Shown here piece after piece: positions 1 to 64,000 of a stretch of DNA of 64,000 bases. Position 1 is the first letter of the stretch, and each line of letters begins with the position of its first letter. Source of the stretch: a bacterium (GTDB taxonomy: Bacteria > Hinthialibacterota > Hinthialibacteria > Hinthialibacterales > Hinthialibacteraceae); assembly GCA_963662285.2 (NCBI GenBank), contig CAXXMV010000002.1, forward strand, positions 992,001 to 1,056,000, read 5' to 3'. Below the pieces are notes generated by a model that was not told the origin of the DNA, made no database searches, and saw nothing but the letters and a program-made list of their open reading frames with translations. The translations under genes and the position numbers were made by a program.

Positions 1-411
1 ACTTTTCCTGAATCTTTTCCAACTCCTGACCGGGATTGGGTTCGTTCAATACTCCAATCCACTGGCAGGGTAGTCGAGGTTGAAGAGCCTTTACAGGATG
101 CCGTTACTGCTGTTTCCGGCAGTGGACCGGGCTATCTTTTTTATTTAGCTGATTTATTTATCCAGGCTGGCGTCCAACAAGGTCTTTCTGAGCCTGTCGC
201 CAAAAGTTTAGTTGTCGAAACAATGGCTGGCGCAGCTGAAGTTCTACGCCGTAGCAATGATTCTCCAACTGAATTAGTTAAAAAAGTTGCTACTCCTGGC
301 GGAACGACTGAAGCCGGTCTTTCAGTATTAAAAGAGAACGATTTAAGTGGTATAATGCAATCGATGGTTAATCGAGCTGCTGCTCGATCAAGGGAACTTA
401 ATCAAGCTTAA
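1..411 (+). CDS. proC: pyrroline-5-carboxylate reductase (5' truncated by window edge)
   Basis: Frame open from base 1: ...DAVTAVSGSGPGYLF...VATPGGTTEAGL, the ProC C-terminal motifs. Confidence 0.93.
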   Translation, partial: TFPESFPTPDRDWVRSILQSTGRVVEVEEPLQDAVTAVSGSGPGYLFYLADLFIQAGVQQGLSEPVAKSLVVETMAGAAEVLRRSNDSPTELVKKVATPGGTTEAGLSVLKENDLSGIMQSMVNRAAARSRELNQA

Positions 412-497
412 TCAGAAGCGCTTCAGCCCTCTCGCCACAGAGAGGAAAACCGACTAAGATATTAGCATAGAAAACTGGTCGTAAATTGTTGCGCAAG

Positions 498-526
498 TTG
501 ACACTGGCGGGGACTCATGATACCTT
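498..526 (+). promoter_or_regulatory. putative sigma70 promoter
   Basis: TTGACA(498-503), 17-nt spacer ending TGa, then TACCTT(521-526), upstream of the 587 gene. Confidence 0.5.
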
Positions 527-586
527 CCCGCTGGGACAGTTAATCGGAAAAAATCAGGGGATATTCTCCTTAATGCGAGGTTTATT

Positions 587-1477
587 ATGAAGGGAATAAT
601 TAAATCGCTGACACTGCTTACAAGTGTATGCGCCCTTTTTGTTTTTGCTCCAATTGATTCCAGCGCCCAATACGGTCCCGGCGGCGGCATGGGCGGTATG
701 GGTATGGGCGGTATGGGTATGGGCGGCATGGGTATGGGCGGCATGGGCATGGGCGGCATGGGTATGGGCGGCTTTGGTGGTATGGACGGCGGCCCGGCTG
801 CAGCTGTTACTGTCAAATATGGTGAGAAGGTATACGATGCTGTTTTCGGCGATCTGGTCGAAGCGCGTATCTTTTTTATCCAGGTTCCTACCGATACTAT
901 CGGTGTGCATTATTTCGATGACGGAACGCATGGCGATGAAGTGCCTTTTGATGGAATGCCCAGCCTTATTATCGAAAATAAAGATACTTATCTCGGACCA
1001 TTCGCAATTAAATATAAAAAACTATTAAAAAAAGCTCTCATTGCAGCTCAGGATATGGGCGCCATTGAGTTTTATAATTTGAGCGTAGCCACAAGAAATC
1101 CAGAATCGAAAGTAACCAAACTTGGCGAATGGGAATCGGCTATGTCTGAGTTTCTGGATGATCGCATCACTTCGCGTATATCTCAATTTGAAGGATATGA
1201 TGATCTTACCTATGTAAAATCCATTGATCCATCATTATTTGAGTCTATGGAAGGTATGGGCGGTATGTCTGGCGGCGGCATGGGGCCTGGCGGAATGCTA
1301 CCTGGTCTTCCTACTCCTCCAGGATTGCCTGATATAGGTGCACTGCAATTCGGCGAAACTAATAATGAAGAAGCAGCAGCTGGAAATGAAAACAGCGGAA
1401 ACTTCGCTATAGATCGGGCTAGTAGTCTGACCGGCGGCAATTTGCAGGCTACTGAAGCCATGAATGCATTGAATTAA
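587..1477 (+). CDS. secreted Gly/Met-rich protein with DDG-x-x-GD-x-x-x-x-DG (choice-of-anchor X-like, possible Ca-binding) motif
   Basis: Signal peptide ending SSA-Q; GGMGM repeats; FDDGTHGDEVPFDG; GAGG RBS. Confidence 0.7.
   Translation: MKGIIKSLTLLTSVCALFVFAPIDSSAQYGPGGGMGGMGMGGMGMGGMGMGGMGMGGMGMGGFGGMDGGPAAAVTVKYGEKVYDAVFGDLVEARIFFIQVPTDTIGVHYFDDGTHGDEVPFDGMPSLIIENKDTYLGPFAIKYKKLLKKALIAAQDMGAIEFYNLSVATRNPESKVTKLGEWESAMSEFLDDRITSRISQFEGYDDLTYVKSIDPSLFESMEGMGGMSGGGMGPGGMLPGLPTPPGLPDIGALQFGETNNEEAAAGNENSGNFAIDRASSLTGGNLQATEAMNALN
692..766 (+). repeat. 5 x 15-bp coding tandem repeat (GGMGM)
   Basis: Five consecutive ggcggyatgggyatg units. Confidence 0.9.
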
Positions 1478-1480
1478 TAT

Positions 1481-1508
1481 GCATTGTGAAATTAACAATG
1501 CTTTTTTT
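1481..1508 (+). terminator. Rho-independent terminator
   Basis: gcattgt...acaatgc hairpin followed by T7. Confidence 0.7.
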
Positions 1509-1716
1509 CTCGTAAATAATTTGCTTTTTATTGTTTAAATTGACCCTTAGGTCATAAGAGTAGAATTACCGTGGTTTTAATCCTATCGTGATAACCTTTG
1601 ATGGATTCCGGGATCATTAATATTGTTGCCTGCGTCCTTTATTTGTTTGTAAGGCTAGAGCGAAGCGGATAATTAGTATAAATATATGTACAATAGAATT
1701 TGTGACGGTTAAACAT

Positions 1717-2115
1717 ATGTCTACCTGGAATCAAAAAGAAAAAGAAGAAATTGAATATCGTATAAAAGTTATCAAGCAGTTTCTTGAACTCTGGGAACGA
1801 TACGATGCTATGTTTCAGCATGTATATCGGGAACAGGATGCAACCAATGAAGAAGAAGAAGAATTCTTCAAGATTAAATCCCAGTTGGCCAGACGTCATC
1901 AATATCTGCTGGAGTATCTAGAGGATGAATACATTAAACCTGAAGTTATTACATCGTATTTATCTGATACCTTAACTTTGCGTAATATGATAGGAATTCA
2001 TTTTGACTTCTATAAAAAACTGCGTATGCAATGGCATGCAACATTCCTTCATTTGAATGAGGCCCTTGGGTATCTCATGACTCATATGGAATTGGAAATG
2101 CCGTTGGATAGTTGA
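1717..2115 (+). CDS. hypothetical helical protein, paralogue of 5920..6315
   Basis: ATG at 1717; shares F..LW, T.EE..EF.K, RR.Q[YF]L and WH......N...G.L pattern with the 5920 protein. Confidence 0.75.
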   Translation: MSTWNQKEKEEIEYRIKVIKQFLELWERYDAMFQHVYREQDATNEEEEEFFKIKSQLARRHQYLLEYLEDEYIKPEVITSYLSDTLTLRNMIGIHFDFYKKLRMQWHATFLHLNEALGYLMTHMELEMPLDS

Positions 2116-2184
2116 TTGAAAAGTTCTTTATTTTTAATGGGATGTTATTAAAAAAGTATTGAACTCAAACAAGGAGATGTTTGA

Positions 2185-5100
2185 ATGAACACGCGGAAAT
2201 TAATTTGGTTAAGATTTTTTTGCATAGTATTTATTCCCCTTATGTTAACTGTTGGCTGCGCTAAACGAGACGCTCAAAAGGCATTAACCTCGGCGCAAGC
2301 GGTAAAAGATAGCGCCTCGGCGGCGAAAGCGCCCGGTTATGCTCCAAAATCTTTTGCCGATGCCAATCGCTTGTTCACTCAGGCTGAGCAGCAGTTTAAC
2401 TCTGGTAACTATAAAGAGGCCATTGATTTCTATCAGCAAGCTGAAGTTGGCTTCCATAATTCCATTACGCGCGCTGAAGAGGTTAAACCCGTAATTGAAG
2501 CTCTTATTGCAAAAATTGATGATGCAATCGCAAAAGCTTCTGATAATATGGAAAAAGCTCGCAGTGGGAACGGCGTTCCTGCTGAAGAACTTTCTGCCGC
2601 TCAAGCCTTGGTTGATGGAATTAATGAGCGCATGGAAACAGACTATCGTAGTGAGGTCGATGAAGAAAAACTCAATGCTTTTCTTGCTGAAGTCGATCAA
2701 ACCATTCTGCGTACTGAAGCTTTAGCCCTGGCTCATCTCAAACCTCAAGCCAATACCGCTAAATCTGACATTCAAACTCTTATTACCCGAATCCAGGAAT
2801 TGAAAGCTGATGTTCATGCTCCTGAACAATATTCTCAAGTCATGACTCAATTCAGCCAGATTGAATCCGCTGAAAGCGATGGTCAATGGCAAAAAGTCAT
2901 TGATTTGGCCGCTGCAATGAATCCACTATTGGACAGCGTTATCCAATCCTGTCAGGAAAAAGCTGCTGGCGATATCCTTATTCAAACAGGTCAAATGATT
3001 GCTCAGGCCAAACAACTTAATGTACAAGGCCTTGAGTCATTCACCGCAGCAGTACAACGCGCTGATGATACCTTGAAAACCGGACAAACCGCATTACAGG
3101 GTAAAGACTATGCAGGCGCGATCAATGCGGCCGATGGCGCAAAACTCTCTCTCCAGGAAGCTTATCAAGCTATTGGAGCCCAGTCGCAACAAAGCATCGC
3201 GACCGCGAAAACAAACCTCGAAAATGCAATAGCTCAAGAAGCCGAAAAATACGCCGCATCGGTCGTTGCTCAAGTTAGACAATCTATTACTAGTGCTGAA
3301 GAACTGCTTCAGGCGCAAAAATTCGCTCAGGCTTTTATCGCTTCACAGCAAGCCTTACAGGTTAGCGGCAAAGCTGTTGATGCCGCTCGCCAAGGCAAAG
3401 CGCAACTCGCATTAAATACTGTTGAAAAGCCTTTCTCTATTCTTCATGGTCAGGGCGGCGCCAAATACGCTCCTGAAGCTTATAAAAATGTTCTGTCCAC
3501 CATTGAGAAGCTGCGCAGTATGATGAAAAAAGGTGAATTTGAGACTGTTGTTGCCGAATCACCCCAAGCTGCTCAGGCTGTAACGGCCGCTTTGGACGTC
3601 TTATCCCAATCCACCGCTAAAATTGCCGCACAAGCCGATGCCGCCTTGAAATCAGCAGAAATTGCCGGCGCTAAACAATGGGTGGGCGTTCAGTTCGCTA
3701 ATGCTTCAAACCTTAAATCTGCTGCTGATAAAGATCTTGCCGCTAAACGATTTCTTTCCAGTATTCGTAATTCCGAGTCTGCCATAAAATCCGCTAATGA
3801 CTCTGAAGGTAAAGCTTATAAACTTCAAACTGAACAGAATCTGCGCAAAGTCGATGATTTCCTCGCACTAGCTAAACGCGCTGAACAAGATAGATTGAGT
3901 CCACTGGCTTATCGAAAAGCAATTCAATCTAAAGAAGAAACCAATAATTTACTGGATCACGATCAATTCAAGAATGCTTTCCAAAATTCCAAAGAAACCT
4001 TAGCCAAGGCGGATCGCGCATTTAACAATTTGGTTGTTACCGCACAAGAAAAATCCAATTCCGCTCTCGAAGCGCAGGCTATGGATTATTCAGCAGAGGA
4101 AATTAAACAAGCCTTGGCCTGTCTTACCAAAGCTGAAATTGCCCAAAAAGCATCGAATTTCACATCCGCCAATGAGTTATCTATTGAATCAGCCTTACTT
4201 TCCGATAAAGCTGAAAACTTTACCTGGCAACAACGTAGTTATCGTTTGCTTCGCGACCTTGAAGGAGTTAAGGAAAAACTTGACATTAACCTGGCGCCAG
4301 AAAAAACTCCTGTTCTTTATGCAACGGTTTTGTCTTCTCTGGCTGAAGCAAGAGTAAAACAAATCGATAAAGATTATGCCGCCTCTTATCAATTCGCGGA
4401 TAAAGCGGATGCCGCCCAAAATGAAATTTGGAGCAGTATGCAGCAGGAATTGAATCAAACTCTTAGTGAATTAAAGCAGACCTGCGCCTGGATTGGCGAA
4501 AATGCCATGAATTCACAGGGGCGGGATATTAAAATTAAACTGATAGATTCTATTCCAGCTTTAGAGCAGGCCATCGCTCTCAAGGATTGGAGATCTGCAT
4601 ACGCTGAGGCTGAAAAATGTCAGAAAACCGCTGGCGTTATGACTGCCAGGTTAGAGTCGCTTAATCGTTCAGTTATGGCCAAAGATCTGCAAGGTTCACT
4701 TAGACCTTTCAGAAAAAATGTTGCTCTAGCTGTTATCCCTGATCAGAAAGATCAATTCGACGCAACATTAAGTTCTTTGAAAAAACCTGCTGAAGGCGAA
4801 ACTTATGCTGATGTATTAGGAAAATATAATAAAGCATCGGCAGAAATTGAGAACCTGCCAAAGACTATTTCTGAAAAAGCCACTTTCCGCACAGAAGAGA
4901 TAGTAACTATTATGCAGCAGGCCGAAGAAGCTGGCGCCGCCAAATTTTTTAAAGAGTGGTATCGTGATCTTACTTCAGATATTCAAATGCTGCGCAATGC
5001 AATTCGCGGAGAGAATATCGCTGATATTTCCAAATATACTCGTAGATTAGATCGTGAAGCGCCGGAACTCTTAGCTGCTTGTCAACTGGCTACCCTTGAA

Positions 5101-5628
5101 GATGAATTTTACAAGGAAATTGAAGATGATTTGAATCAGATGAATAACGTATTTCAAGAATTTGGCTTCCTTGGACGAATTCCTAAAACTTTGTTGATGG
5201 CGAGTCGTATGACAGAATATCAGATGGATGAAACATCGATTAATATGTATAAATCCATGCAAGGGAATATGTCGGTCAAAACTTTCCGCATTAATGCTGA
5301 GTTATTAGAAGATACGGTCAAAGACTTGACGCCGCCTAAGACTGTTGAGCGGGTGCACCGTAATGCAGTTAAATCATTTACCCTATTCAGAAAAGCGGCT
5401 GAGGCTTTTGAACTCTTTGGCGACACTGATGCGCATGATATTTATTATCGCGAAAAAACCTTAGTCAAAGGTTATGATAATTTGAAAGAAGCTCTCAAGA
5501 TTAATGAAAAAGTCATGTTCGATATTAAAGAAGCCCGCAAATTAAGAGGAATGGATAAGTTCCTGGTTGGCATCGAGCAAATTGGCGATAAATTTGGAGC
5601 ATTCTTCCTGGGATTGGACAACGAGTAA
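2185..5628 (+). CDS. large lipoprotein made of tandem ~70-aa alpha-helical (DUF4398-like) repeats
   Basis: AGGAG RBS; lipobox LTVG-C; recurring units such as AKAPGYAPKSF, EAEKYAASVV, GGAKYAPEAY, QAMDYSAEEI. Confidence 0.75.
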   Translation: MNTRKLIWLRFFCIVFIPLMLTVGCAKRDAQKALTSAQAVKDSASAAKAPGYAPKSFADANRLFTQAEQQFNSGNYKEAIDFYQQAEVGFHNSITRAEEVKPVIEALIAKIDDAIAKASDNMEKARSGNGVPAEELSAAQALVDGINERMETDYRSEVDEEKLNAFLAEVDQTILRTEALALAHLKPQANTAKSDIQTLITRIQELKADVHAPEQYSQVMTQFSQIESAESDGQWQKVIDLAAAMNPLLDSVIQSCQEKAAGDILIQTGQMIAQAKQLNVQGLESFTAAVQRADDTLKTGQTALQGKDYAGAINAADGAKLSLQEAYQAIGAQSQQSIATAKTNLENAIAQEAEKYAASVVAQVRQSITSAEELLQAQKFAQAFIASQQALQVSGKAVDAARQGKAQLALNTVEKPFSILHGQGGAKYAPEAYKNVLSTIEKLRSMMKKGEFETVVAESPQAAQAVTAALDVLSQSTAKIAAQADAALKSAEIAGAKQWVGVQFANASNLKSAADKDLAAKRFLSSIRNSESAIKSANDSEGKAYKLQTEQNLRKVDDFLALAKRAEQDRLSPLAYRKAIQSKEETNNLLDHDQFKNAFQNSKETLAKADRAFNNLVVTAQEKSNSALEAQAMDYSAEEIKQALACLTKAEIAQKASNFTSANELSIESALLSDKAENFTWQQRSYRLLRDLEGVKEKLDINLAPEKTPVLYATVLSSLAEARVKQIDKDYAASYQFADKADAAQNEIWSSMQQELNQTLSELKQTCAWIGENAMNSQGRDIKIKLIDSIPALEQAIALKDWRSAYAEAEKCQKTAGVMTARLESLNRSVMAKDLQGSLRPFRKNVALAVIPDQKDQFDATLSSLKKPAEGETYADVLGKYNKASAEIENLPKTISEKATFRTEEIVTIMQQAEEAGAAKFFKEWYRDLTSDIQMLRNAIRGENIADISKYTRRLDREAPELLAACQLATLEDEFYKEIEDDLNQMNNVFQEFGFLGRIPKTLLMASRMTEYQMDETSINMYKSMQGNMSVKTFRINAELLEDTVKDLTPPKTVERVHRNAVKSFTLFRKAAEAFELFGDTDAHDIYYREKTLVKGYDNLKEALKINEKVMFDIKEARKLRGMDKFLVGIEQIGDKFGAFFLGLDNE

Positions 5629-5717
5629 TACCCAGGCTTAATATTTCTTGATAATATAGACATGTTTTGATAATCTAAGAGTTTTAGACCCAATGGTCAG
5701 TTTTGAGTGTGAAAGAT

Positions 5718-5816
5718 ATGACATTCATCGAATATATTGAAATCGGTTGCTTAGTTTCGGTTATTGCGTTTACCTTATATGTTGTTGTGACTCTTGGTTG
5801 GTTCAAAAAAGGGTAA
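5718..5816 (+). CDS. small single-pass membrane protein, 32 aa (not in ORF track)
   Basis: MTFIEYIEIGCLVSVIAFTLYVVVTLGWFKKG*; hydrophobic helix plus basic tail; GAAAG upstream. Confidence 0.5.
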   Translation: MTFIEYIEIGCLVSVIAFTLYVVVTLGWFKKG

Positions 5817-5919
5817 GGTTACCGTTTCACTTAGTTATACTCGAATTTGGCGTTTTTTCAAATTATGCAAAATTCGAGTATAATATTTTGTATTGAGTTT
5901 GAGAAATAAGGCGGTTTTT

Positions 5920-6315
5920 ATGGTTACTGACATTCCGGCAGAAGTTTTAATGCAAAGAATGCAAGAGTTCGAAAAACTCTGGCGAAAATTTATGGCTGAT
6001 TTCGACGCAGCGTTGGCATCAGAAAAACCTACTTTGGAAGAAGACGCTGAATTTCGTAAATTGCAGGTTGATATCACACGTCGCGCGCAATTCCTTAAAA
6101 TAGCTGTACCTGACGGTATATTTGATTTGTGGAAAGACATAAAAAAAGTTATCGCAGAGACTCCCTCTCTTCGAATTCTAAAAAGAGAAGCTCCTATCCG
6201 AATCTCTTCTTTTAGAAGCTTATGGCATGATGTCTCTATAGCTATGAATCAGAAACAGGGTCATTTGCGTAACGTTCTTGAAGAAAGAGAAACGAAAAAA
6301 ACCAAACGGAAATAA
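5920..6315 (+). CDS. hypothetical helical protein, paralogue of 1717..2115
   Basis: ATG at 5920 after AAGGCGG; near-ungapped similarity to the 1717 protein. Confidence 0.75.
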   Translation: MVTDIPAEVLMQRMQEFEKLWRKFMADFDAALASEKPTLEEDAEFRKLQVDITRRAQFLKIAVPDGIFDLWKDIKKVIAETPSLRILKREAPIRISSFRSLWHDVSIAMNQKQGHLRNVLEERETKKTKRK

Positions 6316-6352
6316 CTGTTATTATAATTTTCTGAACTTATATATAAATACT

Positions 6353-6398
6353 AAAAAGCATTACATCAGGTATTTTTGACCTAATGTAATGCTTTTTT
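6353..6398. terminator. bidirectional terminator
   Basis: aaaaagcattacat...atgtaatgctttttt between convergent genes. Confidence 0.8.
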
Positions 6399-6469
6399 AT
6401 TTAATCCATCAATAGATTTTGTTATCAAGAAAACTTATTTATGCCTAATATGCATGTAAAAAAATAAAT

Positions 6470-6814
6470 TTATTTACCCTCTTCAGTGGATTTTCCAGGC
6501 GTCTCAAGATCAATATATTCATCGAGATGACATTTCTGGAACAAACTGTATAATCCTTCATTGAGAATAACATGGAAACGCCCTCGTTTTTTATCTATAT
6601 CCGCTTTGGTTTTTACTACTACTCCTATACCAAAACTATCAATATATTGAATTTCTAAAAAATCCAAAGTTATATTTTGGGCGCCTTCATTCAATGCTTT
6701 ATCAATACGATTTTGAAGGCTTTGGGCGTTTGTGATGATTAAATCGCCAATAGCTTTAATAACATGGATGTCTTCTTCTCTAATTTCCTTTATTTGTAAA
6801 TCCTCTTGCTGCAT
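6470..6814 (-). CDS. STAS-domain anti-sigma factor antagonist
   Basis: ITLDFLEIQYIDSFGIG motif (SpoIIAA/RsbV-like, with phosphorylatable Ser). Confidence 0.88.
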   Translation of the reverse strand: MQQEDLQIKEIREEDIHVIKAIGDLIITNAQSLQNRIDKALNEGAQNITLDFLEIQYIDSFGIGVVVKTKADIDKKRGRFHVILNEGLYSLFQKCHLDEYIDLETPGKSTEEGK

Positions 6815-7116
6815 AATAAAGCCTTTCTAAAACTATTTTGGATTTTCAAAGAAAAATCGATTATAGCGATTATCAAAATTATGTTTATTTATTATCACTT
6901 TTAGTCTTCGAAAAAGCCTATCTTTTTTGGCTTTTTCGAATCGCCAATCTAAACATTATTATGAAAACTACTCTAAATATATTATTAAAATAAAATCATG
7001 TCAAAAATAGGATATGGTAATAATTTTACTATTATCAGCAAAAATATGCATTTTTGTCCAGGGATAGCGCTATTTTTTTGTTTATTTTAAGGATTTTTTT
7101 CGTTGGTTTAGAATAA

Positions 7117-8136
7117 TTATGCTTTTTTAAGGGTGATATAGCGCTCATGAATGAAATCGGTTGCAAGAAATCCTAATAAAACATGTATCGGGATGAACAT
7201 TTGACTGAATAAATCCCAATCCAATCGGCCTAAATCCGGATGCCAGACGGTTGTCCATAATAATCCCATTATTGAACAAATCAATAAATATTGTCTGAAT
7301 GCAGTATTAATCCGTGTACGTAATAGGATTAATAATGGAATTTCTATAGGGAATAATTGCAAAAAAGAACCTTTCCAGTGGAAATATGATAGCAGTTCCC
7401 AGTGTGATAGCGAAAAAAAGGTGAATAACTGCCCTTTGCGGTTGATATTAAAAAGAGGAGTTAGTCTTCCCATATCCAGATCAGGTCCTTCGCGGGGGAA
7501 AATCAGTATGATTGCTATAGATAAGGTAATGAATCCTACAAAAGGAACCAGGAATTCCCATGGTTTTAATTTTGGATTCCTTCGCATAACCCAAAATAAA
7601 CCTGGTAAATAGAATAAGGCCAGCATGTGAAACAAGGCTGCTATGAAAATAAATGCGGCGGCGGGCCATAAAGGCCATCGACCAGTTAGATAGCGTTCAG
7701 TCGCTAAAAAAGATAGTAATAGAAAAAGGTTGACCCAGGCGTAACTTTCAACTTCACCCACGAATACAAGAAACGAACCTGATAATATGTTAATTATAAG
7801 GAATAACGGGTGTCGGCTTAGCGAGAAAAGTACTTGTAAAGCGATGGCGCCAGCTAATGAGCTGCTCAGGGATATGGCGTTCCAGGCTGACCAGCCCCAG
7901 GGTTTTAATATAGTATAGACTGTTTTATGCATAATGGTTGTGAGAGAGGAATGCATCAATACAACCCAGTCTTTTTCCGCTAGTTCTTCTGTGTAATGTC
8001 CATCGCCGGTATATGGCATTATCCAATCGATTTGCCCCAACCAGAAAAGAAACAGCGCCAGAACAATGGTCAGCGGTATCCGGCTCAACCAAAATAAAAC
8101 CGTTTTGTAGGAGTGAGTAGAGGTAGTTGGCTGCAT
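7117..8136 (-). CDS. polytopic membrane protein, possibly GT-C glycosyltransferase-like
   Basis: About 9 hydrophobic segments; GDG, VGEVESY, FH and DWDLF motifs. Confidence 0.55.
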   Translation of the reverse strand: MQPTTSTHSYKTVLFWLSRIPLTIVLALFLFWLGQIDWIMPYTGDGHYTEELAEKDWVVLMHSSLTTIMHKTVYTILKPWGWSAWNAISLSSSLAGAIALQVLFSLSRHPLFLIINILSGSFLVFVGEVESYAWVNLFLLLSFLATERYLTGRWPLWPAAAFIFIAALFHMLALFYLPGLFWVMRRNPKLKPWEFLVPFVGFITLSIAIILIFPREGPDLDMGRLTPLFNINRKGQLFTFFSLSHWELLSYFHWKGSFLQLFPIEIPLLILLRTRINTAFRQYLLICSIMGLLWTTVWHPDLGRLDWDLFSQMFIPIHVLLGFLATDFIHERYITLKKA

Positions 8137-8332
8137 GGAAATTAAATAATCCTGATAAATAAACTTGTATTAATGGATAATAGCCTTGATAGATCATTGG
8201 CAATAGGCATTGGTTTTCTCATCATGTATCTTGCGCAATGTCAGGAAATATGGATTAAGTTTTGATTAAGTGTATTCTAGCGATATGCTATATAAGTGTA
8301 GCTCGAATCAATTGTCGAAGAGGCTTTATAAT

Positions 8333-9166
8333 ATGAATACATTAGAGCAGAAATACCAACAACTTAAAGAAGTATTGCAGGAGATGGGCAGCGTCGTGAT
8401 TGGCTATTCCGGCGGAGTTGATAGCACCTTCCTTGCCAAGGCAGCCACAGATGTCCTGGGAGACCGTGCTTTGTCGGTGGCTGCCATCAGCCCTAGCTAC
8501 CCCAAGCATGAACATGATGAAGCCAAACAGTTCGCCATTGATCTGGGATTAAATTTCGATACGGTCTCGACAACCGAAATGGATAATCCTGATTATCGCA
8601 AGAATGCTCCCGACCGTTGTTATCATTGCAAAAAAGAACTTATTGTACTTCTGAAAAATTTGGCGCGGGAGCGTGGTTTTAATGTGGTTGCTTTAGGCGC
8701 TAATTTTGATGATTTGGGCGACTACCGCCCCGGACAGAAAGCCGCCAAAGAAGAAGGCGTACGAAATCCAATGATGGAATTGAAAATAACCAAGGATGAT
8801 ATCCGCGCCCTTTCCAAAATACTTAATATCCCTACATGGGATAAACCATCTTTCGCATGCCTCTCATCCCGGATTCCATACGGAATTGAAATTACTCCTG
8901 AAAAATTGAGTATGGTTGATAAAGCTGAACAAATCATGCGTGAGTATAATTTCGGACAGTTCCGCGTCCGGCACCATAATGACGTCGCCCGGATCGAACT
9001 TTTGCCAGAAGATATGGCGAAATTGCTTCATTTACGCGAAGAGATTGCGCAACGTCTCAAAGATATCGGCTATGCATATATTGCAATGGACTTACTCGGT
9101 TACCGCACCGGCAGTATGAACGAGGTTCTTTATAAGCTAGATAGTCCACCCATCATGGTAAAATGA
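8333..9166 (+). CDS. larE: ATP-dependent sacrificial sulfur transferase LarE family
   Basis: SGGVDS PP-loop, RCYHCK, DYRPG, WDKPSFACLSSRIPYG, RVRHH, GYRTGSMN. Confidence 0.93.
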   Translation: MNTLEQKYQQLKEVLQEMGSVVIGYSGGVDSTFLAKAATDVLGDRALSVAAISPSYPKHEHDEAKQFAIDLGLNFDTVSTTEMDNPDYRKNAPDRCYHCKKELIVLLKNLARERGFNVVALGANFDDLGDYRPGQKAAKEEGVRNPMMELKITKDDIRALSKILNIPTWDKPSFACLSSRIPYGIEITPEKLSMVDKAEQIMREYNFGQFRVRHHNDVARIELLPEDMAKLLHLREEIAQRLKDIGYAYIAMDLLGYRTGSMNEVLYKLDSPPIMVK

Positions 9167-9230
9167 CTTTTGATCGGTTACTATAACCTTGCTTGAATTA
9201 TTGTATCGCAACTATTTAGGCAGGTGAAAA

Positions 9231-10211
9231 ATGAGTGACCGAACCAAACAGGCGACCATGTCCCGGCTTATCGATCTGGTCAATTACATCCAGGGCAATG
9301 AAAAAGTTACTGCGGAAACTCTGGCTAACCGGTTCTCTATTTCTGAATCGGCTGTTTACCAGGATTTACGCGAACTCAATGCAGTAGGCATCCCGGTATT
9401 CTTCTCTTCTACAGGACTTTGCATCCCTCCAGTCCACTCAGCCTTACCCCAATATTCCATAGATGAATCCATGTTGATCTATATGGGGCTTACCATGTTG
9501 TATTCCAAAGGAATGGTTGATCACGATCAATTACAAACTCTTCGTTCGCGGCTGTTTCCTTCCGCTGAAGAAACGGATAAAATCAATATCTTCGATTCCG
9601 CAAAGCATTCCCAGGCGCCAGTGACTAATCCGGTTGATGCCGGCATAATGTCTATATTGAATAATGCCGTGCTTGATAAGCAGCGAGTTCGCATGACCTA
9701 CCGTTCTCGCAGCAACGCCAATCCGGGCGTCAGGGAACTAAGCCCTTATACTTTAGTTTTTCGTAAAGAGTCGTGGTATGTTATTGGTTATTGCCATCGA
9801 CGCAGGGAGTTGCGCACTTTCAAGACGTCGCGCATCGAAAAGATTGAATATTCAAAAGATGCTTTTCAGGTTGATGAAGAATTTGACGCAGATGAATATA
9901 TGATGTATCGCTGGTATATTATGGGGGGCGATCCGGAATTGGTTATTGTCCGTTTCAGTGGTGATGTCGCGCCTCTTATTTTAGAGAAGAAAGTGTCTCA
10001 TGGCAGCGTCTGGCGTGAAGACGACTATGTTTATATGCAGACCCTGGTATCCAACCTTGAAGAATTTAGCTGGTGGGTTATGCAATACGGCGAATTGGCC
10101 GAAGTATTGCAGCCGCGCCAATTGAGAAAGATTCTGGCCAAACGATGCTCTAAAATGGCCAATATGTACTCTAAGGCCATATTTGAACGCAGCAGGAGAG
10201 TGAAACGATGA
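9231..10211 (+). CDS. HTH-WYL-WCX transcriptional regulator (YafY/PafBC-like)
   Basis: N-terminal HTH (TAETLANRFSISESAVYQDLREL); SPYTLV...WYVIGYCHRRRELRTFKTSRI; WVMQYGELAEVLQP. Confidence 0.92.
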   Translation: MSDRTKQATMSRLIDLVNYIQGNEKVTAETLANRFSISESAVYQDLRELNAVGIPVFFSSTGLCIPPVHSALPQYSIDESMLIYMGLTMLYSKGMVDHDQLQTLRSRLFPSAEETDKINIFDSAKHSQAPVTNPVDAGIMSILNNAVLDKQRVRMTYRSRSNANPGVRELSPYTLVFRKESWYVIGYCHRRRELRTFKTSRIEKIEYSKDAFQVDEEFDADEYMMYRWYIMGGDPELVIVRFSGDVAPLILEKKVSHGSVWREDDYVYMQTLVSNLEEFSWWVMQYGELAEVLQPRQLRKILAKRCSKMANMYSKAIFERSRRVKR

Positions 10212-10870
10212 CTGATTATATACCTTTGACATTTGGCATGGAGGCGCTCTATCCACCGATGGCATTGCCATCGGCTGCGCTTCGAGATTTCTATAACCGG
10301 CTGGCTGATCCATGCCGCTTTACCGAGTTTCGTCAACTGGGGGGAGGGCAGGGAGCGCGGCTTGCTGAAGGAAACAATAGACATCTGACTATAGCCAACG
10401 ACCGTTTCATCTACCGGGATGAATATACCCAACGCATATTTCCCACTTTCTGTGAGGATATTCAGCAATTCCTGGTCGCTTTTAGAGAAATTCTGCGCAT
10501 CCCTGTTTTATTGCATAGCAAAGTGCTGGTAAGGTTGCTGATGCCCTATACCGGTTCCGAATCAACAGTGGAGTATTTTCAGCGTAACCTGGTAGGTTCT
10601 GCTCAGGAGCAGTTTAAGCATTTTACCCGTCCTGCTTCAGGATTGGGAATTAAACTTGTCTTCCCGCCCAACCAGCAAATGCGTTCCACCTATCAACTGC
10701 GTATTGAGCCTTACCTGCGCGATGCGAAGATGTTCTTTTTTGAAAACAGTTCTCAGTTTTTCGATCCAATTATTGATTTCAGCGCCAAGCCCACATACCT
10801 GGATGAGACCTATGATTTCCTCAAAGAACAGGCCGGCCCTTTCTTATTAGGATTAGGTGAACCGAAATAG
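10208..10870 (+). CDS. hypothetical protein translationally coupled to the WYL gene (possibly TIGR04255-like fold)
   Basis: ATGA overlap with the WYL stop; 220-aa ORF. Confidence 0.7.
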   Translation: MTDYIPLTFGMEALYPPMALPSAALRDFYNRLADPCRFTEFRQLGGGQGARLAEGNNRHLTIANDRFIYRDEYTQRIFPTFCEDIQQFLVAFREILRIPVLLHSKVLVRLLMPYTGSESTVEYFQRNLVGSAQEQFKHFTRPASGLGIKLVFPPNQQMRSTYQLRIEPYLRDAKMFFFENSSQFFDPIIDFSAKPTYLDETYDFLKEQAGPFLLGLGEPK

Positions 10871-10977
10871 GTGGATATTAAATCGAAGGTTTCCGCATCA
10901 AGGGCTGAGCGCAATGCGCTCTTGCCCTTGCCACCCGTCTTCTTATTAGGATTAGGTGAAGGTGAAACGAAATAGGT
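10841..10977 (+). repeat. direct duplication of the 3' end of the upstream gene
   Basis: ttcttattaggattaggtgaa-ccgaaataggt (10841-10872) recurs at 10940-10977 with an extra ggtgaa. Confidence 0.85.
10895..10936. repeat. REP-like palindrome, family B
   Basis: CAAGGGC-t-GAGCGC-aat-GCGCTC-tt-GCCCTTG-ccaccc; siblings at 12384, 22242, 27206. Confidence 0.8.
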
Positions 10978-11108
10978 TGGTTGTCGCTTGATTTTTATGG
11001 AATGATTTTAAAAAGGTTGTATGTTGAATTGAAATTGAGTGCATCAAGGGCTGGCTGTATTGCTGTCTGAAGATGATGAAGTGAATGGGTAATAAAAAAT
11101 GTACCCAT

Positions 11109-12023
11109 TCACTTTTGAGATGATTTGAAACAAGAAAGATATTTATTTTTAAGTGTCCGATAGCGCTCTAAATTTTCACAAATATGAGTGCTCGCACCAT
11201 GCCAATCGGTCTTAGCTTCAATCATACATTGGATCTTTTTAGCTATTTGCGGTTCTGAAGATAGGTTAAGTTCATTTAGAATACTCTTATCCATTACCAT
11301 CAGAAATCCTGCTGATCTAAGACGCAATAATTCGCTTAATGAATCATCATGAACCGCCTTCACCAGCAAAGGAATAGAAACATCAGGATTACTCAATATG
11401 GCATCCGATGCAGGCCAAAATTTTCTATGTTGTTCCTCAGTCAAATCTTTGTTGTAGGTTTCTTCGACTAAAGAATCTATAGAACATAACATGCCAGCTT
11501 CAGAACCAGATCCAAAAAAAACTTTTGAAAATTTTAGAAACGGTTCGATATCAATGATGCTGGCTGATGAATTTGCAATTGTTATAGCTGCCAATAATAA
11601 ATCTAATTCCAGTTCAGGTTCATTCATCTCCAATGCGCCGTAGTTAATATAACCGTTAAGCCAATCTTCTTTACTCGTCTTGCTTGAAATTGAATTTATT
11701 GTATCCTGCAGGATATATTTAAGATTCGCATCGCCAAGCAATCCGCTGTTATTCAAATCCTGAATCCGTCGACCAACTAAAAATGTAAAACCATTGTACC
11801 TAAGGCGGCTTACATCATCAAACGGAAAGCCCAGTTTCAATTCCTTCGCGGTTGATGCAATGGATTTACAATTCTCAAGAGTACGAATGGACTTCCATTT
11901 TTCAATAGACTGATAAAATTGGCTCTTCTCCAAAGAGTCGCTCATTCCTACATTAACAGCGCCAAATAACAATAATCCGGTTATAAAACTGGTTAACACT
12001 TTATTTCTTTTCATAATTATCAC
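11109..12023 (-). CDS. hypothetical secreted protein (orphan, AT-rich)
   Basis: 304-aa ORF, AAGGAG RBS, N-terminal hydrophobic signal. Confidence 0.7.
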   Translation of the reverse strand: MIIMKRNKVLTSFITGLLLFGAVNVGMSDSLEKSQFYQSIEKWKSIRTLENCKSIASTAKELKLGFPFDDVSRLRYNGFTFLVGRRIQDLNNSGLLGDANLKYILQDTINSISSKTSKEDWLNGYINYGALEMNEPELELDLLLAAITIANSSASIIDIEPFLKFSKVFFGSGSEAGMLCSIDSLVEETYNKDLTEEQHRKFWPASDAILSNPDVSIPLLVKAVHDDSLSELLRLRSAGFLMVMDKSILNELNLSSEPQIAKKIQCMIEAKTDWHGASTHICENLERYRTLKNKYLSCFKSSQK

Positions 12024-12383
12024 TCCTTATGGTTTGATTAATTCGGGAAAGTTGTACCTACTGGCGGATTTGCCCACTCAGCGATAGGGCTAGGGAGATG
12101 CTGCCAACTCCATGCACTGTTTCCTTGATAGCATGAAGCACAATTCCCTTCATCGTCATTGCGAAGAAGCAATTTAACAGAACAGCCTCGAGAAGGAGCG
12201 AGTGCTAAGGGAAGTGTATTTTCTGCCCTTGATTGAGTTTACCTCTTTTATTCCAATAATTTGTCTCAACGTATTACTCAACAAATTGAATTATGATTAA
12301 CGTTCAATTATTAATTGTTGGATTGAAATCAGAATATAAACGTGAATATTATAGGAATTCTTCCGTTTCTCGTTAGTTTTCGT

Positions 12384-12416
12384 TCAAGGGCAGAAAGGAC
12401 GCTGCCCTTGGCACCC
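12384..12416. repeat. degenerate REP-like palindrome, family B
   Basis: tcaagggcag...ctgcccttggcaccc. Confidence 0.6.
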
Positions 12417-12555
12417 GTATTGATCTCTTCATAGCCATTAATAATAACAAAACTTCTGTGTAAAGATCAGCCCCATGCATAAAGCAACAGTATTCAGACA
12501 AAAAGAAAATGTAGTATGCCTTAAACCTTGATTCCCCTCTTTTTTCCTATCCACT

Positions 12556-12582
12556 TGTAAGAAAATACCTCTATTCTCCGTC
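12556..12582 (+). promoter_or_regulatory. candidate ECF-type autoregulatory promoter
   Basis: TGTAAG-N17-CGTC directly upstream of the ECF sigma gene. Confidence 0.4.
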
Positions 12583-12613
12583 ATGTATTAGTGAAAGCGT
12601 TTTTTCAGGCGGT

Positions 12614-13237
12614 GTGAGCTCCACCGAAAACGAATTAATGAGGAAGACTATGAGAAAAGGACGTATGGATTGGGTAACGGAATTATCCGAACGGTATGGG
12701 CGCATGGTGTTTTCAACTGCTTACCGGATTCTGGGGAATCCCCAGGATGCGGAAGACGTCCTGCAGGAAGTGTTTCTAAAACTGCTGGGCAAATGGAACT
12801 GGCGGATAAAACCGGATGCCGTGCGGGATTGGGGCGCTTACCTGCGGGTAATGGCGCTTAGAACGTCAGTCGACTTGTTGCGCAGAAAACCGAAATATAA
12901 AGAGGCGAGTTGGGAACTGGTTCAGGAACAAGAGGCGCCAGGCGGGAGTCCCAGGCATCTGGCCAGCCAAAAACAAAAAGCCCGTTTTCTACGTCAGGCG
13001 CTTGCTCAACTACCAGAGCGTGATGCAAAAGTTTTCGCTATGCGATTCTTCGAGAATTTTGCCTATGATGCAATCGCCGAAAACCTGAACATCAGCGTCA
13101 ACCAGGTTGGCGTGATTCTTCACCGCACACGGGAACGTCTCAAGGAAATTCTACCATCCATAGAGTCCAACATAGATGAATCAAAAAATGATGATACGGA
13201 TCGATCAAGACTTAACAAGGAGATAAACCATGCCTAA
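12614..13237 (+). CDS. ECF sigma-70 family RNA polymerase sigma factor (start uncertain: 12614, 12638 or 12650)
   Basis: Region 2 AYRILGNPQDAEDVLQEVF; region 4 LAQLPERDAKVF...IAENLNISVNQVGVILHRTRERLK. Confidence 0.92.
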   Translation: MSSTENELMRKTMRKGRMDWVTELSERYGRMVFSTAYRILGNPQDAEDVLQEVFLKLLGKWNWRIKPDAVRDWGAYLRVMALRTSVDLLRRKPKYKEASWELVQEQEAPGGSPRHLASQKQKARFLRQALAQLPERDAKVFAMRFFENFAYDAIAENLNISVNQVGVILHRTRERLKEILPSIESNIDESKNDDTDRSRLNKEINHA

Positions 13238-14447
13238 GAACGATAATGATAAACAAGTAGTAGAGTTGTTCCAAAACGATGACATGGGAACTCTTCAGGA
13301 CTGGGTCGATGCCGTGTTGGAAGACGAACCGGATGAAACGCAGTGGCAGGCAGCCCGGTGCAATCTGGCGGCGTCGCTTGAAACTAATACCAAGGAGAAC
13401 TTTATCATGAGAGCCATTCGAAATTCAATATTAGGACAATACCGCTGGGTAACAATAAGCGTCTTTGCAGTTTTAATTATTGCCATTGTCGGTGGAATAG
13501 GACTATGGAATCCCAAGCCGGGCCTGGTCTTCGCAGAAGTTCTGGAGCAGGTCCGACAGGTGCACACTTTCCATTTTACCAACATAGTGGAGATGGAAAA
13601 TCAAACAATGGAAATGCAGACGGATTATATGGATCCCGGTAAACAGCGGTTGGTTATGTCTAATGGCAGTATCATTATTATGGATATGGCGCAGGGTAAA
13701 ACCATCAGCTTGACTCCTTCAGCTAAGATGGCTTCGGTGGTCGATTTTTCCGATGATCCTAACTTGCAGCCTCAGGAAAACCTGATTGAAACGCTGCGCA
13801 AACTTGAAGATGGCGCCGAGGAACTCCTGGGTCAGAAAGAAATGGATGGGAAACTGGTCTATGGATTCAAGGTGATTATGGCAGGCCGGGATTTTGTTAT
13901 CTGGGCCGATCTGAAATCTGGACTCCCGGTACGGATTGAAATTCAGCAAGCCATGTATGGCGCCATGAAGATCATAATGACAGATTTTGAATACAATATA
14001 GATATGGATGAATCATTGTTCAGCCTGGAACCGCCTGCTGATTATAAGTTGATCACACTGGATAAACCAGATTTGGGAGCGCCGACTGAAACTGATCTCA
14101 TCGAGACTATGAAACTGGTCACTAATGATAAAAATAAATCTTTCCCGAAAGATTTGGATCTTATGACTTTATCGAAACAATATGGTTTAAGTAATCCGTT
14201 TCAAAGCGCCAAACCATCCAATGATGATATCGCGAAATTCGCCAACAATTTTGCAAAATTGAGCCGGGGAGCAATGTTTTTCCAACAGAACATAGATAAT
14301 GACTGGCATTACGAACCGGAAGGCAAAAAACTTGGAGATTCAGAGCCGTTATGCTGGTGGAGGGCTGTCAATTCAGAAACCTACCGGGTGATTTATTGCG
14401 ACTTGACTGTTGCGGATGTATCACTGGACGAGTTTGTGAAAGAATAA
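13230..14447 (+). CDS. putative anti-sigma factor with one TM and a LolA-like periplasmic domain
   Basis: Overlaps the ECF gene; single TM; AEVLEQVRQV...IWADLKSGLPVRIE...DFEYNIDMDESLFSLEPPADY. Confidence 0.7.
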   Translation: MPKNDNDKQVVELFQNDDMGTLQDWVDAVLEDEPDETQWQAARCNLAASLETNTKENFIMRAIRNSILGQYRWVTISVFAVLIIAIVGGIGLWNPKPGLVFAEVLEQVRQVHTFHFTNIVEMENQTMEMQTDYMDPGKQRLVMSNGSIIIMDMAQGKTISLTPSAKMASVVDFSDDPNLQPQENLIETLRKLEDGAEELLGQKEMDGKLVYGFKVIMAGRDFVIWADLKSGLPVRIEIQQAMYGAMKIIMTDFEYNIDMDESLFSLEPPADYKLITLDKPDLGAPTETDLIETMKLVTNDKNKSFPKDLDLMTLSKQYGLSNPFQSAKPSNDDIAKFANNFAKLSRGAMFFQQNIDNDWHYEPEGKKLGDSEPLCWWRAVNSETYRVIYCDLTVADVSLDEFVKE

Positions 14448-14470
14448 TTACATATATCTAATTATTATTA

Positions 14471-14511
14471 AGGAGGGAAAGGTAGTTTGATCAAATCTAC
14501 TTTTCCCTCCT
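14471..14511. terminator. hairpin / probable terminator
   Basis: aggagggaaaggtag...ctacttttccctcct. Confidence 0.6.
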
Positions 14512-14516
14512 CAAAG

Positions 14517-14560
14517 AATCCTGCCCCTCCTGAAAATCCTGTATATCCAGATTCAGACAA
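14517..14560 (+). repeat. ATCC(T/A)G 9-bp-periodic repeat ending ATTCAGACAA (family C)
   Basis: Similar copy at 45589-45624. Confidence 0.6.
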
Positions 14561-14916
14561 AAAAATCAATTCATACACATATAAATTGGAAAAATAATAT
14601 GATAACATGTCGAAATCTAAATTGGGTTTTTGTTTATTTATTTGCTTTGTTTGGCATTTATGTATTCTTTTTCTTCCAAACAGGGAATTTGTATAAAATA
14701 TTTATTTTTTCGTATGGATCAATTTTATAAAATACTATCAAAAATCATAATCGCTTCATGGTCATATAAATTCACTTTGATATGGATGATGGGATATTTG
14801 TATCTTTTTTTACCTAGATCAAAGGTTATACGCGTTGTGTAGTTATTATGTTTGAATGGATTTTGTTTATATATTCGTTCAAATTAAATAAATATATTTG
14901 ATGAGGAGGAAATAGT

Positions 14917-15660
14917 ATGTCACATCAACCTATGGATAATGGGAATCAAGCATCAGAGAAAGATTCTCGTTACTATGATGTCAACTTTTTTAAACCCAAA
15001 ACAGACCATTCCCGGTCGAATCGGAACATGATTGTTATTATGGTTTTGATTTGGGCGGTAGCTGTTTTTGGATTCCAGTTTGCACTGGTAATTTTTAATC
15101 AAGCCACGCCGGAAGATAGTTACACCAGTTTTGAAACAGTATGGCCCAAAATTCAGGATGGAAGCGCCAGCGCCAGCGAGCAGCAGGAATTCGCACGGAT
15201 TACGCTTTCTGTTATTGGTAAAAATATTGCCCTCATGGCTGATGATAAAGAAATTTTGCAGGATACCTTGACGCAAACCGTCGTTGGGTTGCTGCCCGCA
15301 GATCAAAAATCGGCGTTTCAAGCAAATCTGGCCGATGACGCCAAGAAACAGCAGGCCGTGACATCCGCTATACAAGCCATAGGATTAAAAGACTCCGGTT
15401 TCGATAAACTGCGCGCTGATTTACTGCCTTCTTCTCTTATTGCTAAAACCTCTGGTAAATTAAGCAAAGATATCCCAGGTATTATGGAACTTTATTTAGT
15501 TCATAATCAAAGTTTTCTGACTAATTTCATCTTTATGGGTTTTCCTTTCCACTATTGGTACACTGCTCAATTCTTGCTGATTCTTTTTGTCGTTATATGC
15601 CTGATATACGCGGCTTTTACTGACAAAATGAATACGAAATATGATTTTGCTGACGAGTAA
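14917..15660 (+). CDS. DUF4212 family solute-symporter accessory protein, extended form
   Basis: LIWAVAVFG first TM; C-terminal FMGFPFHYWYTAQFLLILFV...KMNTKY; directly upstream of the SSS gene. Confidence 0.8.
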   Translation: MSHQPMDNGNQASEKDSRYYDVNFFKPKTDHSRSNRNMIVIMVLIWAVAVFGFQFALVIFNQATPEDSYTSFETVWPKIQDGSASASEQQEFARITLSVIGKNIALMADDKEILQDTLTQTVVGLLPADQKSAFQANLADDAKKQQAVTSAIQAIGLKDSGFDKLRADLLPSSLIAKTSGKLSKDIPGIMELYLVHNQSFLTNFIFMGFPFHYWYTAQFLLILFVVICLIYAAFTDKMNTKYDFADE

Positions 15661-15699
15661 GAGTTTTTTATAACATACATTTTTTAATAGGAGATAAGC

Positions 15700-17382
15700 A
15701 TGATACGATTCAATAAATCGTTACTTATAAGCATGTTGTTAATGCTAGTATCAAGCAGCGCCTTTGCTCAAACTACAAAAGCCACTGAACTTGAGGGAAC
15801 CTTCAAACTCGGTCCGGCTGTTATTCTTATTATATTACTTACCACCTTTGTCATGGTTGGTCTTTTTAACCGCGCCAAAGATACATCGTCCTATTGGGCG
15901 GCGGGACGTAAAATTTCACCTATGGGCGCTGGTATGGCTATCGCCTCTAACTGGATGAGCGCCGCTTCGTTCCTGGGTATGGCCGCCATTATGTACGGCT
16001 CCGGCTACCATGGTCTCTCTTATGTGGTTGGCTGGACTGGCGGTTATGTGCTATTGCTCATCCTGATGGCTGGTCAGATTCGCCGCTTTGGTAAATATAC
16101 CGCAGCGGACTTTATCGGCGACCGTTATTATTCCAGAGGTCTTCGGGCTTTTGGCGCCTGTCTGGCAATTTTTATATCATTCTCATATTGCGTAGGTCAA
16201 TTCGCCGGCATTGGTTTGATGTTCAAATGGATTCTGGGCATCGATTACGCCTATGCGGTTATCATCGGAAGTTCAGTGGTTCTTTGTTATACTCTGATTT
16301 CCGGTATGCTCGGCGTCACCAAGAATATGCAGATTCAATATGTTATCATCATCATTTCATTTATGATTCCTCTGTTTATTCTATGCTATTGCTACGGGTT
16401 TTTCTTTGTATTCCCTCAAATCGGTTATGGCGCAGTTGTCACGGATGTTGTTAAAGGTCTTGAACCTGGAACGGCGGTCAACGCGATGGGGCATGATTTC
16501 GGTATATTGCCGTCGCCGGAATTCGCCATGCCCTGGGATCCGGCAACAGGTAAAACCTCCTTCCAATGGCTCGCCATTTGCTTCTCGTTGATGATCGGTA
16601 CAGCTGGTCTGCCTCATGTTATTCAGCGTTTTTATGTTGTTCCCAGAGCCAAAGACGCCCGTTGGTCAGTTGTATGGGGACTCTTCTTTATCTGTTTGCT
16701 CTATTGGAGCGCTCCGGTTTATTCCGCTTTTGGAAAAATCCTTTCCTCCAATCCAGATGTAGGCAAACTGGCCAAAGACGCCATTGTGGTTTATACCGCT
16801 CAGTTAGGCAATATATACCCGATTGTTGTAGGCTTCCTGGCGGCGGGCGCCGTATCGGCTGCATTTTCTACTGTATCCGGGCTATTAGTGGCTGGCGCAT
16901 CCGCCTTTTCTCATGACTTGTACTTCAAGGTTATTAATCCCCAAGCCAGCGAACGCACTCAAATGTTGATGGCCCGCATCGGCACCATTCTGATGGCTAT
17001 TGCGGTTACGATTGTCGCTTTGATGAAATTGGGATTAATCGCTCAGTTAGTGGCTGTGGCTTTCTCATTGGCTGGCTGCACCATCTTCCCATTGTTCCTA
17101 TTGGGAATCTGGTGGAGCGGTTCAAACCGCGCTGGCGCGTGGGCTGGACTCTTGGCGGGAAGCGCTGTGTCTCTAATCGCTTTGGTATACTTCGTCTGCG
17201 GCGTAATGGAAGTAACTCTTCCAGCTCATGCTTTCATCTCTTATTACTTGAATGCATGGTACTTCGCCTGGTTAGGCGCTCCTCTGGCGATTATTAGTAA
17301 CATCGTCGTCTCTCTGGCGACTGGCTGCGATACGCCGGTTGAAATCAAAGAATTCCTGGCCAAAAAAGTTCATGGCTATTAA
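15700..17382 (+). CDS. actP: sodium:solute symporter, ActP/VC_2705 cation-acetate type
   Basis: GMAIASNWMSAASFLG, RRFGKYTAADFIGDRY, GTAGLPHVIQRFY, AAFSTVSGLL, SHDLY. Confidence 0.85.
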   Translation: MIRFNKSLLISMLLMLVSSSAFAQTTKATELEGTFKLGPAVILIILLTTFVMVGLFNRAKDTSSYWAAGRKISPMGAGMAIASNWMSAASFLGMAAIMYGSGYHGLSYVVGWTGGYVLLLILMAGQIRRFGKYTAADFIGDRYYSRGLRAFGACLAIFISFSYCVGQFAGIGLMFKWILGIDYAYAVIIGSSVVLCYTLISGMLGVTKNMQIQYVIIIISFMIPLFILCYCYGFFFVFPQIGYGAVVTDVVKGLEPGTAVNAMGHDFGILPSPEFAMPWDPATGKTSFQWLAICFSLMIGTAGLPHVIQRFYVVPRAKDARWSVVWGLFFICLLYWSAPVYSAFGKILSSNPDVGKLAKDAIVVYTAQLGNIYPIVVGFLAAGAVSAAFSTVSGLLVAGASAFSHDLYFKVINPQASERTQMLMARIGTILMAIAVTIVALMKLGLIAQLVAVAFSLAGCTIFPLFLLGIWWSGSNRAGAWAGLLAGSAVSLIALVYFVCGVMEVTLPAHAFISYYLNAWYFAWLGAPLAIISNIVVSLATGCDTPVEIKEFLAKKVHGY

Positions 17383-17417
17383 TCGTTATTAGTTGTTCTT
17401 ATGATTGATTGCTTACT

Positions 17418-17450
17418 ACTCACCCCGCTTTGATAAAAAGCGGGGTGAGT
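17418..17450 (+). terminator. terminator hairpin
   Basis: actcaccccgcttt-gataa-aaagcggggtgagt. Confidence 0.7.
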
Positions 17451-17525
17451 TCTATAGAAGGCAAACTGAAATTCTGGCATAATTGCACCAGTATACAATT
17501 CCCCGGATCGTAGGAAAGGAAACTG

Positions 17526-19040
17526 ATGAATCGACTTAAACCTATTCTGTTATTTATTGGGATGAACCTGATATTATCCACTATCATTGATGGCGCCGAA
17601 TCAAATGTTGCCGCGACTAAAGTTAACCAAAACTATCGACTGACGGATAAGTCGCTTTCTGATGCGCTGGCTCAAGACTGGGAACGGATGCATGCCAGTA
17701 AGCAAAGCGTGCTTAAAAAATTCAACGATGATAAATTTGGTATGTTTATTCACTGGGGGCTATATTCCCTGACTTCGGGTGAATGGAAGGGTAAGCGGTT
17801 CAAAGGTCTCGGCGAGTGGGTTATGTATCACGAAACAATCCCACGGGATGAGTATGCCGGGTTGTCCAAACAGTTTAATCCTGACAAGTTCGATGCCGCA
17901 ACATGGGTTAGTTTGGCGAAGAATGCCGGGATGAAGTACATCGTTATCACCGCCAAGCATCATGATGGTTTTGCTCTATTCCCCAGTAAGCATAGTAAAT
18001 TCAATGTTAAAGATATGACTTCCTGCGATTTCGTCCCATTGGATTTACTCTATGAAGAATGTCAGAAACAGGGCATCGGTCTTGGATTTTATTATTCCCA
18101 TGTAATTGATTGGCGCGATGGATGGAATCCGGTCGACAGTAAGCCCGATGAACATGGCCGTGATAAATCAAATCCCATGAATAGCTGGGACCCTTCTGGT
18201 AATACAAGAGAAGAATATTTCCATAACAAGTCCTATCCTCAGTTACAGGAACTTTTGGATCGCTATCCTAAACTTTATTCGATTTGGTTTGACTATTGGC
18301 ATAAAGACAAATATCTCAATCCTCCAGAGAGTTACAAATTCTACAAGATGGTGTATGACGCCCAGCCGGATTGTCTGGTGAATTCACGGGTGGGACATGA
18401 TCTGGGTGATTACATAACGGCTGGAGATAACAATATTCTCGATAAAGGGCAAACAAGACAATGGGAAACTCCAGGTACGCTTAACAACACTTGGGGATAC
18501 AATAAGCATGACACCGACTGGAAGAGCGAAAAAGAACTTATTTATTTGATGGTTAATATCTTTAGCCGGGGTGGTAACTATCTGCTCAATATCGGGCCCA
18601 AACCTGATGGCTCGATCCCGCAGGGAACTATAGATGGCTTCGCCGCCATTGGCCGTTGGATGCGCATCAATAGTGAGGCTGTTTATGGTACCAAAACCTG
18701 GATCGTCACTGATGAAGGTGCGCCGGAATTAACCGTTAACGACACGGTTGATCGTGAAGTAAAAGGCTTTAAGACTGTAGTTACCAGCGAGGACTTTTGG
18801 TTCACCGCCAAGGGGGACGTGGTTTATGCGATTGCTCTGAAAATTCCCGATGACGGAAAGGCGCTGATTAAATCAGTTAATTCCAATCGCCTGACTGACG
18901 TATCCAATGTTTCATTGCTGGGTTATGGTGAATTATCGGGCTGGGAATTTGGCGAAGCTGGATTGGCTTTGTCATTACCCAAAATTAATCTGGATACTAT
19001 TGGTTATGTTTTGAAAATTGAAACTCAGGGCGTGGAATAG
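17526..19040 (+). CDS. alpha-L-fucosidase (GH29), secreted
   Basis: KFGMFIHWGLYS, AGMKYIVITAKHHDGF, IWFD, WETPGT, GGNYLLNIGP. Confidence 0.93.
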   Translation: MNRLKPILLFIGMNLILSTIIDGAESNVAATKVNQNYRLTDKSLSDALAQDWERMHASKQSVLKKFNDDKFGMFIHWGLYSLTSGEWKGKRFKGLGEWVMYHETIPRDEYAGLSKQFNPDKFDAATWVSLAKNAGMKYIVITAKHHDGFALFPSKHSKFNVKDMTSCDFVPLDLLYEECQKQGIGLGFYYSHVIDWRDGWNPVDSKPDEHGRDKSNPMNSWDPSGNTREEYFHNKSYPQLQELLDRYPKLYSIWFDYWHKDKYLNPPESYKFYKMVYDAQPDCLVNSRVGHDLGDYITAGDNNILDKGQTRQWETPGTLNNTWGYNKHDTDWKSEKELIYLMVNIFSRGGNYLLNIGPKPDGSIPQGTIDGFAAIGRWMRINSEAVYGTKTWIVTDEGAPELTVNDTVDREVKGFKTVVTSEDFWFTAKGDVVYAIALKIPDDGKALIKSVNSNRLTDVSNVSLLGYGELSGWEFGEAGLALSLPKINLDTIGYVLKIETQGVE

Positions 19041-19131
19041 AAAAATCCATGGTTTTAGAAAACAACCCCCTCTTGAATTCTCCCCCAAACTTGGGGGAGA
19101 GGGATTTTGTGAGATAACAAGGTGTATCTTT

Positions 19132-19161
19132 GGTGGGTCGGTGAGGCGTGACCCACCCTAC
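19132..19161 (-). repeat. GTAG-type REP, family A
   Basis: Reverse complement is gtagggtgggtcacgcctcaccgacccacc, identical to the 24269 copy. Confidence 0.85.
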
Positions 19162-19240
19162 ACTTAGTTGGTTACGAATTCCTCTCCCAAGATTGGGAGA
19201 GGTAAGGAGAGGGGTGATAGCATTAATTTAAGGAATTCGC

Positions 19241-22153
19241 ATGGCCATTACCAACAGTCATCGTTTCGTGACGCGGGGATTTCTCTTACGGATTATCCTG
19301 CCGACTATTTTGACAATATGTCTCTTTGTTATCACGCTGTTTTTTCTTCTCATTCCAGCCTTTGAGAAAACCATCCTGGACCGTAAGCGCGAGATGATCC
19401 GCGAGTTGACCAATTCGGCCTGGAGCGTTCTGGTCGAGCTCGAAGCCGAAGAGAAAGCCGGGAAACTATCGCAGAGCGAGGCGCAGCAGAGAGCCATCGA
19501 CCGCATCCAATTCCTGCGCTATGGCGATGAGAGTAAGGATTACTTCTGGATTTCTGATATGGCGCCGCGTATGGTGGTTCACCCATACCGCCCTGAGTTG
19601 AACGGCCAGAGCCTGTTAGATTATCAAGACCCCACCGGAAAGAAACTATTTATAGAATTCGTCAATGTAATCAAGGAAAAACAAGAGGGTTACGTCGATT
19701 ATATGTGGCAATGGAAAGACGACGAGACGCGCATCGTACCCAAACTTTCTTTCGTCAAAGGCTTCAAACCCTGGGGCTGGATCATCGGCACCGGCATATA
19801 TATCGAAGACGTCAAAGAGGAAATCGCCAAAATATCTCAGCGCCTTATTCTGATCTCCGCCGCTATTACTGCGCTCATAATTATTCTGCTGCTGTTTATT
19901 ACCCAGCATAGTTTGATGATCGAGAAGCAACGCAAACAAGCTGAACACGAACTTCGGGCATCCCGTGAGAAATACAAAACTCTGGTAGAAGCATCAACCG
20001 AAGGCTTTAGCATGATTGTTGAAAATAAAGTCTTTTACGCCAATCAGACTTTTCTTGATATGCTCGGTTATCAAGCCGGTGAGTTTAAGGGCGCCTCTAT
20101 AGATTGCCTCATGGCTGATGATGGAACCAACAATCATTACTGGAAAGATTTCCTGGAAAACAAACCTGTTCCCCCCAAGTATCTGGCGCAAGTATTGAAA
20201 AAAGACGGAGACATGCTGGATGTGCTTCTTTCCACTTCTCGCATCTCTTTCGCCGGTCAGGACGCCATACTTATAGTCGCCAAAGACGCAACCTATCATC
20301 AGGAACTGGAAGAGGAACTGGGAGATAGCAAAGCAAAATATGAAGCATTGACCAACAATATCAGCATGGGAGTCTTTCGCGCATCCCTTGGAAAGAAAGG
20401 CCGGTTGATTGAGGCCAATCCGGCGGCTGTATCTATTTTCGGTTTTCAGGATAGAGAAGGACTCTTTTCGACGCCGCTAAAAGAATTGATGCACGATGAA
20501 GAAGACTATGTACAATTCCTGCTTGAATTGAACAAAAACAAGTCAGTCAAAAATAAAATTGTTCGCATTCGCAGACAAGATGGAACGGTTCCGATAGTCT
20601 CTATATCTGCGGTTTTGATTGATGATGGCCGCTCCCCGAAATATCTGGACGCCATTTTGGAAGATATTACCTCCCGGGAAAAAATTGATCAGGAACGGGA
20701 TGATTTAATCGTTGAGTTGCAGACTTCGTTGATTTATCTTAATCAACCGATCCGGCATTCAATTCGTGAGATGCTATCCTGCGACATGAACCAATCGATC
20801 AGACGCGCTGCAACTTTGATGACCAAACATAATGCTTCCGCCATTCTGGTTAAATCAGAACAGGGGGATTATCTGGGCGTGGTAACCGACCATGATATCC
20901 GTTCGCGGGTTGTGGCGGAGAACTATGACCAACAAAAACCTGTCTTTGAAATCATGAGTTCACCGCTGATCACTATCTCCGATCATGCTCTTATTTTCGA
21001 AGCGGCTTTGCTGATGCAGCAGAAACGCATTCGCCATCTGGCGATTAAAGATCATTCGGGTGAAATTATCAGTATTATTACTGATAAGGAACTCTTGCAA
21101 GTGCACCGCTATTCTTCCGCTATCCTCTTGCAGGAATTGCAAAAGGCGGAATCGCTCGACGAAATCATGGAAGGATGTGAACGCCTTCCCCTACTGGTCA
21201 AAGCGTTAATAGACAGCGGCGCCAAGGCCCGGAATATTACCCGGATCATCACTACTATTTCCGACGTCATTATCTATAAGGTTATCAATATCGCTTTTGA
21301 TGAACTGGGCGCTCCACCGGCCAGTTTCGCCTTTATCGCAATGGGCAGCGTCGGTCGGGAAGAGCAGACCCTGACTTCTGATCAGGATAACGCGATTATT
21401 TTTGAGGATGTGTCCGCTGATCGTATTGAAGAAGTCCAGACTTATTTTCTCTCTTTTGGAAAGAAGGTCTGCACTTATCTTGATCAAGCGGGATACGACC
21501 TTTGTAAGGGAGAGGTGATGGCCATGAATCCCAAATGGTGTCAGCCTCTTGCGCAATGGCAGGATTATTTCTCTGAATGGATAACCACAGCTGATCCGCA
21601 AGCCTTGCTCGACCTGAAGATATTCTTTGATTACCGGTTTCTTTTTGGTGATGAAGAATTAGTGGAGTCGCTTACTTCGCATCTTCATAAAGTAATAGAG
21701 GGCAAAGCCGCCTTCTTCCAGAATCTGGCTTCCAACACATTATTATTCAAGCCGCCGTTGGGCTTCTTCGGTAATATTGTTGTTAAAGATAAGCAGGGGC
21801 ATCCGGAAACCTTTGATATCAAAGACGCCATGATTCCCATAGTCGACTTCGCCCGGACCTACGCCTTGCAAAAACATATTGTTGAAACCAATACCCTTGA
21901 TCGGTTGCTGCGCCTGTCTGAAATGAATGTTTTTACCAGATCAAGTTATGAAAACGCTGTTCAGTCTTATAATCTTTTGATGCAGTTACGTTTTAAGCAT
22001 CAATCCACCGCCTTGAATCAAAACATCCAGCCGGATAACTTTATCAATCCCAAATCTCTGACCAATATAGAACTGAGTATGTTAAAGAAAACCTTCTCAC
22101 AAATCAGCGATTTTCAATCTAAACTTAGTTTTGATTTTACTGGTTCGGGATAG
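19241..22153 (+). CDS. membrane sensor: TM-Cache_2-TM-PAS-PAS-CBS pair-DUF294 nucleotidyltransferase-DUF294_C
   Basis: Cache LRYG..DYFWI...MVVHPYRPELNG...DPTGK...YMW...PKLSFVKGFKPWGWIIGTGIYIEDV; two PAS (ANQTF, ANPAA); CBS GVVTDHDIR, IRHLAI; NTase GSVGREEQTLTSDQDN; MAMNPKW; IFFDYR; DIK. Confidence 0.88.
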   Translation: MAITNSHRFVTRGFLLRIILPTILTICLFVITLFFLLIPAFEKTILDRKREMIRELTNSAWSVLVELEAEEKAGKLSQSEAQQRAIDRIQFLRYGDESKDYFWISDMAPRMVVHPYRPELNGQSLLDYQDPTGKKLFIEFVNVIKEKQEGYVDYMWQWKDDETRIVPKLSFVKGFKPWGWIIGTGIYIEDVKEEIAKISQRLILISAAITALIIILLLFITQHSLMIEKQRKQAEHELRASREKYKTLVEASTEGFSMIVENKVFYANQTFLDMLGYQAGEFKGASIDCLMADDGTNNHYWKDFLENKPVPPKYLAQVLKKDGDMLDVLLSTSRISFAGQDAILIVAKDATYHQELEEELGDSKAKYEALTNNISMGVFRASLGKKGRLIEANPAAVSIFGFQDREGLFSTPLKELMHDEEDYVQFLLELNKNKSVKNKIVRIRRQDGTVPIVSISAVLIDDGRSPKYLDAILEDITSREKIDQERDDLIVELQTSLIYLNQPIRHSIREMLSCDMNQSIRRAATLMTKHNASAILVKSEQGDYLGVVTDHDIRSRVVAENYDQQKPVFEIMSSPLITISDHALIFEAALLMQQKRIRHLAIKDHSGEIISIITDKELLQVHRYSSAILLQELQKAESLDEIMEGCERLPLLVKALIDSGAKARNITRIITTISDVIIYKVINIAFDELGAPPASFAFIAMGSVGREEQTLTSDQDNAIIFEDVSADRIEEVQTYFLSFGKKVCTYLDQAGYDLCKGEVMAMNPKWCQPLAQWQDYFSEWITTADPQALLDLKIFFDYRFLFGDEELVESLTSHLHKVIEGKAAFFQNLASNTLLFKPPLGFFGNIVVKDKQGHPETFDIKDAMIPIVDFARTYALQKHIVETNTLDRLLRLSEMNVFTRSSYENAVQSYNLLMQLRFKHQSTALNQNIQPDNFINPKSLTNIELSMLKKTFSQISDFQSKLSFDFTGSG

Positions 22154-22205
22154 GAATAGTGGTTATCACAAATCGGATACCCGAATTCCGGGCGCCCACG
22201 AGAGG

Positions 22206-22339
22206 CCATGTCATTAAGTTAAGATATTTCATTCTATCGTTGGTGGTTAGATCAAGGGCTGACCGCATTGCGGTCTTGCCCTTGCCACCCATTCTCTTTT
22301 AATGAGAGAGAAGACAACACGGTTAACTTAATGATATTG
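22206..22339. mobile_element. MITE-like element with 17-bp terminal inverted repeats and 11-bp target duplication
   Basis: TIRs ccatgtcattaagttaa / ttaacttaatgatattg (2 mismatches); flanks cccacgagagg (22195-22205) and cctacgatagg (22340-22350). Confidence 0.6.
22242..22290. repeat. REP-like palindrome, family B
   Basis: ggtgg...atcaagggctgaccgcattgcggtcttgcccttgccaccc. Confidence 0.85.
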
Positions 22340-22364
22340 CCTACGATAGGCGCCCCTAATTGAT

Positions 22365-23171
22365 TCAGGCAAAATACCCCCTCAGTATTTCAGCCGCCAG
22401 ATGTGGTTTCATTTCAAAGCATTCTGAGATCAGGGGTCCCTGGTAATTTATGCTTTGCAATTCATTCGCTAATGTTTTCCAGCAGACGTTTCCTTCGCCT
22501 GGAGCTAAGTGGTCGTCAAAATTTCCATCGTTATCATGGAAATGAAGATTGACCATTTTTGAACCGACCTTTTCTATATATACTGAATATCCCTCATTGG
22601 TGTTGGCATGACCGATATCCAGACAAAAACTGATCCAGTCGCAGTTGATTCTCTCAAAGATAAACTCAAAGTCGCTTACGCAGTCGCCCAGAAAGTACAA
22701 TTCAGTTCCATCGCGTAAAGTTACGGCATTTTCCAACGCCAGATGGACTTCGGCATCCGTGCAGATTCCTTCCAGTTCAGTTAAACTTTTAACCACGGTC
22801 TCCAGCATCTGTTTGCGCAGCCAGGGCCATGATTGGATGCTATTGAAACTTCCCAGGTGGCAGGTGATATGGGTGGCATTGATTTCTTTGGCGATGTTGA
22901 AGCACTTTTTTAAGTAGGTGATATTGGATTTACGAATAAAGAAAATCCGCTCAGCCAGATTGAGGTTGTATGGCGCATGCAAACTTAATGAGATGCCGGA
23001 GTCTTCTGAGAGTTCCCGTAGGTTTTCGATTCGTTTGGTAGTGAAGGTTTGGATGATTGAATGGTCTTTGATTAAATCAATTTCCAAATGGCGTAAACCA
23101 TGCGAGGCGGCGTAATCGAAATATTCTTCAACTGGTTTGTGGTAAATGCTGAAACCAAATGTCAGATTCAT
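22365..23171 (-). CDS. sugar phosphate isomerase/epimerase (AP endonuclease 2 TIM barrel)
   Basis: SLHAPY, LALEN, CLDIGHA, HFHDNDG..DDHLAPGEG, ISE motifs. Confidence 0.85.
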   Translation of the reverse strand: MNLTFGFSIYHKPVEEYFDYAASHGLRHLEIDLIKDHSIIQTFTTKRIENLRELSEDSGISLSLHAPYNLNLAERIFFIRKSNITYLKKCFNIAKEINATHITCHLGSFNSIQSWPWLRKQMLETVVKSLTELEGICTDAEVHLALENAVTLRDGTELYFLGDCVSDFEFIFERINCDWISFCLDIGHANTNEGYSVYIEKVGSKMVNLHFHDNDGNFDDHLAPGEGNVCWKTLANELQSINYQGPLISECFEMKPHLAAEILRGYFA

Positions 23172-23371
23172 CGATTATCCCGCTATATGGCTGCAAGGTC
23201 GGGCGCCATAGATATTCATTTTATTTTATACAATTATTGAGTCACAGCGCTCGACGCAAACTTATAACTTATGGGAAAACATGCTAAATTTACAGATCGA
23301 GAGCGATTCTTGATAATAACATTGTTGTTTTAGAAAATCTCTCCAATGAGTTTAGCATATCATCTAAAGTT

Positions 23372-24250
23372 ATGGTACTAACCTTTATGACTGAATTAAA
23401 AGCGCATTCATCGCATTCGGTAATTAAAAAAGGGATTGACAAGCAATCTATGCATGGTTGGCGGCTGCGGACTCATGAAATAATTTTTGAAGCCGACACT
23501 GCATTTGGCAAATGGTTCGATGTACTGCTGATTGGCTGCATCTTTTTAAGCGTCATCGCGGTGATGCTGGATAGCGTTCGTTCTATCAGTGAAGTTCACG
23601 GCGCCGCCCTCTACCGCATTGAGTGGATATTTACTCTGTTATTTACAGTCGAATATATTCTGCGCTTGCTCTGCATCGGTAGACCATTGCTATATGCCAG
23701 CAGTTTTTTTGGCGTAGTAGACTTGCTCGCTATTTTACCGACCTACATTAGTCTGATATTTCCTGGAAGCCAATATCTATTAGTTATTAGAATCCTGCGC
23801 GTGTTGCGCGTCTTCCGGGTGCTGAAACTGGCGCAATATCTGGGCGAAGCCAATATGCTGATGCAAGCGCTCAGAGCCAGCCGGCGCAAAATCATCGTCT
23901 TTCTTTTCGCGGTGATGACTTTGGTGGTGATCTTCGGATCGGTGATGTACCTTGTGGAGGGGGAAGAGAACGGATTCACCAGCATTCCCAAGGCTATCTA
24001 TTGGTCTGTGGTTACTCTTACAACGGTTGGTTATGGCGACATCTCGCCGCAGACCGATCTCGGCCAAGTTCTGGCCTGCTTCATTATGATAATGGGGTAC
24101 GGCATTATCGCCGTACCCACCGGAATCGTAACCGCCGAACTCACCTTCGCCAAAGGGAAAACCATATCTACCCAGTCATGCCCCCAATGCAGTATGGAAG
24201 GCCACGACTTCGGCGCGGTATATTGCAAGTATTGTGGGGCGAAGTTGTAG
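23372..24250 (+). CDS. voltage-gated potassium channel-like ion transporter
   Basis: S4 RILRVLRVFRVLKL; filter TTVGYGD; C-terminal CPQC...CKYC. Confidence 0.92.
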   Translation: MVLTFMTELKAHSSHSVIKKGIDKQSMHGWRLRTHEIIFEADTAFGKWFDVLLIGCIFLSVIAVMLDSVRSISEVHGAALYRIEWIFTLLFTVEYILRLLCIGRPLLYASSFFGVVDLLAILPTYISLIFPGSQYLLVIRILRVLRVFRVLKLAQYLGEANMLMQALRASRRKIIVFLFAVMTLVVIFGSVMYLVEGEENGFTSIPKAIYWSVVTLTTVGYGDISPQTDLGQVLACFIMIMGYGIIAVPTGIVTAELTFAKGKTISTQSCPQCSMEGHDFGAVYCKYCGAKL

Positions 24251-24268
24251 GATTAATCTTACCCACGA

Positions 24269-24298
24269 GTAGGGTGGGTCACGCCTCACCGACCCACC
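24269..24298 (+). repeat. GTAG-type REP, family A
   Basis: gtagggtgggtcacgcctcaccgacccacc between convergent genes. Confidence 0.85.
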
Positions 24299-24358
24299 AA
24301 AAATCCACTCCAAACATAATACCACCCCACCAAAATCAAATACAAAACCCGGGTTGAA

Positions 24359-25525
24359 TCATTTGCAGCAATGCAAAACCTTGGCGATCTCTTCTTTGGT
24401 ATAAGCGGTCAATCCCCATTTGGTGGCCAGCATAGTTGCGTTTTCTGCAAGCGCTTCTATATCAGTCTCAGGGATATTAGCGTCGGATAGGCTGACCGGG
24501 CAACCGATTTTCTTGAACCATGCTTTGAGCGCTTCGATGCCTTTGGCGGCGGTTGCTACTGGCGAACCTTGGTCTTCGACATCAAATACCCGTTGGGCGA
24601 ATTGGGCGAACTTGGCGGGATTCTTTTGCGAGTTATGGGTCATCCAGCCGGGGATCACGATGGCTAATCCTGCGCCGTGGGCGATATCATAAAACGCGCT
24701 GAGCGAATGTTCGATAGCGTGGTTGGGGAAGCCGCAGGGGCCGATTCCGGCGATAGGCAAGCCGTTGAGCGCCAGCGTGGCCGCCCACATCAGAGTAGCG
24801 CGTCCCTGGTAGTCGGAGGGATTCCCGTGAATGATATCCATGCTCTCCATGATGGAATGAATCAGGCCTTCGACGTAACGGTCCTGAATGGGGAGCCATT
24901 TGTCTGATGTAGTAAAATAGCCTTCGATAATATGAGAAATAGCGTCAACCGCGCCATAGGCGGTATAGGTTGCAGGCACGCTGCAGGTGGTTGTAGGGTC
25001 TAGGATCGAGGTTTTGGGGAATAAATAGGGAGAATTAACATTGAATTTCATTTTCAATTCTTCGTTGGTTATCACTCCGCCGCAGTTCATCTCTGATCCG
25101 GTGGCCGCCAAAGTTAGCACGGTAAGCAGAGGAAGCGCATCCTGTACTGCCCGCGTTCCTAAAAAGAAATCCCACACATCGCCATCATCTTTGGCGCCAG
25201 CGCAAATTGCTTTTGATTCATCCAACACGCTGCCGCCGCCTACGGCGACCACTGCATCCACCGCTTCGCTTTTGGCCAGGGCGATGCCTTCCCGCAGGTG
25301 TGACAAAACTGGATTAGACTTAACGCCGGGAAACTCGACTATCGCAATGTCCGCCCCTTTTAGAGATGTCACTACCTGATCGTAGACGCCATTAGTTTTT
25401 ATGCTTGATTTGCCATAAACCAACAGTACTTTCTTGGCGTACTTTTTGGTTTCCTCGCCAATCCGGGGAATGGTTCCTTCGCCAAAAATGATTCTGGTTG
25501 GATTACAAAATTCAAAATTCTGCAT
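24359..25525 (-). CDS. iron-containing alcohol dehydrogenase (butanol dehydrogenase/YqhD-like)
   Basis: NPTRIIFG, GGGSVLD, TLAATGSEMN, DAISHIIE, HAIEHSLSA..HGAGLA. Confidence 0.92.
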   Translation of the reverse strand: MQNFEFCNPTRIIFGEGTIPRIGEETKKYAKKVLLVYGKSSIKTNGVYDQVVTSLKGADIAIVEFPGVKSNPVLSHLREGIALAKSEAVDAVVAVGGGSVLDESKAICAGAKDDGDVWDFFLGTRAVQDALPLLTVLTLAATGSEMNCGGVITNEELKMKFNVNSPYLFPKTSILDPTTTCSVPATYTAYGAVDAISHIIEGYFTTSDKWLPIQDRYVEGLIHSIMESMDIIHGNPSDYQGRATLMWAATLALNGLPIAGIGPCGFPNHAIEHSLSAFYDIAHGAGLAIVIPGWMTHNSQKNPAKFAQFAQRVFDVEDQGSPVATAAKGIEALKAWFKKIGCPVSLSDANIPETDIEALAENATMLATKWGLTAYTKEEIAKVLHCCK

Positions 25526-25558
25526 GTTTCAACTCCTTGTTATGGTAAATGATTTTTA

Positions 25559-27049
25559 TTATTTATCTTCCCAGTGCTTGGAACGTTCGATGGCTTTGTT
25601 CCATCCGGCTCTCATCTTCTCTATCTTACTTGTTTTCATGGAGGGATTAAATGTTTGATCGACCTGCCATTGTTGTGCTATATCCTTGATGTCAGGCCAA
25701 AAGCCTACCGCCAGACCAGCCAGGTAGGCCGCGCCAAGGGCTGTGGTCTCCATAATTTCAGGCCTCACCAGCCGGATGCCGCATATATCTGATTGTAATT
25801 GCATTAGCATCTGATTGGATGAAGCCCCGCCATCCACCCGTAACTCAGTAATGGGAATGTTTGAATCAGCTTGCATGGCTTCCAGCACATCGGTCACCTG
25901 ATAGGCGATGCACTCCAACGCCGCGCGGGCTAAATGACCTGCGGTTGTGCCGCGGGTGATGCCTGCGATGACGCCGCGTGCGTATTGATCCCAGTGCGGC
26001 GCCCCGAGTCCGGTGAAGGCGGGCGACAAATATATCCCGCCATTGTCTTCGACCGAAGCGGCCAGTTTTTCGACTTCGGCGGCGTTTTTTATGATGCCCA
26101 GCCCGTCGCGCAGCCATTGCACCACCGCCCCGGCGATAAAGATGCTGCCTTCCAGGGCGTATGTGATGCGGTCTTCGATTTGCCATGCTACGGTGGTTAA
26201 CAGGTTATGTTTGGAGGTGATGGCTTGCGACCCGGTGTTGAGCAAAAGAAAACCGCCTGTACCATAGGTGCTTTTTACCATACCACGATCAACGCACATC
26301 TGACCGAACAGTGCGGCCTGCTGGTCGCCCGCCATACCCGCAACGGGAATGGGGTGAGAGAAGATATTGATAGATGTTTCACCATACACCTGGCTGGAAG
26401 AACAGACGGTGGGCAGCATAGCGCGTGGGATATCCAACATATCCAGTAGTTCATCATCCCATTCACCAGTATGTATATTAAATAAAAGCGTGCGGGAAGC
26501 GTTGGACGCATCGGTTACATGCCGCTGACCGTCAGTAAGTTTCCAGACCAGCCATGAATCAATGGTTCCGAAGGCCAGTTGGCCTGATTCGGCTTTGTTT
26601 CTGGCGTCAGGGATATTATCAAGCATCCATTTAATTTTAGTTCCTGAAAAATAAGCGTCGAGCAACAGTCCGGTCTTATTCCTGATGGTTGGTTCATGTC
26701 CGGCGCTTTTAAGTTGGTCGCATAACGATGCGGTGCGTCGATCCTGCCAGACAATGGCATTACAGATGGGCTGGCCGCTCTTTTTATCCCAGACCACCGT
26801 AGTTTCGCGTTGATTGGTGATGCCGATAGCGGCGATTTCTTTTGAGGTCGCGCCAGACCGGGCGATAACTTCAGCCGCCACGCTGATTTGCGACGACCAG
26901 ATTTCATCGGCGTCATGCTCCACCCAACCGGATTTAGGAAAAATCTGTTCGAACTCTTTCTGGGCGACATGCTTGATACGACCTTGTCGGTCGAACAGTA
27001 TAGCGCGTGAACTGGTAGTTCCCTGATCCAAAGCGAGAATGTATTTCAT
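25559..27049 (-). CDS. glpK: glycerol kinase
   Basis: [52 protein letters not shown]; ATG at 27049 with GGAGG RBS. Confidence 0.97.
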
Positions 27050-27067
27050 TAGATATGTTACCTCCGC

Positions 27068-27097
27068 GTAGGGTGGGTCGCGCCTCACCGACCCACC
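27068..27097 (+). repeat. GTAG-type REP, family A
   Basis: gtagggtgggtcgcgcctcaccgacccacc, one difference from the other copies. Confidence 0.85.
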
Positions 27098-27205
27098 AAA
27101 AGATTACTCAATATATGATGCCACCCTGCCTTTGCGTAGGGTAGGGTTTGTCTTATCAACACGTCAAAAGACTACCTTTTCTTTTCAGAAACCCAACATC
27201 ATATT

Positions 27206-27255
27206 GGGTGGCTTAATCAAGGGCTGACCGCAATGCGGTCTTGCCCTTGCCACCC
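27206..27255. repeat. REP-like palindrome, family B
   Basis: gggtggc...caagggctgaccgcaatgcggtcttgcccttgccaccc. Confidence 0.85.
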
Positions 27256-27398
27256 TTCTATTGTTGATTCAAGCTGAGCGGCAACCATTTGGACAAGAGT
27301 TATTTGAAAATAGAATAGTTCGAGAAGAATATTTGAGGGCTATGCGATTCGTTTGGGTGCAAGCGGATTATACCCGCCTTATTCGTTTGTTTGATTAG
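27255..27398 (+). pseudogene. C-terminal remnant of a Fic-family gene
   Basis: Frame LLLLIQAERQPFGQELFENRIVREEYLRAMRFVWVQADYTRLIRLFD* resembles Fic C-termini; begins at the REP boundary; no HPFxxGNGR motif. Confidence 0.45.
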
Positions 27399-27567
27399 TT
27401 GTAGGCTCAATCGTAGCCTGTACTTTTGGGGATTTTTCTAGTAGGATCGTTTCACGCATGATTTCTTGTGCAGTTTCATCCATGCCTTCCAATGAAATAT
27501 TGAAAGCCACAGCTCTGCGAATCATCGCTTCCCGCTTAACTGGATCCATTTGTTCATAGAATTTCAT
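27379..27567 (-). CDS. small protein, VbhA-like Fic antitoxin candidate
   Basis: RRAVAFNISLEG resembles the (S/T)xxxE(G/N) inhibitory motif, with N in the first position. Confidence 0.45.
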   Translation of the reverse strand: MKFYEQMDPVKREAMIRRAVAFNISLEGMDETAQEIMRETILLEKSPKVQATIEPTTNQTNE

Positions 27568-27746
27568 GGTTTTGACCTTTGTTTCTCATGATATATTATA
27601 CTACATTCTTTCTACAAAAGCCAATTATTCATAATCCTCTGCTAGCATGGCAGCCTGAACCTCGGATCGTAGGCGACTTCCCTTGGCGACCGTTTGTTTT
27701 ACAAGTCCAGTTTTGCCACTGCTCCACGCTTACTTAACTTTCTCTT

Positions 27747-28994
27747 ATGAAATCTGTATTCTATATGATCTGGAATTCTATCGAGAGTAATCTAATGTCA
27801 TTTTCCTTAAAACCAATAACCGAATTGATTTTCTATATTATCAATAATCAAAAAAAATGCTTGAGTAAAGATTATTTACTCGACAAGGCCATGCGAAAAA
27901 CCAGACTGAATGACTGGGGCGATTTAGAGTTTCATGAGCCGCTGGAAATCCTGCTGACATCCCTACGCAATGAAGCCCGGCTTAGCCAACAGGGCAAGTT
28001 TATAATCACTCAGCATTACCTTAGGCTGCTGACTAATATCCTTAAGATAGTCGAAGATTGGAAGCAACACCCCGAAATAGCCAATGTGCAAATCAATCCG
28101 CCAATTTTCATACTAGGCTTTCCCCGGACTGGAACCACCTTTTTACACAGCCTCATGTCGCTGGATGCATCGCATCGCTCGTTGCGTTATTGGGAATTGC
28201 TGTTTCCTTCTCCACCGCCGGAACCATCAATGCAAGACTCTGATCCACGCATCAAAATGGCGCAATGGTTTGTCTATTTTATTGACAAGATTTCTCCCAA
28301 ACTGGCTGATATCCATCAGTTGAAGGCTACTGGCGTTGAAGAGTGTTGTTTCATATTCGATCACTTTTTTCTGGATAACATCCACAACATGGTGTTTGAC
28401 GTCCCTTCATATATTCAGTGGTATGACAAACATGATCCCGTCCCATCCTATAAGTTTCACTACCGGATGTTGCAGCACTACGGCTGGAAATATTCCTTTG
28501 AGCGCTACGTACTCAAAGCGCCGAGGCATCTGTTCTGCTTGAAAGCCTTGCTGGAGGTTTATCCTGACGCCCATATAATCTGGACGCACCGCGAACCCAA
28601 GACCGCCATTGCATCATTATGCAGTTTAAGCGAAACCGCCCGGCGTATTGTATCTCATGACGTCGATAACAAACGCATTGGGCGTCTATGTCTGGATTAC
28701 TTTGAGAAAGATTTCAACTCAGCTTATCCAGCCAGGAACGACGCCAAACCCGGGCAGATTCTGGATGTGCCATATAGAGATTTGGTGCATGATCCAATCA
28801 AGACGGTGCAGAAGATATATCAACATTTTGGTTTTTTATATACAGATCAATTAGACAATGAACTCAGTCGGAAAATTCAGCAAAAACCAACTGGTAATCG
28901 TAAGCCGCATCAATATTCATTAGAGGATTATGATATTAATCCAGCGGAAATTGATGAGCGGTTAAAAAGTTATTCTGATGCTTTCGGGGATTAA
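27747..28994 (+). CDS. sulfotransferase family protein (Sulfotransfer_3)
   Basis: PIFILGFPRTGTT 5'-PSB loop, LKAPRH, IIWTHREP..AIAS. Confidence 0.9.
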   Translation: MKSVFYMIWNSIESNLMSFSLKPITELIFYIINNQKKCLSKDYLLDKAMRKTRLNDWGDLEFHEPLEILLTSLRNEARLSQQGKFIITQHYLRLLTNILKIVEDWKQHPEIANVQINPPIFILGFPRTGTTFLHSLMSLDASHRSLRYWELLFPSPPPEPSMQDSDPRIKMAQWFVYFIDKISPKLADIHQLKATGVEECCFIFDHFFLDNIHNMVFDVPSYIQWYDKHDPVPSYKFHYRMLQHYGWKYSFERYVLKAPRHLFCLKALLEVYPDAHIIWTHREPKTAIASLCSLSETARRIVSHDVDNKRIGRLCLDYFEKDFNSAYPARNDAKPGQILDVPYRDLVHDPIKTVQKIYQHFGFLYTDQLDNELSRKIQQKPTGNRKPHQYSLEDYDINPAEIDERLKSYSDAFGD

Positions 28995-29041
28995 TTAATT
29001 CCGATTAATCTATCTTTTAAAAAATCCTGTTTAAAAAATAC

Positions 29042-29071
29042 TTGACAAATAGTTGGGATTTCTGAAATAAT
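29042..29071 (+). promoter_or_regulatory. putative sigma70 promoter
   Basis: TTGACA-N18-AATAAT with TG extension. Confidence 0.45.
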
Positions 29072-29135
29072 CCGAGAATATGTTTTACTAAATGATTACA
29101 TATATTTAAGTCAAGTATGTTATGGGAGGTTTATA

Positions 29136-29750
29136 ATGCGAACCAGGATTAGAGGATTCACTCTGATTGAATTGCTGATTGTTGTTGCAATCATCGGAAT
29201 ACTTGCGGCAATCGCGGTACCCAACTTTTTGAATGCGCAGGTCCGGTCAAAAATTGCGCGGGTGCAAAGCGACCAGCGGTCTTTTGGTATGGCTATCGAA
29301 ATGTACCGGCTGGATAACAACGACTACCCATATATTGACTTGGTTGCTGTGGAGAAATTTGGAGGAAACAGCCCGTTGGAAAACCGTTGGAAAGCCCTGA
29401 CTACGCCGATTGCATATATCAACGGCTTCCCGGTCGATCCTTTTGGCGACAATGATGTTCGAGGCGGATTGAGCTGGGTTGAGCAAACCGGAGGCTCCTG
29501 GAAATATAAGATTTATGATCTGTGGATCGCCAAACCTGGATTGGGGCATTGGGGATGGTTATCACGCGCCATTGAAACTGTGCCACTGCCAGCATCCACG
29601 CGGTATTACTATGCTTCCCAGGGACCGGATGCTCGACCTGAAGCCGACTTTGATTCAGCGGGATTGCCCTTTGATGCCAGCAATGGCTTAAACAGCCGGG
29701 GCGATATCTACTTCGCTGGTCCGGGCTTCCTATCGAACCAGAATCATTAA
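29136..29750 (+). CDS. type IV pilin/pseudopilin-like protein (prepilin N-terminal cleavage/methylation)
   Basis: RG-FTLIELLIVVAIIGILAAIAVPNF; LTTPIAY..PVDPF; FDASNGLNSRGDI. Confidence 0.9.
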   Translation: MRTRIRGFTLIELLIVVAIIGILAAIAVPNFLNAQVRSKIARVQSDQRSFGMAIEMYRLDNNDYPYIDLVAVEKFGGNSPLENRWKALTTPIAYINGFPVDPFGDNDVRGGLSWVEQTGGSWKYKIYDLWIAKPGLGHWGWLSRAIETVPLPASTRYYYASQGPDARPEADFDSAGLPFDASNGLNSRGDIYFAGPGFLSNQNH

Positions 29751-29904
29751 GATAATTTGTGATATTTTTAAGTTAAAATACCGCATAAAAAATCAAAATG
29801 GCGCCTATCTCTGCGTTTTACGTGAATGGGTGGAATATTGAATCTGAAAGAAGGGTGAAAAAATGGCTTGCCAGGGGATTGGCAAGCCATTAAAAATAAA
29901 CAAT

Positions 29905-31716
29905 TTATAATCTTCGTTGATTAGCGGGTAGAACCGATTTGCGCAGGCGGATGGATTTTGGCGTAATTTCAACCAGCTCATCTTCCCGGATGAACTCAAT
30001 AGCCCGTTCCAAGGTCATCGGCGTTACAGGAGTCAACATAACGCTGTCATCTTTACCTGAGGCGCGCATGTTAGTTAGTTTTTTCCCTTTACATGGATTC
30101 ACATTCATATCCTGCATGCGGCTGTTCTCTCCGATCACCATTCCCTCATATACCGGATCATTAGGAATGACGAATAGCGTACCGCGCGATTCAAGGTTAC
30201 CCAGGCCATAAGCCACTGCTGAACCCTGGCGGTCGGCCACTAGCGAACCAGTCAGGCGGGTGGGGAACTCGCCTCTAAACTCTTCATAGCCTTCAAGGAT
30301 CGAATTAAGTAATCCCGTGCCTCTGGTATCAGTCAAAAATTCGTTGCGATAACCGATTAGTCCGCGTGATGGGATGGAAAATTCCATGCGCACCCGGCCT
30401 GATCCGGAATTATGCATATTAACCATACGGCCTTTGCGCATCGAAAGTTTCTCTGTCACGATCCCGACAAATATTTCATCACAATCGACATAAAGGTGCT
30501 CGATAGGTTCAAGCGTTTTACCGCCTTCTTCTCTATATATTACATGGGGTCGTCCAACGCTGAGTTCGAATCCTTCCCGGCGTAAAGTTTCGATCAGAAT
30601 GACCATTTGAAACTCGCCGCGTCCTTTAACCAGAAAAATATTGGCGTCTTCGGTATCTTCAACCTGTATAGCCACGTTGCTCAATGTCTCTTTAACCAAG
30701 CGGTCGCGAATCTTGGTTGATTGAACGATCTTGCCTTCCTGGCCGGACATGGGAGAAGTATTGACGCCCATTTTCATTGAGACCGTCGGTTGATCAACCG
30801 TGATTCTCATTAGTGCTTTGGGCGCTTCCTGGTTGCAGATTGTGTCGCCGATGAAGACGTTTTCTATACCAGCCAAAATGGCTATATCGCCTGGTCCAAC
30901 AAATTCGGCCTCTTTTAAGTTGATTCCATCGTAGACTTCCAATTTTGATATACGTAAAGAGGTTGTTTTCCCGCCTTCACCTAAGCAGACCAGGTTATCG
31001 TTGCAGCGGGCGGTTCCATGAGAAATTTTGCCAATGGCCAATCGTCCCAGAAACTCTGAATAATCCAGATCAGATACTAGCATTTGGAAAGGTTCATCGG
31101 GATCGAAGGATGGAGGTGGAATTTCATTGATTATGGCCTCGAAAAGCGGCCTCAGGTTTTCACCCGGTATATCCAGAGAAGTTGATGCTGTGCCTTCCCG
31201 CCCGATAGCATATAAAACCGGAAACTCTATCTGCTGCTCACTGGCGCCCAGGTCTATGAAGAGATCGTACACTTCATTTAACACTTCATCCACGCGGGCG
31301 TCCTTGCGGTCGATTTTGTTAATCAGGACAATGATTTTCAGGTCGCCTTGCAGCGCTTTCTGCAGCACAAAACGGGTTTGGGGTAATGGGCCTTCAGAGG
31401 CATCTACCAGTAGGATGGCGCCATTGACCATCATCAAGGCTCTTTCAACTTCTCCCCCAAAGTCGGAGTGACCCGGCGTGTCGAGAATGTTGATTTTGAT
31501 GTTATCCCATAATACGGAACAGTTTTTGGCGGAGATGGTGATTCCCCGTTCCCGTTCCAGGTCCATGCTGTCCATTACCCGTTCGTCGATATGCTGATTC
31601 TCTCGAAAAGTGCCGCTTTGTTTGAACATGGCATCGACCAGGGTTGTCTTGCCATGATCGACATGGGCGATAATGGCAATATTACGTAAATTTAAGTTAG
31701 CTGATAACGTCTTCAT
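29905..31716 (-). CDS. typA: translational GTPase TypA/BipA
   Basis: RNIAIIAHVDHGKTT, ERERGITI, DTPGH, NKID, GRGE, KKLTNMRASG, EITPKSIRLRK. Confidence 0.97.
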   Translation of the reverse strand: MKTLSANLNLRNIAIIAHVDHGKTTLVDAMFKQSGTFRENQHIDERVMDSMDLERERGITISAKNCSVLWDNIKINILDTPGHSDFGGEVERALMMVNGAILLVDASEGPLPQTRFVLQKALQGDLKIIVLINKIDRKDARVDEVLNEVYDLFIDLGASEQQIEFPVLYAIGREGTASTSLDIPGENLRPLFEAIINEIPPPSFDPDEPFQMLVSDLDYSEFLGRLAIGKISHGTARCNDNLVCLGEGGKTTSLRISKLEVYDGINLKEAEFVGPGDIAILAGIENVFIGDTICNQEAPKALMRITVDQPTVSMKMGVNTSPMSGQEGKIVQSTKIRDRLVKETLSNVAIQVEDTEDANIFLVKGRGEFQMVILIETLRREGFELSVGRPHVIYREEGGKTLEPIEHLYVDCDEIFVGIVTEKLSMRKGRMVNMHNSGSGRVRMEFSIPSRGLIGYRNEFLTDTRGTGLLNSILEGYEEFRGEFPTRLTGSLVADRQGSAVAYGLGNLESRGTLFVIPNDPVYEGMVIGENSRMQDMNVNPCKGKKLTNMRASGKDDSVMLTPVTPMTLERAIEFIREDELVEITPKSIRLRKSVLPANQRRL

Positions 31717-32109
31717 GTATTATTTTTTCTCACATAAAAAAGCCGCCTACAGGCGGAGATTGGTCTCTTTGCAGTATAAAAGCTGTTTTCGATAATATAT
31801 TCGTTGATGACCGCGCTTGGCCTTCGATAAAGCCAATTTTTATACGGTTTTCTAGAAACTCGAATAAGAAGGTTATTGCACAAAAGACTCCGAGTATAGA
31901 ATTGTAATCGGTAATTATAAAAAAGTAAGCTCCCGGAATAATAATTCCAATACTCATTGCGGCGCCTATGCCGTAGAACAAAGTAATAAATTCGCTAAAA
32001 CTTGCTATTTTGTCTATTTATTAGTTTACAAATTCAGTATATTAATTATATTCGATTTGTGTTAAAAAGTTTGTATTATACTAAAATTTGAAAGGATATA
32101 GATTTTATC

Positions 32110-33315
32110 ATGAAAACGACATCCCGTTTCTCTAATCTACTGTCAAAGCAACGTTTTATCATCGTTATTCTTCTTTTGTCGGTATTCACTCAATGCATCT
32201 GGCCGGACGCGGCGTATATTGATGCGTCAAAATATCCCTCACTTCAGCAAGCCCTGGACGCTTTGCCCGAAGATGGCGGGCTGGTCAAATTCCCTCCAGG
32301 GAAATTCCACATCAAAAGCCCATTGATTGTTAATAAAGAAAATGTACGCATCGAAGGCTGTGGCGCCGCTACCCACATAGTAAATCAAAGCGTCAATGGA
32401 AGCGCTGCACTGATTCTACGCCACAAGGATTACGTCAAAGATGGTTCAAAACGGTTATGGCGCCTGCAACTGGCCGATTTCCGCATCAGCGGCGGCACGG
32501 CCAGCGGCGATGGAGTCGCGGCCTATGGCATTAACGAAATATATCTAAGCGGCATGTCGATAGATCATAACGGCGGCAACGGCGTCAACCTGATCGATTG
32601 CTATGAAGACCCCCGTATATCTGATTCGATTCTGACCTACAACGCAAAAACCGGGCTAAATATCCTGCGCGGCCATGATATCATAGTTAACGCCAACCAG
32701 TTTGAAGAGAACCTGGACGCGGTGCGCTGCATCGACAGTTATAACCTATGCATGAATGGCAACAACCTCGACGATCACCTGCGGCATGGAGTCGTCATTG
32801 AAAACACTTATGGCTCAGTTCTCTCTGGAAATATGATTGAGGAATGCAATGGCATCGCCGTCATCATGGACCGCGATTGCTATGGCAACACCGTCAGCGC
32901 CAACGTCATTGCTCATAACTTAGGCGGGGGAGTAGACCTACGGGATGCATGGGGCTGCGCCGTCTCGGCCAACACTTTCACCATCAACGCCAAAAATTCC
33001 ATAACCGTCGGTCCCCAAAGCGGCCGTATAACCATTACCGGCAACAATTTCTCTAATGCCTACATCGGCGACAAAAACCGACGCGATGACGAAACCGGAG
33101 GAATCCTGCTCGATAAAACCAACGCCATAACCATAACCGGCAATATATTCTCTGGCATCTACAAAGAATCAATTCTTTCCATAGGCCAATGCTCTGAAAT
33201 AGTAATAACCGGAAACATCTCCGTACAAGGTTCAAGAGCCAAGCCGGGAGAATATCCACCCGTAAACCTTGAATCTGCCAATGCCAAATATGGCGTTAAT
33301 GAAGTTAAGGAATAA
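32110..33315 (+). CDS. secreted right-handed parallel beta-helix protein
   Basis: Signal peptide; SLQQALDAL..GG.VKFPPG; repeated IxGN/xNx motifs. Confidence 0.8.
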   Translation: MKTTSRFSNLLSKQRFIIVILLLSVFTQCIWPDAAYIDASKYPSLQQALDALPEDGGLVKFPPGKFHIKSPLIVNKENVRIEGCGAATHIVNQSVNGSAALILRHKDYVKDGSKRLWRLQLADFRISGGTASGDGVAAYGINEIYLSGMSIDHNGGNGVNLIDCYEDPRISDSILTYNAKTGLNILRGHDIIVNANQFEENLDAVRCIDSYNLCMNGNNLDDHLRHGVVIENTYGSVLSGNMIEECNGIAVIMDRDCYGNTVSANVIAHNLGGGVDLRDAWGCAVSANTFTINAKNSITVGPQSGRITITGNNFSNAYIGDKNRRDDETGGILLDKTNAITITGNIFSGIYKESILSIGQCSEIVITGNISVQGSRAKPGEYPPVNLESANAKYGVNEVKE

Positions 33316-33333
33316 TAGTGGGCAAAATATCCG

Positions 33334-33372
33334 GTAGGGTGGGCTAAAAGCCGCAAAGCGGCGTAGCCCACC
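33334..33372 (+). repeat. GTAG-type REP variant (A2)
   Basis: gtagGGTGGGCTAaaaGCCGCaaaGCGGCgTAGCCCACC. Confidence 0.75.
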
Positions 33373-33559
33373 AAAGCCACTTATGATTTGTATACTGCTC
33401 CAGTATTACCCCTACGGACTCCACGCAAATCCCGCCAAAACCTCCATCCATCTAAACAGGCTCAACTATATTCCAATCTATTTTCTATATTATGACCGGA
33501 TAAAATCCAATTCGGATTTATAAATGCCAAAATAAATTAATAAGAGAAGGATTACAAAT

Positions 33560-33754
33560 ATGATTAATGCTGAGTCTTTAGTATCGGATGTCTTATCACA
33601 ACACCCCAATGTCTGGGATGTTTTTCTACGGCATGGCATGTGCAGTAGCTGCCAGGAGTCGCCCCCGCCGGTTTCCATACAGCATTTTGTAGAGAAGCAT
33701 GTTGGAGGCGATATTAATCAATTTCTAAGCGAATTAACCGAAGCAATCAACTGA
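33560..33754 (+). CDS. DUF1858 domain protein
   Basis: VSDVLSQHPNVWDVFLRHGMCSSC...FLSELTEAI. Confidence 0.8.
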   Translation: MINAESLVSDVLSQHPNVWDVFLRHGMCSSCQESPPPVSIQHFVEKHVGGDINQFLSELTEAIN

Positions 33755-33770
33755 AAAGATAAACTGAATT

Positions 33771-33807
33771 AGGTAGGCTAAAAGTCGCTAAGCGACTTAG
33801 CCTACCT
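33771..33807. repeat. REP variant (A2) with compensatory changes
   Basis: AGGTAGGCTAaaaGTCGCtaaGCGACtTAGCCTACCT. Confidence 0.7.
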
Positions 33808-33935
33808 GAATACTCCGAAAATATTTATCCGCTATTCCATGACTCATCAAGAATCCACCCTGGATTGATATATAATATGTGAAGATACAGTTGTTTGAAC
33901 CAATAATCCCTCACCTTTGAAATGATCAAGATTAA

Positions 33936-35387
33936 ATGATGGATGCTGCAGAACAAAATATGATATTATTAACCGGCGCTACTGGTTATATCGGCGGGCG
34001 TTTGCTTTCTGCTTTGGAAAGCAATGGTTATCGGATTCGTTGTCTGGTTCGATGTCCTAAGAATCTTGCACATAAAAAATCGGATTCAGTCGAAATTATT
34101 AAAGGCGATGTCTTTGATCCTGGTTCATTATATAAGGCTATGGAGAACGTCTCGGTTGCTTTTTACCTGGTTCACTCCATGACCTCGCCGGGAGATTTCG
34201 AATCTAAAGACCGCATCGCTGCGCAAAACTTTGGAGAAGCGGCGCTGCAAGCGGGCGTTAAGAGAATTGTATATTTAGGTGGATTAGGCGATTCGGAAGA
34301 CCTTTTATCGACGCATTTAAAAAGCCGTCATGAGGTAGGACGAATTCTGCGGCAGTGTGGCGTGCCAGTTATAGAATTACGGGCCTCCATCGTCATCGGA
34401 TCGGGCAGTTTATCTTTTGAAATGATTCGCGCCCTGGTGGAACGGCTGCCGGTTATGATCACTCCCCGCTGGGTTTCGGTATCCGCTCAACCAATATCCA
34501 TTACTGACGTCCTCTACTTTTTAGAATCATCTATCAACCTTTCTATTAATGACAGCCGTGTGTTTGAGATTGGCGGAAGGGATGTTGTCTCCTATAAAGA
34601 AATTATGCAGGAATATGCGCGTCAGCGGGGATTAAAGCGCCTTATGATTCCCGTTCCTGTTTTGACTCCCTATTTGTCCAGCCTGTGGTTGGGATTAATA
34701 ACGCCTTTGTTCGCCCGTATCGGTCGCAATATGATTGATAGTATACGTCATACTACCGTTGTTAATGACGCCTCCTCCAATGACGTCTTCGGCATACAAC
34801 CCCAGGGCGTATCTGAAGCCATCTCTGCTGCGTTATGCAATGAAGATCATGAAATCGCGCAAACGAGCTGGTTCGATTCTCTCTCTTCTTCCGGATATTG
34901 GACAAAGGTAGAAACCGAGCAGTATGGAAACCGGATCATTGATTCCAGAAGTTATAAAGTTAACGCGCCCGCCTCTATTGTATTCCAAGCCATCGAACAA
35001 ATCGGAGGAGATCGGGGATGGTATTATGGAAATTGGCTCTGGAAAATCCGCGGATGGATGGACCTGTTTGCGGGAGGTGTGGGAATGCGCCGGGGCAGAC
35101 GCGACCCACATCACGTACATATTGGAGATGCAATCGATTGGTGGCGAGTTGAACAAATCGAAGAAAGCAAGATTCTACGATTAAAAGCGGAAATGAAAGT
35201 CCCTGGAAGAGCCTGGATACAATTTGAAGTAAGACCTGATCAAGATGGCTCTATCATCAGTCAGACGGCGATATTCGATCCCTTGGGATTATGGGGACTC
35301 TTATATTGGTATGCACTGTATCCCGTTCATTGTTTCGTTTTTGCAGGCATGATTCGTAATATTGCAAAATGGGCTGAAAACCAATAG
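33936..35387 (+). CDS. ybjT: SDR family NAD(P)-binding oxidoreductase with DUF2867 (YbjT-like)
   Basis: TGATGYIGG, YLVHSM, HLKSRHEVG, GSGSLSFEM, IGGDRGWY, AEMKVPGRAW. Confidence 0.88.
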   Translation: MMDAAEQNMILLTGATGYIGGRLLSALESNGYRIRCLVRCPKNLAHKKSDSVEIIKGDVFDPGSLYKAMENVSVAFYLVHSMTSPGDFESKDRIAAQNFGEAALQAGVKRIVYLGGLGDSEDLLSTHLKSRHEVGRILRQCGVPVIELRASIVIGSGSLSFEMIRALVERLPVMITPRWVSVSAQPISITDVLYFLESSINLSINDSRVFEIGGRDVVSYKEIMQEYARQRGLKRLMIPVPVLTPYLSSLWLGLITPLFARIGRNMIDSIRHTTVVNDASSNDVFGIQPQGVSEAISAALCNEDHEIAQTSWFDSLSSSGYWTKVETEQYGNRIIDSRSYKVNAPASIVFQAIEQIGGDRGWYYGNWLWKIRGWMDLFAGGVGMRRGRRDPHHVHIGDAIDWWRVEQIEESKILRLKAEMKVPGRAWIQFEVRPDQDGSIISQTAIFDPLGLWGLLYWYALYPVHCFVFAGMIRNIAKWAENQ

Positions 35388-35417
35388 CCATAAACTAAAA
35401 TCCTTAATCCTCCTACT

Positions 35418-36233
35418 CTAAATCGGATTATGTTTAATCTTTTCCGATGACGCGGCGTCACCAACGCCTCTGCGCAATGCCTCCAGGTCTTGACTGAGTC
35501 CTTTACGAAAAAACGCTACGTCAGAGAGCCGTAGGATCAAGTTAAGCCCTGCTTTCATCCATTCGATTTCCTGATCAATAGAGGGGCAATTATGCATCCC
35601 CACTCCAACATTAGCCGCCCGCGCTTTTGCTATGATCCCGCGTACGGTTTTATCGAAATCGGGATGGTCATATTGCTCCGGGATGCCAAGGCTGCATGAC
35701 AGGTCGTGTGGGCCGATCAAGACAGCATCCAATCCGGGAACCGCCAGGATGTCGTCCAACGCTTCCACCGCCGGGACGCTTTCAATATTAACGATCAATG
35801 CGTTGTTGGCGTTATACTGTTGCAGATAATCCGCCAGTTCACCTTGCGGTACGCTTTGGCCGGATAGGATTTCCTGGAGTTTACGGCCTTTGATAGGACG
35901 CAGTTTGACCGCACCCCGCAAGGCCTGGACTTCTTCGACAGTCTCCACGTAAGGGGCGACAACGCCTGCAGCACCTGTGTCCAGGGCCTTACTGGCTTCG
36001 TAAGGATCGGGTCTGGTGATCCGCACGATGGGCGCAAAACCGAGGGCGCCATAGGCTCTGCACATCCAACCCAATTCATGCGTCCCCAGGGGGATATGCT
36101 CGGTGTCGATGAAGACGCAGTCCATATCAATCCCTTGCAACTCTTTGATCCAATGTGGAGAGGGTGAGACGATTAACGTTCCGTATATTCGCCGCCCACC
36201 GCGCAGGGCTTCTCCCAGTTCTTTACCGTTCAT
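35418..36233 (-). CDS. HpcH/HpaI aldolase family protein
   Basis: FIDTEH, ALDTGAAGVVAPYVET, NIES, LIGPHDLS. Confidence 0.88.
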   Translation of the reverse strand: MNGKELGEALRGGRRIYGTLIVSPSPHWIKELQGIDMDCVFIDTEHIPLGTHELGWMCRAYGALGFAPIVRITRPDPYEASKALDTGAAGVVAPYVETVEEVQALRGAVKLRPIKGRKLQEILSGQSVPQGELADYLQQYNANNALIVNIESVPAVEALDDILAVPGLDAVLIGPHDLSCSLGIPEQYDHPDFDKTVRGIIAKARAANVGVGMHNCPSIDQEIEWMKAGLNLILRLSDVAFFRKGLSQDLEALRRGVGDAASSEKIKHNPI

Positions 36234-36329
36234 AATTAATGCTACTCCTATGATGAGAGTTTACTCCACATGGTATTATTTTTATACATTATGTGAATCC
36301 TGACTATCCAAATTAAGACAACAAAAATC

Positions 36330-37706
36330 TCACATAACTGGCGCATCAACTACCCTACCATTATTCGGCAATACCACCTCGCCTTCAACCGCTGGATTAT
36401 ATCCGCGGATATTCCAACGCTTTACGCGGCCATAGTAGGCGCCGTTGATGGCCGCCGCGAAGGGCAGGGATTTCATTCCATTGCGGCGCAACGCATGACG
36501 CGCCAGGCGCATGGCGATGCGCCGGGGTCGGTAGAATTCACGCGTGATCCAATCATGCCCGGCTTGCAGCTGCGCCACGCTCATGCCTTTGGGTTTGAAG
36601 ACCACGTGATGGAAATCGTAATTCGACCAATCGGGATCAATAATGCGGCGCTGCATGACGTTCATCTGCGGCGTACCGGGAAGCGGGGTGAAGATCGAAG
36701 CCTGGATCAGATCAATCTCCAGTTGATCCAACAGTTTCAAGGTTCGCTGAAATACTTCTGGATCATCTCCATCAAAACCAAACACAATCCCGGCCTCAAC
36801 GCCGATGCCGTTGCGGTGCAGGATGTTAATGGCCTCGCGGTATTTCTCTACCTTGTTGAAGGATTTATTTACATGATCCAGATTGCGCTCTGAAAAGGTC
36901 TCTAAACCAACGAACAAACCCACGCAACCAGCTTGCGAAGCGAGTTTTACCAATGCTTCATCTTCTGCGATATCAAGGGTTGACTGGGTGATCCATAATT
37001 TCTTCAGCGGAATCATCGCTTGAAATAGCTCACGCGCATAATCGGCGTCAGCCGTCAGGTTGTCGTCGACAAAGATAAATTTTCGGGATGGTATTTTGGC
37101 GATATCAGAAACCACCTCATCAACCGGACGCCGCTTGTGCACTCCTCCATTAAATGCCGAAACCGAGCAAAAGGCGCACTTATGGGGGCAGCCGCGGGTG
37201 GCCTGTACTGGATAGGTTGAATACCGCCCCAGTTTCAGCAGGTTATATGGCGGCGTCTTAAAACCGGAGAATGGGCGGGGCTTTTTGGTTTTATAAACGC
37301 CTTGCATAACGCCGCGCTGCGCATCCTCAACAACCTGGCGCCAGATTCCCTCAGCGTCGCCCGCCACCACCGCATCCGCATGTTGCAGCGCTTCATCGGA
37401 GCAAAAAGTAGGATGCATCCCGCCCAGCACCACTGGAACCTTTCGCGCCCGGAATGCGTCGGCAATCTCATAAGCCCGCGGCGCCAGGGCGGTCATGCAG
37501 GTTAGGCCCACTAAATCGACGGGAGCGTTCCAGGGGATATCGTCGAATTGCTCATCAATTATCTGTACGTTATGTTCTTCCGGCGTATCGGCTGCCACTG
37601 AAAGAAGACTGAGCAGCGAAAACCGGAACGTTTTTCCATTAAAAATGCGTGAGCGCCCGATGCGCTGCCATTTTCCGCTGGATGGCGCAATCAGTAAAAT
37701 ATTCAT
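36330..37706 (-). CDS. B12-binding radical SAM protein
   Basis: VVLGGMHPT, RGCPHKCAFC, FVDDN, GLET, TPLPGT; ATG at 37706 with AAGGAG RBS. Confidence 0.92.
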   Translation of the reverse strand: MNILLIAPSSGKWQRIGRSRIFNGKTFRFSLLSLLSVAADTPEEHNVQIIDEQFDDIPWNAPVDLVGLTCMTALAPRAYEIADAFRARKVPVVLGGMHPTFCSDEALQHADAVVAGDAEGIWRQVVEDAQRGVMQGVYKTKKPRPFSGFKTPPYNLLKLGRYSTYPVQATRGCPHKCAFCSVSAFNGGVHKRRPVDEVVSDIAKIPSRKFIFVDDNLTADADYARELFQAMIPLKKLWITQSTLDIAEDEALVKLASQAGCVGLFVGLETFSERNLDHVNKSFNKVEKYREAINILHRNGIGVEAGIVFGFDGDDPEVFQRTLKLLDQLEIDLIQASIFTPLPGTPQMNVMQRRIIDPDWSNYDFHHVVFKPKGMSVAQLQAGHDWITREFYRPRRIAMRLARHALRRNGMKSLPFAAAINGAYYGRVKRWNIRGYNPAVEGEVVLPNNGRVVDAPVM

Positions 37707-37888
37707 GATCGTCTCCTTTGTGCATCTATGCACAGTTTGTATATAAACAATAAGGATAAACAACTAAGCATTTCAGTTCTCCCCGGTTGTATTTTTTGGG
37801 ATAATATTTGTGCTATATATATAGACTATACACATATAAACTATCTGTCAATAGGAGATTTGGGTATGAGCATGATTTATTGATGAGA

Positions 37889-38809
37889 TTATTCTTTATC
37901 TCTTGACCATCTTGCCGCCAGGGCGGTTCCGGTTATATTGTGCCATACGCTGAAGAGGGCGCTGGGTAGAGCGGCGAGCGCTCCGAAGCCGGTGGATTTC
38001 AGGGCTAGAGCCAGAGCCAGGCCGGAATTTTGCATGCCTACCTCAATGGCCAGGGTGCGCCTTATGGCTTTATCGCCGGATAGCATGGCGCCGACAAGAT
38101 AGCCCAGGGTTAATCCAGCAGCATTATGGATTATAACTGCTGCGGCCACAGTCATAGATGCGCTGGCTATTTTGCCTGCATTCAATCCAACGACGCAGGC
38201 GATGACGGCTAGGATGATACCAGTGGATAACAACGGGAAATAACCCAGAACAGGCTTGATTTTGTTCCCGGAAATAGTACGCATAGTTAAGCCCAGGATG
38301 ACGGGAACCAGTACGATGCGCATAACATCCCACATCATCTTGGATACGTCTACATCAACTTCAGCATGGGCGTAAAACCAGGTGAGCCAGGGCGTCAACA
38401 GTGGGGCCAGCAGGGTTGATGCCAGGGTTAAGGATACGGATAGTCCCACGTTGGCGCGCGCCAGATAGGTGATGACGTTTGATGCAGTTCCTCCGGGGCA
38501 TGATCCTAATAATACAAGCCCGGCAATAAGTTCGGGATTCAATCCCAGCGCTTTGCCAATCAAAAAACCCAGCAACGGCATGATGGCGTATTGCGCGGCG
38601 ACGCCTGCAAAAAGAAAGCGGGGTTGTTTTAGCACTCTTTTGAAATCTGCGGCCTCTAAAGTCATCCCCATGCCAAACATTATGATTCCTAATAAAAGGG
38701 CGATATGCGGCCGCATCCAGACGAATCCTGCTGGATAGAATAATGCTATCGATGAAATGCCGAGGGCTAAAAAGGCCAGATTGTTTTCTATGAATTGCCG
38801 GATGCTCAT
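37889..38809 (-). CDS. bile acid:sodium symporter (BASS) family
   Basis: IMFGMG, CPGGTASNV, EVGMQNSGLA, FSVWHN. Confidence 0.93.
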   Translation of the reverse strand: MSIRQFIENNLAFLALGISSIALFYPAGFVWMRPHIALLLGIIMFGMGMTLEAADFKRVLKQPRFLFAGVAAQYAIMPLLGFLIGKALGLNPELIAGLVLLGSCPGGTASNVITYLARANVGLSVSLTLASTLLAPLLTPWLTWFYAHAEVDVDVSKMMWDVMRIVLVPVILGLTMRTISGNKIKPVLGYFPLLSTGIILAVIACVVGLNAGKIASASMTVAAAVIIHNAAGLTLGYLVGAMLSGDKAIRRTLAIEVGMQNSGLALALALKSTGFGALAALPSALFSVWHNITGTALAARWSRDKE

Positions 38810-38964
38810 GCGTAAAGACCTTTACTGGTTGGATAAAGTGTTTGCTGATGGCGCCTTACCCTGGAATTCTCCCGGCTAGTCTCCGGACACATTGCTAAAT
38901 TGATGCAGTGGCAATGCACCTACCTCTGATGAACTAAAAAAACTCTACCAAGAACCAGGGAAAC

Positions 38965-39037
38965 GGGGAGCATCGGCTTCTAGCCGGTAAGCCAATCCCT
39001 CTCTATTTGACGCACCGGCTGGAAGCCGATGCTCCCC
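38965..39037. repeat. 24-bp inverted repeat (REP-doublet-like)
   Basis: ggggagcatcggcttctagccggt ... accggctggaagccgatgctcccc. Confidence 0.8.
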
Positions 39038-39151
39038 ACTCTATTATGTTATCCACTCTATGATGTTACCCGTTTCATTCTACTCTCCTGATTTGTCTCG
39101 GGAGAGTAGAATGGAAGGATAGGGGACAGAGGCGTTCGTTTATATATTCGT

Positions 39152-40672
39152 TTATTTTTTCTTACCCTCTTCACGCCAGGTGAGGAAATATTCCAATTTT
39201 TGTTCGATATTTAATCCCAGCGGGATATCTTTGGCGGCGGGATGAGTTGGTTCGAGGCGCTCAAGCATTTCCATCTCAAACTCTAGAATTAATTTTTTAT
39301 AACTTAAATGAGATGCCAGATTGAACATCTCAGCGGGGTCTTTCTCAATATCATAAAGCAATTTTGTTATCCCCGGCAATGGTTTGCCGGTCTGATAACC
39401 ATCTTGACGCAGCCGCTTACCAGTTCCAAAAATAAACTTGTATTTATCGGTGCGGATCATGGCTTCTTCGTTTTCATAGTACTCGCAGAAAACTGAATCG
39501 CGTATTTTATCCTTCTCGCCTTTGAGCAATGGCATCAGACTGAATCCATCAATCTCTTTTGGATTATCCGCGCCGCAAAATTCGGTGATGGTGGGGAAGA
39601 TATCGATAAACTCGACCAGTCCATCGGCTTTGACGTCATAACGCTCAGAATCGGGCAGACGCATAATCAATGGAGCGCTGACCGATTCCTCGAAATGAGT
39701 ATGCTTCTCAAAGCGCCCGTGATGCCCCAGGCTGTAACCGTGGTCGCCCAGATAAATAACCAGCGTCTTATCGCTTAAACCGGATTCATCCAACGTATCC
39801 AAAACGCGCCCTACGTTATGATCCATATACTCGGTCGATGTGTAATAAGCGGCGGTGATATTTCGTTTTTCATCGTCAGTCAGATTGCGGAAAATTTCAG
39901 GAATCTGCCAGTCATCTTCGCCTCCGACCGGGGGGACTCCGAAATCATCTGGATCGAATGATCCACTATATTCAATCGGGAAGCGGAACGGCGAATGCGG
40001 TTCATAAAAGCTGACAATCAGAAAGAATGGATTCTCTGAGTTGGCATGATCGCGCAAATACTTTTGACCTTGCCGGGCGAAAAAGGTTCCCGCCATATCA
40101 TTATCATAAGCGCCGAATGGATGATACATGCCATTAAGCCAAATCCGGGCGTGATCCTTAAACGGCTTCCACTGCGGCAGAACCTTGATCCCATCTGGAA
40201 CCGGACGCGCTGGATGCTCTTTGAGATAAGCGCGGTGATCTTTATGATCGATATGTTTATCGAAGCCATGAGTCAAACCACTGTTGAAATGCATTTTGCC
40301 GATTGCGGTGGTATCGTAGCCTATCTCTCCTAGCACTTCAGCCAGCGTGGTAGTCTCATCCGGCAAGGCGGTTGTTAGTTGAGTGACTTCAATGGAGTGC
40401 GGCATCCGTCCGGTCAACAGCGATTGTCGTGATGCAGTACACATAGGGCAATTGACGAACGCTTCAGTGAAAGTGACGCCGGTACGCGCCAGCCGGTCTA
40501 TATTCGGAGTGCGCGCCTGTTTATTGCCATAAGCTCCACATACATAAGAAGCATGGTCATCGGCTATAATCAGCAGTACATTAGGCAACTTGGCCGCATA
40601 AGCCGCCACCGACTGCATCAGAGCCAAAAGCATCGTTATCAAAGCCACCAGAAAATACCGCGCGCCATTCAT
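39152..40672 (-). CDS. Cys-type S1 sulfatase, secreted
   Basis: PNVLLIIADD, CTASRQSLLTG, GKMH, PHSP, GDHG..EKH. Confidence 0.92.
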   Translation of the reverse strand: MNGARYFLVALITMLLALMQSVAAYAAKLPNVLLIIADDHASYVCGAYGNKQARTPNIDRLARTGVTFTEAFVNCPMCTASRQSLLTGRMPHSIEVTQLTTALPDETTTLAEVLGEIGYDTTAIGKMHFNSGLTHGFDKHIDHKDHRAYLKEHPARPVPDGIKVLPQWKPFKDHARIWLNGMYHPFGAYDNDMAGTFFARQGQKYLRDHANSENPFFLIVSFYEPHSPFRFPIEYSGSFDPDDFGVPPVGGEDDWQIPEIFRNLTDDEKRNITAAYYTSTEYMDHNVGRVLDTLDESGLSDKTLVIYLGDHGYSLGHHGRFEKHTHFEESVSAPLIMRLPDSERYDVKADGLVEFIDIFPTITEFCGADNPKEIDGFSLMPLLKGEKDKIRDSVFCEYYENEEAMIRTDKYKFIFGTGKRLRQDGYQTGKPLPGITKLLYDIEKDPAEMFNLASHLSYKKLILEFEMEMLERLEPTHPAAKDIPLGLNIEQKLEYFLTWREEGKKK

Positions 40673-40784
40673 AATCGATCTCCCTCAGGATTTGTTTTGA
40701 TATTTATAATTTAACATAATTGGCTTGTTATTAACAGATGGAGAAGAATTTAGTGAAGCAGTCGGTGGGATCAAGACGGATTTC

Positions 40785-41381
40785 TTATTGGTTGTTTTTT
40801 TCTTCTGTCAGGGTATCAATATCATCTAATAAAGGCATTGGATATTTTTCTTTCATGAAATCACTAGGAGTTAATATTCTTATTTTTTCACCATCTCTAG
40901 TTTCAAATACATTGTTTAAGGAAATCAACCGTCTTCTTGCTTTTTTGCGGTTTTGGGGACGTTGGTCACCATCGTAAGTCAAGAACCATTTAATATTACG
41001 CTCAGAAGAGGTGGCAATATGTATAGAATCCTCAAAATCTATCTTTTAATGATACTTTTGCCGTATATCTTGAGTTTTATATCCAATCGCCCTATCAACA
41101 TTTATAATCTGTATAAATTCGTGTAGAAGAAATGACCTTATTATTTGAATATCCTCTTCAGGAATTTCACCATCTAATTTAAAAGCCTCTGTTATTGTTA
41201 TCGCCGAAGTGGCTATTATTAATTCTTTCTTTTCTGCTTTTTCAATAAGCATTGCGATTTCTTGATGACGATCAGTCATGGTTGCTTCTTTTTGATGATC
41301 CGTCTTATTTTTTTCTTCTTTCAAGAACGCAAAAAATATACACGTATCCCAATAAATTAATTCTCTTTTTTTAGCTGACAT
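40785..41381 (-). pseudogene. PIN/VapC-family nuclease interrupted by one in-frame TAA (41048-41046)
   Basis: IYWDTCIF...TSAITITE...KYH*KIDFEDSIHIAT...FLTYD; both ORF-track pieces are in the same frame. Confidence 0.8.
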
Positions 41382-42174
41382 TCCTGATTTTCTCCAGATG
41401 ATCTATGATGTTTTCTCCACCAGTGATATCTATAGAAGGTAAATCTTCGTATCTTGGAAGTTCATTTTCATCCGGGAAAATTTCAAATTTTTCTACGTGT
41501 ATTTGTACAGGAATGTCGTGTGTGTTATATATTGTTTTTCCGTAAACAGCAACTCTTTTCTCAAATGCGCCCAGGACTTCATCTAATATATCATCATTAA
41601 AATAACACTTAATAGTTCTTGGTAATAGCATATCTTTGATTTTAAAAACACGCTTTTTTTCAGCGCTAGAAATAATACTTAGCAAAGCGCCCTCTAGAGT
41701 AGTCCAACAGTAATAAGATTCTTTTTTCTCATGGGCGATTACATTTTTTACATCATCTATAATATTTATAGATGGATTTATTCTTTTTTGTCTATAAGAG
41801 TATGCAATTTCCTTAATACCATCAGTAAGAGGTTTGAAAGTCCGTTGAAGGCTATCTAGGATTTCGTCATCAAAATTCTCAGGCATCATAACTTTTTCAT
41901 CAATTAACTTGCATCCATCAAGATACTCGTTAAATACACGATTTGCATGAGAAATATCTGTTTCCTCTGTTACTACCAAATGTATATCTCCCGGGCTGTT
42001 AAGATTAATGCTTTTAATTTTTAATTCAAAATTAATTTTTGTTTTATCCACCAAAACATCGCTTATTTTATTAAGAGAATCCACTGTTCCTCTTATGAAA
42101 TTAATAAAGGAATCGACGCTCATCGTGTCAGATCCAGGTATTATTTCCATTATAAATTCTGGTTTTGCGGCCAT
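41371..42174 (-). CDS. hypothetical protein coupled to the PIN gene (candidate antitoxin/partner)
   Basis: 267-aa AT-rich ORF overlapping the PIN start by 11 nt; C-terminal beta-rich segment. Confidence 0.7.
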   Translation of the reverse strand: MAAKPEFIMEIIPGSDTMSVDSFINFIRGTVDSLNKISDVLVDKTKINFELKIKSINLNSPGDIHLVVTEETDISHANRVFNEYLDGCKLIDEKVMMPENFDDEILDSLQRTFKPLTDGIKEIAYSYRQKRINPSINIIDDVKNVIAHEKKESYYCWTTLEGALLSIISSAEKKRVFKIKDMLLPRTIKCYFNDDILDEVLGAFEKRVAVYGKTIYNTHDIPVQIHVEKFEIFPDENELPRYEDLPSIDITGGENIIDHLEKIRNVS

Positions 42175-42361
42175 TTTATCTTACCAATTATGAGTTCCGG
42201 CGAATCAACCGTTTTTCCTCAAATACCTTTTTAGCACGAATCACGACATTATGTCTAGGGATTTCTTTATAAAACTCTAGTTATCGTCATGTTTATATAT
42301 ACTAATTATAGCGTTTTTATCAACAGTAGTTAGCAATATATCTAAATGTTCAGGATACAAA

Positions 42362-42393
42362 ACAGCCAACGGCGTAACTTCGCCGTTGGCTGT
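42362..42393 (-). terminator. terminator hairpin
   Basis: acagccaacggcg-taactt-cgccgttggctgt downstream of the esterase gene. Confidence 0.65.
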
Positions 42394-42416
42394 AAGAATA
42401 TCTATAATCAATGCAT

Positions 42417-43715
42417 CTATTTCAATTTCTCCGTCAACCACTGGTCAACTTTCTTGCTATGCGATGGATCAGTCCAATGACCCATGTATTTTACGATTTG
42501 CAGTTCTTTATCGCTGGTGATCGAGTTATACGCCGAGAACATTGATGTCGGGGGGCAAGTCTCATCGTTGAAGCCCAGTCCCATTAGAATTGGAACTTCT
42601 ATAATCCGCGCAAAATTGACTACGTCATAATAGGGCGCAACGGCAATTTTTTTCTGGGTGCAATTAAACTCATTCATGTTGCGGAACAGATGCGGCCATC
42701 CACCGGCGCGGTTGTTCAGGTAGCCGTAATGGTCGCACATAGCGGGATAGGTTGAGGCGATGAAACGGATGCGCTTATCCAGCCCGGCGGTGATGATCGA
42801 TAAAGCGCCGCCCTGGCTTCCGCCGTGTATACCCAGCGTCTTTCCGTCAAATTTATCAAGTTGGAAGATAAAATCCACTGCCCTTTTGCAACCCATGAAG
42901 ACGCGGTTGTAGTAATATTTGTCACGGTCATCCAGATTGAATTCGGGGTAATCCTTGATCGCTCCGGGACGTAAACTCTGATACAACTCATCGGGCAGAT
43001 TAACAGGAATGCCATGAATACCGACTGTTAAGTGGATCACGCCTTTTTTGGCCCACCCATAATTGGGACGATAAGGACGTACACCCGCGCCTGGAACCTG
43101 AAGCAACGCCGGAAAGGGACCTTCGCCCTTAGGAACCGACAACATTCCATAAAACCTGGGTAGACTGCCCCATCCCTTGGGTCCGGATATGTAACTTATG
43201 TGATACATATCGACATCATCGACGCCATCGATCTCCACTTTTTCCATTACTGGATCAAGAGGGATATCAGACAGGCTGGCCATTTTGTCACTCCAGTATC
43301 GATCAAAATCATCCGGCTTGGGCGTTGTCGCTTTAACTTTATACGGTTCATAGGCGCCAGTAGCAAGACCGCGATATTGCTTACCATCAAGCGTGATGTC
43401 CGCATTGCAGCGTAAGAATCCCGGACGATCCAGGCCATGCGATTTGAGCGTCAGTTTGCCATCGCTCAAGTTCGATTCACCCATGCTGAAGGCTTCCATC
43501 TTCTCCGGACCAATGCGCCATGATACTTTAGCGTCCTTAATCGGTTGGTCGTCATCTTTGACGCTTATCACAAACTCGATAGGCTCAGCTACCTCATAAA
43601 TCCAGTCCTCATGATCGCACGTTACCGAAACCTCAACCTTCGCTATCGCCAACGAAGGAACTAATACGAAAAGCGTAAATAGAATAATATTGATTCGTAG
43701 ATATCCCAACCTCAT
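42417..43715 (-). CDS. acetylxylan esterase / cephalosporin-C deacetylase (CE7), secreted
   Basis: PDDFDRYW, GGSQGG nucleophile elbow, YYDVVNFA, DETCPP, GH. Confidence 0.9.
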   Translation of the reverse strand: MRLGYLRINIILFTLFVLVPSLAIAKVEVSVTCDHEDWIYEVAEPIEFVISVKDDDQPIKDAKVSWRIGPEKMEAFSMGESNLSDGKLTLKSHGLDRPGFLRCNADITLDGKQYRGLATGAYEPYKVKATTPKPDDFDRYWSDKMASLSDIPLDPVMEKVEIDGVDDVDMYHISYISGPKGWGSLPRFYGMLSVPKGEGPFPALLQVPGAGVRPYRPNYGWAKKGVIHLTVGIHGIPVNLPDELYQSLRPGAIKDYPEFNLDDRDKYYYNRVFMGCKRAVDFIFQLDKFDGKTLGIHGGSQGGALSIITAGLDKRIRFIASTYPAMCDHYGYLNNRAGGWPHLFRNMNEFNCTQKKIAVAPYYDVVNFARIIEVPILMGLGFNDETCPPTSMFSAYNSITSDKELQIVKYMGHWTDPSHSKKVDQWLTEKLK

Positions 43716-44082
43716 TTTTCATATCCTTTCTTAAACTTATTTCTATTCAATCTGTTTCTATTGAAAACTAAAATGCCCTAAAAATATAGCGATAGCATTG
43801 CATCTATTATGACAATCACTCTCAAACGTTCCTCTCTTATATACCCAGTACCATTAACTTGCGTAAGCGTAAAAAAAATATTCCAACTACTAAATCATAA
43901 AAAAATCCTGATTATCCTGGATTAAGCCAAAAAACCGATTAGCCCTCTTTATCGATAATCTTACAATTCATTACATAAATCGAAAGATATTGGGTTGCGG
44001 ATGCGCTGTAATTTCTGTAATATATGTAATATATCACAAGATCAATTAATCGCATTAGTACTTTGTGGGAGGCGGAAAAATC

Positions 44083-44754
44083 ATGAAACAGTCTGGTTTT
44101 ACTCTTATTGAGTTGTTGATTGTTGTAGCCATAATCGGTATTTTGGCCGCCATAGCAGTGCCGAACTTTTTAAATGCGCAAATCCGAGCCAAAGTATCCC
44201 GTTCCTATGCGGATATGCGTTCTACCGTCACTGCTATTGAACAAATGCGCATGGATAAGGGCTGTATTCTGGTCGATTTCTGGGATGATGATACTACCTG
44301 GGGAAGAGAGCGCATAGAGAAGACATTTAATGGCGTTGGTAATGAACCCGAAGCCACCCGGCGCCAATTGCATGTTCTCGCTCCGTTAACCAGCCCCGTA
44401 TCCTACATGTCTTCTGTTCCCAAAGATCCATTTGCCGGACATTTGCTGGAAGCCAGTACTGGCGGACATTCAGAGCGTTTTGGCTTAATCGGCAATGATG
44501 TCTATTACTATGCCGATGATGATCCCCAGGGCAGTGGTCCCGACTATGGCGGTACAAGTTATGATCCACCCCTTAAACCAGGCGATTACATACTTTATGC
44601 ATTTGGTCCGGCAGCTAATATAATGTACGGCGGTAGCAATGGAGTCCGTTATGGCTTGCCCTACGATACTTCCAATGGCGTTGTGAGCCTTGGCGATATC
44701 ATGATGCGTTCTGGAGGTGGGATAGTCCGCAATAATCTCTTAGGCGGACGTTAA
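44083..44754 (+). CDS. type IV pilin/pseudopilin-like protein
   Basis: SG-FTLIELLIVVAIIGILAAIAVPNF; LTSPVSY..PKDPF; YDTSNGVVSLGDI. Confidence 0.9.
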   Translation: MKQSGFTLIELLIVVAIIGILAAIAVPNFLNAQIRAKVSRSYADMRSTVTAIEQMRMDKGCILVDFWDDDTTWGRERIEKTFNGVGNEPEATRRQLHVLAPLTSPVSYMSSVPKDPFAGHLLEASTGGHSERFGLIGNDVYYYADDDPQGSGPDYGGTSYDPPLKPGDYILYAFGPAANIMYGGSNGVRYGLPYDTSNGVVSLGDIMMRSGGGIVRNNLLGGR

Positions 44755-44854
44755 TAAGTAGTTACTTAACCAAAAACTATGCATTACATAATGATATTCA
44801 AATAATTTTGCAGTTTACTTCTGCTTGGAGTAAACGACTATTAATGGAGAAATT

Positions 44855-45472
44855 ATGACTAAACAAAAAGCTTTTACCCTCATCGAATTGCTTATTGTGG
44901 TTGCTATTATTGGCATCTTGGCGGCTATCGCCGTTCCCAATTTTCTGAACGCCCAAATCCGCGCTAAAATCGCCAGAGTGGAATCCGACCACAAATCTCT
45001 TGCCACCGCGCTTGGCGCCTATCAGATCGATAATAATTCGTTTCCTGGCGATCATGATCTCGATAACTATATGAATGGTGAAAGAGGTCTTTTCCGGCTA
45101 ACTTCGCCAGTCTCATACATGGCGTCTCTTCCCGCTGATCCCTTTGTGGAGAAGAAACTCAAGGGAACGCTTCACTTGGGCGATGCTAATGCCTATGCCA
45201 CAGCAGGCCGTCCGGATTATGAAATGGGCAGCGGCGCGGATAACCCGGGGCAATATAGGAAACAATGCTATAGCCTGATGAGTTATGGACCGGATTATGA
45301 TGACGATAACTCCAGCCATGATCCTTTCCCTTTTGGTACGGATCATGACCGCTATGCTCCCACCAATGGGATACGTTCGGATGGCAACATCTTCCGTTTC
45401 GGCGGTGACTATTCATCTGGATGCCTTATTATGGATTGGAATACATCCCGTATCGGCGGCGGATGTCCTTGA
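44855..45472 (+). CDS. type IV pilin/pseudopilin-like protein
   Basis: KA-FTLIELLIVVAIIGILAAIAVPNF; LTSPVSY..PADPF; SYGPD; YAPTNGIRSDGNI. Confidence 0.9.
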   Translation: MTKQKAFTLIELLIVVAIIGILAAIAVPNFLNAQIRAKIARVESDHKSLATALGAYQIDNNSFPGDHDLDNYMNGERGLFRLTSPVSYMASLPADPFVEKKLKGTLHLGDANAYATAGRPDYEMGSGADNPGQYRKQCYSLMSYGPDYDDDNSSHDPFPFGTDHDRYAPTNGIRSDGNIFRFGGDYSSGCLIMDWNTSRIGGGCP

Positions 45473-45588
45473 TCGTTGCAAGTCAGCAAGATGGGACTCG
45501 TCTCGAAGCGCGCCCCATCCTGTTTTTCTGGAGGAAAGTCGAGATAAGTTGTAGAGTTATTTTATTATTCTTGGTTTTATTTTAAGCA

Positions 45589-45624
45589 AAATCCAGTTCA
45601 TCCTGAACATCCAGATTCAGGCAA
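45589..45624 (+). repeat. ATCC(T/A)G periodic repeat, family C
   Basis: aaatccagttcatcctgaacatccagattcaggcaa. Confidence 0.6.
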
Positions 45625-45642
45625 TAACAAACGCTTCAGATC

Positions 45643-45680
45643 AAAAAAAAACCGCCGATCCAAATAGACCGGCGGTTTTG
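45643..45680. terminator. bidirectional terminator
   Basis: aaaaaaaaaccgccg...cggcggttttg between convergent genes. Confidence 0.75.
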
Positions 45681-45706
45681 TATTATTTCACTTCACAATC
45701 TAATCA

Positions 45707-48700
45707 TTAATTCGGCGCAATGTCTCCGAATAATTCGCCAGGATAGGCTTTTCCAGGTTCGAGGATGAAGACATCCACCCGGTCGATCCAGGCAGTCACG
45801 TCATTACCATCTGATCCGGCAACCTGGATGAAAGGATTTATCATCTCACCTGAATCAGGACGGAACACAGCCGTAACCCGGCCTTCATTATCAACGAAAC
45901 TGGCCGCCGACATTATCAACGAATAGCCAATTGTTCCATCAACATCCAGACCTTGCATTACTACGCCTTTCAATGCGCCTACTGCAATCGTGGCATTGGG
46001 TTCATTGAATTTCAAAGAGCAGCGAATCAATGCAGGACGTCCGCCGGTATTTATACCTGCTTGAGTCAGCAGGAAGGTAACCGATCCGGGTTTCGCCACA
46101 ATCGCGGCGCCGCGTTGATCTTTCGAAGATGGAAATTCGCCGCCGGGGAATCCGAAATTAGCCAGGATAAAGCCCGGCGCCGCTCCACTGAAACCACCTG
46201 GAATCTCCGCCCAGCCGTTTTCAGTCATGGTCGATTTATCAAATTCATAAACCATGTATGGCTCAATTACCGGTGCAACTACCGGAGTAGGAGTCGGAAG
46301 CGTTTCATCTGGCGTAGGAGTCGGTTCAACGACAATAGGAGTCACAGTCGGCGTAGGCGCTCCAACTTGAGGCGTCGGGGTCGGTTCGCCAACTTGAGGC
46401 GTAGGCGTAGGCTGCGCAACTACCGGCGTTGGAGTTGGGGTTGGCTCAATTATGTCGCCGCTTGGGCTGATAATCACTGTCTTGCCATCGCTTTCATTGC
46501 CGAACTTATCATAAACCGTCAAGCGGCAGGTGTATTCAACGCCATTAAAGAATCCACCTGAACGGTAAGCCAAAACATTACCAAGGTCTAATGGTTCTTC
46601 ACTGTTAATATACAACTTATAACCGCCGCCATCAGCCACATCAGGGCTTACCGAAGGCAGCCAGGCAAAATGTATGTACCTGTCGCGTGGGAATCCAGAG
46701 AACCACTGCGGATTGGTCGGAGCAGTTTTATTGCTTTCATAGAGGGTAATATCAATATGGGTTGTCTCGCCAGCTTTAATTTCAACTGTTGGATTAACTG
46801 CATAGAATTTCGCTCCAGAACTCACCGCCAGAGTATATAATCCCGGCGGAACCGCATCATAAGTGACTATTCCGCTAAAATCAGTTTTGGCATTGATTCC
46901 ACGATAGGTGCAATCGATCTCAGCCAGCGGGAAATTGTTGGTAGAAACAATCTTGGCTTCCAACTTACCGGTAACATTCGTATCCAAATTACTTAGACTT
47001 ACTACATAACGGCCATAACCATCACGTCTGGCAACTTGTATATAGTAGACGCCTGCTTCCAGTTCTAACTCTTTAACTGATAAAGCCGGGTTATACCACA
47101 GATCATGCCTGAATAAACTGGTTCGCATATCCGAAGCGTATATATAACAATATGAGGCGAAGGTATTTGTCCCCTGATAAGTGAACTTATAGGTTCCCGC
47201 TTCAGGTACGTCAACCCGGTAAAAGTCTGTATTATCAATATAATTTGCATTGGTATACCCAATCGCGCCCTTGGCCAATTCGTTGATCGACATCGTCACA
47301 GGCATGGTCGCTATATTGTTTTGCTCGATGTCATTGAAGTCCTGTTCCTTGTAATCCACATAAAACTCATACACGCCATACCCATCTCTTCGAGATATGT
47401 GGATGTAATAATCTCCCGCCCTTAAGTTGGGGAAATTAACCGAACGCGGCTCCTCTGTATGCCAGTGATCCGTGCGTCCTATATAGGTTACGCCATCGGC
47501 TTGATATACATTGGCATAGATTGCCATCGTGCTATCTACATGCGAACGAACTGTTAATGCTCCATCAGCAGGCAGGTTTACCTTGTACCAATCACTATCA
47601 TCTATACGGTAAACTTTGTCATAACCCAGATGTCCGATAACTCCATCATTCAAATAAATTTGCTCAGCCTGATGGGCGTGATCGTTAAATTCCTGATCGC
47701 TGCTGCGATTGGGTATAAAGGAGAATTTAAATTCATAATTCCCATACCCGTCACGGTGTGATATGCCTATCAAATATTTACCGGCCATGACATTGGATTT
47801 GGTATAAGACCTTTGATCGGTAGTATGCCAACCATCATTGCGTCCGATATGAACCAATTCACTATTGGGTTTCCATGCGTAGGTATCCAAATAATAGGCC
47901 AATGTATCATCAGAGGTGCTGCTAACTGTCAGTGAACCATCATCCGGTACATCAAGGATATAATGGTCATATCGATCTACCCATCCGTTATCAGAAAAAC
48001 CTATATGTCCCACAATGGTTTGATCTAAAGAAACCAATGTTGGCAATCCCATCCAGGCTTCGTTTGGTTCAACATCCACATTGGGCGCGGCGGTGAAGGC
48101 CGTCTCAATAGAACCAAGCCCTGAGCCGTCTCTTCGTTGGATTCGAATAATATAATCACCGGCCATCAGGTTTGGACTAGTGAACACTCTCTCATCCGCT
48201 GTATGCCAATGATCATTTCGCCCGATATGAATGGCATTGCGATGGAAGAGATCTGTATATGTTGCTACAGTATCATTGTACTTGCTTCGCATAGTCAGCG
48301 CGCCATCAGCCGGAAGCGTCACTTTATAATAAACTTCAGGTATTTCTTCACTGATCGTGATATTCTCAATTTTACTGTTCAAGGCTATCGCAACTGCTCC
48401 CGTTGCAAAGGGATCAGGAATATCTTGAGGTTGAGACTCTATATATAACGAATACTCGCCAAACAGGTTTGTGCGCCGCACATTCAAATAATAAATTCCG
48501 GGCGCTAATCCCGAGTAACTTGGCAGCAATCGTAAGTTCGAGTCATATAAATCGTAAGTTAGCGAAACATTATTCGCATCCGCAGCTACTAACTCAACTT
48601 TCAGCGCTCCATAGATAGCAGTCGTAAACCGGTAAAAATCCATTTGATCGCTAAAAGAATCGCCATAGTATCCCAGCCGTCCCTTGGCGTAACCACTGTA

Positions 48701-49579
48701 GACCCCATCTAATTCATTCATAACAAGATCAATGGATTCCTGGGGACGGTTATTAGGTTCAAGGTCGTTCGGATTATCGTTTGCTGTAAAAATATTGGTT
48801 AACGTGTAAGAACCATAACCTTCACTCTTGTATAGACAAACGAAATATACACCTGCCGCCAGGTTGCTGTAAACGATCTTTTCCGAGCCGCCTTTGGCAT
48901 TATCGTTCTTCGCAGCCAGAACCTTATTCCCGTCAGTGTCACGCAATTGCATTCCAATGCGTAAACCTCCATCAGGGAAAACCGTCAATTCCAACGCGCC
49001 GTCACTATCGGTGGTTATTACATAAAAATCATTTTCATCTGTGATTAAATTACCGTGAAAACCCAGATGCCCTTCCGCTTCTTCATTGAGAGATAATTGC
49101 AGGGCATTGGCAGGGCTGCCATTGGGTTCAGCGTCTATTTCTTCGATAGGAGCGAAATTAACCTGGATGCTATAGTCGCCCAGTCCTTCAACCGCTTTTA
49201 CTACGATGGAATAAGTTGTTCCTCCGCCTAGCAAATTACTATAGATCACTCCTGCGCTGGTTCCTTTGGCGCCGCCATCCTTTACGCCCAATATTGCAAC
49301 TCCGTCTGAATCCAATAACGTAACTTCCACCCGTAATTCAGCGACTGGAACAACGCCAACCTGGAAAAGACCGTCCGACGGAATGTTTATTTTATAGATA
49401 TCATAAAGATCGACTGGTAGAACCGTAGTCAACGAGCCGCTGTCACTATTGTTAACCTCTATAGTATTAGCTGATGCCAGCGTATCGTTCGGCTCTGTTT
49501 CCGCATATCCCACAGGATTGATTACAACCAACATAATCAATCCCATCATTATCCATATGTTCCGCTTTGAAATAATCAT
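45707..49579 (-). CDS. large secreted protein: tandem PPC-like beta-sandwich repeats, CarboxypepD_reg-like and FN3-like domains, PT linker, C-terminal domain
   Basis: Signal peptide; E-P-N-[DGNE]..A repeats; D.Y...P.DG.L; G.Y.I.I.RRDGYG.Y; PTPTP linker. Confidence 0.8.
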   Translation of the reverse strand: MIISKRNIWIMMGLIMLVVINPVGYAETEPNDTLASANTIEVNNSDSGSLTTVLPVDLYDIYKINIPSDGLFQVGVVPVAELRVEVTLLDSDGVAILGVKDGGAKGTSAGVIYSNLLGGGTTYSIVVKAVEGLGDYSIQVNFAPIEEIDAEPNGSPANALQLSLNEEAEGHLGFHGNLITDENDFYVITTDSDGALELTVFPDGGLRIGMQLRDTDGNKVLAAKNDNAKGGSEKIVYSNLAAGVYFVCLYKSEGYGSYTLTNIFTANDNPNDLEPNNRPQESIDLVMNELDGVYSGYAKGRLGYYGDSFSDQMDFYRFTTAIYGALKVELVAADANNVSLTYDLYDSNLRLLPSYSGLAPGIYYLNVRRTNLFGEYSLYIESQPQDIPDPFATGAVAIALNSKIENITISEEIPEVYYKVTLPADGALTMRSKYNDTVATYTDLFHRNAIHIGRNDHWHTADERVFTSPNLMAGDYIIRIQRRDGSGLGSIETAFTAAPNVDVEPNEAWMGLPTLVSLDQTIVGHIGFSDNGWVDRYDHYILDVPDDGSLTVSSTSDDTLAYYLDTYAWKPNSELVHIGRNDGWHTTDQRSYTKSNVMAGKYLIGISHRDGYGNYEFKFSFIPNRSSDQEFNDHAHQAEQIYLNDGVIGHLGYDKVYRIDDSDWYKVNLPADGALTVRSHVDSTMAIYANVYQADGVTYIGRTDHWHTEEPRSVNFPNLRAGDYYIHISRRDGYGVYEFYVDYKEQDFNDIEQNNIATMPVTMSINELAKGAIGYTNANYIDNTDFYRVDVPEAGTYKFTYQGTNTFASYCYIYASDMRTSLFRHDLWYNPALSVKELELEAGVYYIQVARRDGYGRYVVSLSNLDTNVTGKLEAKIVSTNNFPLAEIDCTYRGINAKTDFSGIVTYDAVPPGLYTLAVSSGAKFYAVNPTVEIKAGETTHIDITLYESNKTAPTNPQWFSGFPRDRYIHFAWLPSVSPDVADGGGYKLYINSEEPLDLGNVLAYRSGGFFNGVEYTCRLTVYDKFGNESDGKTVIISPSGDIIEPTPTPTPVVAQPTPTPQVGEPTPTPQVGAPTPTVTPIVVEPTPTPDETLPTPTPVVAPVIEPYMVYEFDKSTMTENGWAEIPGGFSGAAPGFILANFGFPGGEFPSSKDQRGAAIVAKPGSVTFLLTQAGINTGGRPALIRCSLKFNEPNATIAVGALKGVVMQGLDVDGTIGYSLIMSAASFVDNEGRVTAVFRPDSGEMINPFIQVAGSDGNDVTAWIDRVDVFILEPGKAYPGELFGDIAPN

Positions 49580-50104
49580 GTTCTCTCTCCTTCTTGAAGA
49601 TTTATAAATTTAGTAAGAAGTTACATTGAATGAATTTTTGTTAACGTAGTCTTTTTCTTGAAGTAATAGCACGATGTAAAATATTCTATTAAAATACTAA
49701 TAGGAAATTGGCGATTGTTACAATTCATCATCCGCCATAATTTCTACAAAAAATAAAGACAATCCTTCCCTAAGCGCCCTATCAAACAGTATTTATACTC
49801 GATTATCTGAAAAAAATCAACATACTTTTGATTTTTTAAATTTATTATACGTTTATTATCTAATAAATTACATATTATATAAAATTATTACTATATATTC
49901 ATAAATTATTGCTTTTGATATCGAAAATCCTGGTTTTTCCAGTTTTTTCGAAACGATAATCAGAGCGTTATTATTTAAATCACTTTAGCAGTCACTATCG
50001 GGATATCGATTAGTCATCCATACATCTGCATTTTATTGAAAAAAAATAGGTATAATATATAATTCCGCCAATTCAGGCAATCTTCGAATAGGATAAAACA
50101 ACTC

Positions 50105-51910
50105 ATGTTTTTATATAAACTCAACATAACAGCCATCCTGGGAGCAATAATAATAGTAACCTGTTGCATTCAAACCAACTTATCTGCTACCGAAAATGCT
50201 GATATATCCATAATCGGCTTATACCCAACTAATATAAGTACTTATCGCAGCGCTGTCAGCCCTATTTTTGTTTTTGAATACCAATCGGAATGGATAAAGC
50301 CTCAATCACCCGATATCCTTATCAATACAGATAAATTGCAATTAAAAAACTGGAGCGCTTATTGGCATATAATCAATCAAAATCAAGAACGCGTCCAATT
50401 ACCCAAAACAGGCCAGCCTATCAAAATCGACGGCGTCTTCAAATTACAATGTCATCTGCAATATTCGGGTAGTTTACATAAAGAAGCATTAGACGCATGG
50501 TACAAGGATAATCCCAATTCTTTACCAAAAGACATCCCTTTTCCCGATAAAAATCTTCAGCAATCCTTCCGCCCGGAAGTCCTACTGGTTCCGGCGCAGG
50601 GAGTTTCAATCCCACGGCGTCATCCCAAGCCATCGCTTATTTCATGGATTTTCGGCGCCAGAACGCCTAAACGTGTTCAACCTGACAGTAAAACGCCTCC
50701 AAATGTGGTTATGATCCTGGTCGATACCCTGCGTCGCGATCATACTCCTCCAGGTGGTCATCCGTTCATTGTTGCGCCGCATATAGATCAACTGGCTTCA
50801 CTGGGCGTTAATTTTTCTCAATCTTATGGCGCATCATCTTCGACCCGGCCAAGCGTTGGTTCAATCTTTACTGGTTTACAACCGAAAGCCCATGGCGCTA
50901 TCCGGCACGCCACTCAAGGCGCAGGACTGTTTCTCAATGCTCCCAGGCTGGCGGAAGCCTTTAAAAAATCCGGACATGACACCGCCGCTGTATCCAGTAA
51001 CGCCCAAGTCAGCCCCGCCTATGGTTTCAACTGGGGATTTGATACATTTCTCAGTTCTGTCTGGGAATCCCAGGTTTCGCTCAAAGGCGTCGAACAACTA
51101 AAAACACTGGATGAACCATTCTTCCTCTACCTCCATTACATGGGCCCTCATCAGCCCTACGAACCCGCCTATCCCTGGAAGGGAATGTATAAAGGATATC
51201 ATGCCCACGCCGAACAAGACGCCTACGCCGCTGAAATCACCCAGGAAGATCACCAGATAGGCGCCATTATTAAAGAACTGGCTCAACAAGGCCTGCTTGA
51301 CCGAACCATAATATGGCTGGTTTCCGATCATGGTGAAGAATTCTGGGAACATGGCTGGAATGGACACGGCGCCAACCTGTTCGAGGAATCCATTCAGACC
51401 GTATCAATTTTGTCTGCTCCTAACTTGATTCCCATAGGTGAAAGTATCGATACGCCGGTAACTCATGTGGATATTTTCCCCACGTTGTCAGAAATCTTCT
51501 CTTGGAAAAAGAATCCCATGGCTCACGGTCTAAGTTTAATGCCATTAATCAACCATCAATCCAGCGATGCATTCGCCAACCGCCCCCTATTCTTGCATCA
51601 TGGCGGCGGTAACAGCGACCAGCCTCATTTCTCAGACAAAGACGCCTTACTTCTTAATAAGAAGAAAATGGTCTGGTGGAACCAGAAGGATGAATGGGAA
51701 CTATATGACCTATCTACCGATCCGGGAGAAAAAAAGAACATTTATCAACCGAACGACTCTTTTATACAATCCGCGTCGCCATTGCTCGAAAAGCATCTGG
51801 CTGAATGCCAATCAATTGCTGATTCCATAAAAATGATGGATGAAAGTTTACCCGGCCTTACCCCACAGGAGATCGAAAACCTCAAAGCGCATGGCTATAT
51901 GCAGAAATAA
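50105..51910 (+). CDS. sulfatase-like (alkaline phosphatase superfamily) protein with N-terminal extension
   Basis: PNVVMILVDTLRRDH, STRPSVGSIFTG, LHYMGPHQPY, SDHGEEFWEHG, LYDLSTDPGE. Confidence 0.85.
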   Translation: MFLYKLNITAILGAIIIVTCCIQTNLSATENADISIIGLYPTNISTYRSAVSPIFVFEYQSEWIKPQSPDILINTDKLQLKNWSAYWHIINQNQERVQLPKTGQPIKIDGVFKLQCHLQYSGSLHKEALDAWYKDNPNSLPKDIPFPDKNLQQSFRPEVLLVPAQGVSIPRRHPKPSLISWIFGARTPKRVQPDSKTPPNVVMILVDTLRRDHTPPGGHPFIVAPHIDQLASLGVNFSQSYGASSSTRPSVGSIFTGLQPKAHGAIRHATQGAGLFLNAPRLAEAFKKSGHDTAAVSSNAQVSPAYGFNWGFDTFLSSVWESQVSLKGVEQLKTLDEPFFLYLHYMGPHQPYEPAYPWKGMYKGYHAHAEQDAYAAEITQEDHQIGAIIKELAQQGLLDRTIIWLVSDHGEEFWEHGWNGHGANLFEESIQTVSILSAPNLIPIGESIDTPVTHVDIFPTLSEIFSWKKNPMAHGLSLMPLINHQSSDAFANRPLFLHHGGGNSDQPHFSDKDALLLNKKKMVWWNQKDEWELYDLSTDPGEKKNIYQPNDSFIQSASPLLEKHLAECQSIADSIKMMDESLPGLTPQEIENLKAHGYMQK

Positions 51911-51962
51911 ATCTTTAGCTTATCTATCATTCGGTTCGATAGATTAACATAGGAGATTTATT

Positions 51963-52238
51963 ATGAATTATAATATCAAGTCACCCATTTTCGGCAAAGT
52001 TGCTCCTATAACAAACGCTTTCAAGCCCATCGGCCAATGGAACAACATAGAAATCAAGTATATTGAACCCAATCTATGGGTGGGCGCCAATGGCGTAACC
52101 GTTCAAAATCAAGTAGATATAACCAAAATCGATGGCCTGAAACACAAATTAACCAATGGCGGAATTGCTCTGCAACGCAACGATTATAAAAAAGCTGCTT
52201 ACTACAAGAACATCCGAATCAAGCGGTTGCCGGATTAA
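51963..52238 (+). pseudogene. truncated duplicate of the C-terminal part of the downstream DUF1080 gene
   Basis: IFGKVAP.TNAFKPIGQWN...GGIALQRNDYKKAAYYKNIRIK matches the 52388 protein; AGGAG RBS present. Confidence 0.7.
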
Positions 52239-52387
52239 TCCCTCTTGGAAAAGACTGTAGAACTTGAAAAAATACCAACAATTGGATACAACATCTGTTA
52301 ACCCTATATTAGATTCAGCTAAAATCCATTTTCTGTCTATTGATGGAAATGGTAAAAATAAACACCAAAAGGACATTGGAGGAGAAT

Positions 52388-53023
52388 ATGAGAATCAACA
52401 AACTTGCTTTACGCAATATCGGTCTTGCCATCTTGATCGCAGCTTTCGCCATACCGGTATTTGCTGCAGAAGAAGGTTTCGAACAAATCTTCAACGGAGA
52501 AAACCTGGATGGATGGATTATCCAGGGTATGGAAAAAGCAGCCCCTAAAATTGAAGAAGGCGGCGTCTTGAAAATTGGCGGTTGGGATTACTGGGCTGTC
52601 ATCACTAAGAAGGAATATGCCAATTTCATCCTTCGCTTCGATGTCAAATTCGATATAAAAGGCAACAGCGGCATTCTGATCCACACTCCGAAAAAAGAAG
52701 TATACAAATCTTCTTTCGAGATTCAGCTGGCCGATGATGAAGGTAAATCAACCGAAAATAAATGGCCGGGCGCTATTTTTGGTAAAGTCGCTCCTACCAA
52801 AAACGCTTTTAAAGCCATCGGCGAATGGAACAGCGTTGAGATCAAATACGACGATCCTAAAATCTGGGTTACTGTCAACGGTGAAGTCGTTCAGGACGGC
52901 GTTGATGTTTCCGCTATCGAAGGTTTGAAGCACAAACTCAAAAAAGGCGGCATCGCCCTGCAGCGCAACGATTACAAAAAAGCTGCTTATTTCAAGAACA
53001 TACGCATCAAAGAATTACCATAG
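52388..53023 (+). CDS. DUF1080 (3-keto-disaccharide hydrolase family) secreted protein
   Basis: Signal peptide; IFNGENLDGW, GNSGI, FEIQ, GEWN, GGIALQ, FKNIRIKEL. Confidence 0.9.
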   Translation: MRINKLALRNIGLAILIAAFAIPVFAAEEGFEQIFNGENLDGWIIQGMEKAAPKIEEGGVLKIGGWDYWAVITKKEYANFILRFDVKFDIKGNSGILIHTPKKEVYKSSFEIQLADDEGKSTENKWPGAIFGKVAPTKNAFKAIGEWNSVEIKYDDPKIWVTVNGEVVQDGVDVSAIEGLKHKLKKGGIALQRNDYKKAAYFKNIRIKELP

Positions 53024-53086
53024 ATAACATATTACTAAACCACTGTAATCTTGATTAACGATTTTTTAGTGATCAATAGAAACGCC

Positions 53087-53123
53087 AAAGACGGACTTGA
53101 TTATTTTCGAGTCCGTCTTTTTT
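53087..53123. terminator. terminator
   Basis: aaagacggact...agtccgtctttttt. Confidence 0.75.
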
Positions 53124-53167
53124 GGCTTTGTCGAATCGCGAATCAGAACGTTATTATGAAAACCAAT

Positions 53168-53359
53168 TTAGTTGGTAATAATAGCTTTGGCCGGACAGTT
53201 ATCGGCGCATTCTGAGCATTCGATGCAATTTTCTGTATCAATCTCGAATTTATATTTATCGATTAAGTCAGGAGAATCCTGGCCTTGAATGGCTTCTACT
53301 GGACAGATTTCGGCGCATAATCCGCATACAATACACTCTTTGGTTATTAAATATGACAT
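53168..53359 (-). CDS. 2[4Fe-4S] ferredoxin
   Basis: CIVCGLCAEICP and CIECSECADNCP. Confidence 0.93.
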   Translation of the reverse strand: MSYLITKECIVCGLCAEICPVEAIQGQDSPDLIDKYKFEIDTENCIECSECADNCPAKAIITN

Positions 53360-53522
53360 GTTTTCCTCTATAACTGATATCAATTCTGATACTTAATCCA
53401 GGGTATAATAGAAATTCTTCCATGCAGAGTTGCTGGAATACGGATGTAAACAGAGTAGACGAATTATTTTGATCTAATATACTGTATTTTCAATCTAATT
53501 TATATTTATTAAAGGTCATCAG

Positions 53523-55115
53523 ATGCAGCGAGTTACTTTTATAGCTTTGTATGACGAATATTGCCTTGGCGTCCGTTATATGTCATCAGTTCTACAGAAC
53601 GATGGACATCATGTTGATTTAATTATCTTTAAATCAGTCATTTCAATCACTCCCGGAGATGTGCCTCCTCCTGAAAAACAGGAAGACGGCGGTTATTACA
53701 GCATGTGCACCTACGTCTCTCCCAAGGAACTTGATCTGCTGCTGTATACGCTGAAAAAGCAAGACCCGCATATTGTGGGATTCTCTTTCACATCAGTTAG
53801 TTTTGGGCTGGCGAAATTCCTGACCCAGAAAGTACAGCAGGAATTGGGCGTCCCGGTGATATGGGGCGGGGTCGATTCTACGGTTAATATCCGGGAAAAT
53901 ATCAAGTATGCGGATATGGTTTGCGTTGGCGAGGGCGAGTATCCCATGCGCGACCTGGTTAGAGCCATGGATCGCGGCGCCGATGTTACCAATATCCCCA
54001 GCATCTGGGTTAAAAAAGATGGCCGGGTCTATGAAAACGCGGTAATGCAATTAGAGAAGAATCTGGATAATTATCCATTTCCTGATTATGAACTGCATAA
54101 TAAGACGGTTATTTTTGATAACGAAGTTCTTGAAGGCGCTTATCCGCCGGTAACCCACCTTTTCTCGAATTATATGGTAATGGCTACGCGGGGTTGTCCG
54201 TTCTCGTGCACCTACTGTTGCAGCGGACATTACCGGCAGATTTATAAGGGGCAGCGTCCGCTTCGCCGTCGTACGGTGGGCAATGTTCTTGATGAACTTG
54301 AATATATGATTGGTATGTGGCCCTGGCCAATAGAGCGCATCGAAATTTATGATGATGTACTGCCGGTGGATGATGAGTGGTTGGCTGAATTCGCTCCAAA
54401 ATACGCCAGCCGGATCGGGCTGCCTTTCTTCGGATATACTCATCCCAATGTGGGTAAACCGGAGAACCTTCGAGTACTCAAAGAGGCTGGCATTGATTAT
54501 CTGATTATGGGCGTTCAATCGGGCAGCCAGCGGGTGTTGAATGATTTTTACAACCGACGCCATAGCAAAGAGCGTACTATCAAAACCGCTCAGAATATCC
54601 TGGACGCCGACATTAAACTGGTCTGCGACTTTATCGGATACAATCCCTTGATCAAAGAACAGGATAATATCGAAACGCTGGATTTGATCTGTGATATTCC
54701 AAAACCCTGGGGCATTATTAAGTTTAATCCAATGGCGTTTTATGATAATTACCGCTTGACGGCCATCGCTGAAAAAGAAGGCATCATGGATCAGCTGGAG
54801 CGTCCCAAAGGGGTTCATGCATGGCAGGCCAAAATTACAAATGACCTGATCTTTTGGGAGTATATTCTCACCTTGGGTCATTTCGATGGATTTACTAAAG
54901 AGAAAATCATGGATATGGTCAACGACCGTTATTTGCGCGAAAATCCCATGATTCTTAAACAGATAGTGACCAATCTATATAAGGCCACCTATCAGGACAG
55001 CAACCCGGTGGTTAACAAGAACATGTATGTCCAGAAATTGCAGGCCGATTTGAACCAGGTAGAGAACTCGCGCGTGCTTCGAGCCTATAGAAAAGTGAAG
55101 AGCCTGGTCGCTTAA
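53523..55115 (+). CDS. B12-binding radical SAM protein
   Basis: WGGVDST, VGEGE, RGCPFSCTYC, YDD, GVQSGS. Confidence 0.9.
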   Translation: MQRVTFIALYDEYCLGVRYMSSVLQNDGHHVDLIIFKSVISITPGDVPPPEKQEDGGYYSMCTYVSPKELDLLLYTLKKQDPHIVGFSFTSVSFGLAKFLTQKVQQELGVPVIWGGVDSTVNIRENIKYADMVCVGEGEYPMRDLVRAMDRGADVTNIPSIWVKKDGRVYENAVMQLEKNLDNYPFPDYELHNKTVIFDNEVLEGAYPPVTHLFSNYMVMATRGCPFSCTYCCSGHYRQIYKGQRPLRRRTVGNVLDELEYMIGMWPWPIERIEIYDDVLPVDDEWLAEFAPKYASRIGLPFFGYTHPNVGKPENLRVLKEAGIDYLIMGVQSGSQRVLNDFYNRRHSKERTIKTAQNILDADIKLVCDFIGYNPLIKEQDNIETLDLICDIPKPWGIIKFNPMAFYDNYRLTAIAEKEGIMDQLERPKGVHAWQAKITNDLIFWEYILTLGHFDGFTKEKIMDMVNDRYLRENPMILKQIVTNLYKATYQDSNPVVNKNMYVQKLQADLNQVENSRVLRAYRKVKSLVA

Positions 55116-55142
55116 GGCATCAGACATTAGGGAATTCAACCT

Positions 55143-56753
55143 ATGCAGACAGTTTCCTTTATATCATTGTACGACGATTTTTGTTTGGATCTCCGTTACG
55201 CCTCTTCGATGCTTAAGTTTGACGGGCATCGTTCTTATATCACCTTATTCAAGGGTATTCAGTACGTTGCGTCTGATATATCTTCGGTAGTCGAACATTG
55301 CCAGGATGGGGCGTATTATGGTTCGCGGGTGTGCGCCTCTACAACAGAAGTCAATCTGCTGCTGGAAAACCTGAAAAAACAGGCGCCGGATCTGGTGGTT
55401 GTCTTTTTCGCTTCTGTTAGCCATGGTCTGACGCAGTTCTTGACTAAAATCATCAAAAGCGAACTGAATAAACCGGTTCTATGGTGCGGCGCCGATTCAA
55501 CTTTCAGCCCGGCTGATAATATAGAGCATGTGGATATGCTTTGCATTGGTGAAGCCGAATATCCTATTCGCTATTTGGTTGATGCGATGGATAAAGGTCA
55601 AGATTCATCACTGGTGCATAGCATCTGGTCGAATAAGAATGGCGTTATCAAGCGCAACCAACTGATGGCGGTAGAAACAAATCTGGATAATCTACCTTTG
55701 CCGGATTTTGAACTTGCAGATAAGACGGTTATCTGTGATGATGAAATAATGTCGGCGCTTTATCCACCCCAAAGCAACCTCCTGACCAACCTGGTTATAA
55801 TGGCGAGCCGTGATTGTCAAGTTACCTGCCTCTATTGTGGAACGGCTCATGATGACCTCCTCTACCAGAATAACCAAGCAGTTCGGTTACGTTCGGTTGA
55901 TAGCGTCATCAATGAAATTAGATATAGGCTGCAAACCTGGCCGGGATCAGTGGAACGCATTGAATTCCATGATGTTGAATTTCCCCTTGATAGAGAGTGG
56001 ATTACTGAATTTGCCAGCCGTTACGCCACTGAAATAGCCCTGCCGTATTTTGGATTCGCCAAACCGAATCAGTGTGATGCTGAAGCGTATAAAATATTGC
56101 GTAATTCAGGCATGTTCGCCATGATTTTAAGGATTCCTTCTGGTAGTGAACGCGTCTTGAAAGAATTGTTTAAGCAGGATTATTCAAGAGAATGCATTCT
56201 GCGTACGGCTAATAATATCAATGATGCTGGAATTAAATTACTTTGTGAGTTTGTGAAAAATAATCCAATGGAAAGTGAATCTGAGAAGTTGGATACGCTG
56301 GATCTGATATGCGACCTGCCGCATGGATTCAGCGTGATTAACAACATTCCACTGACTTTTTATCAGAATTGTCGTCTTTGGCAAAAAGCGTCTGATTCAG
56401 GCGCCATTAGCTGCTTTGCTTTGACTGATGGCGAACATGTCATGCATGCGGTAGATGATGTGGATCACCTGTTCTGGGATTGTCTCTATAAATTAGTTCA
56501 ATTTGATGATTTCGATAAAGATTGCTTGAAGGATTTCATAAACGACGGTTATATGCGCGAGAAACCGTCTATTCTTGAAGAGATTGTAATTAATCTCTAC
56601 AAAACAACTTATATGGATGGCAATCCAATGGCGGATAAAGATAATTATGTTCAACAACTGCGTTGGAGGATTATGCATTCACAGAATTTATCCCGTACGC
56701 CTGTGGTGAAGAACATCCGCAAACTGGTTAATATTTTTGGAGTTCATAAATAG
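55143..56753 (+). CDS. B12-binding radical SAM paralogue, degenerate motifs
   Basis: Collinear with the 53523 protein; RDCQVTCLYC retained; WCGADST, HDVEF and RIPSGS are altered. Confidence 0.8.
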   Translation: MQTVSFISLYDDFCLDLRYASSMLKFDGHRSYITLFKGIQYVASDISSVVEHCQDGAYYGSRVCASTTEVNLLLENLKKQAPDLVVVFFASVSHGLTQFLTKIIKSELNKPVLWCGADSTFSPADNIEHVDMLCIGEAEYPIRYLVDAMDKGQDSSLVHSIWSNKNGVIKRNQLMAVETNLDNLPLPDFELADKTVICDDEIMSALYPPQSNLLTNLVIMASRDCQVTCLYCGTAHDDLLYQNNQAVRLRSVDSVINEIRYRLQTWPGSVERIEFHDVEFPLDREWITEFASRYATEIALPYFGFAKPNQCDAEAYKILRNSGMFAMILRIPSGSERVLKELFKQDYSRECILRTANNINDAGIKLLCEFVKNNPMESESEKLDTLDLICDLPHGFSVINNIPLTFYQNCRLWQKASDSGAISCFALTDGEHVMHAVDDVDHLFWDCLYKLVQFDDFDKDCLKDFINDGYMREKPSILEEIVINLYKTTYMDGNPMADKDNYVQQLRWRIMHSQNLSRTPVVKNIRKLVNIFGVHK

Positions 56754-56783
56754 GGGGCAATGATTTGGTTTCTGCTATTTGGA

Positions 56784-58262
56784 TTACTCGAAATTTTTAT
56801 ATAAAAGGTTAAATTCGTCAACGCTATATGGTTCACTCAGGATGATGTTCTCTATCTCTTTTATTGCAGGATTCTCGGCGCGGTTTATAAACAGCAGGCA
56901 TTTGCGGTTCTCGTTGGAATACCAGAATAGCCGTTCACGATCTTCAGTTGGAAAATAAGGGGAGATGCTTATTTCCATTGAACCGGGTAATTTATCGATA
57001 AAGTAGTAAGTGATCCCCTCAATGTTTAATTTATCGGCATCAATATGCTCCATGGGTAATGGAGTGCAGTAGACTATCATTTTAGCCTCTTCCATGCGTT
57101 GTTGCATCGGCGCCGCGCGTAATCCCGCTTGTTCTATAGCGTGGATCAACTGGATGCCGCAGGTTCCCCAGGTTTCTATCTTTTTTCGTTTGATACTGTC
57201 GTAGATGGCCTGAAACTCTTCATCGGTCCAATGTTCTTTTTTGAAGAAATGGGTGATATCTTCCTCCATTTGACGGCCTACCCATGATTGCATGCCTTTT
57301 GAACTATGTTGAGCGACCAGTTGAAAAGTCAGTAGGCCATTGTGGTAATTTCCCAGACTGCGCCAGGCATGAGTTGTGCGAAGCATGGCGGAAAACATTT
57401 GGTTGTCGCGTTGGCGCCAAAAGCCGGGATTTTTGATGTGATATAGGGCGTAGTGGTCTAAAGCCCTCTGGAACAGAGTCGTTGCTTCTTCAATGTGGTC
57501 ATTTTCCAATGCAATAAGACCTTGATCGACGGATTTCATGATGATCTGGCCTTGAACTCGATCATTCCAATACCAGGTTATGCTCCAAACCAGAGCTAAG
57601 ATGGGAAATACGATTAATATCCCCCGGATCAAATTTCTTTTGAATAACTGTTTCTCAGCGATGCGGTAGTAGATTTTAGAGATAGTGTCAGAACGACCAG
57701 AGCGGTGTTTCGGTATATTTATTTTGGGGAGTGATTTTTTAGGTAAAGAGGTAGAAGTGGTTTTTGCGGTTGTTTTATGAGTAGATAATGCAGCTTCGGT
57801 TTTTCTGGCGGCAGCGCTGGATTTCGGTATAGTATTTTTCCTGATTGTTTTACCTTCTGTTGAAATTGATCTTGATTTTGATGTAGGGTTTGTTTTTTGA
57901 GTTGTTTTTCCTGTGGTTTTGGAAATTGCATGTTTGGGTGATGAAGCTGTTTTACTTTGAGTAGTTGTCTTTTTTGCAGTTCCAGTTTTGGATTGAGTCG
58001 TTTTTTTAATGGGGGATTTTTTTTCAGGATTTGACTTAGTAATTGTCTTCTTCGCAGTACTTGGTTGATTGGCCAGGTTTTTTTTTGCGAGCGCCTTTTT
58101 TATCGCAGCAACTTTTTTCTCAGCATCAGTTTGGAATGTGGTAGTCTTTTTGACGGTGGATTTTTTTGCAGTTGTGCGAGTTTGTTGTTTGGCAGCGCCT
58201 GATTTAAGGGGAGCAGCCGGTTTCTTCTTTTCAATGTTCGAGTTGGAGGCATCCTCAGTCAT
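56784..58262 (-). CDS. membrane protein with Lys/Thr/Ser-rich disordered N-terminus and TPR-like region
   Basis: About 190 aa low-complexity basic region; TM GILIVFPILALVWSITWYW. Confidence 0.65.
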   Translation of the reverse strand: MTEDASNSNIEKKKPAAPLKSGAAKQQTRTTAKKSTVKKTTTFQTDAEKKVAAIKKALAKKNLANQPSTAKKTITKSNPEKKSPIKKTTQSKTGTAKKTTTQSKTASSPKHAISKTTGKTTQKTNPTSKSRSISTEGKTIRKNTIPKSSAAARKTEAALSTHKTTAKTTSTSLPKKSLPKINIPKHRSGRSDTISKIYYRIAEKQLFKRNLIRGILIVFPILALVWSITWYWNDRVQGQIIMKSVDQGLIALENDHIEEATTLFQRALDHYALYHIKNPGFWRQRDNQMFSAMLRTTHAWRSLGNYHNGLLTFQLVAQHSSKGMQSWVGRQMEEDITHFFKKEHWTDEEFQAIYDSIKRKKIETWGTCGIQLIHAIEQAGLRAAPMQQRMEEAKMIVYCTPLPMEHIDADKLNIEGITYYFIDKLPGSMEISISPYFPTEDRERLFWYSNENRKCLLFINRAENPAIKEIENIILSEPYSVDEFNLLYKNFE

Positions 58263-58615
58263 AGTCGTATATGAGTAATCAATCAGTTTTTTTGTTTGAA
58301 AATTGATTCTAGCATATTTCCGGCATGCAGAAGAGCATGATATTGATAATAATCAATATCTTCTAAAATTTAATTTCAGTTGAATTAGCATGTTTATTCC
58401 AAGAATTTCACTATGCAACATCAAATTATTTAATAATTGTGGTAAAATCAATGAGTGTTATTTTGAAATTATTTGCATTAATATGCTATGATTGTTTTGG
58501 GTGGGGATGGATTGGCGCTGATTATCAAGGATTTATGATTATGATGATAGGCATATCTTTGTTTTAGTTTTTTTTAATAATCCAGCTACTGGTTGATGCA
58601 ATAGTTGAAAGTGAT

Positions 58616-60040
58616 ATGAAACCAAACTTTCTTATAATCGATGATGATGATGTGACTTGCCTGCTAGTGAAGAGCCATCTTGAAAATCTTGGCTATCAGG
58701 TTAAGTGCGGCAAAAGCGCTGCGGATTTACGTAGCTTTCTTGCAACAGATGATTTTAATGCAATTTTTCTTGATATCTATTTACCTGACGGGAATGGCAT
58801 CGAATTAATAACTGAGATTCAAAGGATTTCTACAGATATTCCGATTATCATGATTACTGGAGATGGCCGCGTCGAAACTGTGGTTGAAGCGATGCAGGCG
58901 GGCGCTTTCGATTATTGTCCTAAACCTCTGGAATTGCCTCGATTAAAAGTTGTTGCAAAAAATGCCTTGGATCGTTATACCCTCGAACGTAAAGTATCCA
59001 CCCTGGAGAAGACGCAACGCCTGAAATTTGATGAATTGATCGGCGGCAGCGCTCCAATGCAGGTGGTGTATCATATCATAGAGACAGTTGCTCCAACCAA
59101 AGCGCCAGTGCTGATAACCGGGGAGAGTGGTTGCGGCAAGGAACTGGTGGCTCGCGCTATTCACAATCTATCTCCACGAAGGGATAGAGAACTTGTCGAT
59201 GTTAATTGCGCGGCTATTCCCAAGGATTTGTTGGAAAGCGAATTGTTCGGACACGAAAAATCCGCTTTCACCGGAGCGACCAAGCGTGCTATCGGTCGAT
59301 GTGAACGCGCGCATCAGTCTTCTCTGTTTCTTGATGAAATCGGAGAAATGAATATCAGTTTACAAGCCAAAATGCTCCGTTTTCTGCAAGAGTACGCCTT
59401 TTACCGGGTTGGCAGTCAGGAAAAAATCCATGTGGATGTGCGGATTATTTCTGCGACTAACCGGAATCCACTTGATGCAATTTCAAGGGCGCAGTTGCGT
59501 GAAGACCTCTATTATCGCCTTAATGTAGTTAATATTGATATTCCTCCTTTGCGTAAGCGACTGGACGATATATCTAACTTGACTGAATTCTTCCTCGAAA
59601 GATATTCCAAAGAGCATAATCGCCATTTTGAAAGCATATCTCAGGACGTAATTGATATATTTAAATCATACTCCTGGCCCGGTAATGTTCGTGAGTTGGA
59701 AAACTGCATCCAGCAATTGGTGGTGCTTCATGATGGCTTGAAAGTAGAAGCCAATATGCTTCCCGCTTTTATTCGGTCAAATGAAATGGAAGATTTCGAG
59801 ATTGAACCTCTTCAAAATACAGCCGTGAATTTTGAACCTTATGAAGCGATTCCAGATTCTGAGCCATTGCCAAAAAATCGGATAGTGCCTTTGGTTGAGT
59901 TAGAAAAAATTGCCATAGATCAAGCTTTGCGGCTTACAAGAGGAAATGTCGGGCAATCAGCGGTTGGATTGCAGATGAGTCAGGCAACCCTTTATCGTAA
60001 GGTTCGTGATTATGGTTTGGACTTGAAGAATTATAAATGA
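58616..60040 (+). CDS. sigma-54-dependent response regulator (NtrC family)
   Basis: REC (DDD, D-IYLPD, K-P); GESGCGKE; ESELFGHEKSAFTGA; FLDEIGE; WPGNVREL; Fis-type HTH. Confidence 0.95.
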   Translation: MKPNFLIIDDDDVTCLLVKSHLENLGYQVKCGKSAADLRSFLATDDFNAIFLDIYLPDGNGIELITEIQRISTDIPIIMITGDGRVETVVEAMQAGAFDYCPKPLELPRLKVVAKNALDRYTLERKVSTLEKTQRLKFDELIGGSAPMQVVYHIIETVAPTKAPVLITGESGCGKELVARAIHNLSPRRDRELVDVNCAAIPKDLLESELFGHEKSAFTGATKRAIGRCERAHQSSLFLDEIGEMNISLQAKMLRFLQEYAFYRVGSQEKIHVDVRIISATNRNPLDAISRAQLREDLYYRLNVVNIDIPPLRKRLDDISNLTEFFLERYSKEHNRHFESISQDVIDIFKSYSWPGNVRELENCIQQLVVLHDGLKVEANMLPAFIRSNEMEDFEIEPLQNTAVNFEPYEAIPDSEPLPKNRIVPLVELEKIAIDQALRLTRGNVGQSAVGLQMSQATLYRKVRDYGLDLKNYK

Positions 60041-60087
60041 AATTATTCATCCTTGATGTGATGAATATTGAATGGTTGAATAGATTT

Positions 60088-60127
60088 AATGGCGAGGGCG
60101 TTTTAGGTTAAAGCGTTGCTCGCCATT
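60088..60127 (+). terminator. hairpin / terminator
   Basis: aatggcgag...ctcgccatt followed by a T-rich tract. Confidence 0.55.
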
Positions 60128-60221
60128 ATTTTGTTGGAGTTGGATTGTATTTCCTGATCTAAGAGCGATAATAAAAAAAGCGCCATACAGAATAGAAAAT
60201 TATTAAAGAGGCGGATGAACT

Positions 60222-61757
60222 ATGAAATTTCCTCGCGCTAGTGGAATCTTGTTGCACCCGACATCGCTGCCTGGACGTTATGGCATAGGCGATTTGGGCA
60301 TTGAAGCCTACCGTTTCGTGGATTTCCTGGTTGATGCCGGGCAGCGTTATTGGCAGGTTCTTCCGCTTGGTCCAACCAGTTACGGCGATTCTCCTTATCA
60401 GTGTTTTTCTGCCTTCGCCGGGAATCCGCTCTTGATTAGTCTGGATAAACTGGTTGAAGAAGGTTTGTTGTTGGAATCGGAACTGAGCGACGCGCCTGAT
60501 TTCCCTGAAAAGAAAGTCGATTATGGGCGGGTGATAGATTATAAACCTGGTCTCCTTCGTAAAGCATGGCAGCGTGTGTTGGAAGATAAACCAGAGCCGA
60601 TATGGCAAGAGTTCCATATCTTCTGTGATGAGAATAACTGGTGGCTGCATGATTATGCTCTTTTTATGGCTATCAAGGATGCTCATGGTGGTTATGTATG
60701 GACTGAATGGGAGGAGAACATCGCAAAACGCGATCCTGAATCCTTGCAGCAATGGCATGATAAAGTTGGTGATGAGGTTGGCGCCAGAAAATTCTGGCAA
60801 TTCCTCTTTTATCGTCAATGGTGGTCGTTGAAGACTTATTGCTATGAAAAAGGCATAAAGATTATCGGAGACATCCCTATTTATGTTGCGCATGACAGCG
60901 CCGATGTTTGGGCGCATCCGGAATTATATTATTTGGATGAAAAAGGCAACCCTACTGTGGTTGCAGGCGTTCCGCCCGATTATTTCAGCGCCACAGGTCA
61001 GCTGTGGGGCAATCCGATTTATCAATGGGGATTGATGGCCAAAAAAGGATACCAATGGTGGGTCGATCGTTTCCGGCAGTTGCTTACATCGGTTGATATC
61101 GTCCGGTTAGATCATTTCCGTGGTTTTGAATCCTACTGGGAAGTTCCCGCCCAAGAGAAAACCGCCGAAAATGGTACATGGCAGGCTGGACCCGGAGCGG
61201 CGTTATTTGAAACTCTGCAATTCACCTTAGGCGAGTTGCCTATTATCGCAGAAAATCTCGGCGTTATCACCGAAGAGGTTGAAGAACTGCGCCATAGGTT
61301 TGAATTTCCCGGTATGGCGATTTTACAGTTTGCTTTCGGCGCTCAAGCGGACTGTGTGGATTTACCTCATAATTATACTGATAATATGGCGGCTTATAGC
61401 GGTACGCATGATAATGATACTACTTTGGGGTGGTGGGAAGGTTCCGGCGAGGGCAGTACGCGTTCGGCTAAAGAAGTCAAGCAAGAGAAAAAATTCGCTA
61501 GTCAATATCTCAACACTGATGGAACTGAAATAAACTGGGTCTTTATCAGGGCCTTGATGTCGTCGGTAGCCAACATGGTAGTTTTCCCCCTTCAGGATAT
61601 TATTGGATTGGGGAATGAAGCGCGCATGAACCTGCCCGGTCGACCTGGCGGCAATTGGCAATGGAGATTTACCAAGAGCCAGTTGGATGATTCGATGGCG
61701 CAGCGCTTGAAGGAATTATGTATAACCTACGGAAGAAAAATGCCTAAAAATTCATGA
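60222..61757 (+). CDS. malQ: 4-alpha-glucanotransferase (GH77)
   Basis: GILLHPTSLP, WQVLPLGP, GDIPIYV, GVPPDYFS, RLDHFRG, GTHDNDT, RMNLPG. Confidence 0.96.
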   Translation: MKFPRASGILLHPTSLPGRYGIGDLGIEAYRFVDFLVDAGQRYWQVLPLGPTSYGDSPYQCFSAFAGNPLLISLDKLVEEGLLLESELSDAPDFPEKKVDYGRVIDYKPGLLRKAWQRVLEDKPEPIWQEFHIFCDENNWWLHDYALFMAIKDAHGGYVWTEWEENIAKRDPESLQQWHDKVGDEVGARKFWQFLFYRQWWSLKTYCYEKGIKIIGDIPIYVAHDSADVWAHPELYYLDEKGNPTVVAGVPPDYFSATGQLWGNPIYQWGLMAKKGYQWWVDRFRQLLTSVDIVRLDHFRGFESYWEVPAQEKTAENGTWQAGPGAALFETLQFTLGELPIIAENLGVITEEVEELRHRFEFPGMAILQFAFGAQADCVDLPHNYTDNMAAYSGTHDNDTTLGWWEGSGEGSTRSAKEVKQEKKFASQYLNTDGTEINWVFIRALMSSVANMVVFPLQDIIGLGNEARMNLPGRPGGNWQWRFTKSQLDDSMAQRLKELCITYGRKMPKNS

Positions 61758-61811
61758 TATTTTATCAGGTTTACTTATCCTTTATTGCATAAATGCATAG
61801 GAGGTATGGTA

Positions 61812-63206
61812 ATGGCGGCTCAACAGCGTCTTGGTTTTTGGCAGGTTTGGAATATGAGTTTTGGTTTTCTGGGCATCCAGTTCGGCTGGGGCTTACAGAT
61901 GGCCAATATGAGTTACATCTATGAATCGCTGGGTGCCGAGCCGCATCAGATTCCAATGTTGTGGTTGGCGGCGCCTTTAACCGGACTGATTGTGCAACCC
62001 ATAATTGGTCACATGAGCGATCGTACCTGGGGGTGGTTGGGACGTCGTCGGCCATACTTTCTGGTTGGCGCTATATTGAGTTCATGCGCATTGATCCTCA
62101 TGCCCAACTCATCGACCATGTGGATGGCCGCCGGATTGTTGTGGATATTGGATGCTTCGATCAATATCAGCATGGAGCCGTTCCGAGCTTTTGTGGCCGA
62201 TATCCTGCCCGAAGATCAACGCACCAGAGGCTTCGCCATGCAAAGCGTCATGATCGGACTGGGCGCTGTGATCGCGTCGGCCCTGCCCTGGCTGCTGATT
62301 AATGTCGGTGGTATGCAGCAAGAGGCGTCAGCCGGAAATTCTATCCCCCAAATAGTTAAACTTTCATTCTATATTGGCGCCATAGCGTTTATGGGCGCAG
62401 TTTTGTTGACCATATTCACCACCAAAGAACACCCGCCGGAAGATATAGAGGCTTTTCGCAAGAGAAAAGCGGAAAGCGCTGGTATTATAAAAAGCCTCAA
62501 AGAAATATTCGCCAGTATTGCCGCTATGCCGCGCACTATGAAGCAGCTGGCCTGGGTGCAGATATTTACCTGGTTGGGGCTTTTTTGCATGTGGCTCTAT
62601 TTCTCGGTCGCGGTGGCCCACAATATCTTTATGCAGGCCGATCCGGGAACGCCGTTGTATAATGAACTGCATCTGGCGGATGGATCATGGAATGTGGATT
62701 CGCCTAGATATAATGAACTGAAACTCAATGGAGTGGCCTGGGGCGGCATCTGTTTCGCTATGTATTCCGCTGTTTGTTTTGTGGTGGGTTTTTTCCTGCC
62801 TGCCTTAGCTAATGCAGTCGGGCGTAAGGCGGCGCATTCTATCTGCCTGTTGTGCGGCGCCGCTGGATTGTTATCGGTGGCGGTGATTCATAATCAATAT
62901 ATATTGTTGCTTTCTATGACTGGCGTTGGAATCGCCTGGGCCAGCATACTTTCGATCCCCTATGCAATCCTGTCCGGTTCGCTGCCGCCCAAGAAGATCG
63001 GCATATACATGGGGATATTTAATTTCTTTATTGTGCTTCCCGAAATTGTCGCCGCGCTGGGATTCGGGATGGTTATGGAGCATCTGCTGAATAACAACCG
63101 TATGGCGGCGGTGGTTTGCGGAGGCGTTTCTATGGTCATTGCTGCGGCGATGATGGTTCTGGTTGATGATCCCGGAGAAAAAGTCCCGGAGGTAGAAATA
63201 TCGTGA
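61812..63206 (+). CDS. MFS maltose/sucrose-type sugar transporter (SLC45/MalT-like)
   Basis: WNMSFGFLGIQFG, GRRRPY, MEPFRAFVAD, GIFNFFIVLPEI. Confidence 0.9.
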   Translation: MAAQQRLGFWQVWNMSFGFLGIQFGWGLQMANMSYIYESLGAEPHQIPMLWLAAPLTGLIVQPIIGHMSDRTWGWLGRRRPYFLVGAILSSCALILMPNSSTMWMAAGLLWILDASINISMEPFRAFVADILPEDQRTRGFAMQSVMIGLGAVIASALPWLLINVGGMQQEASAGNSIPQIVKLSFYIGAIAFMGAVLLTIFTTKEHPPEDIEAFRKRKAESAGIIKSLKEIFASIAAMPRTMKQLAWVQIFTWLGLFCMWLYFSVAVAHNIFMQADPGTPLYNELHLADGSWNVDSPRYNELKLNGVAWGGICFAMYSAVCFVVGFFLPALANAVGRKAAHSICLLCGAAGLLSVAVIHNQYILLLSMTGVGIAWASILSIPYAILSGSLPPKKIGIYMGIFNFFIVLPEIVAALGFGMVMEHLLNNNRMAAVVCGGVSMVIAAAMMVLVDDPGEKVPEVEIS

Positions 63207-64000
63207 GAGGTCTAATCCGGTTTTTCTATGGCGTCGCCTTGGTTGGAGTAATGGTTTTGGTGGTTGGCAGTAAAGCCTATGCAGCAGATGCGCCGGGCGT
63301 GACTAAAGTGGAACCGCCCAACTGGTGGCCGGGGCATACTATTAATCAAGTGCAACTGTTGATTCGCGGCCAGAATCTATCGGGCGCTGAAATTGAATCT
63401 TCTTATAATAAATTGATTGTTAAGAAGATTAGCGAAAATGAAAAGGGGACGTATTTGTTCGTTGAGGTGAAGATCGAAGAAGGCGCTGAGCCAGGTTCTT
63501 ATCCCTTTACTATCAAGACTAGCGATGGAAATGCAATCGCGCCATTTGAACTTGCTAAACCTCTGGTGCGCCAGGGGCGCTATCAGGGATTTTCTTCTGA
63601 AGATGTTTTTTACCTGCTGATGCCGGACCGTTTCGCCAATGGCGACCAGAGTAATGATGATCCCGAAATTTCCCGTGGTTTATATGACCGGAGCAAGGCG
63701 CGGTATTATCACGGCGGAGATTTGCAGGGCGTCATAGATCGTCTGCCATACTTAAAAGACCTGGGCATAACCACTATATGGATGAATCCTATCTATGACA
63801 ATGCCAACCAACTTAATCAGCGCGAGACCTATAATAAACAGGCTATCACCGATTATCACAGTTACGGCGCCACTGATTTTTATGCGGTAGACGAACATTT
63901 CGGTGATATGGCGTTGTTCCGTGAATTGGTAGACCGGGCGCATGAGATGGGTATCAAGATTGTACAGGATCAGGTCGCCAATCATACCGGACCTTATCAC
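63203..64000 (+). CDS. GH13 cyclomaltodextrinase/neopullulanase (SusA-like), 3' truncated by window edge; not in ORF track
   Basis: GTG overlapping the MFS stop; signal peptide; KVEPPNWW, YLLMPDRFANGD, HGGDLQG, LGITTIW, DQVANH. Confidence 0.9.
   Translation, partial: MRGLIRFFYGVALVGVMVLVVGSKAYAADAPGVTKVEPPNWWPGHTINQVQLLIRGQNLSGAEIESSYNKLIVKKISENEKGTYLFVEVKIEEGAEPGSYPFTIKTSDGNAIAPFELAKPLVRQGRYQGFSSEDVFYLLMPDRFANGDQSNDDPEISRGLYDRSKARYYHGGDLQGVIDRLPYLKDLGITTIWMNPIYDNANQLNQRETYNKQAITDYHSYGATDFYAVDEHFGDMALFRELVDRAHEMGIKIVQDQVANHTGPYH

Follow-up and report, generated by a model that had tools for sequence, protein, structure and literature searches.

The window analysed here comprises 64,000 nucleotides of contig CAXXMV010000002.1 from a member of the Hinthialibacterota. 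Among the genes on its plus strand are those for a small symporter subunit (14917..15660), a sodium:solute symporter (15700..17382), an alpha-L-fucosidase (17526..19040) and a 970 amino acid receptor (19241..22153); a gene for a TIM-barrel protein lies next to the latter on the minus strand (22365..23171).

The small subunit contains 247 amino acids, and its ATG is preceded by a strong GAGGAGG. It scores 42.4 bits against TIGR03647 (cut-off 26.05), while its DUF4212 match (Pfam, E-value=5e-14) is confined to residues 201–244. Hydropathy analysis revealed two hydrophobic segments (residues 39–57 and 216–234) with 158 residues between them, a loop that is conserved in 11 sequences; this is an unusual long form of the DUF4212 gene, which is present in the same six genomes that bear the receptor and in one 86%-complete genome. 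In alignment the cytoplasmic tails of the subunit possess no invariant Tyr, Thr or Ser, which counts against the protein-tagging model considered below. The 560 amino acid symporter shows a PF00474 domain (E-value=1.8e-52) and belongs to the VC_2705 family (TIGR03648; 486.6 bits, cut-off 320.75), of which it is the only member above cut-off in its genome; among relatives it is 85–88% identical. ActP proper was rejected, since the scores against the two ActP models (211.9 against 750 and 185.8 against 1099) fall far below cut-off. The original prediction of an ActP-type transporter was therefore right as to likeness, but the system is the VC_2705/DUF4212 one of lactate/D-alanine type.

The symporter gene is separated from that of the receptor by the fucosidase gene, which specifies a 504 amino acid GH29 enzyme (Alpha_L_fucos, Pfam E-value=2.8e-79) with a signal-peptide-like N-terminus. 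This gene, absent from the earlier description of the locus, has no counterpart at the loci of the five relatives (5/5) and is probably an insertion and not part of the module. Other carbohydrate genes of the window specify sulfatases, an FGGY kinase and a 3-keto-disaccharide hydrolase. Directly 3' of the symporter gene a G+C-rich hairpin (17419..17449, plus strand), missed by the consensus scan, was read in the sequence and likely marks the end of the transporter transcript. The scan did identify a terminator-like hairpin of 10 pairs, six of them G-C, with a T-rich tail in the gap between the fucosidase and receptor genes (19078..19101, plus strand). That one gene and two hairpins part the receptor from the transporter genes counts against the module model.

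The receptor possesses a transmembrane segment (residues 23–41), an sCache_2 domain (47–199; Pfam E-value=3.2e-41), a second transmembrane segment (202–220), two PAS domains (243–351 and 366–464), a CBS pair (about 501–622; two stretches, E-value=1.5e-18), DUF294 (648–787; E-value=1.5e-47) and DUF294_C (824–966; E-value=5.2e-39). The membrane segments that flank the Cache domain were located with a Kyte-Doolittle scan; PAS_9 matched in two stretches (E-value=2.3e-19), and the second PAS, from residue 366, was also recovered at E-value=3.4e-10. No HisKA, HATPase_c, GGDEF or MCPsignal domain was detected with Pfam at E <= 0.01. This is the architecture, devoid of kinase, GGDEF or chemotaxis output, that had been read from the letters of the DNA, and both Pfam and hydropathy bear it out. 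The extreme E-values and the hundreds of full-length relatives argue that the observation is not due to chance. The receptor is the sole DUF294 match in its genome.

The outer domain (19379..19837, plus strand) looks like an acetate/propionate/pyruvate sensor. It shows significant similarity to two sensors of the acetate/propionate type, 4K08 (E-value=8.8e-39) and 5G4Y (E-value=1.7e-32), alignment to which predicts a pocket for C2/C3 carboxylates, and the best NCBIfam match to the N-terminal part of the receptor is the MctS sensor. All seven propionate contacts of PscD given in PMC5062169 (Y90, W92, H103, F126, Y143, W145 and K156) are retained, as Y101, W103, H114, F137, Y154, W156 and K168, and the seven are invariant in 29/29 aligned relatives, so that the proposal of carboxylate sensing by the Cache domain is supported. 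PscD (5G4Y/5G4Z), McpP, Adeh_3718 (4K08) and MctS thus have the sensor domain of the receptor and an identical seven-residue pocket, but they signal through an MCP domain or a histidine kinase, whereas the output here is of the nucleotidyltransferase type. The same genome also has a paralogous sensor that is fused to an ordinary kinase.

By modelled fold and by motif the output appears as a nucleotidyltransferase of the GlnE/DrrA type. Its predicted catalytic motif, GSVGREEQTLTSDQD (residues 702–716; 21344..21388, plus strand), reads G702-x11-D714-x-D716, and the G, S, R, E, D, Q and D within it, together with the later D797, are invariant in 58/58 sequences. An AF2 model of the C-terminal module (pLDDT 90.3) matched GlnE 1v4a (E-value=2.7e-11), DrrA 6yx5_B (E-value=3.4e-9) and the GlnE AT domain 3k7d in Foldseek; no cyclase or cGAS-like enzyme was among the structural matches listed. 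With VIA-align the top match was again 1v4a, the GlnE N-terminal domain (Z=27.3 over 315 residues), followed by the adenylylating GlnE domain (Z=26.5 over 308) and DrrA (Z=24.7 over 297). Since 1v4a is the removing, deadenylylating half of GlnE, the reaction may run in either direction, a point against the protein-tagging model. The module therefore has in common with GlnE and the AMPylation domain of Legionella DrrA/SidM a fold of approximately 300 residues (Z=24.7–27.3), the motif G-x11-D-x-D and, at the C-terminus, a helical domain for substrate binding, although sequence identity is only 12–14%. The glutamine synthetase or Rab context of those enzymes is lacking here, and the input domains and membrane anchor are new. 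Removal in GlnE is by a second NTase-fold domain, whereas the putative remover at this locus is an unrelated phosphoesterase; the activity opposite DrrA is that of SidD, a PPM-type phosphatase. DUF294_C has been placed in the same clan as the helical C-terminal domain of the GlnE/DrrA type (PMC3710099). The claim of a GlnE-like transferase with an intact active site is thus upheld by the fold matches and invariant motif; likewise, no biochemical result on a DUF294 protein, nor any characterisation of this architecture, was found in the literature searched, as had been anticipated.

The architecture is common and widespread, with at least 577 genomic loci encoding a relative, of which the 80 kept span 19 named phyla. 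Linkage was counted at those 39 loci where a full receptor is flanked on either side by 3 kb or more; since kin genomes are not independent, these counts overstate the number of events. A three-way linkage of receptor, transporter and phosphoesterase is conserved. A monocarboxylate-type SSS transporter is present at 33 of the 39 loci (none was seen at six), as expected from the proposed link of the fusion to such transporters, and a phosphoesterase at 32, rising to 34 after a tblastn re-check that left five in which none was seen; the six and the five count against the module model. Counted from the receptor, all 38 stand-alone phosphoesterase genes of the clustered kinds are at -1 or +1, with one at +2. 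Five kinds of partner were recognised, namely an N-terminal PHP fusion, three Metallophos groups and the AP_endonuc_2 TIM barrel, and among the clustered kinds two never occur in one locus. Mapped onto a tree built from 63 transferase modules, these five kinds need only four changes (shuffled mean 30.6; as low in 0/200 shuffles), indicating that the kind of partner tracks receptor phylogeny.

The gene for the 268 amino acid TIM barrel (AP_endonuc_2; Pfam E-value=1.6e-37) lies 211 bases past the end of the receptor gene at 22153. The two are convergent and are not co-transcribed, which counts against the module model. The original prediction considered the usual exonuclease-like partner to be absent from the window, and no exonuclease family was indeed found in the 41 window ORFs scanned; a conserved candidate of another fold nevertheless adjoins the receptor, and the barrel is probably the supposedly missing partner. 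It adjoins the receptor in 5/5 receptor-bearing relatives (53–68% receptor identity) and in four distant loci from three named phyla. Its orthologs (418–450 bits) occur only in the six receptor-bearing genomes, its own and the five relatives, while none was found in 25 receptor-less relatives (best <= 102 bits); the same six were recovered among 35 genomes of the phylum. In genome G014 the barrel still lies beside the receptor, with the transporter genes on another contig. Loci with the barrel contain neither a clustered phosphoesterase gene (c3, c9, c10) nor a PHP fusion.

The closest homolog of the barrel is MJ1311 (PDB 3WQO), named as a D-tagatose 3-epimerase-like protein, both in sequence (profile E-value=5.1e-31) and in fold (TM 0.84–0.86); to our knowledge MJ1311 itself has no known function. 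Nine invariant residues (H65, H105, E147, D185, H188, H210, D219, H221 and E250) align with H69, H109, E145, D179, H182, H216, D229, H231 and E261 of E. coli Nfo, which are the ligands of three zinc ions. All nine are retained in MJ1311, whose authors reportedly noted their conservation and the lack of a DNA-binding groove, whereas four are missing in a D-tagatose 3-epimerase. Endonuclease IV itself was rejected (22.9 against an nfo cut-off of 129.65). The overall fold is closest to MJ1311 and the ketose 3-epimerases (TM about 0.8); that endonuclease IV ranks only 50 in the fold search, and that hhalign to Nfo gives a probability of 56.8%, both count against reading the barrel as an eraser.

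Soluble COG2905-type proteins (Pflu5625, PP_0354/PP_0353, PA3233; cNMP_binding-CBS-CBS-DUF294-DUF294_C) have the CBS-DUF294-DUF294_C output in common with the receptor, and their genes, too, show a genomic tie to SSS transporters of monocarboxylates, the small subunit of which is DUF485 or DUF4212. An enzyme that cleaves phosphodiesters is likewise their partner, a DnaQ/RNase T-like exonuclease in place of the candidate MJ1311-like barrel here. No biochemical activity of these proteins was found in the literature searched. Where they have a cytoplasmic cNMP-binding input the receptor has TM-sCache_2-TM-PAS-PAS, suggesting that its stimulus is extracellular. According to PMC5715377 and to preprints 10.1101/072470 and 10.64898/2026.09.07.749794, genetics ties the soluble relatives to the use of acetate, propionate, pyruvate and lactate. 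In the first preprint, lactate or D-alanine use requires DUF4212 transporters, which are cofit with a nearby COG2905/RNase T gene; in the second, no genes depend more strongly on MxtR/ErdR than PP_0353/PP_0354, and cells in which these are deleted grow more slowly on propionate and pyruvate. Pflu5625 is within the CrbS/R regulon alongside ActP, but the effect of deleting the soluble homologue of P. fluorescens on acetate growth is negligible (PMC5715377), which counts against the module model.

It is quite probable that the receptor, transporter and TIM barrel work together on carboxylate uptake. The favoured chemistry of this module, with a probability of roughly 0.45, would be a reversible protein nucleotidylation switch on uptake. 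An external C2/C3 carboxylate (of the acetate, propionate, pyruvate, lactate or glycolate class) would be bound by sCache_2, the signal would be relayed through the two PAS domains and combined with an internal ligand on the CBS pair, and the combined input would set the activity of the cytoplasmic transferase. The latter, as writer, would attach a nucleotide monophosphate to a protein; the basis for such a product is the likeness to GlnE and DrrA. Its likeliest target may be the nearby DUF4212/VC_2705 sodium symporter or one of its binding partners. Acs, another target that had been put forward, is not supported, as no AcsA scores above cut-off in the genome (92.5% complete; best 147 bits against 725). 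A dedicated phosphoesterase would then strip the tag, as eraser: here the endonuclease-IV-like barrel, as putative hydrolase of the transferase product, elsewhere a fused PHP domain or Metallophos enzyme, and in the soluble relatives a DnaQ-like exonuclease. The original interpretation as a whole is partly supported.

Other chemistries would suit some of these data. DUF294 might make a small nucleotide signal (cyclic, linear or dinucleotide) that the phosphoesterase degrades and a separate effector reads, controlling the transporter genes. Members of the Metallophos, PHP, HD (the partner family at locus L034), endonuclease-IV-like barrel and DnaQ-like exonuclease families cleave small nucleotides, the soluble relatives bear a cNMP-binding domain of their own, and at five loci (L012, L021, L028, L044, L066) a Crp-type regulator (cNMP_binding plus HTH_Crp_2) lies between a receptor/Metallophos pair and the transporter genes. 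Such a neighbour is nevertheless found in only 5/79 loci and is absent from the window, the family as a whole has no conserved reader protein, and the nearest solved structures are protein AMPylases and a removing domain, with no cyclase or cGAS-like enzyme among the matches listed; we regard this explanation as unlikely. Less probable still is that the transferase extends an RNA 3' end which the partner trims, symporter expression being controlled post-transcriptionally. The DEDDh, PHP, Metallophos and endonuclease IV families do include enzymes acting on nucleic-acid 3' ends, yet the transferase is membrane-tethered, is nearest, among the matches listed, to GlnE and DrrA and not to CCA-adding or poly(A) enzymes, and MJ1311 is said to lack a DNA-binding groove. 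Rfam gave only two matches within 12000–24500, both below gathering scores, and hence no conserved RNA element. RNase T-like features of PP_0353, described in preprint 10.64898/2026.09.07.749794, speak for this reading.

Slightly more doubtful again is the view of the barrel as an ordinary sugar epimerase or isomerase of a polysaccharide-degrading genome, whose place beside the receptor would have no function, the receptor then working without an eraser. In favour of this view, ketose 3-epimerases are among the best matches both in NCBIfam and by fold, carbohydrate genes abound in the window and the two genes are convergent. The epimerase models, however, all score far below cut-off (62.3 against 300), and the barrel has four invariant metal-ligand-like residues more than the D-tagatose 3-epimerase compared. 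Its adjacency in all five relatives and four distant loci, the presence of orthologs in 6/6 receptor genomes against 0/25 without, its persistence beside the receptor in G014 and the want of a clustered phosphoesterase gene or PHP fusion at such loci also argue against this. The least probable of the alternatives is that DUF294 is itself a remover, like the GlnE N-terminal domain, or a non-catalytic nucleotide-binding regulator. That domain is the top structural match, but the Z-scores of the adenylylating GlnE domain and DrrA are close to it; that the catalytic acidic residues do not vary among 58 sequences speaks for an active enzyme, and the regular supply of a separate phosphoesterase (34/39 loci) fits a division between writer and eraser.

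For the reversible nucleotidylation of a protein we propose an analogy with GlnD-PII(GlnK)-AmtB, where nucleotidylation by a transferase of the GlnE/GlnD class and its reversal by a hydrolase set the activity of a membrane transporter. The logic of a transferase and hydrolase partner controlling a transporter would be similar; the locus described here differs in that it has no PII-like protein and its sensor is extracellular.

The gene at 19241–22153 on the forward strand specifies the 970 amino acid receptor, in which Pfam recognised an sCache_2 domain (residues 47–199; E-value=3.2e-41), two PAS domains (243–351 and 366–464), two CBS stretches directly before the transferase (E-value=1.5e-18), DUF294 (PF03445; residues 648–787; E-value=1.5e-47; 161.4 bits against a cut-off of 21) and DUF294_C (PF10335; residues 824–966; E-value=5.2e-39; 133.8 bits against 22.5). 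Hydropathy analysis revealed strongly hydrophobic segments at residues 23–41 and 202–220, by which the Cache domain would lie outside the membrane, with all that follows residue 220 in the cytoplasm. Together with the active-site motif G702...D714-Q-D716 (residues 702–716), these data bear out the architecture that had been read from the DNA in the original prediction. The CBS pair, DUF294 and DUF294_C are shared with the classical soluble proteins of the COG2905 type; these begin with a cNMP-binding domain, for which the N-terminus of the receptor gave no Pfam match, possessing instead the order TM-sCache_2-TM-PAS-PAS. Kinase, GGDEF and MCP families were not found in the receptor at E ≤ 0.01 (Pfam). 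The HisKA and HATPase_c domains of two-component sensor kinases are also absent from it, whereas they are present in a paralogue from the same genome (L100:4899–6761, +; G000:C8), which shows 47% identity to residues 12–288 of the receptor and is followed by a receiver gene and then a hybrid kinase. This genome thus uses the same input module for a conventional two-component path as well.

Some 147 residues of the Cache domain align with the sensors Adeh_3718 (4K08; E-value=8.8e-39) and PscD (5G4Y; E-value=1.7e-32). Glycolate, acetate, propionate and pyruvate are given as ligands of PscD, and Tyr90, Trp92, His103, Phe126, Tyr143, Trp145 and Lys156 as its contacts to propionate, these seven being described as identical in PscD, McpP and Adeh_3718 (PMC5062169). 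All seven have their equivalents in the receptor (Y101, W103, H114, F137, Y154, W156 and K168) and are invariant in an alignment of 29 receptor sequences. A C2/C3 carboxylate is thus well supported, on the grounds of conservation, as the external ligand, in agreement with the carboxylate sensing first proposed.

DUF294 proteins are widespread, and the receptor family, rather than being a one-off fusion, is large and already annotated in databases by its domain names. A protein search with the receptor gave 2259 proteins at E ≤ 0.001 among 7999 candidates scored, and in the 120 matches listed the whole architecture was common to all (46–91% identity), five of them possessing a PHP domain in addition. 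Pattern scanning, with each species represented by one genome, revealed at least 592 stretches, at least 577 of which encode a relative; 80 loci from 19 named phyla were kept. The genome under study has a single DUF294 gene.

The output module (residues 490–970) was modelled with AlphaFold from a 58-sequence alignment (mean pLDDT 90.3). Its closest structural relatives are the N-terminal domain of GlnE (1v4a; Foldseek E-value=2.7e-11, VIA-align Z=27.3 over 315 aligned residues), the adenylylating domain of GlnE (3k7d; E-value=9.3e-9, Z=26.5 over 308 residues with chain 3k7d_B) and DrrA (6yx5_B; E-value=3.4e-9, Z=24.7 over 297 residues). The predicted module thus has the fold of a transferase plus helical substrate-binding domain in common with AMPylases of the GlnE/DrrA type, and also their motif, G-x11-[DE]-x-[DE], which we take to be the active-site signature of these enzymes. 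A sequence-only PDB search reached the DUF294 region with none of the best 60 matches listed. Residues G702, S703, R706, E708, D714, Q715, D716 and D797 are kept in all 58 sequences, which fits an active transferase of the polymerase-beta type with the signature G-x11-D-x-D. Over its first 135 residues the model resembles CBS pairs (Z=15–18.6), many of them crystallised with adenine nucleotides, a likeness that does not by itself tell the ligand here.

The transporter genes lie upstream on the same strand. The sodium:solute symporter (SSS; 15700–17382, 560 amino acids) is assigned to the VC_2705 family by TIGR03648 (486.6 bits against a cut-off of 320.75). It had been taken for an ActP-type transporter, an identity rejected by its scores with both ActP models (NF006903, 211.9 against 750; TIGR02711, 185.8 against 1099.25). 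Directly upstream, separated by 39 bases, is the gene of its small subunit (14917–15660, 247 amino acids; TIGR03647, 42.4 bits against 26.05). This is a long form of DUF4212, in which a conserved loop of 158 residues, probably periplasmic, lies between two membrane segments; the loop region (about 150 amino acids in the alignment) contains the blocks TPE, LGKN, GFDKL and MELYLVHN and has no Pfam match. The cytoplasmic tails show no invariant Tyr, Thr or Ser as a candidate acceptor in the alignment of long forms. An acetyl-CoA synthetase, one of the targets initially considered for the transferase, was rejected for this genome: at 92.5% completeness it contains none above the AcsA cut-off, the best match scoring 147 bits against 725.

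Between symporter and receptor is a gene for a GH29 alpha-L-fucosidase (17526–19040, +; 504 amino acids) with a signal-peptide-like start. Like the family of the symporter and the length of its small subunit, the fucosidase departs from the original description; it occurs in none of the five loci of relatives. A G+C-rich hairpin read in the sequence after the symporter gene (17419–17449) and a terminator-like hairpin after the fucosidase (19078–19101) flank it, because of which four separate transcription units seem to be present, namely transporter pair, fucosidase, receptor and the gene beyond it. An Rfam scan of 12000–24500 gave nothing above gathering score, matches to AdoCbl (17361–17453; 31.4 against 50) and mir-17 falling below it and being treated as chance, and a promoter scan gave 17 sites against a shuffled mean of 20.5, no excess.

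Convergent with the receptor is a reverse-strand gene (22365–23171) for a 268 amino acid AP_endonuc_2 TIM barrel, hereafter the barrel. Soluble DUF294 proteins neighbour a DnaQ/RNase T-like exonuclease; here the conserved barrel is found instead, with no exonuclease family among the 41 ORFs of the window scanned with Pfam. The partner thought to be missing therefore has a strong candidate adjoining the receptor. Full-length receptor orthologs occur in 5 of 30 relatives (53–68% identity), and in all five the barrel is directly downstream and convergent (44–58%). In four of these loci the genes of the long DUF4212 protein and the SSS are adjacent as well; in the fifth (G014) they lie on another contig, the barrel still being beside the receptor. 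Profile matches to the barrel of 418–450 bits were confined to the six receptor-bearing genomes, the other 25 giving at most 102 bits, and the same six were recovered among 35 genomes of the phylum; the long DUF4212 occurs in these six and in G008 (86% complete). These genomes are kin, and such co-occurrence counts are not independent events. Compared with four of the relatives' loci (L095–L098), the symporter, at 85–88% identity, is much better conserved than the receptor (53–68%), the small subunit (57–62%) or the barrel (44–58%).

In order to examine the wider neighbourhood, ORFs were called in the 80 loci and in window positions 8001–31000, clustered by all-against-all BLASTP and named by Pfam. 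In 79 loci (78 fetched plus the window) the caller detected a receptor ORF; on the forward strand of L025 and L075 it gave none. An SSS gene is present in 54 of the 79; its small partner is DUF485 in 39 loci and the long DUF4212 form in nine, the window among them. Of the 39 loci with a full receptor flanked on both sides by 3 kb or more, 33 contain an SSS gene, in 27 within three ORFs of the receptor, which upholds the predicted link between receptor and transporter. Beside the transporter genes in 19 loci (L004, L011, L018, L024, L026, L030 and L040 among them) is a protein of about 405–480 amino acids with a signal peptide and no Pfam match; it is absent from the window and, being beta-rich and ending in F, looks like an outer-membrane porin.

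A recognised phosphoesterase was counted in 32 of the 39 two-sided loci, in 34 after a tblastn re-check, and in 61 of the 79 overall; cluster counts are lower bounds, four such genes or domains in the high-GC loci L005, L010, L020 and L050 having been recovered by tblastn. The kinds are an N-terminal PHP fusion (19 of 79 loci, plus L050 by tblastn), a Metallophos protein directly upstream on the same strand (cluster c3; 21 loci), two further Metallophos clusters directly downstream (c9, six loci plus three by tblastn; c10, six loci) and the AP_endonuc_2 barrel (c11; five loci, including the window); in L034 alone an HD-domain gene takes their place. Of the 38 stand-alone cluster members, all but one, found at +2, occupy position -1 or +1, and no locus has two clustered kinds together. 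The PHP-fused receptor of L069 is followed at the contig end by a partial AP_endonuc_2 ORF (11183–11827, +; E-value=1.2e-7) outside the barrel cluster, and this locus may depart from the pattern of a single partner kind.

A maximum-likelihood tree was built from 63 transferase modules, those of 58 of the 79 loci and of the five relatives, leaving out 21 loci whose receptor ORF was shorter than 940 amino acids or, in L063, failed the motif filter. The five partner kinds required four changes on this tree, the minimum possible (shuffled mean 30.6; as low in 0 of 200 shuffles), and the PHP, c9 and c10 groups each correspond to one starred branch. Each receptor clade therefore keeps its own phosphoesterase, the partner fold having been exchanged a few times. 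In our view this indicates that the receptor needs a partner able to cleave phosphodiesters, of whatever fold, and swaps between unrelated phosphoesterase folds point to the partner's job, the cleaving of a phosphodiester made by the transferase.

The barrel falls below the cut-off of every curated model. It is therefore not an endonuclease IV (TIGR00587, 22.9 against 129.65; NF002198, 27.4 against 244), nor is it a proven ketose 3-epimerase (D-psicose 3-epimerase model, 62.3 against 300), and its overall fold is nearer to epimerases (TM ~0.8) than to Nfo (rank 50), a ranking which does not decide function. Ten aligned sequences have H65, H105, E147, D185, H188, H210, D219, H221 and E250 invariant. 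Profile alignment with E. coli Nfo (probability 56.8%, E-value=1.1e-4, 197 columns) places all nine on identical residues (H69, H109, E145, D179, H182, H216, D229, H231 and E261), which in endonuclease IV presumably hold its three zinc ions. The D-tagatose 3-epimerase 8XIV is without equivalents of H65, H105, D219 and H221. All nine are retained in MJ1311 (3WQO), the closest PDB relative (profile E-value=5.1e-31, single-sequence E-value=1.6e-17, TM 0.84–0.86), whose structure paper reportedly remarked on the conservation of metal-ligand residues and the absence of a DNA groove. These residues, and the place of the barrel in the series of partners, suggest that it is a phosphoesterase, giving TIM barrels of the MJ1311 type a first functional lead.

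In Pseudomonas, Vibrio and Shewanella, DUF294 genes belong to regulons for acetate, propionate, pyruvate or lactate uptake, with only mild mutant phenotypes. According to Price et al. (preprint 10.1101/072470), DUF4212 genes are cofit with the downstream symporter, needed on D,L-lactate or D-alanine, and in some cases also cofit with a "COG2905 (RNAse T domain protein)" close by. The CrbS/R regulon is described as including Pflu5625 alongside ActP and a DUF485 protein, the deletion of Pflu5625 having a negligible effect on growth on acetate (PMC5715377). PP_0353 and PP_0354 are presented as the genes most dependent on MxtR/ErdR, their deletion causing moderate propionate and pyruvate defects and their function being called unknown by the authors (2026 preprint 10.64898/2026.09.07.749794), and a P. 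aeruginosa preprint mentions PA3233–PA3235 as one cluster with ActP. The literature searched gave no biochemical study of DUF294/COG2905 proteins, PA3233, Pflu5625 or DUF4212, consistent with the lack of characterisation noted at the outset.

The analysis confirms the feature and shows its parts to be conserved. As the best-supported reading, receptor and partner would form a writer/eraser pair controlled by an external carboxylate and an internal CBS ligand and acting on uptake by the SSS transporter. The transferase would nucleotidylate a protein, which is favoured because GlnE and DrrA, the nearest enzymes in structure, are known to AMPylate proteins. Another protein-nucleotidylating enzyme is GlnD, whose HD domain, like SidD, sets a precedent for the removal of such tags by unrelated hydrolase folds. 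As target we favour the SSS transporter, since nothing else in the neighbourhood is constant and no AcsA above cut-off was found in this genome. In its full form the proposal, tentative at a probability of roughly 0.3, is that in many phyla the receptor joins external substrate to internal adenylate status and tags the SSS transporter or its small subunit, that the tag is removed by a dedicated eraser whose fold has been exchanged on at least four occasions (PHP, three Metallophos lines, endonuclease-IV-like TIM barrel, DnaQ-like exonuclease in soluble forms), and that Na-coupled carboxylate uptake is thereby gated post-translationally.

The product of DUF294 may instead be a small nucleotide signal. 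This would fit the Crp-type regulators (cNMP_binding plus HTH_Crp_2; cluster c12) encoded between the receptor/Metallophos pair and the transporter genes in five loci (L012, L021, L028, L044 and L066), the likeness to protein AMPylases speaking for a protein substrate. The transferase and its partner may also tail and trim RNA 3' ends, a role to be set against that same likeness, or the DUF294 domain may have a reversed or non-catalytic role, against which its invariant active-site residues may be weighed. The barrel, too, may have a function unrelated to the receptor, a view to be balanced with its constant place in the relatives.

Were tagging of the transporter true, it would be a new class of transporter regulation and would provide the first functions for DUF294, MJ1311-like barrels and possibly DUF485/DUF4212. 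The Cache-fused form makes the input explicit through a known ligand pocket, and membrane anchoring puts the DUF294 enzyme physically where the transporter is. The window contributes one more fold to the set of partners, the endonuclease-IV-like barrel, together with the long variant of DUF4212. An open question is in this way narrowed to a few bench assays with three defined proteins.

The transporter genes are immediately preceded by an ECF sigma factor gene (12614–13237, +), which overlaps by eight bases a 405 amino acid ORF (13230–14447, +) with one membrane-like segment and no Pfam match, probably its anti-sigma factor. Several large ORFs of the window, such as 2185–5628 (1147 amino acids), are without a Pfam match. 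The region 27747–63206 is rich in polysaccharide-use and related genes, among them three sulfatases, a sulfotransferase, a 3-keto-disaccharide hydrolase, an acetyl xylan esterase, GH77 and three N_methyl (pilin-like) proteins, and it also encodes three B12-binding radical SAM proteins and one radical SAM protein without a B12-binding match.
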